NCBI GenBank assembly: GCA_002269645.1
Contig: NIVC01003276.1
Span: 1 to 64,000, forward strand
Direction of reading: 5' to 3'
DNA length: 64,000 bases
From: Macrostomum lignano
Lineage: Eukaryota
Shown here: in pieces, positions 1-64,000 of the stretch
How positions within the stretch are numbered: position 1 is the stretch's first letter
Layout of the letters: the number at the start of each line of letters is the position of its first letter
The notes under the pieces: generated by a model
What the model saw: only the letters and a program-made list of their open reading frames with translations
The model's database searches: none
Told to the model about the DNA's origin: nothing
Position numbers and translations under genes: made by a program

Positions 1-3000
1 AATCCTGGCAGTACCAGTTACGGGAGCGATGAACAATCTGCGAGTGAGACGCGACAAGGTTTGAATGCAATCAGGTATCTGATTAATAATAATCAATATT
101 TTCAACGATTTTCTGTCGGTATGATCGCGAAGCGTTGAATTCGTTGCCAGAGAATGGATATGCGCAGCAAATCAATGAAATGGTTAATCAATGGACACTC
201 AAGATGTCAATGTTGATCTGGATGCGGCGGAAGAGGAAGCCAGGCAGCCAGAAGAAGATGAGCAAAGGCAACAAATGGAAGAAGCTCAGTTGGAAGAGAC
301 GACAAGCGCTTTGCTGAATACGCCATTGCGTCGTTTGGAAGTAAAGATTTCGCGATCGTTGCTAGAAGAGAAATTGCAATGGCCAAGATCGAGCCGAGTA
401 CCGGTGAATGAATTCGAACAAGAAGGCTTGTTTAGTCTGGCCTATCCTCACCTATTTCCTGACGGCAAGGCGACTACAAGACTCCGCGAGTGCGTTCGAT
501 AGCCTGGGCGACTATGCGAAGCACTTGATGCAGTTTCACTGCCCGAGATTTCGTTGCGATCCTCGCTTTCGCTTTTTCATTGAGAACATGGTGATGCGAT
601 GGAGAGCATTGGAAGTTGGACGAGTATTTGTGCACGACAAGAATTTGGCTGGCTTAAGTGCGCCAGAGATGCTGGAGAAGCTGAAAGATCAGCAGTGATG
701 TCCAGCGTGTCAGCCAGAGCGTCAGAGTTGCGTGGAACAGCCAGCTATTGGCAAAGCAAGCGTAGACAGTTGGAAGCAATGATTAAAACAATTGGTTTGC
801 CGCACTATTTTGTGACGTTATCCGCGGCGGATATTCAGTGGCCAGAGTTGTTGCAAGTTTGGCAAATCGAAGAAGACGTCGACAATGATAATTGGCAAGA
901 AATCAAGCAAGAGTTGCTTTCCAGACTGCAAAAAGATCCTGGCATGGCGGATACTGTGTTTTGGATTCGTTTTGAATTGTTTTGCAGAAATTTTTTGTTG
1001 AACACTGGAAAGTAAAGGACTTTTGGTTTCGTATCGAGTATCAGAGTCGAGGAAGCCCGCATGTTCATGGCTGCGTTTGGATGCCGGACGGAGTGGATGT
1101 GACTTCGGAATCCTTGCAAGCAGAAGATTTGGTTGCCTTTGTGGACAAGTACATTTGCAGTTGGAACACGTGCATGGACGAATCAGATAGCGGTCGCGAA
1201 ATTTTGTCCGGCGGAGTAGGAGCGCAGCCGGCTCGATTGAAGCCGTCCGAAATTAAGGACGATAAAGCCGATTTGCAAGCACTTCTTCACAACAACATGA
1301 GGCACTCAAGGTGCAGTAATCGCTGCCTACGAAAGGAAAAGAACGGCTCTATGAAGTGTCGATACAAATATCCGCGAGATTTGCAGACAAAGACTGTCGC
1401 CAAAAAGCTGTCAAGTTTAAACTGGAAGGTTGAGACGCAGCGCAACGACCAATATATTGGCATGTACAATCCTCAAGTACTGTGCATGTGGAGAGCTAAC
1501 CTAGACATTCAGATGATTTCTTCGGCCAAAGATTTGATTCGCTATTTGATCAAGTATGCAAGCAAAGGAGAGAAGGAATCGGAGCAGTTGCAAGAGTTGA
1601 ATCGTCGCTATCTTTCTATGGAGCAGCAGCAGGAGTCAGTGGACATTGATAATGCAGCAGAAAATGATAATAATCAGCAGCAGCATGACGAGTATAGTCG
1701 AACAAATACTGCACGTCGCATTGTTCAGCAGCACTTGATGATGCAAGTTGGAGCGCGCGACTATTCAGCACAAGAGGCTATGCATCTGGTATTACAGACA
1801 CCGATGTACAAGGCGTCGCGAGAGTTTGTCTACGTTCAAACTGGCGAGACTAGAGCGATTGAGAGTCGAGGCGTTTGCAAGAATAGTATTGAAAAGTACG
1901 CAAATCGGCCGGCACAATTGGAGAATGAGACAATGTATCGATTCTTTTCGGACTATATTCCGCCGATGCGTCAACAAAGACGCGGTGGTGAACAAGTTGC
2001 CGTCTACAAGAAGCGACTAGCGGGCAAGGAAGCAGTTTTGATTGTGAGTCCGTTTTTTGCGCTCAACAGAAAGCGACGATAAACGGCGCGAACAATACTA
2101 TCGGCAGCAGGTACTACTGTGGAGCTGTTGGCGAACCGAAGAGCAAGCAAAGGGATCGCATGCAAGCTGGCGCGAGGCCTACGAGGCGATGATGCAAACG
2201 GAAGCGTGTCAGCTGGTTGTGCGCGATTTGGACGACCTGCGCAACGATGAAGCCGACGAGGAGGAACGCGAAGCAGTCGCCGATTTGCCAGACATGACTG
2301 CCGCGAATGCCGAATCAGTTGCTGGTCCAGCTTATCCGGAGCGTCAGCAAGAGGATTGGATGGCAGCACTGGGTGCAAAGCATGCGGACATTCAGCTGAA
2401 TGTCAACAAGAATCCGGAAGACACTCTGCCAGTTGCGCCAGAAGGTTTCGATTGGAGTGCTGCTTCAGATTGGCAATTTCCGAGTCTGGCAGAGGCAAAG
2501 CAGTTTTTAATGACCGAACTGACTAAGCCTGTTAGACGTGTAGCTGGAATTACCATCGAAGATGGTGCAGGCGCTAATCGTCAAACGATTGACGTTTCAC
2601 TGCTTAATGAGAGACAGCGGAAGCTCTACGACATGATTGACAATCAATTGAAGCTTGAACGGCTGGCCGAAAGTGACACGACTAACAATAGTACTGAGTC
2701 GGGAAAGATGCCTCCACCACTGCGAGTAATTTTGTATGGCAGCGCTGGAACAGGCAAGAGTTTTCTGATTGCTGCACTACGAAAATTGATTGGCGAGGAC
2801 AAGTGCAAAGTAATGGCACCGACTGGTGTGGCTGCGTTCAACATTGCTGGCGAGACACTGCATTCAGCGTTGAAGTTGAACGTAAAGTTTTCGACTACGG
2901 CGTGTACTACTAATGCTGACGGTTCAACGACTTCGGGCAGCAGCAAGGCATTGTCAGACATGCAATCGTATGGTCAAACGTGCGCTACATAATCATTGAC

Positions 3001-4163
3001 GAGTTTAGCATGGTTGGCCAAAGGACACTGGCAAAGGTGCACAACCGTCTGTGCGAACTGTTTCCTGAGGAGAAGCGAGACACGCTTGAAGAAGGATATT
3101 TCGGCGGACGGTCAATCATTTTGGTTGGCGATGTGTTTCAGCTGCCTCCCGTGCAAGACAAACAGCTGTACGTGTTTAACAAGAATGCCAAAGATAATTT
3201 GACACCGATTGGCTATCAAGTGTATCAGAGTTTCAAAACGGTTGTTTATCTAAAAAGCAGGTGCGTCAAGCAAATGACACAGAGTTTGCCAGCATTTTAG
3301 AGTCTCTTCGCGAAGGCAAAGTAACCGAAGCCATTTGGAAGACTGTAATGGACAAGTGTCAAGTAGCAGCTGCAGACATGCTACCGCTAGATGTTGATGG
3401 CAAATGCACGCTATTGTACCACACAAATGAAGATGTGTCTAATGCCAATTGTGAGGAGCTGCGAAAAATTGTCGATGATAACAATCCGGTGCGGATAATC
3501 AATGCAACTTGTACTGGAAGGCAACCGCTGATTGGCAACAATGCTGCTGATAGTAGCAAGCAGAAATCGGAGACAGGCCTAGCCAGGCGACTATTTCTGG
3601 CGATTGGAGCACGTGTGATGTTGACTCGGAACCTATCTGTGCAAAATGGCCTGGTGAATGGCTCGGTTGGTACGGTTCGTGGCATCTGCTACGCGAATGG
3701 AAAGAAGCCGCCAAATGATTTGCCCGACTGCGTTTGGGTTGAATTCGAGCGCTACAATGGCCCGGCAATGCAAGCCATGCGGCTGCCCAGAGAAGATGGT
3801 AATAGTAGTAGCAGCGAGTGTGCACCGACAGTTTCTGTTGTGCCAATTCTACCAGTATCAAGCCAGTGGCTTCAGCGAGGCGCCAGCTTGTCGAGACATC
3901 AGTTTCCGCTGAGGCTAGCCTGGGCAATCACTATTCACAAGTCGCAAGGCCTAACGATTGACAAGGCGTTTGTACAGCTGGGCAAGGGCCGCAAGTCGCC
4001 GCCAGCAGGTCTGTACTACACTGCCGTGAGTAGAGTTCGTGCTTTGTCTGATCTGTTTGTTACCTGTTGCGATTTCGTTAGATTTCAGCGCCTATTTTCT
4101 ACAGGCGGTATTGTAGCACAGGTAAATGAACAGAAGCGATTATTAGATTTGTGCGAGAAATGA
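1..4163 (+). mobile_element. Helentron/Helitron2-type rolling-circle transposon Rep-PIF1 helicase ORF, 5' truncated by the window, broken by about 8 frameshifts
   Basis: Rep motifs YFVTLSAADIQWPEL (599..1015), FWFRIEYQSRGSPHVHGCVW (HUH) and RYLIKYASK (982..2082). PIF1 motifs ILYGSAGTGKS, APTGVAAFNIAGETLHSAL, IIIDEFSMVG, ILVGDVFQLPPV, RQAND, QFPLRLAWAITIHKSQGLT, YTAVSRVR. Stop at 4161-4163; no C-terminal endonuclease seen. Confidence 0.95.
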
Positions 4164-5998
4164 GCCAGCAGTATTTGGCAGTTTTTAACTGAAAATGTGC
4201 ACGAATCTATATAATATAGAGCAAACAATGGCTCTGAGAAAAAACGGTGTTTGCGGTCTTAATGAAAGTCTTGCGCGTTGCTTTTGTGTGTGTTAAGTGT
4301 AGTACAGTGTTTTGTTCTTAAATAGCCGTTTCTCCTAGGCTTTGAATAGCTATATAGGACTGATTTAATTTCGTTAGATTGGGATTGGGAAGTATAAAGC
4401 AAAATAAGCATTTCAAGTCGTCTTAAGTCGTTTTAAATCACTTTTTAATTAACCATACAGTGTTATCAGCCACCTTGCTCAGTTTATCAGTCAAAAAGTT
4501 GAATAGTTTATTTAATCAATTTAAATTCATTTTAATATTTGAAAAAGAGGTTTGATTTCGGGGTATTTCTTTTAAATTCGTTTTTAAATATTGTATAAAA
4601 TGGATAAGTAAAGCAACGCGCAAGGCTTTCACTCTGTGAAGCGTGGGGCTGACACGTGTGCCAGGGTAGACTATTGACGAGTTATGCCAAAGTGCTGTCA
4701 ATAGTTTGCTGTTGGGTCACAAGGATAATATATGAATTGTGATTGAGTGTCAGTCTAATAAATTTTCGGCCTGAGTTACGCAGATAATTCTGGCGGGTAC
4801 TTATGCCTGTTGGTTAGATAAGTCTCGTGCTGTTGCGTGACTATTCGGTGTCTGTTGAATAAGCTTCTTAAATATGTATGCATAGGTGTTATCTTGGTAG
4901 CTAAGCCAGTTAAAATGTATCATATAAAGAATTATTGAGCAAGAAAATATACAAACACAAAGGAGATCTTTTATTTTGTAGGATTGTAGTTAGTAAGACA
5001 TTAATTACGAAAAGTATAAAAATATTCACAGTTCTAGTAGTTGCTCAATAATCTCTCAATAATTGCAATTATTCCAAGACTATAACGTCTTTAACAACAG
5101 TTTATAAGTATGTAAGTAGTTTCCTTTTCTGTTGTGAGAGTATAGTCTAAAATGTTTATACCAAAGTGCCCGATAAATTAAAAAAGAAGCTTGTTGAAAC
5201 GACAAAACCAGTCAGAGGAGTACCAGAACTCAGAGCTGTGAGTGCCATGCAGTTTTAAAGGTTGTTCTAATTGTTTATGTGAGTGTCATTTAGCAGTATT
5301 TTTAGGAAGAAATTTTGGTGGGAAAAACTGAATAATAACTCAATACACGATTTGAGTAAGATTCATAGCGCCCTTAAGTGCCTGACAGCCCCCCACCAAA
5401 TATTCCTTGATTTGGAAGCACTTTAGCACGTGTTCGGCACCAAATTGTACTTTATAGGTAGGCGCCCTGTTCATCCCTATCGAATAAAAATCCTACATCC
5501 GCTACTAAGCCATGTGTAAACTAAATTGGTTCAATCGACATATTTAATGGTCGGAGTTACATTCATAAATATTTATTAAGAATCTACTGATAATTATTTC
5601 CCAGTAGAGTAACAAATTAAAGTCATATGAATAGGACCTTTATAGTTAACGGTATATCCGGTTTCGCCTTAAAAGTGCATTTTAAGTGTAGGAACATTCA
5701 AATTAAATAAACACCTTAAACTGCAAAGGGCACGGGTTTACAACAGCAAACCTTGAATGATACGCTGCAGGGCTGACACGCAAACACGTCTGACAAGGTG
5801 AAACGAGAAGGTGCATTTTAAAGGTGCAACCTGATAAATTATAGCACAAAGTGTGCGAATGACCTGTCAGAATCGTATTAGTGCTAAAAAAGCAAGTGTT
5901 TTGTTACTTTGTATTTTGGTTTTTTGTCTTAGATTGATTTTAAATTTCGTCTACTATATTGGCTTCTTACGTAATTTCGGGACTAGAGGAGATAGTTT

Positions 5999-6260
5999 CT
6001 CAAATACTTTGGTGTTTAGACGGGATCTTGGGCTCTCAAATACTTTGGGTGATTAGAGGGGATCTTGGGCTCTCAAATACTTTGGGTGATTAAAAAAGAT
6101 TATGGGCTCTCAAATACTGTGATGATTAGATGGGAATGTACGTGGCTTCTCAATTACTGTGATGATTAGAAGGGATTTTGGCTTTTCAAATACTCTGCTG
6201 ATCAGAGGAGATCCTGGCTTCGTGAATACGTTTGGTGATTAGAGGGGATCTTGGGTTCTT
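5999..6260. repeat. Degenerate 36-38 bp tandem repeat, about 7 copies
   Basis: Unit tctcaaatactttggtgtttagacgggatcttgggc and variants. Confidence 0.8.
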
Positions 6261-6658
6261 GGCCAAATAATTATTTGGGAATTGCGGATTCTGGCTGCTT
6301 CTAAAGCAACTGTGGGTTTATTGGGAAAAGACGGGGCAATACGAGCTATCTAGAATGAAATATGGTCCGGTTGAAATTGGGTGAAGGGATGATTAGGTTC
6401 ACTGACATACTGTATATGAATATAATTCCATAATTTTTATTGTATGCGTTATTTCATTCATTAAAATGTGTTTTTATGCATTCGGTATTCTTGTTGTTCC
6501 GTATATGGATTTTTTCCTCAGCTCAAAATTGTTACATTTCAAGCATTTTGACAATTTATTTTTCCACTTCTTTCTACTGTTTGTACATGAAATGCTTCTT
6601 TCGCATCCATATCATCAGTACTCCATTCGTGTAGTTGCGAAACATTTAGAAAGACCAG

Positions 6659-7622
6659 AAGCACTGCAAATCAGGTAAGCTTTCATTTGTATTATTCACC
6701 ATTGTCATGACTATATGACACCCTCTATTTGTTTTTTTTATTTAAATGACAAAAAGTTGTAAACCAATTTGACATTTACATGTAACACGAGCCAGGGCGT
6801 TGCGACTAAGTCATTTACAACTGCAGCGTACCTGACGTGCAAGATGTTCACCGACAGCAACCAAGGTGGTACGCAGTGCCAGTTGTTCATTCACCTGCTG
6901 GGCGGTCTGGTGTCAAACTTTCAATGACTGGCATGCATGCGATCGCTACAGCGAGACATACAGTTGAAAAACTGTTTCTGAAATTTAGAAAAACGAAAAG
7001 CACTGCAATTCAGGTAAGCTTTCATTTGTATTATTCACCATTGTCATGACTATATGACTCACTATTTGTTTTTTGATAAAAGTTGTAATCCAATTTGACA
7101 TTTACATGTAACACGAGCCAGGGCGTTGCGACTAAGTCATTTACAACTGCAGCGTACCTGACATGCAAGATGTTCACCGACAGCAACCAAGGTGGTACGC
7201 AGTGCCAGTTGTTCATTCACCTGCTGGGCGGTCTGGTGTCAAACTTTCAATGACTGGCATGCATGCGATCGCTACAGCGAGACATACAGTTGAAAAACTG
7301 TTTCTGAAATTTAGAAAAACGAAAAGCACTGCAATTAAGGTAAGCTTTCATTTGTATTATTCACCATTGTCATGACTATATGACACACTATTTGTTTTTT
7401 GATAAAAGTTGTAATCCAATTTGACATTTACATGTAACACGAGCCAGGGCGTTGCGACTAAGTCATTTACAACTGCAGCGTACCTGACATGCAAGATGTT
7501 CACCGACAGCAACCAAGGTGGTACGCAGTGCCAGTTGTTCATTCACCTGCTGGGCGGTCTGGTGTCAAACTTTCAACGACGGGTACTCAACGACTGGCAT
7601 GCATGCGATCGCTACAGCGAGA
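6659..7622. repeat. About 326-bp tandem triplication
   Basis: Near-identical blocks beginning aagcactgca(a)at..aggtaagctttcatttg near 6659, 6998 and 7324; duplicated ORFs 6837/7163 and 7031/7357 are offset by 326. Confidence 0.92.
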
Positions 7623-7659
7623 CTTAAAGTTGAAAAACTTTTTCTAACAACGATGCTTA

Positions 7660-8215
7660 TCTGATGATTGTAGTAAAAGTTCTCGGAATATTTACTACAA
7701 TATTCACTTCATTCAAACTTATTATTATTTTTATTAATTTATTAGTATTCAATGTAATTTGCATCAGAGGCAATAACCTCCTGCCAACGTCCATACAGAG
7801 AATGGATGCTTTTGCGGTACCACTCGGAGTTGTGAGAGTCGAATAAGTCACGCAGATGCTTCTCCAAGTCCTCCTCATCTTTGAAGCTGTGAGCAGCCAT
7901 GGACTGGCTGAGCGCGGCAAAAGGTGGTAGTCGGTAGGCACAAGATCTGGGCTGTAATATGGGTGGAGAAGAACTTCCCAACCCAGCGTCAGCAGCATTG
8001 AGAATGGCCAGATATCTAGGTCACGAGTTGCCAGTTTATGCGACACCCAGCACTTGAGTTTAGCTTTTAGATTTCAAAACATAACGCCTGTTGTCTGCTG
8101 ATTGTTCTACGCGATGAGCACTTCCAGGGCATCGTCATCATTGAGTTCAGGTGAACGCTCACTTCAAGACGTGTCCTCAAGGCCCAGTTGTCCATTCTTG
8201 TAGCGCTTGTACGAG
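7660..8215 (-). mobile_element. Internally deleted mariner (DD34D) transposase remnant
   Basis: C-terminal GWEVLLHPYYSPDLVPTDYHL and FKDEEDLEKHLRDLFDSHNSEWYRKSIHSLYGRWQEVIASDANYIEY*. Decayed N-terminal segment YKRYKNGQLGLEDTS*SERSPELNDDDALEVLIA*NNQQTT at about 8090-8215. Most of the catalytic core is missing. Confidence 0.85.
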
Positions 8216-8614
8216 CTACCAATCCTACACCCTGGAGGTCTTGATGGTGGACTGGGAATGGGACTCGGACTGGGAATAAGTAATACCGTATTTATACTCA
8301 TGAAAAAGTTCTAGAAAATTCAAGAAAAAAGTTGTATTGAAATGTTTTAAAAATTCCGAAAACTTTCCCTACAATCAGATACTTGAATACTGTTCAAATT
8401 CCATTGATACGTCCAAACTGCAAATGAAATTGTGCATTTATTAAGTGTTATGCTTAGCATTTTTTCTGTAAAAGTCTCTCACTCTCTGTTTAATAATACC
8501 CTATTTTCTTAACCAGTTAGCATCTTGTTATATTAGACAACTTTTCACATTTAGTGTACACACTTGTATGTTTTTCCAGAGTGTTTGTCTAAGTCTGTCT
8601 GATCGTATGTTCAT

Positions 8615-8645
8615 CTCTTCAACAGTCTGTCTGTCTCTCTGTCTC

Positions 8646-8683
<38 letters not shown>

Positions 8684-8830
8684 GGTTTGTCTGTTTGTCT
8701 GTTTGTCTGTCTTTCTGTCTGTTCAGCCGTTTAACTATCTTTCTGTTCATCTGTTTATCTGTCTGTCAGATTGTATGTTTGTCTCTTTTTCTGTCCATCT
8801 ATCCATTTATGTATCTATCTATGAACCATA
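8615..8830. repeat. (TCTG)n-type microsatellite / low complexity
   Basis: Runs of ctgtctgt and tctatct. Confidence 0.85.
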
Positions 8831-9179
8831 TGTACGTCTATTTAATCTATAATATCTATAGAAGCAGTAAGAGTTAATTAAAGCTCCATTCGACAACAAC
8901 TTTATGCAGTGACCCCTACTCTCTACTTCTTTCCTTTCTCCCCTCAGTCTTCTCTCTCTTATATCTACTGCCTGTATCTGTTTTGTTCAGGGTTCAGTAC
9001 CAATCGGAAAATAAATATCACCTCCCTGATCTGGATATGATTTTGGCCAAATGCGTATTAGCCCTATGCCAAAGGTTAAAGTCTACGCTTAACTGATGGC
9101 TGACATGGCAGGCTCCTTGTCCTTTAAATCCAAGAAAGCAAAGCAAATTTAAATTCCATTCGCCACTAAAACTCTTTGG

Positions 9180-9223
9180 CTCCTTCCTCTCTCCTCTCTC
9201 CTCTCTCTCTCTCTCCTCTCTCC

Positions 9224-9318
<95 letters not shown>
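9180..9318. repeat. (CT)n microsatellite
   Basis: Direct reading. Confidence 0.95.
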
Positions 9319-9952
9319 AGTCTTCACTAGGCCCAGTCATGAGGTCTTTTGGCCTTAGTTCTTTGTCCATATGACAAAGTTCATATGTCTGTTTTCTGTC
9401 TAACTATCTATGTACTGTTTACTGTCAGTTTGTTAGTTGGCCTGTCTATGGATTACACTATCTTCGTAAGACAGCACAAGTTCGTTGTAAAACGTTTTTA
9501 GTTGAGTAGCGTTAAAACATTAATATTTTCCAGTAGCGCAATAGCCTTAGCGCAAACGGAGTATAATTAGGATTTTTTACAAATATTAACAAAGGTTAAC
9601 AAATTAGCCTAAACAGTTTTATAAATTAACGTAATTAAATTGCCATATTGTCACTCCTGTCAAAGTGTATTCTACTTATATTAGCAGCTAAGCTTTGCTA
9701 CTCTCCCTTTTGAGTACTTTTTTATTCCGTTTCTTAAAAAATACAATTTTCATTTTAATAGAATTTTATAAAATTTTGAATTCGTTCCATTTAATTTATA
9801 AAAGTTGATAAGGTAGTCAAATACCAACTCAAAGTAATGTTCGTGATTAGCCTATTGAGAATTTATACGAGCAGTGCAGTCTATGTACAGACGACACATT
9901 ACAGACAGACAGTCACACAGCTAATATTAGTTGCACAACTTTCTTCTTTCAG

Positions 9953-10482
9953 ATGATCGTAAAACTATATTTCAATGAACAGGGAGGCGGGCGAGGCGAA
10001 GGCGGGCGAGGCGGTGGCGGGCGAGGCGGAGGCGGGCGAGGCAGAGGCGGAGGCGGGCGAGGCGGAGGCGGAGGCGGACGAGGCGGAGGCGGAGGCGGAA
10101 GCGGAGGCGGAAGCGGAGGCGGAGGCGGGCAAGGCGGAGGAGGAGATGGCGGCGGAGGAGGAGATGGCGGAGGAGGAGGAGATGGTGGAGGAAGAGGAGG
10201 CGGGAAGGGTTCAGTGCAAAGTAAGTCTGAATTAGTATAAATGTGTATATACATACACGTATGTATATAAATAGCAAAAACGCTTACAATCATTTCTATA
10301 TTGTAGAGAGATGCTTCGTCTGTAAGAAAATAGGGCACATTGCCCGTAACTGCTGGAAAAAAAAAAACAGCAGACAAAGCAACAAGAGCAGCCGCAACAG
10401 CAGACAACGCAACAAGAGCAGCAGGAGAAGCAGGGATGACAGTGCATTTGGACTGAGGGTAGTTTTGTGTACTAATGGCTAA
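9953..10482 (+). CDS. Spliced Gly/Arg-rich (RGG) + CCHC zinc-knuckle protein; exons 9953-10220 and 10307-about 10482; 5' and 3' ends uncertain
   Basis: Acceptor ttcttctttcag|ATG at 9953, donor AA|gtaagt at 10221, acceptor ttgtag|AG at 10307. The phase-1 intron joins ...GGKGSVQ-K-RCFVCKKIGHIARNCW (CX2CX4HX4C) in frame. The frame after the A run near 10357-10368 is uncertain. Confidence 0.6.
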
Positions 10483-10489
10483 ATGAAAG

Positions 10490-10847
10490 GGAATAGAGAA
10501 AAGAGAAAAGGAAAGAGTAGATAAAATATTAGATGAAAGAGAACATGAAAAGAGAGAATTAAAAGGGATAGATTAGAGAAAAGAAAAAAGAGAATAAAGG
10601 CGAGAGAAGAGATGAGGGAATTGAGAGGAGAGAGGAGAGGGGGTAAGAGAGGTGAAAGAGGAGACAGGAGGGAGTAGAGCCGAAAAGACGAGAGAGAATA
10701 GATAAATGAGTAGAGATGAGAAGAGGGAGAGGAGAGAGAAGCGAGAGGATAAGGGAGAGAGGAGAGGGTAGAAAGTAGAGAGATGACAGAGCAGAGAGGA
10801 GATAAAGGAGAGGAGAGAGAAGATGAGAGAGGGGAGAGAGAGGAGGG
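10490..10847. repeat. GA-rich low-complexity tract
   Basis: Purine-only runs. Confidence 0.85.
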
Positions 10848-11334
10848 GAAAACCCGTGTTTGAATCGCGTAAATTTTTAGTTTGTTTTTGTTAAGCATTT
10901 TTAAAATTGTTCAAACAGTTACTGTATTTTAACTTTGTGTTTATAAATGTAAATGTATGAAAATAAAATCTTACTGATCGAATGTGTTGTTAGCGTTAAA
11001 TATATAATTACAAAGGTTTAATTGTCTTCCATGCAGCAAAGTATCTTGCGCTTATTTGGCAACTCTGATTGTAGCGGTGAACATTAACGCTTCGCATTTT
11101 GATGCACAGCACGGACGGAGTCCAGACAGAATGACAAATGTGTTAACTGTTGGTTGGTGTCTGCCCAAACTGAGCTTAGCTGCGCAAATATCATTAGCCA
11201 AATATGCTGTGCTCTTTCTAACTGCTAGGGTGGCCCTGCGCCTGAGTGGCACACTCAATTATTGCTTCTTAATTAAGTTCTTAATTTGGGTTTAATAAAC
11301 AGGTCAAAGCCGTAAAAGTTACAAACATTAAAAC

Positions 11335-11377
11335 CATCGTCCCACCTTTGAAGACGACAGCGTCTTCATTTTACTAG
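11335..11377 (+). mobile_element. Helentron/Helitron-like 3' terminus of an upstream element
   Basis: subTIR catcgtcccac 11335-11345, hairpin tgaagacg-acag-cgtcttca 11349-11368, CTAG 11374-11377 followed by T. The same terminus recurs at 16019-16060. Confidence 0.7.
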
Positions 11378-11614
11378 TTGTGGGACGATGAGCCAGTAAG
11401 TAGTATAGAAAAAAAGGCGAGCGAAGCGAGAATTTTTTTCTATACTGCTTACTTTTGCGAAATCGTCCCTGATAAGATGTAGCAACGGTGTCACATAGGA
11501 AAATGACGTTTTTCAACTTTGAAACGCTGCCAATAAAAAACGGTACGACCGATTTGCAAACAGTTTTTGCCAAAATGTGTCAAAGACCTAGCGCTATCGG
11601 ATGCACAATAGTTG

Positions 11615-11650
11615 GTTGCTATGGCAACGCGTTTTGGTTGCCATGGCAAC
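11615..11650. promoter_or_regulatory. Two palindromic RFX X-box-like motifs
   Basis: gttgctatggcaac 11615-11628 and gttgccatggcaac 11637-11650 match the GTTGCCATGGCAAC consensus; function untested. Confidence 0.35.
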
Positions 11651-13589
11651 CAAAAACTGCGTTTTTTCGACTTTGTCAAAAACTTTGATCTCAAAAAATA
11701 AGGATTGAGAATATGGCAGCGCTTAGCGAGTGGGCTCAGTAAACGCGGGCATTCAAACGCTACAATGATCAGAAATGGATTTTTTGATTGTACTTTAACT
11801 TTTAGGGTAAAAGTGCAAAAAACGTGTTTTCTGAGGTCGAAAAATCGGCATTTTTTTCAACTTTGCCTCACCGCAGCGAAAAGGACGCGCGATAGCGCGG
11901 CCTTTGAGCTGCCTCATAGCGTCAATAACACCTGGGGCTGTTTGATGCGCTATAGTTTTTAGGGCTAAAATGTACTTTTCACATGGCTGCCTATCTGCTG
12001 TTTAAAAGTACAAATTTTTAGTGCACTTTTGTGAGGCCTATGGCGTCGAGATGGAAAACTTTATTTTTGCTGTTTTGCATACCAAATAACTCAAATAGAT
12101 GTCTTTTAATCGGAAACATCGAGATTTGGCCGATTGGGCCATCAATAACCTGCCCAGGTGCCAAAGAGTGCCTAAAAACGACATTTTCGAAAAATTGGGT
12201 CACGTTTTAAAAAAGTAGTCCTCAAACTTGAAAAAGTGTTTTATGCTACAGTGTTGAGACTTTAACACGACGTGTCAAACATATGGAAATTTGTTTTCCT
12301 AAATTTTCTAAGCATTTGGACCTACCTGTGCTGAGCAGTGACCCGGAAACCAGGGAAAAAAGAGGCCGGGGGCACTGCAGAAAATCAGACGTTGTTAAGG
12401 AAATTTTTTTAAAATGGGGCAAAGTTTTTCGAGTATGGCGTCAAATTGTAGCCTATCGGATGCCCTTTTGAATGACATAAAACACTCCTGAAAAAACCTC
12501 TGTTAACAGGTACTTTTTACCTGTTAAGTGAAAAACGGCCCATTCGGGGTACAAACTTTGAAGTCGAAAAATAAGAATTTTTGCGCACCGATTTTTCTGC
12601 ATTTTCAATATTGTTTAGTCGAATAGCTAAAGTTACACCGGTCATACGCCAATATGGCTGGAAAATTCGTATTTTTGAGAAAATTGGCTCCGAATTTTTA
12701 GAAGGCTATTTTTGGGCAAATTTTGAGCATACTTTTGCTAATAACTCTGCATTGGCAAGGCCTAGAGACTCAATTTTGGTGTCTAAAAACAGCACTATGG
12801 ATGCACTGTGCAACTAAATTAGTTTTGAAAACTGATTCTTAAGTTAATAGGTCTTAATACCTGTTTGAATACCTGTCAGAACAGGTGAAAATGCACAATT
12901 TGGCGCCTAGGAGGCGTAAAATTTGTTGACATACTTTAAAAATGCATTAGATGAATGCGCCTTGATGTTATCTCTGTAACGACATGCAACTCGCATTTTT
13001 AGATGAAGGCGCTGCGATGCAGCGAGCAGAAATGTATGAAAAAGCAGCAAAAATCGTAAAAGTGGCTACCATAGGGAATATTCGATATAAAGGGCGTGCA
13101 CTGTAGAGCTTCGCTTAAGCAAGAGATGGATCGGGGCCGAAGGCAGTTGCTTTGTAAATGGCCTAAACACGGGTTCGAATCCCAAGTGGGCCAAGTTTTT
13201 TTTTTAAATTTAATTTTTTTAGCAGGAACGGATTTATTAGTATTTTCAATTCTCTTTCACTTGAATATAATTTAATATTGATTGTTTAATTTTCATTTCC
13301 TTCTATACCTTATTAAAGAGTAAGAGTGAAGCTGAAAGTGCGGCACAGATGATTTGTTAGTGCAGAAAAAATATTACGATACATATCGGCAAGTATCATG
13401 TGTTGCGCGGTCGCCAAAGGCTTACAAGCAGTTTTAGCATGCTAAAAAGATGTGTTAGAGGTGAGAAGAGTTGCGGAGGGGTGGGGTGGGGGAGCGGGGG
13501 TGTGGGGGCGGCAGCCCCCACGTTACGCAAACCCCACAACAACAACCACCCTCCCCAACAACAACGCGCGGGAGGGGTGGGGGAGCGGG

Positions 13590-15976
13590 GGTGTGGGGGC
13601 GGCCAGCCCCCACTATACCACTAGAAAAACTAATGCCAGGGGCGTGGGGGGCGGCCAGCCCCCCACTATACCACTAGACTAACTAATGCCAGGGGCGTGG
13701 GGGGCGGCTAGCCCCCACTATACCACTATACCACTAGACTAACTAATGCCAGGGGCGTGGGGGGCGGCCAGCCCCCCACTATACCACTAGAAAAACTAAT
13801 GCCAGGGGCGTGGGGGGCGGCTAGCCCCCTACTAAACCACAAGACTAACTAATGCCAGGGGCGTGGGGGGCGGCCAGCCCCCCACTATACCACTAGACTA
13901 ACTAATGCCAGGGGCGTGGGGGGCGGCCAGCCCCCCACTATACCACTAGACTAACTAATGCCAGGGGCGTGGGGGGCGGCCAGCCCCCCACTATACCACT
14001 AGACTAACTAATGCCAGGGGCGTGGGGGGCGGCCAGCCCCCCACTATACCACTAGACTAACTAATGCCAGGGGCGTGGGGGCGGCAAGCCCCCCCCACTA
14101 TACGAGCGTACCACTAGAAGAACTAATGCCAGGGGCGTGGGGGGCGGCCAGCCCCCACTATACCACTAGACTAACTAATGCCAGGGGTGTGGGGGGCGGC
14201 CAGCCCCCCACTATACCACTAGACTAACTAATGCCAGGGGCGTGGGGGCGGCCAGCCCCCCACTATACCACTAGACTAACTAATGCCAGGGGCGTGGGGG
14301 GCGGCAAGCCCCCCACTATACGAGCGTACCACTAGACTAACTAATGCCAGGGGCGTGGGGGCGGCCAGCCCCCACTATACCACTAGACTAACTAATGCCA
14401 GGGGCGTGGGGGCGGCCAGCCCCCCACTATACCACTAGACTAACTAATGCCAGGGGCGTGGGGGGCGGCCAGCCCCCACTATACCACTAGACTAACTAAT
14501 GCCAGGGGCGTGGGGGGCGGCCAGCCCCCACTACACCACTAGACTAACTAATGCCAGGGGCGTGGGGGCGGCCAGCCCCCCACTATACCACTAGACTAAC
14601 TAATGCCAGGGGCGTGGGGGGGGGCAAGCCCCCCCCCCCACTATACGAGCGTACCACTAGAAGAACTAATGCCAGGGGCGTGGGGGGCGGCTAGCCCCCC
14701 ACTATACCACTAGACTAACTAATGCCAGGGGCGTGGGGGCGGCTAGCCCCCCACTATACCACTAGACTAACTAATGCCAGGGGCGTGGGGGCGGCCAGCC
14801 CCCACTATACCACTAGACTAACTAATGCCAGGGGCGTGGGGGGCGGCCAGCCCCCACTATACCACTAGACTAACTAATGCCAGGAGCGTGGGGGGCGGCC
14901 AGCCCCCCACTATACCACTAGACTAACTAATGCCAGGGGCGTGGGGGCGGCCAGCCCCCCACTATACCACTAGACTAACTAATGCCAGGGGCGTGGGGGC
15001 GGCCAGCCCCCCACTATACCACTAGACTAACTAATGCCAGGGGCGTGGGGGCGGCCAGCCCCCCACTATACCACTAGACTAACTAATGCCAGGGGCGTGG
15101 GGGCGGCCAGCCCCCACTATACCACTAGACTAACTAATGCCAGGGGCGTGGGGGGCGGCCAGCCCCCCACTATACCACTAGACTAACTAATGCCAGGGGC
15201 GTGGGGGCGGCCAGCCCCCACTACACCACTAGACTAACTAATGCCAGGGGCGTGGGGGCGGCCAGCCCCCACTATACCACTAGACTAACTAATGCCAGGG
15301 GCGTGGGGGCGGCCAGCCCCCACTATACCACTAGAAGAACTAATGCCAGGGGCGTGGGGGCGGCTAGCCCCCCACTATACCACTAGACTAACTAATGCCA
15401 GGGGCGTGGGGGGCGGCCAGCCCCCCACTATACCACTAGACTAACTAATGCCAGGGGCGTGGGGGGCGGCCAGCCCCCCACTATACCACTAGACTAACTA
15501 ATGCCAGGGGCGTGGGGGGCGGCCAGCCCCCACTATACCACTAGACTAACTAATGCCAGGAGCGTGGGGGCGGCCAGCCCCCACTATACCACTAGACTAA
15601 CTAATGCCAGGGGCGTGGGGGCGGCCAGCCCCCCACTATACCACTAGACTAACTAATGCCAGGGGCGTGGGGGCGGCCAGCCCCCACTATACCACTAGAC
15701 TAACTAATGCCAGGGGCGTGGGGGCGGCCAGCCCCCCACTATACCACTAGACTAACTAATGCCAGGGGCGTGGAGGGCGGCCAGCCCCCACTATACCACT
15801 AGACTAACTAATGCCAGGGGCGTGGGGGGCGGCGAGCCCCCACTATACCACTAGACTAACTAATGCCAGGGGCGTGGGGGCGGCCAGCCCCCACTATACC
15901 ACTAGACTAACTAATGCCAGGGGCGTGGGGGCGGCCAGCCCCCCACTAGACCACTAGACTAACTAATGCCAGGGGC
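13590..15976. repeat. 51-53 bp GC-rich satellite, about 46 copies
   Basis: Unit ctaactaatgccaggggcgtggggggcggccagccccccactataccactaga; length varies in the G and C runs. Confidence 0.97.
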
Positions 15977-16151
15977 ATATGTCATAGCCATAAAAGGATA
16001 AAAACACAATATATAAACCATCGTCCCACCTTTGAAGACGACAGCGTCTTCATTCACTAGTCTATTTGATAATGGCAAAGAATAATTTTTTAAGTTAATG
16101 CGAGAGGAACAAATTTTAGCACTTATAGTTAACTTTGAGTTTCTCCAAAAG

Positions 16152-19100
16152 TCACATGCTTCTCCTGGGTTCAATAGTATCCTCGGGACCCGCCGGGATT
16201 GGAGATGTACGCAGCCCCTCTTGTTCTGGAGGCTCCTCTTCTTGTTTTCTCCCTGCCGCGTGCTCGCCAGCTTCAGGTGGCATTCTGTCGGTTTCTGCGG
16301 GCTCCTCGCCAGTTAGACTGTACGGATGTAGCTGATCCAGATGAACCTTTCGATACTTTGAGTTCGGTTCATCCGTCTTGATCATGGCCATGCTCCTTCC
16401 GATAGGCAAGAGCAGTTTTGCCGTGATTGGCTTGTCTCTCTCATTTTTGTAGATAACTGGATCCTCCAGTCCGACTTGCCTCTTGGTAAACGGAACCCTG
16501 AGCTTGTGCCCCAGCAGCTGTTCCGCTGGTGACGATCCCGCTTTGTTGTCTGATGCGCGATAAAACAGCAAGAAGCGGTCAACAGACTCTTAACTGAAGC
16601 CGTTCGCCTTAATGCTTTCCTTTAGCGTGCGAACAAAACACTCTGCAGTCCCATTACTTTGTGGGTGATAAGCTGCAATAGTTAGATGCTCACAGTCAAT
16701 TCCTGCCAACCACTCCGTAAAATCCTTGCTGACAAAGCTTGGTCCATTATCTGAAACAAGTGTCCTTGGAATTCCAAGCTAAGAAAATGTCCTCCTGAGA
16801 CACTGAATGACAGTTCGGGAAGTCATATCTTTGGTAATGTGGACTTCAGGATATCCGCTGTAAGAATCTACCAAAACGAGCATATAGTGGTTGTCGACTG
16901 GTCCTAAAAAGTCGATATGGACTCTATCCCAAGGACCCGCAGCCTCAGGCCAACTGGAGCGAAAATTCCTATTCTGCGGTTTTGCAGTCCTACAGATCTG
17001 GCACAAACCAACTGTCCGCTCGATATCGCTGTCCATGGCCGGCCACCAAAACTCCGCACGAGCCAAGGACTTGGTGCGGGACATTCCTAAATGAACTTCG
17101 TGTACCGCCACAATTGCTTTCATGCGTAAGGTTTTTAGAACAACGATCCTGTGGCCTCGAAGAATAACATCGTCCTGAACGCAAAGTTCTTATCGAACAT
17201 TCTTGAAAGGTCGCATGCAGCCTAGGGTGTTTGAAGCTTCCCGTTTTTATAGCGCTCGTCAGCAAGCGCATTTCGTTACACCTCTTCGTTGCTAACCTAA
17301 TATATTCCAGAGACAGTGTAGTTGAAACCGTGTGAATGTTACCAATCTCTAGAGTTTCACCGCTTCTTCCCTGCGGAACCAATATTGAGAGCGCGTCAGA
17401 TGCCATAGCTTTAGATTTACGATACTCGATCTCGTAATCGTACGCCGTGAGAAATATCGCCCATCTCTGCAGCCTTGCAGACACTCTCGATGGTAGCTCT
17501 TTGTCACAGGCTAAGATGTAAACGAGAGGTCGATGGTCAGTTATTAGCTTAAATTTTCTGCCACAGAGAAAACGATGGCATCTTCTAACACCCCATATTA
17601 TCGCAAGCGCTTCTCGCTCTATTTGTGAATAATTTCGCTCCGATGATGACAAAAGTTATCAAACAAAAGTTGCTGATGTACAAGACAGGGCATCCTTGTT
17701 GACTCAGGACACCACCTGAGTCAAGGGCAATTTGCGAAGCGTCTACTTCGAGCTCAACCGGTAGCTTTGGGTCGTACGCATGCAAAGCAGCGTCTTCTGA
17801 AAGTGATTTCTGAAGGTTTCTGAACGCACATTGTTCTTTTGCGCCCCAACGAAACTCCACACCTTTGCGCTTTAGATGTACCAACGGTGCCGATATTCCA
17901 GAAAGGTTTGGAATGAATCGCGAGCAGAACGTAATCAGTCCGAGGAAGGATTCTAACTCGGAAAGATTCTTCGGAGCTTCCATTACTTTGATCGCCCGCA
18001 CTGCACTTTCTCTCCGTCAGGATAAATGCGACCGCTGTCCAGAATATGACCCAAAAACCGGACTCGAGACAAATTCCGTTGACATTTCTGATCATTTACC
18101 CTAAGCCCTTCCGATACTAGACGGTGAAGTACTTCTTCTTCGCGTCCTTTTAACTCTGACTCATCGCTTGCACCAATTAATATGTCGTTCATATACGCGA
18201 TTGTTTTGGGAATGCCTTGGATCACTTGCGATATATACCGTTGGAAAATACTCGGAGTTGTTTTTATTCCAAACACAAGTTTATTGTACCTAAAATTTCC
18301 AAACGGTGTCGACATCACGGTTAGCGGTTTAGATGCGTCGTCCAGCTCTACTTGGTTGTACGCTTTCTCTAGATCGATGATACTGTACCGAAAGCATCCA
18401 GCTACTGTCGAGAACGCTTCCTCCGGGGTCGGTGTCGGGTAGCTATCCGGGACCAGCTGCGGATAAGCGTACTCTTATAGTCCACACATATCCTGATACT
18501 GCCGTTGGGCTTGCCGACTACCACGACTGGAGACGCCCATTCCGAAAATTTCACAGCTTCGATTATGCCCTCATCAAGTAAGCGATCCAATTCCTTTTTT
18601 ACTGCTTCACGCTGTGCAAATGGTAACGGTCTTGCTTTTACATACTTGGGTACTGCTCCGTCTTTAAGTTCCAAATGAGCTTTCATTGTAGCTGCACTTG
18701 CTGCCAGAGATGCCATATCCATGGAGACTTCCCCATTATGTCCTGTGTCCAGCTGTTCACAGAGAACATCTCGCCCCAGCAAGGCATAGCTCTTGCTGCC
18801 TTTCACTACCTCAAAGTCGATGCGCTGATATTTTCCATTCAGTTCTACCACAGCTTCGTATCGACCTAATACCGTGAACTTGTGATCACTTACATAGCCA
18901 CCCATCTGTGTATTTGAGTTCTTAAGAGCTGGTCGACCCAACTGTTTCCAGAGGGATTCTGACATTATGGACACACCCGCTCCGGTATCCAGCTCGCATG
19001 TCAGCGCGTATCTATTTTGCCCTTCTAGTACGGACACTGTGATGGAGATAGGCTTTCGGTGATCCCGATCTGGACAGCAACTTTGCACTTCAGCGACAAA

Positions 19101-20103
19101 TACTTCGGAATTTTCTTGAACATGTTTTACTGTTGATTTACTCGTGCCACCGGTCTTTCTATGTGAAAAGTCTGAGCCTCTGCAGGCTTTGGCAAAATGA
19201 TTAGCCTTGCCACACCGGTTGCAGGTCTTGCCATACGCTGGGCATTTAAACTTTTCATGATTGCCGCCACACTTCTTGCACAGCCGATCCGCCACTGCCG
19301 GAGTTTTGAAATCCTTCGACTTGAACCCTGGTTTCCGCGTTGAGACTTTCAGAACTGTTCCAGAATCTGATTTCGGAGCTGTCTTCATTATCTGCGTTTC
19401 CAGCAAACTTGAATGGGCTTCTGCTTCTGCTATCGCCTCTTTGAATGTGAGTGTTTTATGATCCTTGATGATCAGCTTTCCAACTATGGCTTGACTGCCA
19501 AGACCGCATATGAATTGGTCACGCATTCTCACATCTCTGTTTTCAAACTCACATTTCTCAGATGCTTTTATTAGTCTTTCTGCAAAAGCTCTTACCGGCT
19601 CATTGGGTTCACGGCCAATTTTTTGAAATGTAAATCTTTCGGCCCACATATGTCGTGGGTATTAACAGTTCTTGTAGTGCTCCTGTTAGTTCCTCAAACG
19701 ACATCTTGCTAGGCTTCTTCGGACACAGTCCGCTAGCTTATTGTAGAGAGCAGGTGACATTCGCATCCGCAGGACATAAGCTCGTGCAGATGCGTCCCAG
19801 TTAAACAGGGTGGCTCCGATCTCAAAACGATCGAGCCAACGATCCAAAATGGTTGACTTCTCCAACCTTTCAATCTCAGACATGCCAGAGGTTTGGCGAC
19901 TGCTCTGAGTGGCGTTCTGGGCTTGAGAATCCCTTTCAGTTGCTTGGGACTGTGACCGGTTTTGAGAACCCCCTCCATTACGGCTTGGAGAGATCCCAGC
20001 AGACTTGGCCGCTGACTTAGTCGGATCTGCAGACTTCGTCGGATCCTTGCTCATTATGAGCTTGAACGTCTGACCGTAAGGTTACGATTGCTTGCGACGC
20101 CAC
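16152..20103 (-). mobile_element. Ty3/Gypsy (Mag-like) LTR retrotransposon internal region gag-PR-RT-RNaseH-IN, frameshifted
   Basis: Gag with double Cys-His (CKKCGGNH...CNRCGKANHFAKAC), protease LDTGAGVS, RT RICVDYK...FGIKTTPSIFQ...YMNDILI, RNase H DAS...NYSQIEREALAIIWGV...TDHRPL, integrase HEVHLG...CQIC and VHIDFLGP...VDSYS. PBS-like tggcgtcgcaag at 20091-20102. Confidence 0.95.
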
Positions 20104-20297
20104 TGTTATGACTTCTTCTCTAGCGGAAGACAGTGAGTCAAGATCAACAAGGTCAACTTAAAAGTTGCACTCTTAGCAGAGCGTCTTATTTCATGTTATC
20201 GTAACTTTTCTTTTTTTATTTCCAAGCTTGAAGTATTGCTTCTTTAGCTCATGGCTGGGTGTGTGTGCGACTGGGTCGTCTATGGCCACACCCAACA
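20104..20297 (-). mobile_element. 5' LTR of the Gypsy element (194 bp)
   Basis: TGTT...AACA termini, directly upstream of the PBS on the minus strand. The far boundary is inferred because no second copy was found. Confidence 0.65.
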
Positions 20298-20298
20298 G

Positions 20299-20646
20299 TC
20301 ACCGCAACGATCCAACCCAGTCAAGGTCCCATTTCATCGTACTACACACCTGCGTACAGGTGTATAGTGAAAAACACAGCCCTCCAAGTTGAGCATCTGG
20401 AAACTGCTGTCTGACAGCTCGCCAAGCTGCGGCCTCGAAATCCATGACAACAGCTGTAGGTTGTGCATGTGGCACAAGACTGCGGAAAGCAGCGAGCAAC
20501 AAGCATTTGTTTGTTTTACTATAGTAAAACAACAGTTTAAAATCGGAGTAAACATGCGAATGTGGTAGGCGAAGACCTCCCACGGGTTGTAACTCATTTT
20601 CCGCCGCGCGATTTTGCTCATCCGTAAATTGTGCCATTGACGTCAT
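20299..20646 (-). mobile_element. MULE (Mutator-like) transposase fragment
   Basis: PTAVVMDFEAAAWRAVRQQFPDAQL + GCVFHYT (DFE...FP...GCxFH motif across a frameshift); it stops at the LTR edge. Confidence 0.75.
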
Positions 20647-23600
20647 TTTCCCTGCACGGAACCCGCGTTGCGCCTACTGTAAATTTCCTTCCCACTCCCC
20701 GTAATTTTGTTTGTTTTAGTGTTCTTCCATAGGGTCCACCCGGTGTCTAATCCTCACCACCCGGTGTACCCTCCTCTCTCCCCACCCGGTGTCTCTCTTG
20801 TCCCACTCGAGTAACCCGCTTTCCTCCCGGTGGTTCATGAGAGCCCTTTTAAGAGTCTGCGCCCTGCCTTTCCCTAATAGATAGACTGTCGAGATTCAAT
20901 TGGTTTTATTATTGGCGCCTTTTTTCCATAGGCAGCCCTGTGTATTAGTTTGGCAGTGAAATTCAATGAATAAACTTGCGAGCTTCTCTATCTCTAGCAA
21001 GCAGTCGGGAAATAGCCAGACTCTCGTGGCCCGTGCCCCGAACTCCGTAGGTTCGCCCGCCCTCCTTGACTCTATTACAGCTCAATGCGAGAGGCCCTTA
21101 ATTGTACGCCCAGGATCCCGACCCGACGCCCGTCAATCTAACGCCAATATTTTAAGTAGTAATACGCTTGTAGTCCTTGATTTTCTTCATTTAACAATAA
21201 TAACGATAATTAATCAGCTTGGCCAATCATTTATTAACTTCGGCCTGATCCATACTGTGTGTGAAACGGTGTCTTAGCCTTCGTGACCTCGGAAGCATTA
21301 TTTGACCCTTAGCCGTCTACTGAGAAGCGCTAGAGCGAAACTCAAGCTAGTCGTAAGCTTTAGAGCTTTTTCCGCGTACAATCGCCGTGGTGGCAGCGAC
21401 CTACTACTATTAGTAAGACTCCCGACAAATTTAGCTTATTTTGAAGCCCCCATTTCGGCTACAAAGTCTGCATTCTGAACGTCGGCAAAACTAGACCGCT
21501 CAGCTGCGACCACAGCTACCCTCCCCCTGAGCCTGAGGAACTCAGCAGCGGAGCTCCCCGTCATCTGCAAGTTTGTTTGAAACGCGGAACCGCACCGATT
21601 CGAATGGCTGTAACGAACAGATTAAACCCGCGGCGACCAACCAACTAAGAGTTCTCTCTCTCTTCCCCCCCCCTGACCTCACGAGCTAGAACCTTTGAGT
21701 GTCTTTTTTAAGTAGACATTTGTTTTATATCATATTCATTGTAAAAGTTATAAGCATTAGAAATATTAATTATGCAAGTTATGCAATGCAAGTAAGCAAG
21801 TAGTAGTAGCCACTTGTAGTGAAACGCGATAACTACTAGGCTGACTATCTGGGTATTATTTTTTTGCCAGAGACAAGGTGCAAAATCGCATTCTATGCAA
21901 ATGCGACTATACCCAATTTCAGGTTGCAATTTTAAGGCTCAAAGTGCAATTTCTCTTTATATCCTATTAAGGCAGTGCAAATGACAAAATGATGCTTAAA
22001 ATTAAAAATAGGTTATGAGAAGACTGCCCACACCTAACTCGCACCCAATTTTTAAAAAATAAAAGCTTAGCTTACTAGCTAACATAGATTAAACATTTTA
22101 ATGACTTTGATTAATGACTTGGCCTAATTTGCCAAGATTCCTTAAGAGTCTTTATTATAGTCTCTAATAGGCTAATAGCCTAATATTAAACATGAGTTAG
22201 GCCTAGGGCCTACATTTTAAAAGTTTTTAGACCTAAGAATATTCACAATCTTAGGCCTAATATGTTTTAGTGTAGAAAAAATAATACTTAAGTATTAATA
22301 TTATATAATTATCATAAACTAATTTAATTTTGAGTATAAATATTTCTAAGAATAATATTAAATATGCTGTCTACAGTTGCTTTTCTTAGGCCTCTAGCTA
22401 GGCCTAGTATTCTTTTGTTTGAAAAAATTCTACTTTAAGAGTAAAAAGTGTTATATATTATAGACTTTTCTTTGTCTGTCTAGGGAATAAGATATTTTTG
22501 TTTTATATTCATTTTAATCAATATATGTAGTTGATTTTTTAATCTAATTTCTGATTTAATATAAAAAACAAAGAGAAAGGCTAAAGCTCTTATTGGCTAA
22601 AGTCTTGTAAAACAAATCTTATTATCAAAACAAACTAAAATAATTTTCTTATAGGCTAAGAAAATATACCTTATTATTTAATATAAGTAAAAAAAATAAT
22701 ATGCACTTTTTAAAAATAAACCACATATTGTTTTACATAATAAATTGATATCTATTATCTTTACCTCTTATAGATAAGAAAGATAACTATAAGTTTGGGT
22801 TATTAATATAGGCATATAGTATACAAAAAGATTATAATAATGTGGTCTAATTTATCAATTAATTGATAAGCTATTCACTACAAATATTGTTTTAGTCCTT
22901 ACTTTACAGCTTACATATTTGATAGGCTTGCCTCATGTAGCCAGGAATGATAGACTATTTCATCATATCAAATTGCTATTTCTATGGATCCTAGGGCTCT
23001 AGCTACAGCTATAACTCTTGCCACTATTGCAGTTATGGCTATCATATAGCTAGCTATATGATTGGTAACAGTTGTTGCTAACTCTAGCCATGGCCAGACA
23101 ACATGGATCACATGAAATGGCATGGCATCATTAACTTGAATATTTACCATTTGTCAGCTGGGATAGTGCCTTTGGCTTGTATGGTATAGAGCCAAATTGG
23201 AATTATGGACTTATGGCCTGAGCCACTCTCTTTAAACCTTGACCTAATGCTCTTAAATATATTGGCTATTATAGCAGAGATTCATCAAGCTGCTGAAGTT
23301 CTAGCCTCATTAGGACTGAGTGTTGAGGTTGAGTGACCACAAGATAGTGGCCTGGTACCAGAAGGACTCCTGTAGGAGCCATAGCCACATATTCAAGCCC
23401 CATAGGACTGCTCATTGTAGTTGGAGTCCAGTCGAAGGCTTTGAAACCCCTCATTCACCAAGGGTGGTGGCTACCAAATCAGTGATGATTCTCTTAGCTT
23501 CCCTCTGTAAAATCCATAGAGGGGTTGTCAGTCATGGTTTTCTAGGCGCAGACACCATATATAATCTGACTTGTAGATAATAGTAGTGTATCTTGTGTGC

Positions 23601-23883
23601 ATCAAATCGGGATGCCACCCTCAGTTAGTGGAGAATGTTTAAGATATTTCTGCAGCATCCGATCTGGGGTGGCACAGGGGTGGCTCATTAAAAAAGGTAT
23701 CTCGTGATTTCTTAGAAAATAAAAACACAAAAACATGTATTTTATGTTACATTTTTGCTAACAGTGATTTTTGCAGTCACAATTTGTTAGTCACAATCTA
23801 GTTATTGTAATTATTTTCACCCTAGCTGACCGCTATATTAGAGCTGTCAAATCTCTCCCATCGCCCGCAGCCCAGCTGTCATC

Positions 23884-26530
23884 ATGTCATTCTCCCCAGG
23901 CCAACAGCCGGCAGCTGGCGGCGGTTTGCCCGGCGCCGCGGCCTCTAATCCGCCTCCGCCGCCAACTGAAGGCCTGCGCTGCTCCATGCCGGGCGCCGAG
24001 GCCTGGCTCGGCAGTCGCCGCCTGGGCACCGGCTGCCTGTACGTGGCCGAGTCCCGCCTAGCCTGGTTTGGCGACGGTGCAGCTCAGAGTGTCGGTTTCT
24101 CGCTTAATTATCCGGCTATTGGTCTGCACGGCCTGGCCAAATCTGGCGGCGCGGATGCCCGGTCGCACCTGTACCTGCTGGTGCGCGGAGATCTGCTCGG
24201 CGAGGCCGGCCAGAGCAGCAACGGTGCGGACGGCGAGGAAGATGGCGACGGCGACGATTGCGGCGACTTTCAAGACGACAACGAAGATTCCGAGACGAAT
24301 ACGGAGGTTAGATTTTATGCGCCAGCAGACGCACCTGGCGACGCACTGATGACAGTGTTTCAGGTGATTGCGGTTGATTGCGACACTGTTTTGGTTAGGG
24401 GTTGGACAAGATCTTGATCGTCAACAATAATAATAATATAATGATTGATTTCACCTGCCCCAATTGGGCCAGATGTGCAACCGACAGCTCAGCCGCAGCT
24501 ATTGCGCGGCGCATCTGAAGGCTGTGTACTAGTACGGCTGTTCAGTCCAAGAACTGGGGGCCCGTGGGGGGTCGCCACACACAGCCTCAATTACCCCAGC
24601 TAATGCTGGCACCCATCTTACAGCTGGGTGAACTGAAGCAATGCAGGGTTGAGTGTCTTAAGCGTCTTGCTCAAGGACACAAATTGAGCCAGTGGGATCG
24701 GGAAGTGAGATCTCGAAAAAAGTCAAGATTTGCGATTACACTACTATTAGTGACTATGATATTATGCAGTTATGGTGATCTTCCAGCTTGTTTTCTGATA
24801 TTATTTTCAAGTTTAAATCGGTGCTACAACATAGTGCCATGGCCCATGGTAGAAAATAATGTATGTGGCCAAACTGGATGGAAAGTGGTATCAGAAAATG
24901 CTCTGGCCTCTAGCTCTTTTCTACTGCTCTATCTATCACTCTATCTACTGCTCTATCTATCACTCTATCTACTGCTCTATCTATCACTCTATCTACTGCT
25001 CTATCTATCACTCAATCTACTGCTTCATCTATTGCTACTTTTACTGCCCTATCCAGGGGCGTCGCCATGGATTTTATGTTGGGGTGGACAAAGCCAAGAA
25101 TTCAACATGTACATGTACATGACTAAGTTTTGGCACTCATTTTAGCGCCGCAGGCACTCATATTAGCACCACAGGCACTCATTTTAACTCCGCAGGCATT
25201 CCTTTTAGCGCCACAGGCTCTCATTTTAGCACCACAGGCACTCATTTTAGCTCTGCAGGCATTCCTTTTAGCGCCACAGGCACTCATTTTAGCTCTGCAG
25301 GCACTCATTTTAGCTCTGCAGGCACTCATTTTAGCTCTGCAGGCATTCCTTTTAGCGCCGCAGGCACTCATTTTAGCGCACCGCAGGCACTCATTTTAGC
25401 GCCACAGGATCTCATTTAGCGCCGCAGGCACTCATTTTGGCGCCGCAGGCACTCATTTTAGCTCTGCAGGCACTCATTTTGGCGCCGCAGGCACTCATTT
25501 TAGCTCTGCAGGCACTCATTTTGGCGCCGCAGGCACTCATTTTAGCTCTGCAGGCACTCATTTTGGCGCCGCAGGCACTCATTTTAGCTCTGCAGGCACT
25601 CATTTTGGCGCCACAGGCACTCATTTTAGCTCTGCAGGCACTCATTTTAGCACCAGAGGCACTCATTTTAGCGCCACAGGCACTCATTTTAGCTCTGCAG
25701 GCACTCATTTTAGCACCGCAGGCATCTATTGCTTTATCTACCACTTTAGCTACTGCTCGATTTACTTATCTATAAACTGCTCTATCTAGTGCTCAGAGGC
25801 ACTATGTTGTAGTACAGATTCAAACTTGAAAATAATATCGAAAAACAGACAGGAAGCTTGCCAATGTTTTTAAATATCATACTTACATTTGAAATATATC
25901 AAGTAATTACCAAGCTCAATATTAAATAATCATTGCTTTTATTTCTATTATCATCACTGTATACATTTAGCAAGTTACAATATTAACTTTGATCGATAGA
26001 ATAGTGTAAATAGGCCTACAGATACAAATTAGGCTTAATTTCGAATCTCGATCGAATCTTGATTATCTGGAAAGTATAGATCTTGAGTCTCAAAAATCTC
26101 ATAAATTAGATATCGTTCCACCCCTAGTTTTGGTCCCAGATTTACCTAAGTATGCTGGTTTACCTCTTCATATTTACGGTTTTGCTCCTTAATTGGCCCG
26201 TTGAAAACGATTCCGAGACAAGAATCGCTAAAAAAGTTGTCGCCAACAACTCTCTACTGACTATGGCGACTCTTAAGGTGCTTCACCAGTCGCGCTTTTG
26301 CCTCTCCTGGCTTATTCCAGGCCGTGTCCGACTGTCAAGCGTTGCACCCGGACGCGGAGGACACGGACTCCAATGAAGAGGACGACGAGGAAGCCGATGA
26401 TGATGTTGACGACGGCAACGGCGACGGCTTCGACTATGGCGACGAAAACGGAGCCTCCGTAGGATTTCCTACTACTGGTAGCGGCGATCAGCAGCCTATG
26501 GACACTGATGAGCAGTTTGAGGATGCCTGA
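23884..26530 (+). CDS. CLNS1A: Methylosome subunit pICln; exons 23884-24363 and 26321-26530 (229 aa)
   Basis: LGTGCLYVAESRLAW...GFSLNYPAIGLHG PH-like core, acidic loop, EVRF, then AVSDCQALHPD and an acidic tail. Phase-0 intron CAG|gtgatt ... ttccag|GCC. Confidence 0.93.
24440..24730 (+). mobile_element. CORE-type SINE remnant in the pICln intron
   Basis: 24615-24681 atcttacagctgggtgaactgaagcaatgcagggttgagtgtctt..gctcaaggacaca resembles the MIR CORE consensus as I recall it; outer limits approximate. Confidence 0.55.
24797..25839. mobile_element. MITE-like element with 42-bp TIRs carrying 24-bp and 21-bp tandem arrays
   Basis: 24797-24838 is the reverse complement of 25798-25839 with 3 mismatches. 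Internal arrays ctactgctctatctatcactctat (about 24905-25030) and gcaggcactcattttagcgcc (about 25130-25720). Confidence 0.7.
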
Positions 26531-26644
26531 CTCAACCTTATCAATTAGTTTATTTTGCTTTTTTGGTTATTTTTTGTTTTTTATTTGTTCAATTTGCTGT
26601 CGGTTTGTCCCGTTTTGCTGATTTGAGATTGAGGGGGTAAGAGA

Positions 26645-28865
26645 TGCAGATTCTCAAGCACTGATGGGGAGCGGAGATGCAGATTCTCAAGCACTGATGG
26701 GGAGCGGAGAGGCAGATTCTCAAGCACTGATGGGGAGCGGAGAGGCAGATTCTCAAGCACTGATGGAGAGCGGAGAGGCAGATTCTCAAGCACTGATGGG
26801 GGAGCGAAGAGGCAGATTCTTAAGCACTGATGGGGAGCGGAGAGGCAGATTCTCAAGCACTGATGGGAAGCGGAGAGGCAGATTCTCAAGCACTGATGGG
26901 AGCGGAGAGGCAGATTCTCAAGCACTGATGGGGAGCGGAGAGGCAGATTCTTAAGCACTGACGGGGAGCGGAGAGGCAGATTCTCAAGCACTGATGGGGA
27001 GCGGAGAGGCAGATTCTCAAGCACTGATGGAGAGCGGAGAGGCAGATTCTCAAGCACTGATGGGGAGCGGAGAGGCAGATTCTCAAGCACTGATGGGGAG
27101 CGGAGAGGCAGATTCTCAAGCACTGATGGGGAGCGGAGAGGCAGATTCTCAAGCACTGATGGGGAGCGGAGAGGCAGATTCTCAAGCACTTGGGGAGAGC
27201 GGAGAGGCAGATTCTCAAGCACTGATGGGGAGCGGAGAGGCAGATTCTCAAGCACTGATGGGGGAGCGAAGAGGCAGATTCTCAAGCACTGATGGGGAGC
27301 GGAGAGGCAGATTCTCAAGCACTGATGGAGAGCGGAGAGGCAGATTCTCAAGCACTGATGGAGAGCGGAGAGGCAGATTCTCAAGCACTGATGGGGAGCG
27401 GAGAGGCAGATTCTCAAGCACTGATGGGGGAGCGAAGAGGCAGATTCTCAAGCACTGATGGAGAGCGGAGAGGCAGATTCTCAAGCACTGATGGGGAGCG
27501 GAGAGGCAGATTCTCAAGCACTGATGGGGAGCGGAGAGGCAGATTCTCAAGCACTGATGGGGAGATTCTCAAGCACTGATGGGGAGCGGAGAGGCAGATT
27601 CTCAAGCACTGATGGAGAGCGGAGAGGCAGATTTTCAAGCACTGATGGAGAGCGGAGAGGCAGATTCTCAAGCACTGATGGGGAGCGGAGAGGCAGATTC
27701 TCAAGCACTGATGGGGGAGCGAAGAGGCAGATTCTCAAGCACTGATGGAGAGCGGAGAGGCAGATTCTCAAGCACTGATGGGGAGCGGAGAGGCAGATTC
27801 TCAAGCACTGATGGGGGAGCGAAGAGGCAGATTCTCAAGCACTGATGGAGAGCGGAGAGGCAGATTCTCAAGCACTGATGGGGAGCGGAGAGGCAGATTC
27901 TCAAGCACTGATGGGGAGATTCTCAAGCACTGATGGGGAGCGGAGAGGCAGATTCTCAAGCACTGATGGGGAGATTCTCAAGCACTGATGGAGAGCGAAA
28001 AGGCAGATTCTCAAGCACTGATGGAGAGCGAAAAGGCAGATTCTCAAGCACTGATGGAGAGCGAAAAGGCAGATTCTCAAGCACTGATGGAGAGCGAAAA
28101 GGCAGATTCTGAAGCACTGATGGGAGCGGAGAGGCAGATTCTCAAGCACTGATGGAGAGCGGAGAGGCAGATTCTCAAGCACTGATGGAGAGCGGAGAGG
28201 CAGATTCTCAAGCACTTGGGGAGAGCGGAGAGGCAGATTCTCAAGCACTGATGGGGAGCGGAGAGGCAGATTCTCAAGCACTGATGGGGGAGCGAAGAGG
28301 CAGATTCTTAAGCACTGATGGGGAGCGGAGAGGCAGATTCTCAAGCACTGATGGGGAGCGGAGAGGCAGATTCTCAAGCACTGATGGGGGAGCGAAGAGG
28401 CAGATTCTCAAGCACTGATGGAGAGCGGAGAGGCAGATTCTCAAGCACTGATGGAGAGCGGAGAGGCAGATTCTCAAGCACTGATGGGGAGCGGAGAGGC
28501 AGATTCTCAAGCACTGATGGAGAGCGGAGAGGCAGATTCTCAAGCACTGATGGGGAGCGGAGAGGCAGATTCTCAAGCACTGATGGGGAGCGGAGAGGCA
28601 GATTCTCAAGCACTGATGGGGAGCGGAGAGGCAGATTCTCAAACACTGAGGGAGAGCGGAGAGGCAGATTCTCAAGCACTGATGGGGAGCGGAGAGGCAG
28701 ATTCTCAAGCACTGATGGGGAGCGGAGAGGCAGATTCTCAAGCACTGATGGAGAGCGGAGAGGCAGATTCTCAAGCACTGAGGGGGAGCGGAGAGGCAGA
28801 TTCTCAAGCACTGATAGAGAGCGGAGAGGCAGATTCTCAAGCACTGATAGAGAGCGGAGAGGCAA
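26645..28865. repeat. 33-bp satellite (about 2.2 kb)
   Basis: Unit gcagattctcaagcactgatggggagcggagag; source of many spurious repetitive ORFs. Confidence 0.97.
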
Positions 28866-29517
28866 ATCCAATGCTTAGCTAGCAGGGTTGTGAAAGGTTA
28901 CCTTAATCGGCAAACAGGTACCAATCTGTTAATGTCATCTGTTGAGTCGATCGTGTAAGAGTCACCAAACTCAGTTTGCAATGCTGAAGCCTCATTGGCG
29001 TCAATTATTATGTATTACCTGGTGAATTAAATTAATACTATATTGCTTAAACACTGCGCCGGGTCTGTTCAGACTTATAGTTAGCTAAGATTGCCGCGTT
29101 GCTGCATTTATCAACTTTATTTCTAATAATTAATCAGTAAACATTTGTCACTTCTGCAACTCATTTTTGCAGAACTTTATTGACAGAAAATTCTGTGTGC
29201 TTGCAGCGGTTTTCGAGTTCTTTGCTGCATCTGTATTTGTAAGGGATTAGGACAACTGGCAGCACAGTATAGTGGGATTAAAAAGTGAAAAATCAAAATC
29301 TACATTTCCGATGTAGATTTTCTTTTTTATCATTGCATTTAGTAGTGGGCTAGTCAAAGTAATGTATTACTTGTAGTACTATGTTATAAAAGTGAATGCA
29401 TGTACGCGTATCTATAAATAGTATTTTGTATGGGCAAACTTTAATTGAGCGGAGCTCTTTTGCTGCGTAAAATCCGCCTCTTTAACAGACCGCTATTGCC
29501 TTACTAATTAACTATAA

Positions 29518-32500
29518 ACTACCCGCCCACTCTAGACACTATCCGCCCACTCTAGGCTCTACCCGCCCACTCTAGGCACTACCCGCCCACTCTAGACACT
29601 ATCCGCCCACTCTAGGCTCTACCCGCCCACTCTAGGCACTACCCGCCCTCTCTAGACACTATCCGCCCACTCTAGACACTATCCGCCCACTCTAGACACT
29701 ATCCGCCCACTCTAGGCTCTACCCGCCCACTCTAGACACTATCCGCCCACTCTAGGCTCTACCCGCCCACTCTAGACACTATCCACCCACTCTAGGCACT
29801 ACCCGCCCTCTCTAGACACTATCCGCCCACTCTAGACAATATCCGCCCACTCTAGGCACTACCCGCCCTCTCTAGACACTCCACCCACTCTAGGCACTAC
29901 CCGCCCTCTCTAGACACTATCCGCCCACTCTAGACAATATCCGCCCACTCTAGGCACTACCCGCCCTCTCTAGACACTCCACCCACTCTAGGCACTACCC
30001 GCCCTCTCTAGACACTATCCGCCCACTCTAGACACTATCCGCCCACTCTAGGCACTACCCGCCCTCTCTAGACACTACCCGCCCACTCTAGACACTATCC
30101 GCCCACTCTAGGCTCTACCCACCCTCTCTAGACACTACCCGCCCACTCTAGACACTATCCGCCCACTCTAGACACTATCCGCCCACTAAAGGCACTACCC
30201 GCACACTAGGCACTACCCGCCCACTCTAGACACTACCCGCCCTCTCTAGGCACTACCCGCCCTCTCTAGGCACTACCCGCCCACTCTAGGCACTACCCGC
30301 CCTCTCTAGACACTACCCGCCCACTCTAGACACTATCCGCCCACTCTAGGCTCTACCCACCCTCTCTAGACACTACCCGCCCACTCTAGACACTATCCGC
30401 CCTCTCTAGACACTATCTGCCCACTCTAGATACTACCCGCCCTCTCTAGACACTACCCGCGCACTCTAGGCACTACCCGCCCACTCTAGACACTATCCGC
30501 CCACTAAAGGCACTACCCGCACACTAGGCACTACCCGCCCACTCTAGACACTACCCGCCCTCTCTAGGCACTACCCGCCCTCTCTAGGCACTACCCGCGC
30601 ACTCTAGACACTTTCCGCCCTCTCTAGCACTACCCGCACACTCTAGACACTACCCGCCCTCTCTAGACACTACCCGCCCTCTGTAGACACTACCCGCCCT
30701 CTCTAGACACTACCCGCCCTCTGTAGACACTACCCGCCCTCTGTAGACACTACCCGCCCACTCTAGACACTACCCGCCCACTCTAGACACTATCCGCCCA
30801 CTAAAGGCACTACCCGCCCTCTCTAGACACTCCACCCACTCTAGGCACTACCTGCCCTCTCTAGACACTATCCGCCCACTCTAGACACTATCCGCCCACT
30901 CTAGGCACTACCCGCCCTCTCTAGACACTACCCGCCCACTCTAGACACTATCCGCCCACTCTAGGCTCTACCCACCCTCTCTAGACACTACCCGCCCACT
31001 CTAGACACTATCCGCCCTCTCTAGACACTATCTGCCCACTCTAGATACTACCCGCCCTCTCTAGACACTACCCGCGCACTCTAGACACTACCCGCGCACT
31101 CTAGGCACTACCCGCCCACTCTAGACACTATCCGCCCACTAAAGGCACTACCCGCACACTAGGCACTACCCGCCCACTCTAGACACTACCCGCCCTCTCT
31201 AGGCACTACCCGCCCTCTCTAGGCACTACCGCGCACTCTAGACACTTTCCGCCCTCTCTAGGCACTACCCGCACACTCTAGACACTACCCGCCCTCTCTA
31301 GACACTACCCGCCCTCTGTAGACACTATCCGCCCACTCTAGACACTATCCGCCCACTCTAGGCACTACCCGCCCTCTCTAGACACTATCCACCCACTCTA
31401 GGCACTACCCGCCCTCTCTAGACACTATCCGCCCACTCTAGACACTATCCGCCCACTCTAGGCACTACCCGCCCTCTCTAGACACTACCCGCCCACTCTA
31501 GACACTATCCGCCCACTCTAGGCTCTACCCACCCTCTCTAGACACTACCCGCCCACTCTAGACACTATCCGCCCTCTCTAGACACTATCTGCCCACTCTA
31601 GATACTACCCGCCCTCTCTAGACACTACCGCGCACTCTAGGCACTACCCGCCCACTCTAGACACTATCCGCCCACTAAAGCACTACCCGCACACTAGGCA
31701 CTACCCGCCCACTCTAGACACTACCCGCCCTCTCTAGGCACTACCCGCCCTCTCTAGGCACTACCCGCGCACTCTAGACACTTTCCGCCCTCTCTAGGCA
31801 CTACCCGCACACTCTAGACACTACCCGCCCTCTCTAGACACTACCCGCCCTCTGTAGACACTACCCGCCCTCTCTAGACACTACCCGCCCTCTGTAGACA
31901 CTACCCGCCCTCTCTAGACACTACCCGCCCACTCTAGACACTACCCGCCCACTCTAGACACTATCCGCCCACTAAAGGCACTACCCGCCCTCTCTAGGCA
32001 CTACCCGCGCACTCTAGACACTTTCCGCCCTCTCTAGGCACTACACGCACACTCTAGACACTACCCGCCCTCTCTAGACACTACCCGCCCTCTGTAGACA
32101 CTACCCGCCCTCTCTAGACACTACCCGCCCTCTGTAGACACTACCCGCCCACTCTAGACACTACCCGCCCACTCTAGACACTATCCGCCCACTAAAGGCA
32201 CTACCCGCCCTCTCTAGACACTATCCGCCCACTCTAGACACTATCCGCCCTCTCTAGACACTATCCGCCCTCTCTAGACACTACCCGCCCTCTGTAGACA
32301 CTACCCGCCCTCTCTAGACACTACCCGCCCACTCTAGACACTACCCGCGCACTCTAGGCACTACCCGCCCTCTCTAGACACTATCCGCCCATCTAGACAC
32401 TATCCGCCCTCTCTAGACACTATCCGCCCACTCTAGACACTATCCGCCCACTCTAGACACTATCCGCCCACTCTAGACACTATCCGCCCACTAAAGGCAC

Positions 32501-35500
32501 TACCCGCCCACTCTAGACACTATCCGCCCACTAAAGGCACTACCCGCCCTCTCTAGACACTATCCGCCCTCTCTAGACACTATCCGCCCTCTCTAGACAC
32601 TACCCGCCCTCTGTAGACACTACCCGCCCTCTCTAGACACTACCCGCCCACTCTAGACACTACCCGCCCACTCTAGGCACTACCCGCCCTCTCTAGACAC
32701 TATCCGCCCTCTCTAGACACTATCCGCCCACTCTAGACACTATCCGCCCACTCTAGACACTATCCGCCCACTAAAGGCACTACCCGCCCTCTCTAGACAC
32801 TATCCGCCCACTCTAGACACTATCCGCCCTCTCTAGACACTATCCGCCCTCTCTAGACACTACCCGCCCTCTGTAGACACTACCCGCCCTCTCTAGACAC
32901 TATCCGCCCACTCTAGACACTATCCGCCCTCTCTAGACACTACCCGCCCTCTCTAGACTCTACCCGCCCTCTGTAGACACTACCCGCCCTCTCTAGACAC
33001 TACCCGCCCACTCTAGACACTACCCGCCCACTCTAGGCACTACCCGCCCTCTCTAGACACTATCCGCCCTCTGTAGACACTATCCGCCCTCTCTAGACAC
33101 TACCCGCCCACTCTAGACACTACCCGCCCTCTCTAGACACTATCCGCCCACTCTAGACACTATCCGCCCACTCTAGACACTATCCGCCCACTCTAGACAC
33201 TATCCGCCCACTAAAGGCACTACCCGCCCTCTCTAGACACTATCCGCCCACTCTAGACACTATCCGCCCTCTCTAGACACTACCCGCCCTCTGTAGACAC
33301 TACCCGCCCTCTCTAGACACTACCCGCCCACTCTAGACACTACCCGCCCACTCTAGACACTACCCGCCCACTCTAGGCACTACCCGCCCTCTCTAGACAC
33401 TATCCGCCCTCTCTAGACACTACCCGCCCTCTCTAGACACTACCCGCCCACTCTAGGCACTACCCGCCCTCTGTAGACACTACCCACCCTCTCTAGACAC
33501 TACCCGCCCACTCTAGACACTATCCGCCCACTCTAGGCTCTACCCACCCTCTCTAGACACTACCCGCCCACTCTAGACACTATCCGCCCTCTCTAGACAC
33601 TATCTGCCCACTCTAGATACTACTAGCCCTCTCTAGACACTACCCGCGCACTCTAGGCACTACCCGCGCACTCTAGACACTATCCGCCCACTAAAGGCAC
33701 TACCCGCACACTAGGCACTACCCGCCCACTCTAGACACTACCCGCCCTCTCTAGGCACTACCCGCCCTCTCTAGGCACTACCGCGCACTCTAGACACTTT
33801 CCGCCCTCTCTAGGCACTACCCGCACACTCTAGACACTACCCGCCCTCTCTAGACACTACCCGCCCTCTGTAGACACTACCCGCCCTCTCTAGACACTAC
33901 CCGCCCTCTGTAGACACTACCCGCCCTCTGTAGACACTACCCGCCCACTCTAGACACTACCCGCCCACTCTAGACACTATCCGCCCACTAAAGGCACTAC
34001 CCGCCCTCTCTAGACACTATCCGCCCACTCTAGACACTATCCGCCCTCTCTAGACACTATCCGCCCTCTCTAGACACTACCCGCCCTCTGTAGACACTAC
34101 CCGCCCTCTCTAGACACTACCCGCCCACTCTAGACACTACCCGCGCACTCTAGGCACTACCCGCCCTCTCTAGACACTATCCGCCCATCTAGACACTATC
34201 CGCCCTCTCTAGACACTATCCGCCCACTCTAGACACTATCCGCCCACTCTAGACACTATCCGCCCACTCTAGACACTATCCGCCCACTAAAGGCACTACC
34301 CGCCCACTCTAGACACTATCCGCCCACTAAAGGCACTACCCGCCCTCTCTAGACACTATCCGCCCTCTCTAGACACTATCCGCCCACTAAAGGCACTACC
34401 CGCCCTCTCTAGACACTATCCGCCCTCTCTAGACACTACCCGCCCACTCTAGACACTACCCGCCCACTCTAGGCACTACCCGCCCTCTCTAGACACTATC
34501 CGCCCTCTCTAGACACTATCCGCCCACTCTAGACACTATCCGCCCACTCTAGACACTATCCGCCCACTAAAGGCACTACCCGCCCTCTCTAGACACTATC
34601 CGCCCTCTCTAGACACTATCCGCCCTCTCTAGACACTATCCGCCCTCTCTAGACACTACCCGCCCTCTGTAGACACTACCCGCCCTCTCTAGACACTATC
34701 CGCCCACTCTAGACACTATCCGCCCTCTCTAGACACTATCCGCCCTCTCTAGACTCTACCCGCCCTCTGTAGACACTACCCGCCCTCTCTAGACACTACC
34801 CGCCCACTCTAGACACTACCCGCCCACTCTAGGCACTACCCGCCCTCTCTAGACACTATCCGCCCTCTGTAGACACTATCCGCCCTCTCTAGACACTATC
34901 GCCCACTCTAGACACTACCCGCCCACTCTAGGCACTACCCACCCTCTCTAGACACTATCCGCCCTCTCTAGACACTATCCGCCCACTCTAGACACTATCC
35001 GCCCACTCTAGACACTATCCGCCCACTCTAGACACTATCCGCCCACTAAAGGCACTACCCGCCCTCTCTAGACACTATCCGCCCACTCTAGACACTATCC
35101 GCCCTCTCTAGACACTACCCGCCCTCTCTAGACACTATCCGCCCACTCTAGACACTATCCGCCCACTCTAGACACTATCCGCCCACTAAAGGCACTACCC
35201 GCCCTCTCTAGACACTATCCGCCCTCTCAAGACACTATCCGCCCTCTCTAGACACTATCCGCCCTCTCTAGACACTACCCGCCCTCTGTAGACACTACCC
35301 GCCCTCTCTAGACACTATCCGCCCACTCTAGACACTATCCGCCCTCTCTAGACACTATCCGCCCTCTCTAGACTCTACCCGCCCTCTGTAGACACTACCC
35401 GCCCTCTCTAGACACTACCCGCCCACTCTAGACACTACCCGCCCACTCTAGGCACTACCCGCCCTCTCTAGACACTATCCGCCCTCTGTAGACACTATCC

Positions 35501-35893
35501 GCCCTCTCTAGACACTACCCGCCCACTCTAGACACTACCCGCCCACTCTAGGCACTACCCACCCTCTCTAGACACTATCCGCCCTCTCTAGACACTATCC
35601 GCCCACTCTAGACACTATCCGCCCACTCTAGACACTATCCGCCCACTCTAGACACTATCCGCCCACTAAAGGCACTACCCGCCCTCTCTAGACACTATCC
35701 GCCCACTCTAGACACTATCCGCCCTCTCTAGACACTACCCGCCCTCTCTAGACACTACCCGCCCACTCTAGGCACTACCCGCCCTCTGTAGACACTACCC
35801 GCCCTCTCTAGACACTACCCGCCCACTCTAGGCACTACCCGCCCTCTGTAGACACTACCCGCCCACTCTAGGCACTACCCGCCCTCTCTAGAC
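29518..35893. repeat. 20-bp satellite (about 6.4 kb) with higher-order blocks
   Basis: Unit ctagacacta(c/t)ccgccc(a/t)ct; rare variants recur in a conserved order. Confidence 0.98.
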
Positions 35894-36144
35894 TGTTCCT
35901 ACTTTGTGTAGACGCAATTTGCTTTAGCTTTCAAAATTTTCCCTAAAATCTGCAAGTTCGATTCTTATACAGGCCCCGTCACGACCATCTAAAGTACATG
36001 CATGAAGCTATTGAGGGATGCAGAGGCCAGAGGGTCTGTAAAATGCAGTCGGATGTCATTGGAGAATTAAGATTCAGAAACATCCCTCTCTTCATCCAAC
36101 CTCTTGTAACCAACCCGAAGCTGCTACATCAGTCTCTCTAGTCT

Positions 36145-38637
36145 CTAGTCCACGCTCGCAACCAGCAGCTGGCGTTGCGCTTTGCCCAGCGCCACCTGTC
36201 GCGCGTCGCGGCCAAAACGCAGCGTGCTCAGACTGCCACTAGCCGAGCTCGAGTCCGTGCGCACGGTGACTATGATGCAGCACTTGCCATGGTTCACTAG
36301 GAACGGCTTTAGCATCTGCGTTAGCCTGGCCTCCCTGTAGCAGGCGGCGCCCGGCGGTGTACGACGAAGCGTCAGGAAGAGACGGTTGAAGGCGGCCAGC
36401 GAGCGGTTGATGTGCCCGGCCTCGGCTGCGCGTTCTGGCTCGCGCCAGGTGTCCGCCTTGATGATGTTCTCCGCTCCGGCTAGGTCCATCATACCGAGAT
36501 AGGAACAGGTTGTGTGCCCGTGTACCCTGGAGCGGGCCTGCAGTCTGACCAGGTGCACCAGGTGCGATCTGGATGAGCGCGGATTTAGCGCCGTTTTAGC
36601 TACTCGGCGCCGTGCGGAACAGGCGCGCAATAGTTGAGTAACGTCGTTCTCCTCTCGAATTGGCGCCAAGCGTAGAGCGCTAAACGCCGACGCCAGGCTG
36701 CAGTCTTTGTACAGGCTGACCGGCTGCCTTTCAGACAGCAGGTCGAAACAGGCGTCGTTATAGATCTCTAGGCAGGCGGTGTCCAGCTCCATGCTCCAGT
36801 CGGCTGCTCGACTGGCTGTCTCGTGTAGGACGGCGAGCAGCGCTCGGTAGACCAGACCCTGCGGGCGTTAATAGCTCGTGTGATGAAGAGTTCATGATTT
36901 TCAGGGCGGTCATGTCCTCAAGAGGGAGGTCATCCTCTTAACCTAACCCTTACTATAAGAGGTTGCCAACTGAAAAGTAGCAAGAAAATATTGCTAAAAG
37001 CGAACAATCTTAATCGTGGATGCAAAAAGTTTTGCAAAAAGGAAGCTATAGCACGTGCGTCTAATATTGTTGACTCATATTCAATCAATGTTTCTACTTT
37101 CGTCTATGGTCAAAACACTGTCTGTCTATGCCACATGCGCAGACACAATCTGATGAAAGAACAAAAACATCGAATCATAGTCTAATGTCAGCTCTATCAT
37201 CAGCATCATTCACATGAGGATCAATCACAAAAAGCTATTTCACTTTTTCACTTCTTCGCTTTTACGTTCGTCAAAAAATGAACAACTTATTGTCCAAACT
37301 GGTTTTGAGCTCAAGTCTGGATTCAACTGCTCGACGTCTTAAATTCAATGCTCTCCGCATACACGGTTTTGGCACAAAGACTATCTTCAAAGCATAGGTT
37401 GAATATGGTTGGTTGTGTCTTAAACTGAATGCTCGAATTCAAGACTTTCGTTGAGCTAATCAAACTCACCCTCTGCTTTGAGCTGCCCAGCAGTGTGAAC
37501 GTCTTGCCGCTAGCCTCGCCTCCGTAGGTAATGAAACAGACGTTGTAACCGTCCAGAAATGACGTAATCAACGGTCGGAGCTCTTCGAAAAGAGTCTCCT
37601 GCGGTGCGTCTGGTCCAAACACCCGGTCGAAACGGAACACCTCCTCCTGTTGAGGCTGCTGTTGACCCTGCTGCTGGCTCTGCTGACTTAACTGCTGCGA
37701 CTGCAGCTGGCTGCGCACCCGGACTTGCTCCTGAGTGATCGGTTCCACAGCTTGATCGCCCTCGATTCTAGTGCAGCGACAGTAAACCCGGATGTTGCCG
37801 AGTTGCTCCTAACGTGTGATTCGTATTGCCTGTGGCTTTATACAGGAATATACGCTCGTACGAATAACTATTGAGTGCTACCATGCAGGGTCAAGAAGTG
37901 TCACGTGTTAAATTTTGGGACGTTGCAGATTACTATAGTTGTAATAGTCGTAAATCGAGAATAGTACAGACATAAGACATAGTAAACAACTCTTAGGACT
38001 CAAAACCATTCAGAAATCTATGCGCTCCTACACTGCTTAGCTTTCTAAGAAAGTTCACCTGCAAAGCGTTGAAAGCCAACCGACGTCGGGACTCTTCTTC
38101 GCGACACTTTTGACGCAACTCGTCTAAGCACTTTTGCATGCGACTGAGCGCAGCCGACTGATCCTGCTGCTGCTGTTGCGGCTGCTGCAGCTGCTGGAGC
38201 TGCCGCTTGGCCCTCTCCTGCTGTGCGCTGAGGTGGCAGCGAATCTTCCCCAGCCCTGCGGCCATCGCGGCTGACACGGAGGACAGGGAGGCGCGCACCA
38301 CCTGCACATCGGCGCGCAATCGACGTACGCCCCGCAGCAGCGGACAACCGCCGGCTTCCGCTTCAGCTGGGTCGCCCGACGCGGCCATGGCTGGCAGGCC
38401 CGGAGCCGCCGCTGTCGCTGCTCCTCCCATTCTTGGCGACGCAGCCCGTGTGGTGGTGTTGTTGGCGTTGCCTTCGGCTGTCACTGTGGTAGCAGTGCCC
38501 GAGGAGAAGTTCACTCTACCGGGAGCCGAACGTACAGACAGGACGTCGCGTACAACGGTCCGCAGTGGCAGCGTCTGGCGCAGGTATTCGATGCAGCGCT
38601 CAGTGTCGTAGCGGCTGGCGCGAAGCTCCGCCAGCAC
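36145..38637 (-). CDS. Divergent kinesin-14 (KIFC-like, C-terminal motor); exons 38637-38059, 37808-37470, 36858-36145; 5' end unresolved
   Basis: Coiled coil, then EQLGNIRVYCR, FRFDRVFGP, FLDGYNVCFITYGGEASGKT (P-loop), LEIYND, NPRSSRSH, DLAGAE, HINRSL. All phase-0 GT-AG junctions. Confidence 0.9.
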
Positions 38638-38951
38638 CTGAAAGTCGCGGCAGCATCTACTTCAATGAAAGTGGACTATGCAAGTCGCAAATGAAGATAA
38701 CCATATATCACTACATACGATGTTATGGCGGTTAGGCAATTTTCTGTCACCATGGATGGAGAGGTGTACTAGTACGAGAACCTTCTGAGTTTCTGGTTGC
38801 GACGCCATGAAGCAGTTAAATATCTTATCTAGTATCCTTTCTAACCAATCGGCAATGAAGTTACAACTAATCATTAATATGCTTGCTCAATTCACTCTCG
38901 GGTCATGATTGTTTCCCGAGAATCTCTGCCAGCTCGTCCGCTACTTAAGGG

Positions 38952-39569
38952 CTACCGCGAGCGAGCGACCATCCACCTTTTGGACTCTCCGGAGGGGACC
39001 GCGCTGTCGACACCGGCACCACCGGATCTCCCTGTGCGACACGTCAGCACCAGCTGCCCATGGTCGCCAGGGCTTGGCGGAATGGGTGGCGACGTCCCCA
39101 TCCGCTGTATCCGGACGGATGCTCGGAACTCCTGCAGCTAAGCTAAAAGTAAGTTGAGCCTTCATCAAACAGTTGGTTGTCTTATTTAGGATCCCCTCTA
39201 CAATAATTTTTATATACTAAAAGGTTCCGAAAGTACTAGACAAAGCTCTACAGTAGGCAATTAGGAACTTTTAGAAAAAGCAAGCAAGCATTTAAGCTGC
39301 ATCACCTCCAGCGGGTCGGATATGTGAGGGCAGGCGCACACAATAGCTTGGATTTGTTTCTGCAGCCGAGGCAGCAGTAGCTCAATGACGATGGGCACAC
39401 TGAGCCAAACCGCCGTGCCGAACTCCGATCTCGTCAGCATCTGATTGCACACAACACTGCGCCGTTTCCGGCAAGTACGAAGCCGGAAGTTCCGGTCGGG
39501 CAGGATGACGTTGCCATTGAGTTCGCCGAATTCTTTAATGCCCGATGGCTGTTGTTGTTGTTGTTGTTG

Positions 39570-39618
<49 letters not shown>

Positions 39619-42198
39619 ATCTTGTCGGAATTATTGTGCGACTCTCCGACAGTTTCGAACTGTTCAATCTGCTGTTGCTTAGCAGACTGGGGCAGCAGAC
39701 AGGCGCAGATGTACTGGTACTCTTGGTACAGTCTGTGATAGCTGTACAACATGCGGCTGTACTTGTCGTTTGACAGTCGGCATTTGGCCAGCTTGCCGTT
39801 GTCGCGCCTAGCAGACAGCTGCTGCCAGTCCTTGTCAGCTAGGAAGGCGCGCTGGGGGAACGGCGAGTACCTGACAAAGACGAGAGAGTTAATTTAAATT
39901 AAATTCATTTTTGGGCAACAGGATACAGGGGCCTACAGCAGCCCTGACTTCTCATTTTCCGGCAGTGTACATACGCTGTGTCACGTGAGTTGGCCCTATA
40001 AACGAAATCAGACCTACGGACTTTGACGCGAGAGTCGGATGCGTTGTCGATGGGCTACTCAGTTTGAGCTGCCCGAATGTTTGTGCATTTGTGAAGCATC
40101 TGAGGGTAGCAAGCAGCAGCTCACTGCAGCATCTGAGGGCAGCTAGCAGCTCACTGCAGCATCTGAGGGCAGCTAGCAGCAGCTCACTGCAGCATCTGAG
40201 GGCAGCTAGCAGCAGCTCACTGCAGCATCTGAGGGTAGTTAGCAGCAGCTCACTGCAGCATCTGAGGGTAGCTAGCAGCAAGCTCACTGCAGCATCTGAG
40301 GGTAGCTAGCAGCAGCTCACTGCAGCATCTGAGGGTAGTTAGCAGCAGCTCACTGCAGCATCTGAGGGTAGCTAGCAGCTCACTGCAGCATCTGAGGGCA
40401 GCTAGCAGCAGCTCACTGCAGCATCTGAGGGTAGCTAGCAGCAGCTCACTGCAGCATCTGAGGGTAGTTAGCAGCAGCTCACTGCAGCATCTGAGGGTAG
40501 TTAGCAGCAGCTCACTGCAGCATCTGAGGGTAGCTAGCAGCTCACTGCAGCATCTGAGGGCAGCTAGCAGCAGCTCACTGCAGCATCTGAGGGTAGTTAG
40601 CAGCAGCTCACTGCAGCATCTGAGGGTAGTTAGCAGCAGCTCACTGCAGCATCTGAAGGCAGCTAGCAGCTCACTGCAGCATCTGAGGGCAGCTAGCAGC
40701 AGCTCACTGCAGCATCTGAGGGCAGCTAGCAGCAGCTCACTGCAGCATCTGAGGGTAGCTAGCAGCAGCTCACTGCAGCATCTGAGGGTAGTTAGCAGCA
40801 GCTCACTGCAGCATCTGAGGGTAGCTAGCAGCTCACTGCAGCATCTGAGGGCAGCTAGCAGCAGCTCACTGCAGCATCTGAGGGTAGTTAGCAGCAGCTC
40901 ACTGCAGCATCTGAGGGTAGTTAGCAGCAGCTCACTGCAGCATCTGAGGGCAGCTAGCAGCTCACTGCAGCATCTGAGGGCAGCTAGCAGCAGCTCACTG
41001 CAGCATCTGAGGGCAGCTAGCAGCAGCTCACTGCAGCATCTGAGGGTAGTTAGCAGCAGCTCACTGCAGCATCTGAGGGCAGCTAGCAGCTCACTGCAGC
41101 ATCTGAGGGCAGCTAGCAGCAGCTCACTGCAGCATCTGAGGGCAGCTAGCAGCAGCTCACTGCAGCATCTGAGGGTAGTTAGCAGCAGCTCACTGCAGCA
41201 TCTGAGGGTATCTGAAGGTATCTGAGGGTATCTAAGGGTATCTGAGGGTATCTGAGGGTATCTGAAGGTTCTGAGGGTATCTGAGGGTATCTGAGGGTAT
41301 CTGAAGGTATCTGAGGGTATCTAAGGGTATCTAAGGGTATCTGAGGGTATCTGAGGGTATCTGAAGGTTCTGAGGGTATCTGAGGGTATCTGAAGGTATC
41401 TGAGGGTATCTAAGGGTATCTGAGTGTATCTGAGGGTATCTGAGGGTATCTGAAGGTTCTGAGGGTATCTGAGGGTATCTGAGGGTATCTGAGGGTATCT
41501 GAGGGTATCTGAGGGTATCTGAGGGTAATCTGAGTGTATCTGAGGGTATCTGAGGGTATCTGAGGGTATCTGAGGGTATCTGAGGGTATCTGAAGGTTCT
41601 GAGGGTATCTGAGGGTATCTGAGTGTATCTGAGGGTATCTGAGGGTATCTGAGGGTATCTGAGGGTATCTGAGGGTAATCTGAGTGTATCTGAGGGTATC
41701 TGAGGGTATCTGAGGGTATCTGAGGGTATCTGAGGGTATCTGAGGGTATCTGAGGGTATCTGAGGGTATCTGAGGGTAGAACCGGTCAAACACGAGGACC
41801 CATCCATCAGTCTACCTGCTCCCGCTGCACGCATCGCCGCTGACCACTAGCGAGGCTGCCGCGGTGTCAGCCGCCGGCCATGAAGAGTCCCCAGTCAATT
41901 CTCCAATGGCGCTTGGCGCCGTCAGCAGCGCCGATTTGGCGCTTCGCCAACGACGTCGTTTGACTCCGCTGCCGCCGCCGCCGCCGCCGCCGCTACCGCC
42001 ACCGCCGCCGCGATCACCGCGGTCGAGGTGTCGGTCGCCGCTGCGGCCTCGACGATTGCCGCCTGGCTGACCCCTGCCGCCGCCGGGCGCTGGTTTGCCA
42101 GTGTCGCTGCTGCTGCTGCTGCTTGTGCCGCCAGCTGCTCCGACAGCCGACATCGGATAGCCTTGGCTCTTCTGCTCCATCCGGCATGTGCTCAGCAT
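38952..42198 (-). CDS. Unassigned 375-aa spliced ORF with a polyQ tract; exons 42198-41816, 39870-39306, 39131-38952; possibly the kinesin N-terminus
   Basis: In-frame GT-AG junctions (phase 2 then phase 0); GC-rich coding-like sequence; no domain recognised. Confidence 0.6.
40092..41777. repeat. Compound intronic satellite: 33/30-bp array switching to a 10-bp array near 41200
   Basis: gcagcatctgagggtagctagcagcagctcact, then (atctgagggt)n. Confidence 0.95.
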
Positions 42199-42625
42199 TG
42201 CTCAGTAAAGTATGAAATTCACTAACTTAATATCCCTAAGCGAATAAATTATTATTGAAATAAGTTAAAAATAATGTCCTTATTGAATCCGAAGGTGTGG
42301 GTCTAACTTACAATGCGTTGGAATCCTCACGTATTGGGATTCTGGTAATTTTAATAAGGCAGCTAAATCGCCAATAAGAGTCTGTCTAAATTAGTTCTGA
42401 TTTATGTGCTTCATCTGAGATGCAAGCGGCGCCAAAAACTCTGCACTACAGCCGAAGCATGTCTATGTCCTTCTCCTATGTCCTTGGCTTGTCCAGGCAG
42501 ACTTTAAAGAACCATGACCTGGCAGGCTGGCGCGACACTTGGACTGACAAGCAATTGAAAAGTCTTGCATGTTGCTATTTTTAGATGGAAATATGCAGCA
42601 ACCCCGATGGCTGGGAAGAAAGAGT

Positions 42626-43070
42626 GCTAGAGTATCTCTCAAACTGTGCTAGAGTATCTCTCAAACTGTGCTAGAGTATCTCTCAAACTGCGCTAGAGTA
42701 TCTCTCAAACTGTGCTAGAGTATCTCTCAAACTGTGCTAGAGATCTCTCAAACTGTGCTAGAGTATCTCTCTAACTGCGCTAGAGTATCTCTCAAACTGT
42801 GCTAGAGTATCTCTCAAACTGTGCTAGAGTATCTCTCAAACTGCGCTAGGGTATCTCTCAAACGGTGCTAGAGTATCTCTCAAACTGTGCTAGAGTATCT
42901 CTCAAACTGTGCTGGAGTATCTCTCAAACTGTGCTAGAGTATCTCTCAAACTGTGCTAGAGTATCTCTCAAACTGCGCTAGGGTATCTCTCAAACTGTGC
43001 TAGAGTATCTCTCAAACTGTGCTGGAGAATCTCTCAAACTGTGCTAGAGTATCTCTCAAACTGTGCTGGA
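42626..43070. repeat. 22-bp tandem repeat
   Basis: Unit gtgctagagtatctctcaaact. Confidence 0.93.
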
Positions 43071-44098
43071 GAAGTAACGATAGATCTGTGCTAGAGAATT
43101 TCGTTTAAATAGAAAAATCTGTCAAAAAGCACAGCTAAACGTTACGAATTATTAATATTCTATTATTTGTTTTAATTAAACGATGATTGCAACGGACAGA
43201 AGCACGGATTCAAACGACGTTAATATATTTTGTACAGTCGAAGGTTGCACTTTTAGCTTATGCACTTTTAGCTTATGCACTATTAGCGGTGGAAAATGGA
43301 CTGATTAGTAAATGAATTAATTAACGGCGTACTTAATGACAGCATCAGTTTCTGTGTACAGGTAATAAAGCTTGATTAATCAAAAAAACTATATCGATAA
43401 CCTACTCAGAAATATCAATATATGCAAAGCAATATAGCATTTGTTTTAATATAACTTGGTTTAACAAGATCAGCGGCGCAATGGAGTATTTACGGTATCT
43501 AAAAGTGATAAGCAAAAACAATGACGGCTGAGAACCCAAAACAAAAATGCATGGCGGCTGACAAAACACAAAAATAGGAGCGGAAACTGGGTACGGCATT
43601 CAAGTTTCTGCAAGCTAAACTATACTACTCAAGCTTCAGTAGTATTGGTACCGTAGGCCTTCAAAAGGCGGATTTATCGGTAGTGTAAAAATGAAACAAT
43701 GGATGCTGAAGAATATTAATAGGTAATTTTGTTGTGTCCGCGAATATTCAATTGATCAGGCAGAATGTTTGAGTAAGCTGTTATGCACCTACAGAGTATA
43801 AATACAGTTTAGACTAAGTTGTACATTGTACATGCTACCGATTGTGCTGCACTAACAACTATGGCTAATTTTTTCAGCTAAAAGCTTACTAAAGTATCAG
43901 ATAAATAAACTAGCTATGTTACTATTGTCTAGCAGTTTTGACCATAGACATTTTATATAGATAAACACTGATTGGAATTAATATATAATATATTGGAAAA
44001 TAATCTGAAATCAAAGTTTTGATTCACTGTTATCAAAACTCTCTTCCTTATCGCAAAAACATCGCCGGTTTCTTGTTGTTTAAACGATAGGTTTCTGC

Positions 44099-47000
44099 TC
44101 AGGTAGCATAGTGATCAAATGAGGACAGGTACTCCAAGGCTGCTCCATAGCAGAATTGGTATTGCTCATCAGTTTGCACCATTGCTGAGCGCTGTGTTCG
44201 CAGTGTCCTCACAGTCTGGTACATGTCTACCACGCCTTCGTAGCGCATTCGTTCCAGGACCACGGAGAGGGCCAGAAAGACACCTGTGCGGCCCACGCCA
44301 GCGCTGCGGGTGGAGGGTCAAATCTTCAACGACTGAGGGACCGAATTTTTGATGACCGGGGGACGAATCTTTGATGACTGAGGGACGAATCTTTGATGAC
44401 TGAGGGACGAATCTTTGATGACTGAGGGACGAATCTTTGATGACTGAGGGACGAATCTTAGAGAATCTTAGGGACGAATCTTAGGGACGAATCTTAGGGA
44501 CGAATCTTAGATCTTCAATGACTGAGGGACAAACATCAAATGACTGAATCTACCATGACTGAGGGACAAACCTCAAATGACTGAATCTACCATGACTGAG
44601 GGACAAACCTCAAATGACTGAATCTACCATGACTGAGGGACAAACATCAAATGACTGAATCTTCAATGACTGAGGGACAAACCTCAAATGACTGAATCTA
44701 CCATGACTGAGGGACAAACCTCAAATGACTTAATCTTCAGTGACTGAGGGACAAACATCAAATGACTGAATCTTCAATGACTGAGGGACAAACATCAAAT
44801 GACTGAATCTACCATGACTGAGGGACAAACCTCAAATGACTGAATCTACCATGACTGAGGGACAAACCTCAAATGACTGAATCTACCATGACTGAGGGAC
44901 AAACCTCAAATGACTGAATCTTCAATGACTGAGGGACAAACCTCAAATGACTGAATCTACCATGACTGAGGGACAAACCTCAAATGACTGAATCTTCAAT
45001 GACTGAGGGACAAACCTCAAATGACTGAATCTACCATGACTGAGGGACAAACATCAAATGACTGAATCTACCATGACTGAGGGACAAACCTCAAATGACT
45101 GAATCTTCAATGATTTTTGGTGCCTGGGGGATGAATCTGCAATGGCTGATGACTGAGTAATGAATTTTGCTAACAATGCTGAGCAGAGAACGCAAAGCTC
45201 ACCTGCAGTGCACTGTGATCGGCCCATCCTGCCCAAACTGCTCCTTGGTCTTGTGCACCTGGCCGATGAATTCGATGAAGCCTTCCCCGGACTTTGGCAC
45301 ACCCTGCTCTGGCCAGTCGGTGCAGTGGAACTGGCGCACCGTTCTGGACTGGCCGTCCCTGGCGTCGGTGACCTTGAACTCTCGAAGAATATAGTTGGGC
45401 ATGTTGTACTCGGCCATGGGGTCAACCACAAAGTATTGGTAGCGGGCCGACCGCTCGCCAGGCCAATACTGGTGACACTTATCCCGACCTTGCTCACGCA
45501 GCTTGGTGAGGTTCACCACAATGGTGGAGTTGTGCTCCCACAGCATGCGCCAGAAGTCCTCGGCGGTGTCCGGCAGCGGTCCCTGGGTGGCGATGTAGCA
45601 GGACCGCTGTCTGTAGCCGTCGATCCAGGAGGCATTGATGTAGTCAGAGCCTTCGACGCCGCGTATCGGCTGCAGACAGACTCGATTGGATTCGAATGGC
45701 AGAATGTTGACCAGGCGATTCTTCAGCTTGTTGGCTGGCAGGCTGGCGCTGGTGAACTTGTGCGCCGGGGTCGGCTTGACCGTGTGCGCCAGGCTGCGGA
45801 ACTCCAGCTCCATGCCGGTGGCGCCTCCGGCTGCGGGCTCCGGGATGCTCAGCCGCTGCACCTGGGAGGCGAGGGCTCGGGCCGGCACCTGTTGGGAGAG
45901 GTTAAGGAGCTGCTGCATTTTGATGCGGTCCAGTTGGTGTGTTTTGATGCGGTACAGTTTGTGCATTTTGATGCGGTCCAGTTGGTGTGTTTTGATGCGG
46001 TCCAGTTTGTGCATTTTGATGCGGTCCAGTTGGTGCATTTAATGCGGTCCAGTTTGCTTTTTTTCAATGCGGTCCAGTTTGTGTTTTTTGATGCGGTCCA
46101 GTTTGTGTTTTTTTATCGGGTCCAGTTTGTGCATTTTGATGCGGTCCAGTTGGTGTGTTTTGATGCGGTCCAGTTTGTGCATTTTGATGCGGTCCAGTTG
46201 GTGCATTTAATGCGGTCCAGTTTGCTTTTTTTCAATGCGGTCTAGTTTGTGTGCTTTGATGCGGTCCAGTTTGTGTGCTTTGATGCGGTCCAGTTTGAAT
46301 GTTTTGATTGGGTCCAGTTTGTGTGTTTTTATGCGGTCCAGTTTGAATGTTTTGATCGGGTCCAGTTTGTGTGTTTTTATGCGGTCCAGTTTGAATGTTT
46401 TGATTGGGTCCAGTTTGTGTGTTTTTATGCGGTCCAGTTTGAATGTTTTGATCGGGTCCAGTTTGTGTGCTTTGATGCGGTCCAGTTAGTATTTTCGAGT
46501 TGGAATGTTGGTTACAAGTTTTTAGGACGTTGTGTTTTATACAGTTTTTCATGACTACTGATACATGAAAACATAAGTAGCATAGTTTAATCTAATTTCT
46601 CACCTCGGTATTGCCGCAAATGACCGCCTCTAACAGACAGTCGTGAATGAAGATGTACTGGTCCTCAGTCTGCACCATGTAGTTCCGCTGCGCCCGAAGG
46701 CAGGTCACGTGACCGTACACGTCCAGCGTCTTCTCCTGCTTCATCCGTTCGAGCATCGCATCAATGACGATGAAGGCCCCAGTGCGGCCGACGCCGGCGC
46801 TGCAGTGAACCACAATGGGCCCGGCGTCGGGCGGGTTGGAGGCGCGCACCCGGCGGGCGAACATGAGCAGCGGAGCGCAGTGCTCGGGCACGCCGTGGTC
46901 CGGCCAGGCCGTGAACTGGAAGTGGTGGATCTCGCGCTTCTCGGTGGCGCCCTGCGGCGGGTTTGAGGTGAGGAACTTGATGAGGCCGGGGGATTAAGGA

Positions 47001-50000
47001 TGCTGAGTAATGTGGCTTGGGATTCTGCAGTTTAAGGATGAAGATTCTGTAGTTTAAGGATGAGGATTCTGTAGTTTGAGGATGAGGATTCTGTAGTTTG
47101 AGGATGAGGATTCTGTAGTTTGAGGATGAGGATTCTGTAGTTTGAGGATGACAGTTCTGTAGTTTAAGGATGAGGATTCTGTAGTTTAAGAATGAGGATT
47201 CTGTAGTTTAAGGATGAGGATTCTGAGGATTCTGCAATTACAGTGCACACCTGCCTCATCATCCATCCAGCTCAGGCGCTAGTTGAGACTAGACTGTCAT
47301 TAGCTAGTAAATTGCCTACAGTTTTGGGAGCTTTGTGCCCCTTAGAAGACTCTGGCTACTTGAGAACTCGCGAGCCTCTTTGTCTTATCCGGCCGACTCG
47401 GCTTAGGTTTCAAGTCTCCAACCCCCCCCCCTGGCCTCCCCTCTCTTGTCCAGGCACAGAGGGACAACGGGCGAGTGCCTCGACTTGAAGAGGAGTCCCT
47501 CTCCGAGAAGTCTCCTGCTCTCTCTCCTAGGAGGGATCCGCGCTCTCGAAGATGAGACGCTGGACTTGGCGAAAGATCGAGAGGAAGCTAAAGGTTTTTT
47601 TGGGATCTTTCGTAGGGAGGAAAAATCCCCTAATTTCGGATCTGCTCCTGCCCTCACCCTTCTCCCAGCCTCCAGAAGCCAGGCTGTGTAGCCAAACAGA
47701 CCGGCTACATCCGGGATGGATCGGCAGCTGCTTTTCCAGCTCAAATTACCGGGGCGGGCAAGTCTGCTTTTGCTGAGAAATGAATTTTTCTTGGGGGGGG
47801 ATTTCCTGCTTTCGGGCATCGCGGCTGCTGAGAAGAATTAAATTGACACTGAAATCGCAGCGCTTCTTTCCCTCTGCCATCGATTTGCTGCTGGGAAATC
47901 AATGCTGCATTGTGTGCGGTGCTGAAATTCTAGCGGATTGAGGCTAACTGATTGCAGGGCTCTGGCAAAGGCCGCAAGGGACCGTCTAACAGGTATTTAG
48001 GGACTGTCTAACAGGTATCACGGAACTGTCTAACAGGTATCATGATACTCAAGCAGCTCACCGCTCTATGCAGAGCAAAGGTGCGAATAGTGTAATAAGC
48101 CAGCTCCAGGGTGTCCAACAAGCTGACTGTCATGTAGTCGAACACCTCAGAGCCCTTGTTAGGCCAGTACATGTCGCACTTGACCCGCGACCGCTCCTCC
48201 AGCCGGGTCATCATCACCACAGTGCTGGTCTTCTGCTCCCAGATCATTCGCCAGAAATCTCCGATAGTGTCTGGCAGGGGGCCCTGGGTTGCTATGTAGG
48301 CATTCTGCCGCCTGTAGCCGTCCATGTAGTTGGCGTTGATGTAGTCACTGCCCGGCAGGCCGTCCAGCGGCTGCAGCACCACCCGGGAGTGATCGTAGGC
48401 GATCACGTTGGCGTAGCGGTTCTTCGGCTTATTGACGTCTAGATTGGAGTTCTCCCAGGTGAACTGCTGTCCTGGGTCGATGGACTCGTATTCAGCTGAG
48501 AACTTCAGGTTGTCGCTGGCCTTCAGGCTGGCCACGTGGTCGATCAGCTGGGCGACTGGCACCGGAGGGTGACTTGTGAGAGCTGGATCGAAGTTTGTGG
48601 GTGTTGAAATAAAAGTTCAACATCCGAGGTGAGTCAGCAATCAATGAAAAGTTCATCATCCGAGATGAGTAACCAATCAATGAAAAGTTAATCATCCGAA
48701 ATGAGTCACCAATCAATGAAAAGTTAATCATCCGAAATGAGTCACCAATCAATGAAAAGTTCACCATCCGAGGTCGTGAGTCACCAATCAATGAAAAGTT
48801 CATCATCCGAGGTCGTGAGTCACCAATCAATGAAAAGTTCACCATCCGAGGTCGTGAGTCACCAATCAATGAAAAGTTCATCATCCGAAATGAGTCACCA
48901 ATCAATGAAAAGTTCATCATCCGAGGTCGTGAGTCACCAATCAATGAAAAGTTCATCATCCGAAATGAGTCACCAATCAATGAAAAGTTCATCATCCGAA
49001 ATGAGTCACCAATCAATGAAAAGTTCATCATCCGAAATGAGTCACCAATCAATGAAAAGTTCATCATCCGAAATGAGTCACCAATCAATGAAAAGTTCTT
49101 CATCCGAAATGAGTCACCAATCAATGAAAAGTTCATCATCCGAAATGAGTCACCAATCAATGAAAAGTTCATCATCCGAAATGAGTCACCAATCAATGAA
49201 AAGTTCATCATCCGAAATGAGTCACCAATCAATGAAAAGTTCATCATCCGAGGTCGTGAGTCACCAATCAATGAAAAGTTCATCATCCGAGGTCGTGAGT
49301 CACCAATCAATGAAAAGTTCATCATCCGAGGTCGTGAGTCACCAATCAATGAAAAGTTCATCATCCGAAATGAGTCACCAATCAATGAAAAGTTCATCAT
49401 CCGAAATGAGTCACCAATCAATGAAAAGTTCATCATCCGAAATGAGTCACCAACCAATGAAAAGTTCATCATCCGAAATGAGTCACCAATTAATGAAAAG
49501 TTCATCATCCGAGGTCGTGAGTCACCAATCAATGAAACGTTCATCATCCGAGGTCGTGAGTCACCAATCAATGAAACGTTCATCATCCGAGGTCGTGAGT
49601 CACCAATCAATGAAACGTTCATCATTCGAGGTCATTCGAGAGTCACTAATAAAAAATTAAGTCACACGGCATGCTGACCGCTCGTGAAAACAGCTTATTT
49701 TTCTTAGAAAGCAGTCTAGAATCTGCAGCCGAAATGCTTGATGCTGCACTATTAAACTTACATGCAGTCTTCGTGCATTTTGGTCATACCAAACTATAAG
49801 TATATAGTTTAGAGTCATTCCACTTTCGCAACTCTTAAAGGCGCGCATCTTTACTGCAACCACGGAGCTTAGCTAATATTCCAAGAAACGCCAAGATTTT
49901 GCTTGCAACAGGTAAATTAAAACAAATCGGTTTTGGCACTAACCAGGATTTTCAGTTTCCGAGGCTGAAAATTTGGTAGCTTTATTTTATCATTGCGTAT

Positions 50001-53000
50001 CGGGCTTCTCATATGGTCTGATGTAATTGAAAATACTTTCATATGGTTTCCACCTGAGTCATCACCCATCTGAATCATTCCCCACCTGAATCATTCCCCA
50101 ACCTCAATCATTCCCAACCTGAATCATTCCCAACCTGAATCATTCCCAACCTGAATCGTTCCCCACCTGAATCATTCCCAACCTGAATCATTCCCAACCT
50201 GAATCATTCCCAACCTGAATCATTCCCCACCTGAATCCTTCCCACCCTGAATCATTCCCAGCCTCACCTGGCGTCTGGAAATTGATCCGCCTCAGCTCCA
50301 CCGGGTCTGTCGGTCCCTGATGAAATGCCGCGGAGCTGCTGGCCGAGCGAATAGACAATGTTGGCAGGGTGCCAACGTGACTGGACGACTGCAGAGTGCC
50401 AAACTGCTGTTGCTGCTGTTGCTGCTGCTGCTGTTGTCGCTGCAAGGTGGCGGAGCCAACTACCGACTGCAGTGTTCCTCCAGTGGCCGCAGTAGCGCAG
50501 AAGCTGGTGGAATTCTGTTGTGACGCCGGGATCAGCGGCTGCTTGAGAGACGGCTCGACCAGCACCTGCATTGGCTGCCGGTTGTTTGAGTGGCCGCCAG
50601 ACCCGTTGCGGAAGTTCCGACCCCGCTCTGTGCCTTTCCTGAGGGGAGGGGGAGAGAGGGTACGGAGGCGACAGTGACTTTGGTGATGAGGGAGATGAGA
50701 GAGATGAAGGAGATGAGGGAGATGAAGAAGATGAGGGAGATGAGGGAGATGAGAGAGATGAGGGAGATGAGGGAGATGAGAGAGATGAGGGAGATGAGAG
50801 AGATGAAGGAGATGAGGGAGATGACGGAGATGACGGAGATGACTGAAATGAGAGAGATGAAGGAGATGAAGGAGATGAGGGAGATGAGGGTGATGAGGGA
50901 GATGAGAGAGATGAAGGAGATGAGGGAGATGAGGGAGATGAGGGAGATGAGGAGATGAGGGAGATGAGGGAGATGAGGGAGATGAGGGTGATGAGGGAGA
51001 TGAGGGTGATGAAGGAGATGAGGGAGATGAAGAAGATGAGGGAGATGAGAGAGATGAGGGAGATGAGGGAGATGAGGGAGATGAGAGAAATGAGGGAGAT
51101 GGGGAGATGAAGGAGATGAAGGAGATGAGGGAGATGAGGGAGATGACGGAGATGACGGAAATGAGAGAGATGAAGATGAAGGAGATGAGGGAGATGAGGG
51201 TGATGAGGGAGATGAGGGTGATGAGGGAGATGAGAGAGATGGGAGAGATGAAGAAGATGAGGGAGGTGAGGGAGATGAGAGAGATGAGGGAGATGAGGGA
51301 GATGAGAGAGATGAGGGAGATGAGGGAGATGAGAGAGATGAAGGAGATGAAGGAGATGAGGGAGATGAGAGAGATGAGAGAGATGAAGGAGATGAGGGTG
51401 ATGAGGGAGATGAGGGAGATGACAGAGATGACAGAGATGAAGGAGATGAAGGAGATGAGGGAGATGAAGGAGATGAGGGAGATGAAGGAGATAAGGGAGA
51501 TGATGGAGATAAGAGAGATGAAGGAGATGAGGGTGATGAGGGAGATAAGGGAGATGAGAGAGATGACAGAGATGAAGGAGATGAAGGAGATGAGGGAGAT
51601 GAAGGAGATGAGGGAGATGAAGGAGATAAGGGAGATGAAGGAGATAAGGGAGATGAGGGAGATGAGGGAGATGAGGGAGATGAGGGAGATGAGAGAGATG
51701 AGGGAGATGGGGAGATGAGGGAGATGAGGGAGATGAGAGAGATGAGGGAGATGGGGAGATGAGGGAGATGAGGGAGATGAGAGAGATGAGGGAGATGAGG
51801 GAGATGAGAGAGATGAGGGAGATGGGGAGATGAGGGAGATGAGGGAGATGAGAGAGATGAGGGAGATGGGGAGATGAGGGAGATGAGGGAGATAAATGTA
51901 AGATCAGGAAATCAGCGGGAGATGAGAACAGCAGAGCAAAAGAGAGAGACCTAATGCCAAACGCAGGTCATCCTTCTCAACCATTAAAAAGTTATTTATC
52001 ATTTTAATTTTCATTAGCTACGCTGTGTAAATTTGCTGATCCGAATCGAACTGAATATTCAAAACAGTTGTCAATGCCTTGGGTAGAAAAGTGGGACCAA
52101 AAATTATTCTCAACTTCCTCTCTGGAAAAAGTTTCGTTCTGCTGAGCTTAGCTGCATGTCGAGCGGCAATTTTATGAGCTTAGCGCAGAACGCGGGCGGT
52201 GCAGAGTTTACTGCGGGGGATGGCAACTAAACATGCTGACTCGCTACTACAGACCAGCCGGTGCTTAGCCGAAGATAATTGATGGCTGCTAACCCGCTTT
52301 CGGGAGTAGCAGCCGGCACTTCGGGTGCGGCGGAGAAAGCCGCTTGAAAGAGGAGGGGAGTGAGGAGAGGAGAAAAGAGAAGAGGAGAGGGGTGGAGAGA
52401 AGAGAAGAGAAGAGGAGAGAAGAGGAGAGGAGAGGAGAGAAGAGGAGAGGAGAGGAGAGGAGAGGAGAGGAGAGGAGAGGAGAGGAGAGGAGAGGAGAGG
52501 AGAGGAGAAAAGAGGAGAGAAGAGGAGAGAAGAGAAGAGAGAAGAGAAGAGGAGAGAAGAGGAGAGGAGAGGAGAGGAGAGGAGAGGAGAGGAAAGGAGA
52601 GGAGAGGAGAGAAGAGAAGAGAAGAGAAGAGAAGAGGAGAGAAGAGAAGAGGAGAGAAGAGGAGAGAAGAGGAGAGTAGAGAAGAGGAGAGAAGAGAAGA
52701 GGAGAGAAGAGGAGAGGAAAGAAGAGGAGAGAAGAGGAGAGGAGAGGAGAGGAGACGAAGGGAGGGGAGATGAGACAAGAAAGGAGGAATAGATATGGAC
52801 AAAAGGCACAGCGAGCCAATTTGCAAGCGCACGCCAACAGGCTCATAAAAGTACAGATGCTCAGCCAATTACCTGCCGCAGACAAAGCAGCCCAGCGCAA
52901 TGCAGCCAACGCTGATGCAGACGACAGCCGTCAGGCCCAGAGCTGACGTCACCAGCACGACGATCAGGGTGAAGTAGCCGCTCTCCGCGGTGCCCAAGCT

Positions 53001-56000
53001 TCGGCTTGGCAGTGCAATGTGGGTGCCGAAGGCCTCCGACCAGGGACTGTAGGAGCAGCCGGCGCCCACCAGGCTGCCGACTGGGCCCGAACCGGCCGGG
53101 CTGAGGCAGGCCGCGAGAAATGACTGCAAGAATGATTCAGGTAGGGAATGATTCAGGTGGGGAATGATTCAGATGGGGAATGATTCGGGTGGGGAATGAT
53201 TCAGGTGGGGAATGATTCAGGTGGGAAATGATTCGGGTGGGGAATGATTCAGGTGGGGAATGATTCAGGTGGGAAATGATTCGGGTGGGGAATGATTCAG
53301 GTGGGGAATGATTCAGATGGGGAATGATTCGGGTGGGGAATGATTCAGGTGGGGAATGATTCAGGTGGGAAATGATTCAGGTGGGAAATGATTCAGGTGG
53401 GGAATGATTCAGGTGGGGAATGATTCAGGTGGGAAATGATTCAGGTGGGAAATGATTCAGGTGGGAAATGATTCAGGCAAGGAATGATTCAGGTTGGGGA
53501 ATGATTCGGTGGGAAATGATTCAGATGGGGAATCATAGCAGAAAGATAACACAGATAGGGAAAATGATCCCAACCTTGTAGGAAGCGTCGCTGAGCAGCG
53601 GTTTATTGAGCGCCTGCTGCCTGGAGTCGCAGGTCTCGGTGGGCAGCTTGGTTCCCAGCTGGAACTCGATGTACCCGGCTGACTGAGGCGAGGACAGCTG
53701 GCGGAACCGCTGGGCGGTGAAGCAGGCGGCGATGTACGGCTCCTTGGAGCTGGCGATCCGAGCGTCGACGCTGACGGTCTCCAGGTCGCTGCGCTGGAAC
53801 AGGAGGTCCTGGCTAGTCGCCGACTGGGCTTCCGGGGCCACCACCAGCAGGTACCGCTGTACAACTCCCAGACGGTCGCTGGCTCGCCTCAGCCGCAGAG
53901 TGATGAGCCGGCGATCAACGTCCTTGTCGATGGCGATCGGCGCTTGGAGGCTGCGCGGCGGCGCGCTGGCGGTGGGGCAGGCCACCTCCGCCGAGGCCTC
54001 TCTGTTGGGAAACCTGCGGCACACCGTGAGAGAGAGAAATGACTTGAGACACCCTCGGGACACATGGCAACTGATTGAGTCTCATTGACAGGTGAGTCTT
54101 GAGACACCCTCGGGACACATGGCAACTGATTGAGTCTCACTGACAGGTGAGCTTTGAGACACCCTCGGGACACATGGCAACTGATTGAGTCTCATTGACA
54201 GGTGAGCCTTGAGACATCCTCGGGACACATGGCAACTGATTGAGTCTCATTGACAGGTTAGCCTTGAGACACCCTCGGGACACATGGCAACTGATTGAGT
54301 CTCATTGACAGGTGAGCTTTGAGACACCCTCGGGACACATGGCAACTGATTGAGTCTCATTGACAGGCGAGTCTTGAGACACCCTCGGGACACATGGCAA
54401 CTGATTGAGTCTCATTGACAGGCGAGTCTTGAGACACCCTCGGGACACATGGCAACTGATTGAGTCTCATTGACAGGTGAGCCTTGAGACACCCTCGGGA
54501 CACATGGCAACTGATTGAGTCTCATTGACAGGTGAGTCTTGAGACACCCTCGGGCCAAGGCCGCTGTACATCCTGCATGTGCTGAGGAGTCGGCGGAATG
54601 GGCAGAATTGCCTCTGCGCTGTTTGTTGAAAGATTTCGCGGAAGGCGTTGCGCCAGGGTGGCCTGTGAATATTTATTTTACATTTATTGATGCTCAAAGC
54701 CTCAGCACACCTGGCCGTCAGCCGAATTGTGTACAGCTTGTTGGGGTCCAGCCCCTTCAGCACGTGTTGAAACTCCGCGGGCTGAGCGTCCCAGCTGAGC
54801 GGCACCGGCATGACGGGACTCAAGCGCCTGGACCTCTGCTCCTGGCCGGAGTCGTCGATGAACCTGCCGGTGGCGGTGTAGTTGTACTCGAACGACTCCA
54901 AGCCGGCCGAGTCGTGCGGCCGAAGCCAGCGCAGGCCCAGACTGTCCGGCCGCCGGTCGAAACAGCGAAGCTCGCGCGGCGCCTCCCGGTTGAAGAGGCG
55001 CAGCAGGTGCGGCTCCGACACCGGGCCAACGGGGCTGCCATCTGCGCCGATCCACTGGAAGCGCAGCGTGTACTCGGCGCTGGAGTCCAGGTTCTCTAGA
55101 ATGAACGGCCTGTCAAGGACTCCGCCAGCTTGGAGCTGTTGAAATGCTTCAACTGGAGCGCCGGGGTCCGGGCTGAACAGGATGCGGAGATCGGCGATGG
55201 CGGATTGAGCGGCCGACACCGGCGGCTGCTGCGGCGGCGGCGGCGGCGGCAGCGACCAGTCGATTCGAGCGCGGGTCGGCGACACGCGACTGAGGACGAT
55301 GCCGGCTGGGGGCGACGGCGACTGGGGCGGCGGCTGCTGGCGGGTGCGCACCTGGGTAGGATTTTTATACGGTTTTTAGTTGAGTTAATCGATAAGTGGG
55401 GTGATAAGTGGGGAGGTGAGGGCGGAGAGGTGAGGTGAGAGCGGAGAGGTGAGAGGTAAGAGCGGAGAGGTGAGGTGAGGGCGGAGAGGTGAGGTGAGAG
55501 CGGAGAGGTGAGAGGTAAGAGCGGAGAGGTGAGGTGAGGGCGGAGAGGTGAGGTGAGAGCGGAGAGGTGAGGTGAGAGCGGAGAGGTGAGGTGAGAGCGG
55601 AGAGGTGAGGTGAGAGCGGAGAGGTGAGGTGAGGGCGGAGAGGTGAGGTGAGAGCGGAGAGGTGAGGTGAGAGGTGAGAGCGGAGAGGTGAGAGGTGAGA
55701 GCGGAGAGGTGAGAGGTAAGAGCGGAGAGGTGAGAGGTGAGAGCGGAGAGGTGAGAGGTGAGAGTGGAGAGGTGAGGTGAGAGCGGAGAGGTGAGAGGTA
55801 AGAGTGGAGAGGTGAGGTGAGAGCGGAGAGGTGAGAGGTAAGAGCGGAGAGGTGAGGTGAGAGCGGAGAGGTTTCAATGCAGAGCTAAGGAGCCGAAGTA
55901 AGAACAGCGCAAGCAGGCAGCAGCAGTGATGGACAGCGCTAAGGCGACGGCTGGCTCTCAAGTAGATGAGGCAGATAGCAGCAGGACCCACCCTTGTCCG

Positions 56001-59000
56001 CACAGTTCCCTTATAAATTGGCGTTGGCAAGGTAACCAGCAAGGAGAAGACAGAGAGGTAAACAAAGCAGATTGAAGTAGCCAAACAAGCATTGAGCTAG
56101 CTCGTAGTGTGAGTAGACGAGTGAGTGAGAAGTGAGGTGGAATGCCGGAGTGTGCATCATTATCAGTATCCATGCATCGGATAAGCAGCTAATAGAAGCA
56201 GTGAGATGCTGGGAGCAAATAACACAGCTGGTTGTTAAACAGCTAAGGGGGCCAATTATAATATTAAGAGGCCCATAAGTGCTTTTGCACTCCGGCGCTT
56301 GTGCGAAAGAGTCAATCAACCTACCAATCAATCAATCAACCTACCAATCAAAATCAGTTCACTCACCGGCATGACATCGGACCAGGGCCCCGGTCCCGCC
56401 GAGTTCCAGGCCCGCACCTTGAACAGGTACTCCCTGCTTGGGTTCAGGTGCCGGATGACGGCGCTGGAGTTTTCAACGCTGAAGTTCTTCGAGCCGTAAC
56501 CGTCTATGGCGTTTTTAGGCCAATAGGCGACCTCCGTGTTGGTGATATGCCCGTTCCGACCCGTTAAGATCGGCTTCAAAGCGAAAACTTCCACTGAAGT
56601 GTCCGACTTGGTGTTCACCGAGAATGACTCCGGCTTCATCGATGGGGCTGCTCGGAAATGACGGTGGGTTCGGCTTTCATTGGCAGCTGCGAAGCTTCCA
56701 AGGGAGCGGTTCTTCTCTCACTCCCTTCCCCCGATCCTTCAGTGGGATGTTACCTGCACTCCCCATCATTCAGTGGGATGTCACCTGCACTCCCCCATCC
56801 TTCAGTTGGATGTCACCTACACCCTCATCCTTCAGTGGGATGTCACTTACACCCTCATCCTTCAATGGGATGTCACCTGCACCCCCTTATCCTTCAGTGG
56901 GATGTCATCTACACCCTCATCCTTCAGTGGGATGTCAGCTGCACCCCTCGATCATTCAGTGGGGTGTCACATACACCCTCATCCTTCAGTGGGATGTCAG
57001 CTGCACCCCTCGATCATTCAGTGGGATGTCACATACACCCTCATCCTTCAGTGGGATTCACCTACACCCCATCCTTCAGTGGGATGTCACCTACACCCTC
57101 ATCCTTCAGTGGGATGTCACCTACACCCTCATCCTTCAGTGGGATTCACCTACACCCTCATCCTTCAGTGGGATGTCAGCTGCACCCCCCGATCATTCAG
57201 TGGGATGTCACCTGCACCTACTATCCTTTAGTGGGATTTTACCCGTTACCCTAATCATTCAGTAAGATGATGGAGAACACTGAACCGATTATATAACAAG
57301 CTCATGTCAATCAATCATTCTGGCACTCACGAGCCTCCCTAACGGTGGCCTGACAACTGATGACATCTCCGTAGCCTTCGTTATTCTTAGCGGACAGGCT
57401 GAAGTTGTACACGGCTCCGAACAGCACCTTATTGGGTGGCAGGGTCCACGAGGTTCGGCCGTGGCTTAGCGGCACCTCCGTGTAGGTCCTCGAGCTGACA
57501 AGGTCGGGCGGCCCGACGGCCCGGTAGAGCAGGCGGTATTCCTCGATGCGGGAGCCGCGCAGGGTGTCGGGTGCCAGCCAGTTCAGGTCGATGCTGGCCG
57601 ACCTCAAGCCGGGATCGTAGCGCACCGAGGCTTCGAATCGTTTCGGCGCCGAGGGCACTGAAATGCACGGAGCGTCGGTTCTGCTGCAGTCGAATTCTAT
57701 CGCGTAGATTGGCACCCTGTCTGCTTCTGCCGCAGCGGCTGCATTTGCTGCTAGAAGAAGCAAAGTCAGAACTGCTGCTTTAACCATTATTTCGGCGTTG
57801 GGTAATTTTGAGTTTTGAGTAAAATCTGTTCCACTTTCCTCTCTTTTAGCGAGGAAACATTTTTCTCTGTCGTTCTTCTTCTTCTTCTATTTTTACCCGT
57901 CGGCTTCTCATAAGATTTCTCCTCTCGTCTCCTCTCCTCTCATAGTCTGCTCTCCGCGGCTTGTCCCATTGGTGCTGTAATCCGAGGGTCGCCCCGACTC
58001 CCACTGCATCCGCCGCACACTGCGAGACCCAACCAGCCCTGCCCGCCTTTCCAGCCCAGCCCTCGTCTCTCTCTCTCTCTCATCTCTTACGAAGAGGAGG
58101 AGGCTGGGGAGGCTGGGAGGCTGGGGAGGCCTGGGAGGCTGGCAGGCAGACAGGGAGGCTGAAGCCACCCCGGCGTGACCGTTCCAACCCGTCTGCGCTG
58201 CAATCTATCAGCGTGCTGTGAGGGAGGGGGGGCAGTGGAGATCCACATCGGTAGTAAGCGAACTCCCAAGTAATCCGTTGCTCGAGTCTGTCTCAAAATA
58301 ATGTTATTTTGCACCTGCTTTTGGCCAGCCTATCCGCTTTGCTATTTATTCAATTATTCACCACAAGCTTGCTGTCTGTCTTGAGTGCAACCTTACCTCT
58401 AGCTAATCTAGGCCCATTGCACACCGCTCCCGCACTTTCCCCATGGCTGAACTGGCTTCATGTGTTTTTCCTGAGCATTAATAGGCTCAGGTAATGAGGC
58501 TCAGGACCTCTGATGATGGTGCAGGCTCGTCATCTCCTGCAGATTCTCTCCCTTTTTCTCACTACCTCACCCTCACCCTCTCTCCCTTTCTTTCCCTCTC
58601 TTCCTCCCTCTCCCTCTCTCTCCCTCTCTCCCCCTCTCTCTCTCTCTCCCTGTCTCACTCTCTCCTCTCACTCTCTCACTCTCTAACTCTCATTCTCACT
58701 CTCACTGTCTCACTCTCCCTCTATCACTCTCACTCTCTCTCCCTCTCTCCCTCACCCTCACTCACTCTCTCACTCTCTTTCCTTGTAACACTCTCTCTTC
58801 CTCTCTCTCCCTCACTCTGCCTCTCTCTCCCTCTCTCCCTCTCTCCCTCTCTCCCTCTCTCCCTCTCTCCCTCTCTCCCCCTCTCCCCCTCTCTCCCTCT
58901 CTCTGTCTCACTCTCTCCTCACTCTCTCTCTCTCTCACTCTCTCCTCACTCTCTCTCTCACTCTCTCTCCTCTCTCTTCCTCTCACCCTCACTCTCTCAC

Positions 59001-62000
59001 TCTCTTTCCTTGTAACACTCTCTCTTCCTCTCTCTTCCTCTCTCCCTCACCCTCACTCTCTCACTCTCTCTCTCCTTCACTCTGACTCTCTGACTCTCTC
59101 TCACTCTCTCCATCTCTCTCTCACTCTCTCGTCTCACTTTCTCACTCAATCAGTCACACTCTCTCTTAGTCGCTGTCTTCCCCTTTCCTCGCTCACCCTC
59201 TCCTCTCCCCGTTGTCTCCTTTTTCAGTTTTAGTGAATTCCCTATATTACAAAAGTCTATGGACCCCCGATTTTCCAGTCCAGGTGTCTCCCTGGAGGAT
59301 GCTCCCTTATTTATTTCTTTACCATTTTTCTTGTCCCTTTAAAAACTAATAACACTAATAAAACTAATAACTAACAGTGCTGCATCATTCTAGCCAATAA
59401 TATTATCAGAGGACTTGCTAAACTGGTGCATACGCGGAACTGGAAGCCTTGCTTGTCTGTGAGAGAAAAGCTAAACCCTGGGTTGGTAGAGGCAGTAAAA
59501 GTATGAATATATGGCTAAAAGGCTGCAGCCCCTACCCCCCCCCCCTCTGTCGAGTGCTCGTGTCCAGTTTTTCGAACAAAGAAGCTGCACATTAAGCGCA
59601 GTAGTGTTCAAGTAGAAGTTTGGGAGAATATCCTATATAACTCTCTTCCCCCCTGTTCTGCCAGTTTAAATAACTGCCTGGAATATTAATGAGGCTTATT
59701 ATTATAACTAATGAATTAAAGTTATCAATTCCAGCGCAGAAAGGACCGGGTGTGACCAAGCGTGAACTAGGTATATAATAGATCGGTAGATGGGTGAAAT
59801 TTATTGATTAATTAATTCTCTATGCAAATTCTGCGCACTTGATTGACACCTGCATGGGCTAGATGGGAGCTAATCCCATTATAGATAAGGGTGATAATAT
59901 TTAATATGCTATGCAAGATTATCTAAACGTCTGGAAATTAGGCCCATGAGAAGTAGCCCATGTGAGGTAGACAGTAATGAGAAGTAGTCCATGTGAGGCA
60001 GGCAGTGACGAGAAGTAGCCTATGTGAGGTAGACTGAGATGAGAAGTAGCCCATGTTGAGGTAGGCTGAGATTAGAAGTAGCCCATATGAGGTAGACAGT
60101 GATGAGAAGTAGCCTATGTGAGGTAGACTGAGATGAGAAGTAGCCCATGTTGAGGTAGGCTGAGATTAGAAGTAGCCCATATGAGGTAGACAGTGATGAG
60201 AAGTAGCCTATGTGAGGTAGACTGAGATGAGAAGTAGCCCATGTTGAGGTAGGCTGAGATTAGAAGTAGCCCATATGAGGTAGACAGTGATGAGAAGTAG
60301 CCCATGTGAGGTAGACAGTGATGAGAAGTAGCCTATGTGAGGTAGACTGAGATGAGAAGTAGCCCATGTTGAGGTAGGCTGAGATTAGAAGTAGCCCATA
60401 TGAGGTAGACAGTGATGAGAAGTAGCCCATGTGAGGTAGGCTGAGATTAGAAGTAGCCCATATGAGGTAGACTGAGATGAGAAATAGCAAATGTGAGGTA
60501 GACTGAGATGAGAAGTAGCCCATGTGAGGTAGACAGTGACGAGAAGTAGCCCATGTGAGGTAGGCTGTGTGAGTTAGCCATATTTTCCCCAAAAACATGC
60601 TCAAAATGGACTACAGTACAGCGTCACAGGAATTATTCTCACTGACCCGAAGTTTTTACAGCCTTAACTATACTACAACTGTAGATTAAAGTTCTGTGCA
60701 TCTTCATAAGCCCAGAGGAATTGAAGCCAGCCCAAATCTCTCAGCCAAGGACCCCTGTAACCAGACCCGGCACTAGATTGGAATTGTGCAAGACGGACAC
60801 TTTACTTGTAAGACCTTATAGAGCTAGTAGAAGATGAAGGAAAGAAGGAGCATGATGCAGAATATCATGCAATAGTATCCGGGACTTTGCCTCATGCCCT
60901 GCATAAAGTTAGACATAGAAAAACTGCTGCTAAGGCCATGCCGACGATGAAGGAGGGAAGAAAGCGGATGCGGAGGCTGAGAGGGGAGCAAAAGCCGGCA
61001 ATTGCAAGTGTAGCATAAAGCCAAAATTGAGTAGGGCAGGATCGATGATAGAGAGTAGCTGCTTCCATGAGGCCTCCTAATTCCAGGGGGGGGGGGGCTT
61101 TGTCGGGACATCGGGACATACATTGATTACAGGGTTTTAGTTCTGCCTTGTGTCTGTAAGTCTCAATTCATTTCACTTCTCTAAGCTGGTCGTGCGTCCC
61201 ACGCTGCTTGCACGCATGGACTTCCATAGTTAGCGTCTGGACTGCTGGGAACTGCTGGCCGTTGGCATCCATAAAATGTATCTATGCAGCTTTGGAAAAT
61301 AGGAGTGATATTTGGAAAAGTAGAGGTGAGATTTGGATAAGTCGAAGTAAGATATGGTTAATTAGGGGTGAGATTTAAATAGTAAAGAGATTTGGATAAC
61401 TAGGAGTGAGATTAAGGTAAGTAGGGATAATATTTCAAGAAGTAGAGCCAGGTATGATCTGGATTAAATAGGATGAGAGTTTGCTAAGTAGGAGTAAGAT
61501 TAACAGAAGTAGGGATGAGACTTAGATAAGTAGGGGTGAGAATTGGATAAGCAGGATGAGAGTTGGATAAGTAGGGTGAGATTTGGAGAAGTAGGGGTGA
61601 GATTTGAATAGGTAGGGTGAGATTTGGATAAGTAGGATGAGATTTGGATAAGTAGGGTGAGATTTGGATAAGTAGGGTGATGTTTGGATAAGTAGGATGA
61701 GATTTGGATAATTTGGGGTGAGATTTACATAAATGAATGGGTGAGCTTCAAAGAGAAGGCAAAAAATGAGATTTAAGCCACAAAGGGTTAATAGCTTTGC
61801 GCTTACAAAACAATAAGATACACCTGCAAAGAAAAAACTCAAGGACAAGGTACTCACCAAGTCCCAGGGTGGTCACGGGCTCCCGGATGCTTTCGTAGCT
61901 GCTGACCCCGCCAGCCGGGCCGCTGGAGGCCGCCACTCCGATGTGGTAGGCCGTCTTGGGTTCCAGGCCGCTGATGACGTACCGATAGAAGCCCTGCTCG

Positions 62001-63933
62001 ACGAGGTTCGGCACCACCTTCTTGGTCTCCTCGGATGGCACCGCGGTGCCCATCGGGTCTGTGGCGCGGTAGTATCTCACCAGCCACTGCTGGATGCCTC
62101 TGGCCTCCAGCGGAGGCGACCAAGTCACCTCGATCTGCTGGCCCTGAAGCGCTCGGGCCTGCACGTTCACCGGCTTACCTGGCGCTGTTTTTGGGGATTT
62201 AAGGGAGAGTAAATTGCTATGGTAATTTTTAATATGTAGGCTGGGTGAAACTTTGTCGAAATGCCTTGCCCACATCACTCCCTCACCCACCTTACTCCTT
62301 CACTCACCTCACTCCCTCACCCACCTCACTCCTTCACCCACCTCACTCCTTCACCCACCTAACTCCTTCACCCACCTCACTCCCTCACCCACCTCACTCC
62401 TTCACCCACCTAACTCCTTCACCCACCTCACTCCTTCACCCACCTCACTCCTTCACCCACCTAACTCCTAACCTCACTCCTCCATCAACATCACTCCTCC
62501 ATCAACCTCACTCCATCCATCAACATCACTCTTCCATCAACATCACTCCTCCATCAACCTCACTCCTTCATCAGCCTCACTCCGCTACCTAGCTCACCCA
62601 TACACCAAACCCCACCTTCAAATGCTTTTGTTTAAGCAAACGCGAACACGAATAAACCAATCGATAGACTCTGACTAGAGTTTAGTAAAAGTTTCGCCGA
62701 GCAGAAAAATAAAACAATAATAACATTTCTTGTTAAAATAGTTTAAGAAAGGTCAAAACCTAAAAAAATCTAGTAAGATATTGCTAGTGAAGAATTCCAT
62801 CCGCTATGAACACGGGACAAAGTTAAACGTCAGCACATCAACTATAGGACCAGAACAATAGGAACTTATAAATATTGGGATAATACACAAAATACGCTGA
62901 ACCGTATAGGCCTTTTCTTCAAGGCTATCAAAACAAAAATATTGTGTAACTACATGTAGAGCTACAAAATGGCCACTTAGGCATATATACTTAGCAAAAC
63001 AGCTTTCTACTTACAGTTCAGTAGCAATGAAGAATACATAAAGCTATTTTATAAGAATAAAGGCAGCTGAAATGACTTTGATAAGTTTAGAAGCCCAAGC
63101 AGACGTAAACAGCTTGCTAATTGGTTCAGCCATAATGTACATTAGCCACTGCAATGTACATGGCAGATTTAGGCTGGAACAGCCGAGAAAGGCAATTAAA
63201 ATTGGGTGGCGGGGCAGGGGTAGAGGTTCCGTGTGGAGTTGAGAGTTTAAGCTCGGGGTGGGTAATAGCCAATAAATGAGCCTTGTCTTTAAAATACATT
63301 AAAATTCTTCAGTTAAACTTACTACTGAACTGAAAGTAGCTGACACGCAAATTTGCTGAGTGGCCTAGTGATCTAGTGATCTAGTATGTGTGTGTAACTA
63401 GGCATGTGCTTTTCCAACTGGTCAGGGAGTTCATTTTTTTAAGCCCTATATTCCCAATAATGAAGCAGGTATATCGAGAAAGAAATGCTCTAAAATAATT
63501 AAATTTCATCCTCCAGTACCAGTGGTCTAAGCGATGTACACTACACAGACTGCATGTACATTGTCTCGAAACACGCGTAAGGGCTGCTCTGATTGGCTGA
63601 GCTCTGACAGACCTGAGACCAGCGTCCGAAAGCGCACGGGCCCGGAGGCGACCCCCTGGCCAACAGCAGTTCTGGCGCTCAGCCAGGCCTCATAGCCTGT
63701 CAGAGGCGCCAATGGCGCTAGATTAGCGCATCTGGATTCGGCGCTGACATTTAAAATGCCGCCAAAAAGGACGCCAAGACGAGTGTCGCTATTGCTTAGC
63801 AACGGTTGCCAGGCTACAGTGTAGCCAAGGAGGCGGCCATTCCAGTTGCGCCTTGGTGGTGGCTGCCAGCAGAGGCTGGCCATGCGGCTGTCAATGTAGC
63901 CGACCTTCACCGATGCCGGAGGCGCGCTGGGGG
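44099..63933 (-). CDS. Lar: LAR-family (type IIa) receptor protein tyrosine phosphatase, 5' partial. Exons 63933-63613, 62184-61858, 57657-57331, 56647-56367, 55351-54711, 54013-53575, 53123-52873 (TM), 50638-50268, 48582-48062, 46951-46604, 45888-45203, 44303-44099
   Basis: FN3 repeats, TM helix, [18 protein letters not shown]1 [42 protein letters not shown] / WPDHG / [11 protein letters not shown]2 [11 protein letters not shown] / WPEQG / [10 protein letters not shown]. All 11 introns are GT-AG with consistent phases. Confidence 0.96.
44330..45112. repeat. Compound intronic minisatellite (22-, 13- and 37-bp units)
   Basis: gactgagggacgaatctttgat; ttagggacgaatc; gactgagggacaaacctcaaatgactgaatctaccat. 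Confidence 0.9.
45918..46487. repeat. 21-22 bp intronic minisatellite
   Basis: tttgatgcggtccagtttgtg variants. Confidence 0.9.
47030..47235. repeat. 22-bp intronic minisatellite
   Basis: aggatgaggattctgtagttt(a/g). Confidence 0.9.
48625..49630. repeat. 36/39-bp intronic minisatellite
   Basis: atcatccgaaatgagtcaccaatcaatgaaaagttc. Confidence 0.95.
50066..50260. repeat. 16-bp minisatellite, inverted partner of 53128-53535
   Basis: (cccacctgaatcattc)n on the plus strand. Confidence 0.92.
50686..51893. repeat. 9-bp purine-rich minisatellite
   Basis: (gagatgagg)n. Confidence 0.95.
52347..52770. repeat. GAGAG/GAGAA low-complexity array
   Basis: Direct reading. Confidence 0.92.
53128..53535. 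repeat. 16-bp minisatellite, inverted partner of 50066-50260
   Basis: (gaatgattcaggtggg)n on the plus strand. Confidence 0.93.
54043..54553. repeat. 55-bp intronic tandem repeat, about 9 copies
   Basis: gacaggtgagtcttgagacaccctcgggacacatggcaactgattgagtctcatt. Confidence 0.95.
55415..55872. repeat. 19-21 bp purine-rich minisatellite
   Basis: gaggtgaggtgagagcgga variants. Confidence 0.9.
56725..57235. repeat. About 30-bp intronic minisatellite
   Basis: atccttcagtgggatgtcacctacaccctc. Confidence 0.9.
57331..57787 (-). CDS. Putative alternative first coding exon of a short LAR isoform with its own signal peptide
   Basis: aaataATGG then [21 protein letters not shown]..., open and in frame through the internal acceptor at 57657. 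Confidence 0.6.
57968..57995 (-). promoter_or_regulatory. Possible internal promoter elements (CCAAT and GC-box-like) upstream of the alternative ATG
   Basis: attgg 57968-57972 and cgcccc 57990-57995, about 180-210 nt upstream of 57787. Short motifs, weak evidence alone. Confidence 0.3.
58550..59200. repeat. CT/CACT low-complexity tract
   Basis: Direct reading. Confidence 0.9.
59946..60565. repeat. 31-bp minisatellite with a 94-bp trimeric higher-order unit
   Basis: gagaagtagcccatgtgaggtagacagtgat; a 31+32+31 block repeats near 60010, 60104 and 60198. Confidence 0.88.
61300..61725. repeat. Degenerate 20-21 bp minisatellite
   Basis: gagatttggataagtagggt. Confidence 0.8.
62272..62580. repeat. 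17-bp minisatellite
   Basis: cactccttcacccacct, grading into ccatcaacatcactcct. Confidence 0.88.
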
Positions 63934-64000
63934 CTGTTTATTTGTTTATTTGTTTATCTGTTTAATTTATTTGTTTGTCCGTTTATTTGTTTATTTGTTT

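Follow-up and report, generated by a model that had tools for sequence, protein, structure and literature searches.

A putative intron-derived first exon for a short, Ig-less LAR receptor phosphatase in Macrostomum lignano

The window analysed here, the whole stretch of 64,000 nucleotides at positions 1 to 64,000 of Macrostomum lignano contig NIVC01003276.1, carries on its minus strand a LAR receptor phosphatase gene in which the exon for FN3 domain 5 (FN5) appears to serve two purposes. In the long isoform the FN5 exon is internal; in a putative short isoform it would make up the 3' portion of a first coding exon, extended upstream by 130 nt of intron that reads as 43 codons and begins with a signal-peptide-like sequence. 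We hold with moderate confidence that this is a young alternative first exon that would give rise to a short LAR similar to C. elegans PTP-3B. The preliminary description of this DNA, which had proposed a short isoform from an internal promoter, is partly supported.

Gene identity and the two deposited forms

The gene belongs to the type IIa (LAR) class of receptor protein tyrosine phosphatases. Its D1 exon matches PTPRS structures in the PDB with E = 3.5e-131 and PTPRF/LAR structures with E = 1e-130, the best matches being PTPRS, PTPRF and LAR, and other RPTP types score far worse. The deposited protein PAA52253.1 contains two Y_phosphatase stretches by Pfam, the tandem D1-D2, in agreement with the LAR-type identity proposed earlier. 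The exons that bear on the two forms are arranged as follows, in the order of transcription:

61858..62184, minus strand: FN4 exon of the long isoform, 100% identical to PAA94881.1 residues 624-731
57658..61857, minus strand: FN4-FN5 intron, 4200 nt, with donor G/GTGAGT at 61858/61857 and acceptor at 57657
57331..57657, minus strand: FN5 exon (FN3 domain 5; Pfam fn3), phase 1-1, equal to residues 732-840 of PAA94881.1
56647-56367, minus strand: FN6 exon (Pfam), common to both isoforms
55351-54711, minus strand: FN7-8 exon (Pfam), common to both isoforms
54013-53575 and 53123-52873, minus strand: exons of the membrane-proximal region and the transmembrane segment (TM call), common to both isoforms
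50638-50268, minus strand: juxtamembrane exon, common to both isoforms
48582-48062 and 46951-46604, minus strand: D1 exons (Pfam/PDB), common to both isoforms
45888-45203 and 44303-44099, minus strand: D2 and stop exons (Pfam), common to both isoforms

The long form, PAA94881.1 (2088 aa), is annotated at a paralogous locus. It has I-set/Ig_3 and fn3 matches, and exon mapping resolves it into 3 Ig and 8 FN3 domains with a transmembrane segment at 1343-1378. At the FN4/FN5 junction it reads ...VTTLGL/VPSAPKRF, joining the FN4 exon (62184..61858) to position 57657; the acceptor described earlier as internal is indeed used as such. That acceptor has the sequence tttcag/TG, with 57657 as the first exon base, exactly as had been stated, and is in phase 1. 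The FN4 exon ends in phase 1 with a G, which combines with TG to give Val at the junction, and the FN5 exon, flanked by a GTGAGT donor directly after 57331, is in phase 1 at both ends.

The short receptor form is already deposited in GenBank. PAA52253.1 (BOX15_Mlig026250g3, 1399 aa) begins with exactly the extension peptide and is reproduced without error by joining a first coding exon at 57787-57331 to nine exons within 44099..56647, every intron being bounded by AG/GT. It consists of the 43-residue extension followed by the counterpart of PAA94881.1 residues 732-2088 (1356 versus 1357 aa). The Ig domains and the N-terminal FN3 domains are absent, and the proximal fn3 matches, the transmembrane segment (654-689) and two phosphatase domains are kept; the four FN3 domains, transmembrane segment, D1 and D2 expected downstream of the acceptor are thus all present by Pfam and transmembrane calls. 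No mention of Mlig026250 was found in paper texts or supplements.

The annotation behind these models was built from assembled RNA-seq transcripts, including multi-mapping reads, with ORFs called by TransDecoder and transcription units cut at spliced-leader (SL) sites by TBONE. Because PAA52253.1 is an exact splice of the window and the annotation is transcript-based, the assembled transcripts must include one that runs unbroken across 57658-57787. A start inside the gene from an independent promoter would account for the deposited transcript-derived CDS, which begins at 57787; the same pipeline also gives truncated models. The sister-locus model P0001 is clearly 5'-truncated, starting at an internal Met of FN8. 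At the window locus no gene is called within 10 kb upstream of ATG 57787, and the upstream FN3 and FN4 exons are intact yet unannotated, the FN4 exon falling outside the annotated gene model, so the transcript unit there is incomplete. These features favour an explanation in which no short protein exists, the 130 nt being plain intron and the 1399-aa model the product of a 5'-incomplete or intron-retaining assembly. Such a model could have arisen if the assembly broke at the upstream satellites, reads multi-mapped among three near-identical loci, and TransDecoder took the first in-frame ATG; the annotation did rely on multi-mapping reads and ORF calling, and TransDecoder would pick ATG 57787 from any fragment retaining the intron. 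We consider this explanation, the main rival, somewhat unlikely, and the evidence on its two sides is taken up below.

The extension and its signal-peptide layout

The 130-nt extension is the 3'-terminal end of the 4200-nt FN4-FN5 intron. The frame upstream of the 57657 acceptor is open for 76 codons, as far as an in-frame TAG at 57889-57887, and its first ATG, at 57787, stands in a strong start context (aaataATGg, with A at -3 and G at +4). From this ATG the extension runs in frame for 43 codons to the acceptor, bearing out the open frame reported at first, and reads on into VPSAPKRF..., the start of FN3 domain 5. Two parts can be distinguished:

57728..57787, minus strand: putative cleavable signal peptide, codons 1-20 (ORF, hydropathy heuristic, permutation and shuffle nulls)
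57658..57727, minus strand: isoform-specific N-terminal linker, codons 21-43, with two Cys, C34 and C41 (ORF); it also contains the signals for splicing at 57657, with AG at 57659-57658

The first part has a lysine at position 3, a hydrophobic core (best 10-residue hydropathy of the extension, 2.79), and small residues with an Ala run before E21. By our heuristic it combines the features of a Sec-type signal, namely a positively charged n-region, a hydrophobic stretch of 7-15 residues without interruption, small residues at positions -3 and -1 and a location near the N-terminus. The layout of basic residue, hydrophobic core and small residues pointed out in the preliminary description goes well beyond composition-matched controls in its n/h/c arrangement, and codons 1-20 make a convincing predicted signal peptide.

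An open frame of this length before an acceptor is not unusual, an in-frame upstream ATG being found at 4 of the 17 acceptors mapped for the long gene. The signal-peptide-like arrangement before the FN5 acceptor is unusual. Hydropathy of the four ATG-bearing extensions is 2.79 for FN5 versus 0.71, 0.25 and -1.04 for the others, and the FN5 extension is the sole hydrophobic or signal-peptide-like one among the 17. Among ~423 control ORFs (ATG-ORFs of at least 43 codons from the window and two sister loci), the heuristic was passed by the FN5 extension and one other (~0.3%); 1.2% of codon permutations of the extension and 0.1% of stop-free dinucleotide shuffles passed as well. If the 130 nt are plain intron, this look would have come about by chance, helped by a pyrimidine tract that yields Leu and a GCA repeat that yields Ala; the rarity of the layout among the nulls, the control ORFs and the acceptors (1/17) argues against it.

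Codon usage, divergence and the upstream stretch

The codon usage of the extension is intron-like and unlike that of every part of the gene. Its GC3 is 0.44, versus 0.78 for the gene; the canonical signal-peptide exon has 0.83 and the neighbouring gene 0.63-0.74. Stop-free intronic windows have a median codon log-likelihood equal to that of the extension, and every 43-codon CDS window scores higher. When the peptide was recoded with the gene's codon usage, a score as low was obtained in 0 of 20,000 trials, the synonymous usage falling short of the gene's by 6 SD. Of the 12 Ala codons, 7 are GCA, versus 6.9% in the gene (p = 4e-6). The intron-median score and low GC3 count in favour of the plain-intron explanation. 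For a functional exon, they suggest recent recruitment from the intron in place of an ancient origin, with a GCA-rich repeat and a pyrimidine tract as the probable raw material.

Codon usage is uneven along the extension, the first 22 codons having a GC3 of 0.23 and the last 21 (codons 23-43) a GC3 of 0.67 with a borderline coding score (0.09-0.16). A near-coding 3' half beside a 5' half that is not would fit a long isoform in which the FN5 exon is alternatively extended at its 5' end. A phase-1 acceptor, ttctgactttgcttcttctag/CA, with a branch-like CTGAC and a pyrimidine tract, would place the exon start at 57750 and, with the FN4 donor, insert 31 residues in frame between FN4 and FN5, site and phase both being computed from the sequence; small alternative inserts are typical of LAR family genes. 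Four database proteins span the junction (PAA94881.1, which is P0002, and P0004, P0005 and P0007), all without the insert; the deposited PAA52253.1 uses the ATG instead, and the 57750 site is a consensus match only. We regard this arrangement as most improbable.

Divergence among gene copies was compared for the window and the two sister loci, which differ from one another by only 2-3%, too little to test constraint. The extension ORF is intact in all three copies. Its two differences, A4T and T37A, are both non-synonymous, as the plain-intron explanation would have it, whereas the shared CDS shows 24 synonymous versus 10-14 non-synonymous differences and the FN5 exon 6 versus 1. Two differences in 130 nt compare with about 4 expected, which is not significant, and the divergence of the extension and of the sequence upstream is indistinguishable from that of unique intron, again in line with plain intron.

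Conservation of the extension outside M. lignano, which had been put forward as a check, was not found by word search or HMMER, and this too favours plain intron. A word-indexed homology search with the extension and the FN5 exon returned nothing at E <= 1e-3; the database is clustered at 90%, and a representative lacking the region stands in for the other members of its cluster. With an 884-aa spliced query the M. lignano cluster alone came back, low-complexity words having filled the candidate list. With HMMER, nothing among 1.84 billion representatives aligned to residues 1-30; the matches were generic FN3 domains of ~30% identity, nearly all of them beginning no earlier than query residue 31. 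Public assemblies had no exact match on record for the unspliced ORF of 158 aa. The two protein searches and the intron-like codon usage offer no sign of orthology between this first exon and those of other species. Signal peptides diverge fast, so a missing homologue weakens the case for an inherited exon and leaves intact the case for a receptor that works like PTP-3B.

The sequence immediately upstream of the ATG is a candidate site for a start of transcription:

57788..58098, minus strand: candidate promoter and 5' UTR, satellite-free (tandem-repeat map and motif positions)

The nearest tandem array lies 441 nt upstream of the 57657 acceptor, as opposed to 6-86 nt at the gene's other ten acceptors in the window, and, as remarked earlier, it is the one acceptor with no satellite next to it. 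The plain-intron explanation leaves these 441 satellite-free nt at a single acceptor unaccounted for. The stretch contains a TATA-like TAAAAAT at 57895, a 4-codon uORF with its ATG at 57860, a CCAAT at 57972 (185 nt upstream of ATG 57787) and a GGCGGG at 58047; exact GGGCGG or CCGCCC is absent from 58300-57658. The CCAAT and GC-box-like words noted at the outset are therefore present, but CCAAT/ATTGG occurs about twice per kb across the whole window, which puts these words at chance level; they were dropped as evidence and lend the internal promoter proposed at the outset no support. The stretch diverges from the sister loci by 3.0%, no differently from unique intron elsewhere, so the candidate promoter shows no extra conservation; a promoter function of 57788..58098 is inferred. 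An Rfam scan of the window gave no RNA family above threshold, so an intronic snoRNA does not account for the unique stretch; a sub-threshold miRNA-like match near 58.1 kb had E = 0.16.

The 5' end of a short mRNA might also be formed by spliced-leader trans-splicing at an acceptor in the intron, 5' of the ATG (e.g. TTACAG ending at 57975), instead of depending solely on a capped internal start. In M. lignano ~30% of genes are trans-spliced, at acceptors with the motif [T/C]TNCAG (PMC8629364); YTNCAG words occur upstream of the ATG at 57980, 58164 and 58203, and TBONE splits transcription units at SL sites. Such words are frequent, though, and the upstream cis donor at 61858 would normally compete with the spliced leader unless there were a separate internal start; we judge this route very unlikely. 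Trans-splicing directly onto 57657 was rejected, because an SL-terminal ATG joined to TGCCC... is out of frame and meets a stop after 18 codons.

Under the young-first-exon reading, the FN5 exon would be a hybrid exon. The long isoform (3 Ig, 8 FN3, transmembrane segment, D1-D2; 2088 aa) would be made by splicing the FN4 donor at 61858 to the acceptor at 57657. A second transcript would have its 5' end formed, by transcription or otherwise, within the preceding intron, somewhere in the satellite-free 58098-57788, and would read through the 57657 acceptor unspliced. Translation would start at ATG 57787, and the first ~20 residues would be cleaved as a signal peptide. The product would be a 1399-aa type I membrane protein that begins with a 23-residue tag bearing two cysteines and continues with FN5-FN8, the membrane-proximal region, the transmembrane segment, D1 and D2. 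Lacking the Ig domains and FN1-4, it would keep its intracellular output (e.g. liprin-alpha binding) and lose the domains that bind proteoglycans and synaptic partners in the LAR family.

Relation to known short forms and significance

An Ig-less LAR from an internal start is not new in kind. The C. elegans gene ptp-3 produces PTP-3B, with 5 FN3 domains and D1-D2, no Ig, and an independent promoter (PMC4418752). Both it and the M. lignano form are type IIa RPTPs that lack the Ig and N-terminal FN3 domains and keep the membrane-proximal FN3 domains, transmembrane segment, D1 and D2. PTP-3B originates within the gene and not by cassette splicing (PMC4418752; PMC7281833), as the M. lignano form would. 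The FN3 count differs slightly, PTP-3B having 5 and the M. lignano form 4 that are detectable by Pfam plus a membrane-proximal module. That the start site falls at the ectodomain position of the known C. elegans short isoform is a further point against plain intron. The evidence behind the two is of different kinds: PTP-3B is backed by Northern blots, reporters, isoform-specific mutants and rescue, the M. lignano form by a transcript-derived model and sequence statistics. The comparison is one of architecture; the first-exon peptide resembles no protein in two database searches, and an exon that looks this young, if real, is likelier to have replaced an older start or to be convergent than to be inherited. 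A narrower version holds the exon to be a lineage-specific newborn, its GCA-rich repeat and pyrimidine tract encoding an Ala/Leu signal peptide in phase with FN5 and re-creating or replacing the start of an Ig-less LAR isoform in flatworms; we offer it tentatively.

In vertebrates, PMC4418752 cites a human PTPRF short form (UniProt H0Y4H1) with 5 FN3 and two phosphatase domains and no Ig, which is alike in its Ig-less architecture and is an entry of uncertain biological status. Vertebrate LAR-RPTPs share ectodomain isoform diversity (mini-exons meA-meD, FN4-7 skipping), but those isoforms retain the canonical signal peptide and the Ig domains, altering inserts or dropping internal FN3 domains without acquiring a new N-terminus. 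Hybrid first/internal exons have one exon body with an acceptor that either receives an upstream donor or is read through from an intronic start. Compared with typical cases, the M. lignano 5' extension faces a stricter demand, having to add a start codon and a signal peptide in phase.

If the short form is an artefact, PAA52253.1 and the sister-locus PAA78987.1 are truncated versions of the 2088-aa gene. If it is real, nematodes and possibly vertebrates would be joined by M. lignano as a third lineage that makes an Ig-less LAR from within the gene, and the short form would look recurrent or ancient in the LAR family. In C. elegans the short form has a role in morphogenesis and axon guidance, not at synapses, and transgenesis and RNAi exist for M. 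lignano, which makes isoform-specific tests feasible. A real short form would also provide a small, clear case of a signal peptide and first exon arising from intron repeats and, should the newborn-exon reading be true, of a de novo signal peptide from an intron, convergent with nematodes and possibly vertebrates.

Gene layout and the annotated short form

The phosphatase exons of the minus-strand gene match structures of PTPRS, PTPRF and LAR with E about 1e-130, other receptor phosphatase types matching far worse, and every feature tested that defines the type IIa RPTP family was found; the gene is a member of that family. Deposited M. lignano proteins form a cluster, among them:

PAA94881.1 (P0002, Mlig026250g1), contig NIVC01000001.1: long form, 2088 aa
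PAA52253.1 (P0003, Mlig026250g3), the window's contig NIVC01003276.1: short form, 1399 aa
PAA78987.1 (P0001, g5), third contig, sister locus L003 at 10001-24478: 973 aa

The long-form ectodomain consists of three Ig domains followed by eight FN3 domains. Two exons matter here:

62184..61858, minus strand: FN4 exon, ending G|GTGAGT in phase 1
57657..57331, minus strand: FN5 exon, a Pfam FN3 domain (fifth in the series of eight, at long-form residues 732-840); acceptor tttcag|TG, donor C|GTGAGT, phase 1 at both ends

Because the FN4 exon ends in phase 1, the long form joins FN4 to FN5 in frame across an intron of 4200 nt. The frame 5' of the 57657 acceptor is open for 76 codons, bounded by a TAG at 57889-57887, and its first in-frame ATG lies at 57787, with A at -3 and G at +4. 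The 43 codons of this extension reproduce exactly the peptide of the preliminary description. When translated from 57787, ten exons of the window, all bounded by AG/GT, give PAA52253.1 residue for residue, so the annotated CDS of this locus already is the short isoform proposed earlier. Its expected layout, lacking the N-terminal ectodomain and retaining about four FN3 domains, the transmembrane segment and D1-D2, is that of this CDS, which contains FN5-FN8 and the membrane-proximal module. GenBank lists the ORF as a hypothetical protein.

The FN4 exon has tandem acceptors 6 nt apart (62184 / 62178, minus strand; acag|CGCCAG|GT), and both products occur among deposited proteins, as ...DFTPGKPV (P0002, P0007) and ...DFSKPV (P0004, P0005). 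Between the exons for FN3 and FN4, the intron contains an additional well-formed FN3 exon at 63933-63613 (minus strand, 321 nt, phase 1-1; acceptor aaacag|, donor |GTCTGT; Pfam fn3 E = 2e-9; GC3 0.66), missing from all deposited proteins. Sister locus L002 has it intact, and the differences there divide evenly into 7 synonymous and 7 non-synonymous; an alternative cassette exon and an exon in decay are both conceivable.

The three gene copies are related as a mosaic (64000-59059 versus 58700-57300, compared with L002 and L003): 5' of about 59 kb, the window shares 98.6-100% identity with L003 but is about 2.5% diverged from L002; downstream, starting at about 58.6 kb, L002 and L003 agree almost completely at variable sites and both differ from the window. 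The pattern suggests that the copies have recombined or undergone gene conversion, or that the assembly is chimeric. The window also contains:

191-4163, plus strand: Helitron-like element; its ORFs, split over several frames, carry Rep/Helitron_like_N and PIF1 helicase domains
16152-20054, minus strand: LTR-retrotransposon-like pol/gag region, probably degenerate; aspartyl protease, reverse transcriptase, RNase H and integrase-like ORFs in several frames
23884-24417, plus strand: neighbouring gene, ORF with a Voldacs (ICln-type) domain
26641-28864 and 40095-41778: further large satellite arrays
29518-35893: 6.4-kb satellite, 320 copies of the 20-nt unit ACTACCCGCCCACTCTAGAC, with strong strand asymmetry (GC skew about -0.59)
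36145-38637, minus strand: neighbouring kinesin-motor gene (859-aa model); it directly follows the phosphatase gene at each of the three loci

A signal-peptide-like extension at a satellite-free acceptor

Signal-peptide likeness was scored by a simple heuristic demanding a positive n-region, an uncharged 10-residue window near the N-terminus with mean hydropathy >= 2.4, and small residues at -3/-1. The extension passes, and the long form's canonical signal peptide passes too. The window and the two sister loci together contain about 423 ATG-initiated ORFs of 43 codons or more, of which only one other passes. An in-frame upstream ATG is present at 4 of the 17 mapped acceptors of the long gene, and the peptide is hydrophobic at 57657 only (2.79 versus 0.71, 0.25 and -1.04). 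Composition does not explain the result: permuting the extension's codons yields a signal-peptide-like order in 1.2% of trials, and dinucleotide-preserving shuffles in 0.1% of stop-free cases. The extension peptide, described earlier as a signal peptide, resembles one far beyond chance, at a biologically sensible position.

The acceptor itself was rightly singled out: 441 nt of unique sequence lie 5' of 57657, whereas the gene's remaining acceptors in the window all have a minisatellite array beginning 6-86 nt upstream. Across 44100-62600, such arrays are present in 10 of 11 introns, each starting at that short distance; their periods are 5-55 nt, they reach 1.2 kb, the unit differs in each, and short introns consist almost wholly of satellite.

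Coding signature and the origin of the extension

The extension DNA is unlike long-standing coding sequence of the LAR gene. Its GC3 is 0.44 (0.23 in the first 22 codons), below every equal-length window of the 2042-codon CDS. The gene as a whole stands at 0.78, its canonical signal-peptide exon at 0.83 and the neighbouring kinesin gene at 0.63-0.74. A codon log-likelihood score contrasting CDS with unique intron gives -0.49 bits per codon, a value equal to the median for stop-free intronic windows and under all CDS windows. With amino acids held fixed, synonymous choices fall about 6 SD under expectation (0 of 20,000 simulations as low), and GCA supplies 7 of 12 Ala codons versus 6.9% in the gene (p = 4e-6).

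The copies diverge by only 2-3% in this region, and the ORF is intact in all three. Its two differences are both non-synonymous (A4T, T37A), as against synonymous to non-synonymous counts of 6 to 1 in the FN5 exon and 24 to 10-14 in shared CDS. Sequence 5' of the ATG diverges by 3.0%, much as other unique intron does (2.5-4.8%). Neither of two very large collections yielded a protein that aligns to the signal-peptide part, and the CCAAT and GC-like words cited upstream of the ATG occur at chance frequency.

These properties favour the main rival, under which the extension would be nothing but intron and the deposited model an artefact of calling ORFs on an assembly that was truncated or had retained the intron. 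Transcript assemblies (StringTie, de novo and TACO) underlie the annotation; they were split at trans-splice and poly(A) signals before TransDecoder ORF calling (PMC5730564). PAA78987.1 begins at a Met within FN8, even though L003 has exons FN5 and FN6, together with the same extension, further upstream; this model is truncated, and the pipeline therefore does emit 5'-truncated ORFs. At the window locus the FN3 and FN4 exons are intact yet unannotated, so the PAA52253.1 transcript unit either truly starts internally or was assembled incompletely. Against an artefact stand the rarity of the signal-peptide layout in controls, the satellite-free acceptor and a position paralleling that of C. elegans PTP-3B, and we regard it as less likely. 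We lean towards a genuine, evolutionarily young alternative first exon, since this reading fits two strong signals that pull in opposite directions, the signal-peptide likeness and the DNA unlike long-standing coding sequence; an intronic GCA-rich repeat and pyrimidine tract would have been recruited as first exon of a short LAR.

Two minor variants are unlikely. The 5' end of the short mRNA might be formed by spliced-leader trans-splicing; a leader joined straight to 57657 can be dismissed as a productive route, since the ATG at its end would be out of frame. Alternatively, the long form might gain 31 residues through use of a phase-1 acceptor at 57751. A consensus-like 3' splice site (CTGAC, pyrimidine tract, AG) lies at 57771-57750 (minus strand), within the putative signal-peptide coding part, and is phase-compatible with the FN4 donor. 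Its pyrimidine tract encodes the hydrophobic core of the putative signal peptide.

Relation to known short LAR isoforms

We found no publication discussing LAR isoforms in Macrostomum. In C. elegans, ptp-3 produces three transcripts, each with an independent promoter, and PTP-3B, which has no Ig domains, carries five FN3 domains and D1-D2, a layout shared by a human PTPRF entry (PMC4418752). The evidence does not support membership in the PTP-3B type by descent, through inheritance of an orthologous first exon. The flatworm short form, with FN5-FN8 and the membrane-proximal module, would have a closely similar layout and, as known here from gene model and sequence, would work like PTP-3B in architecture.
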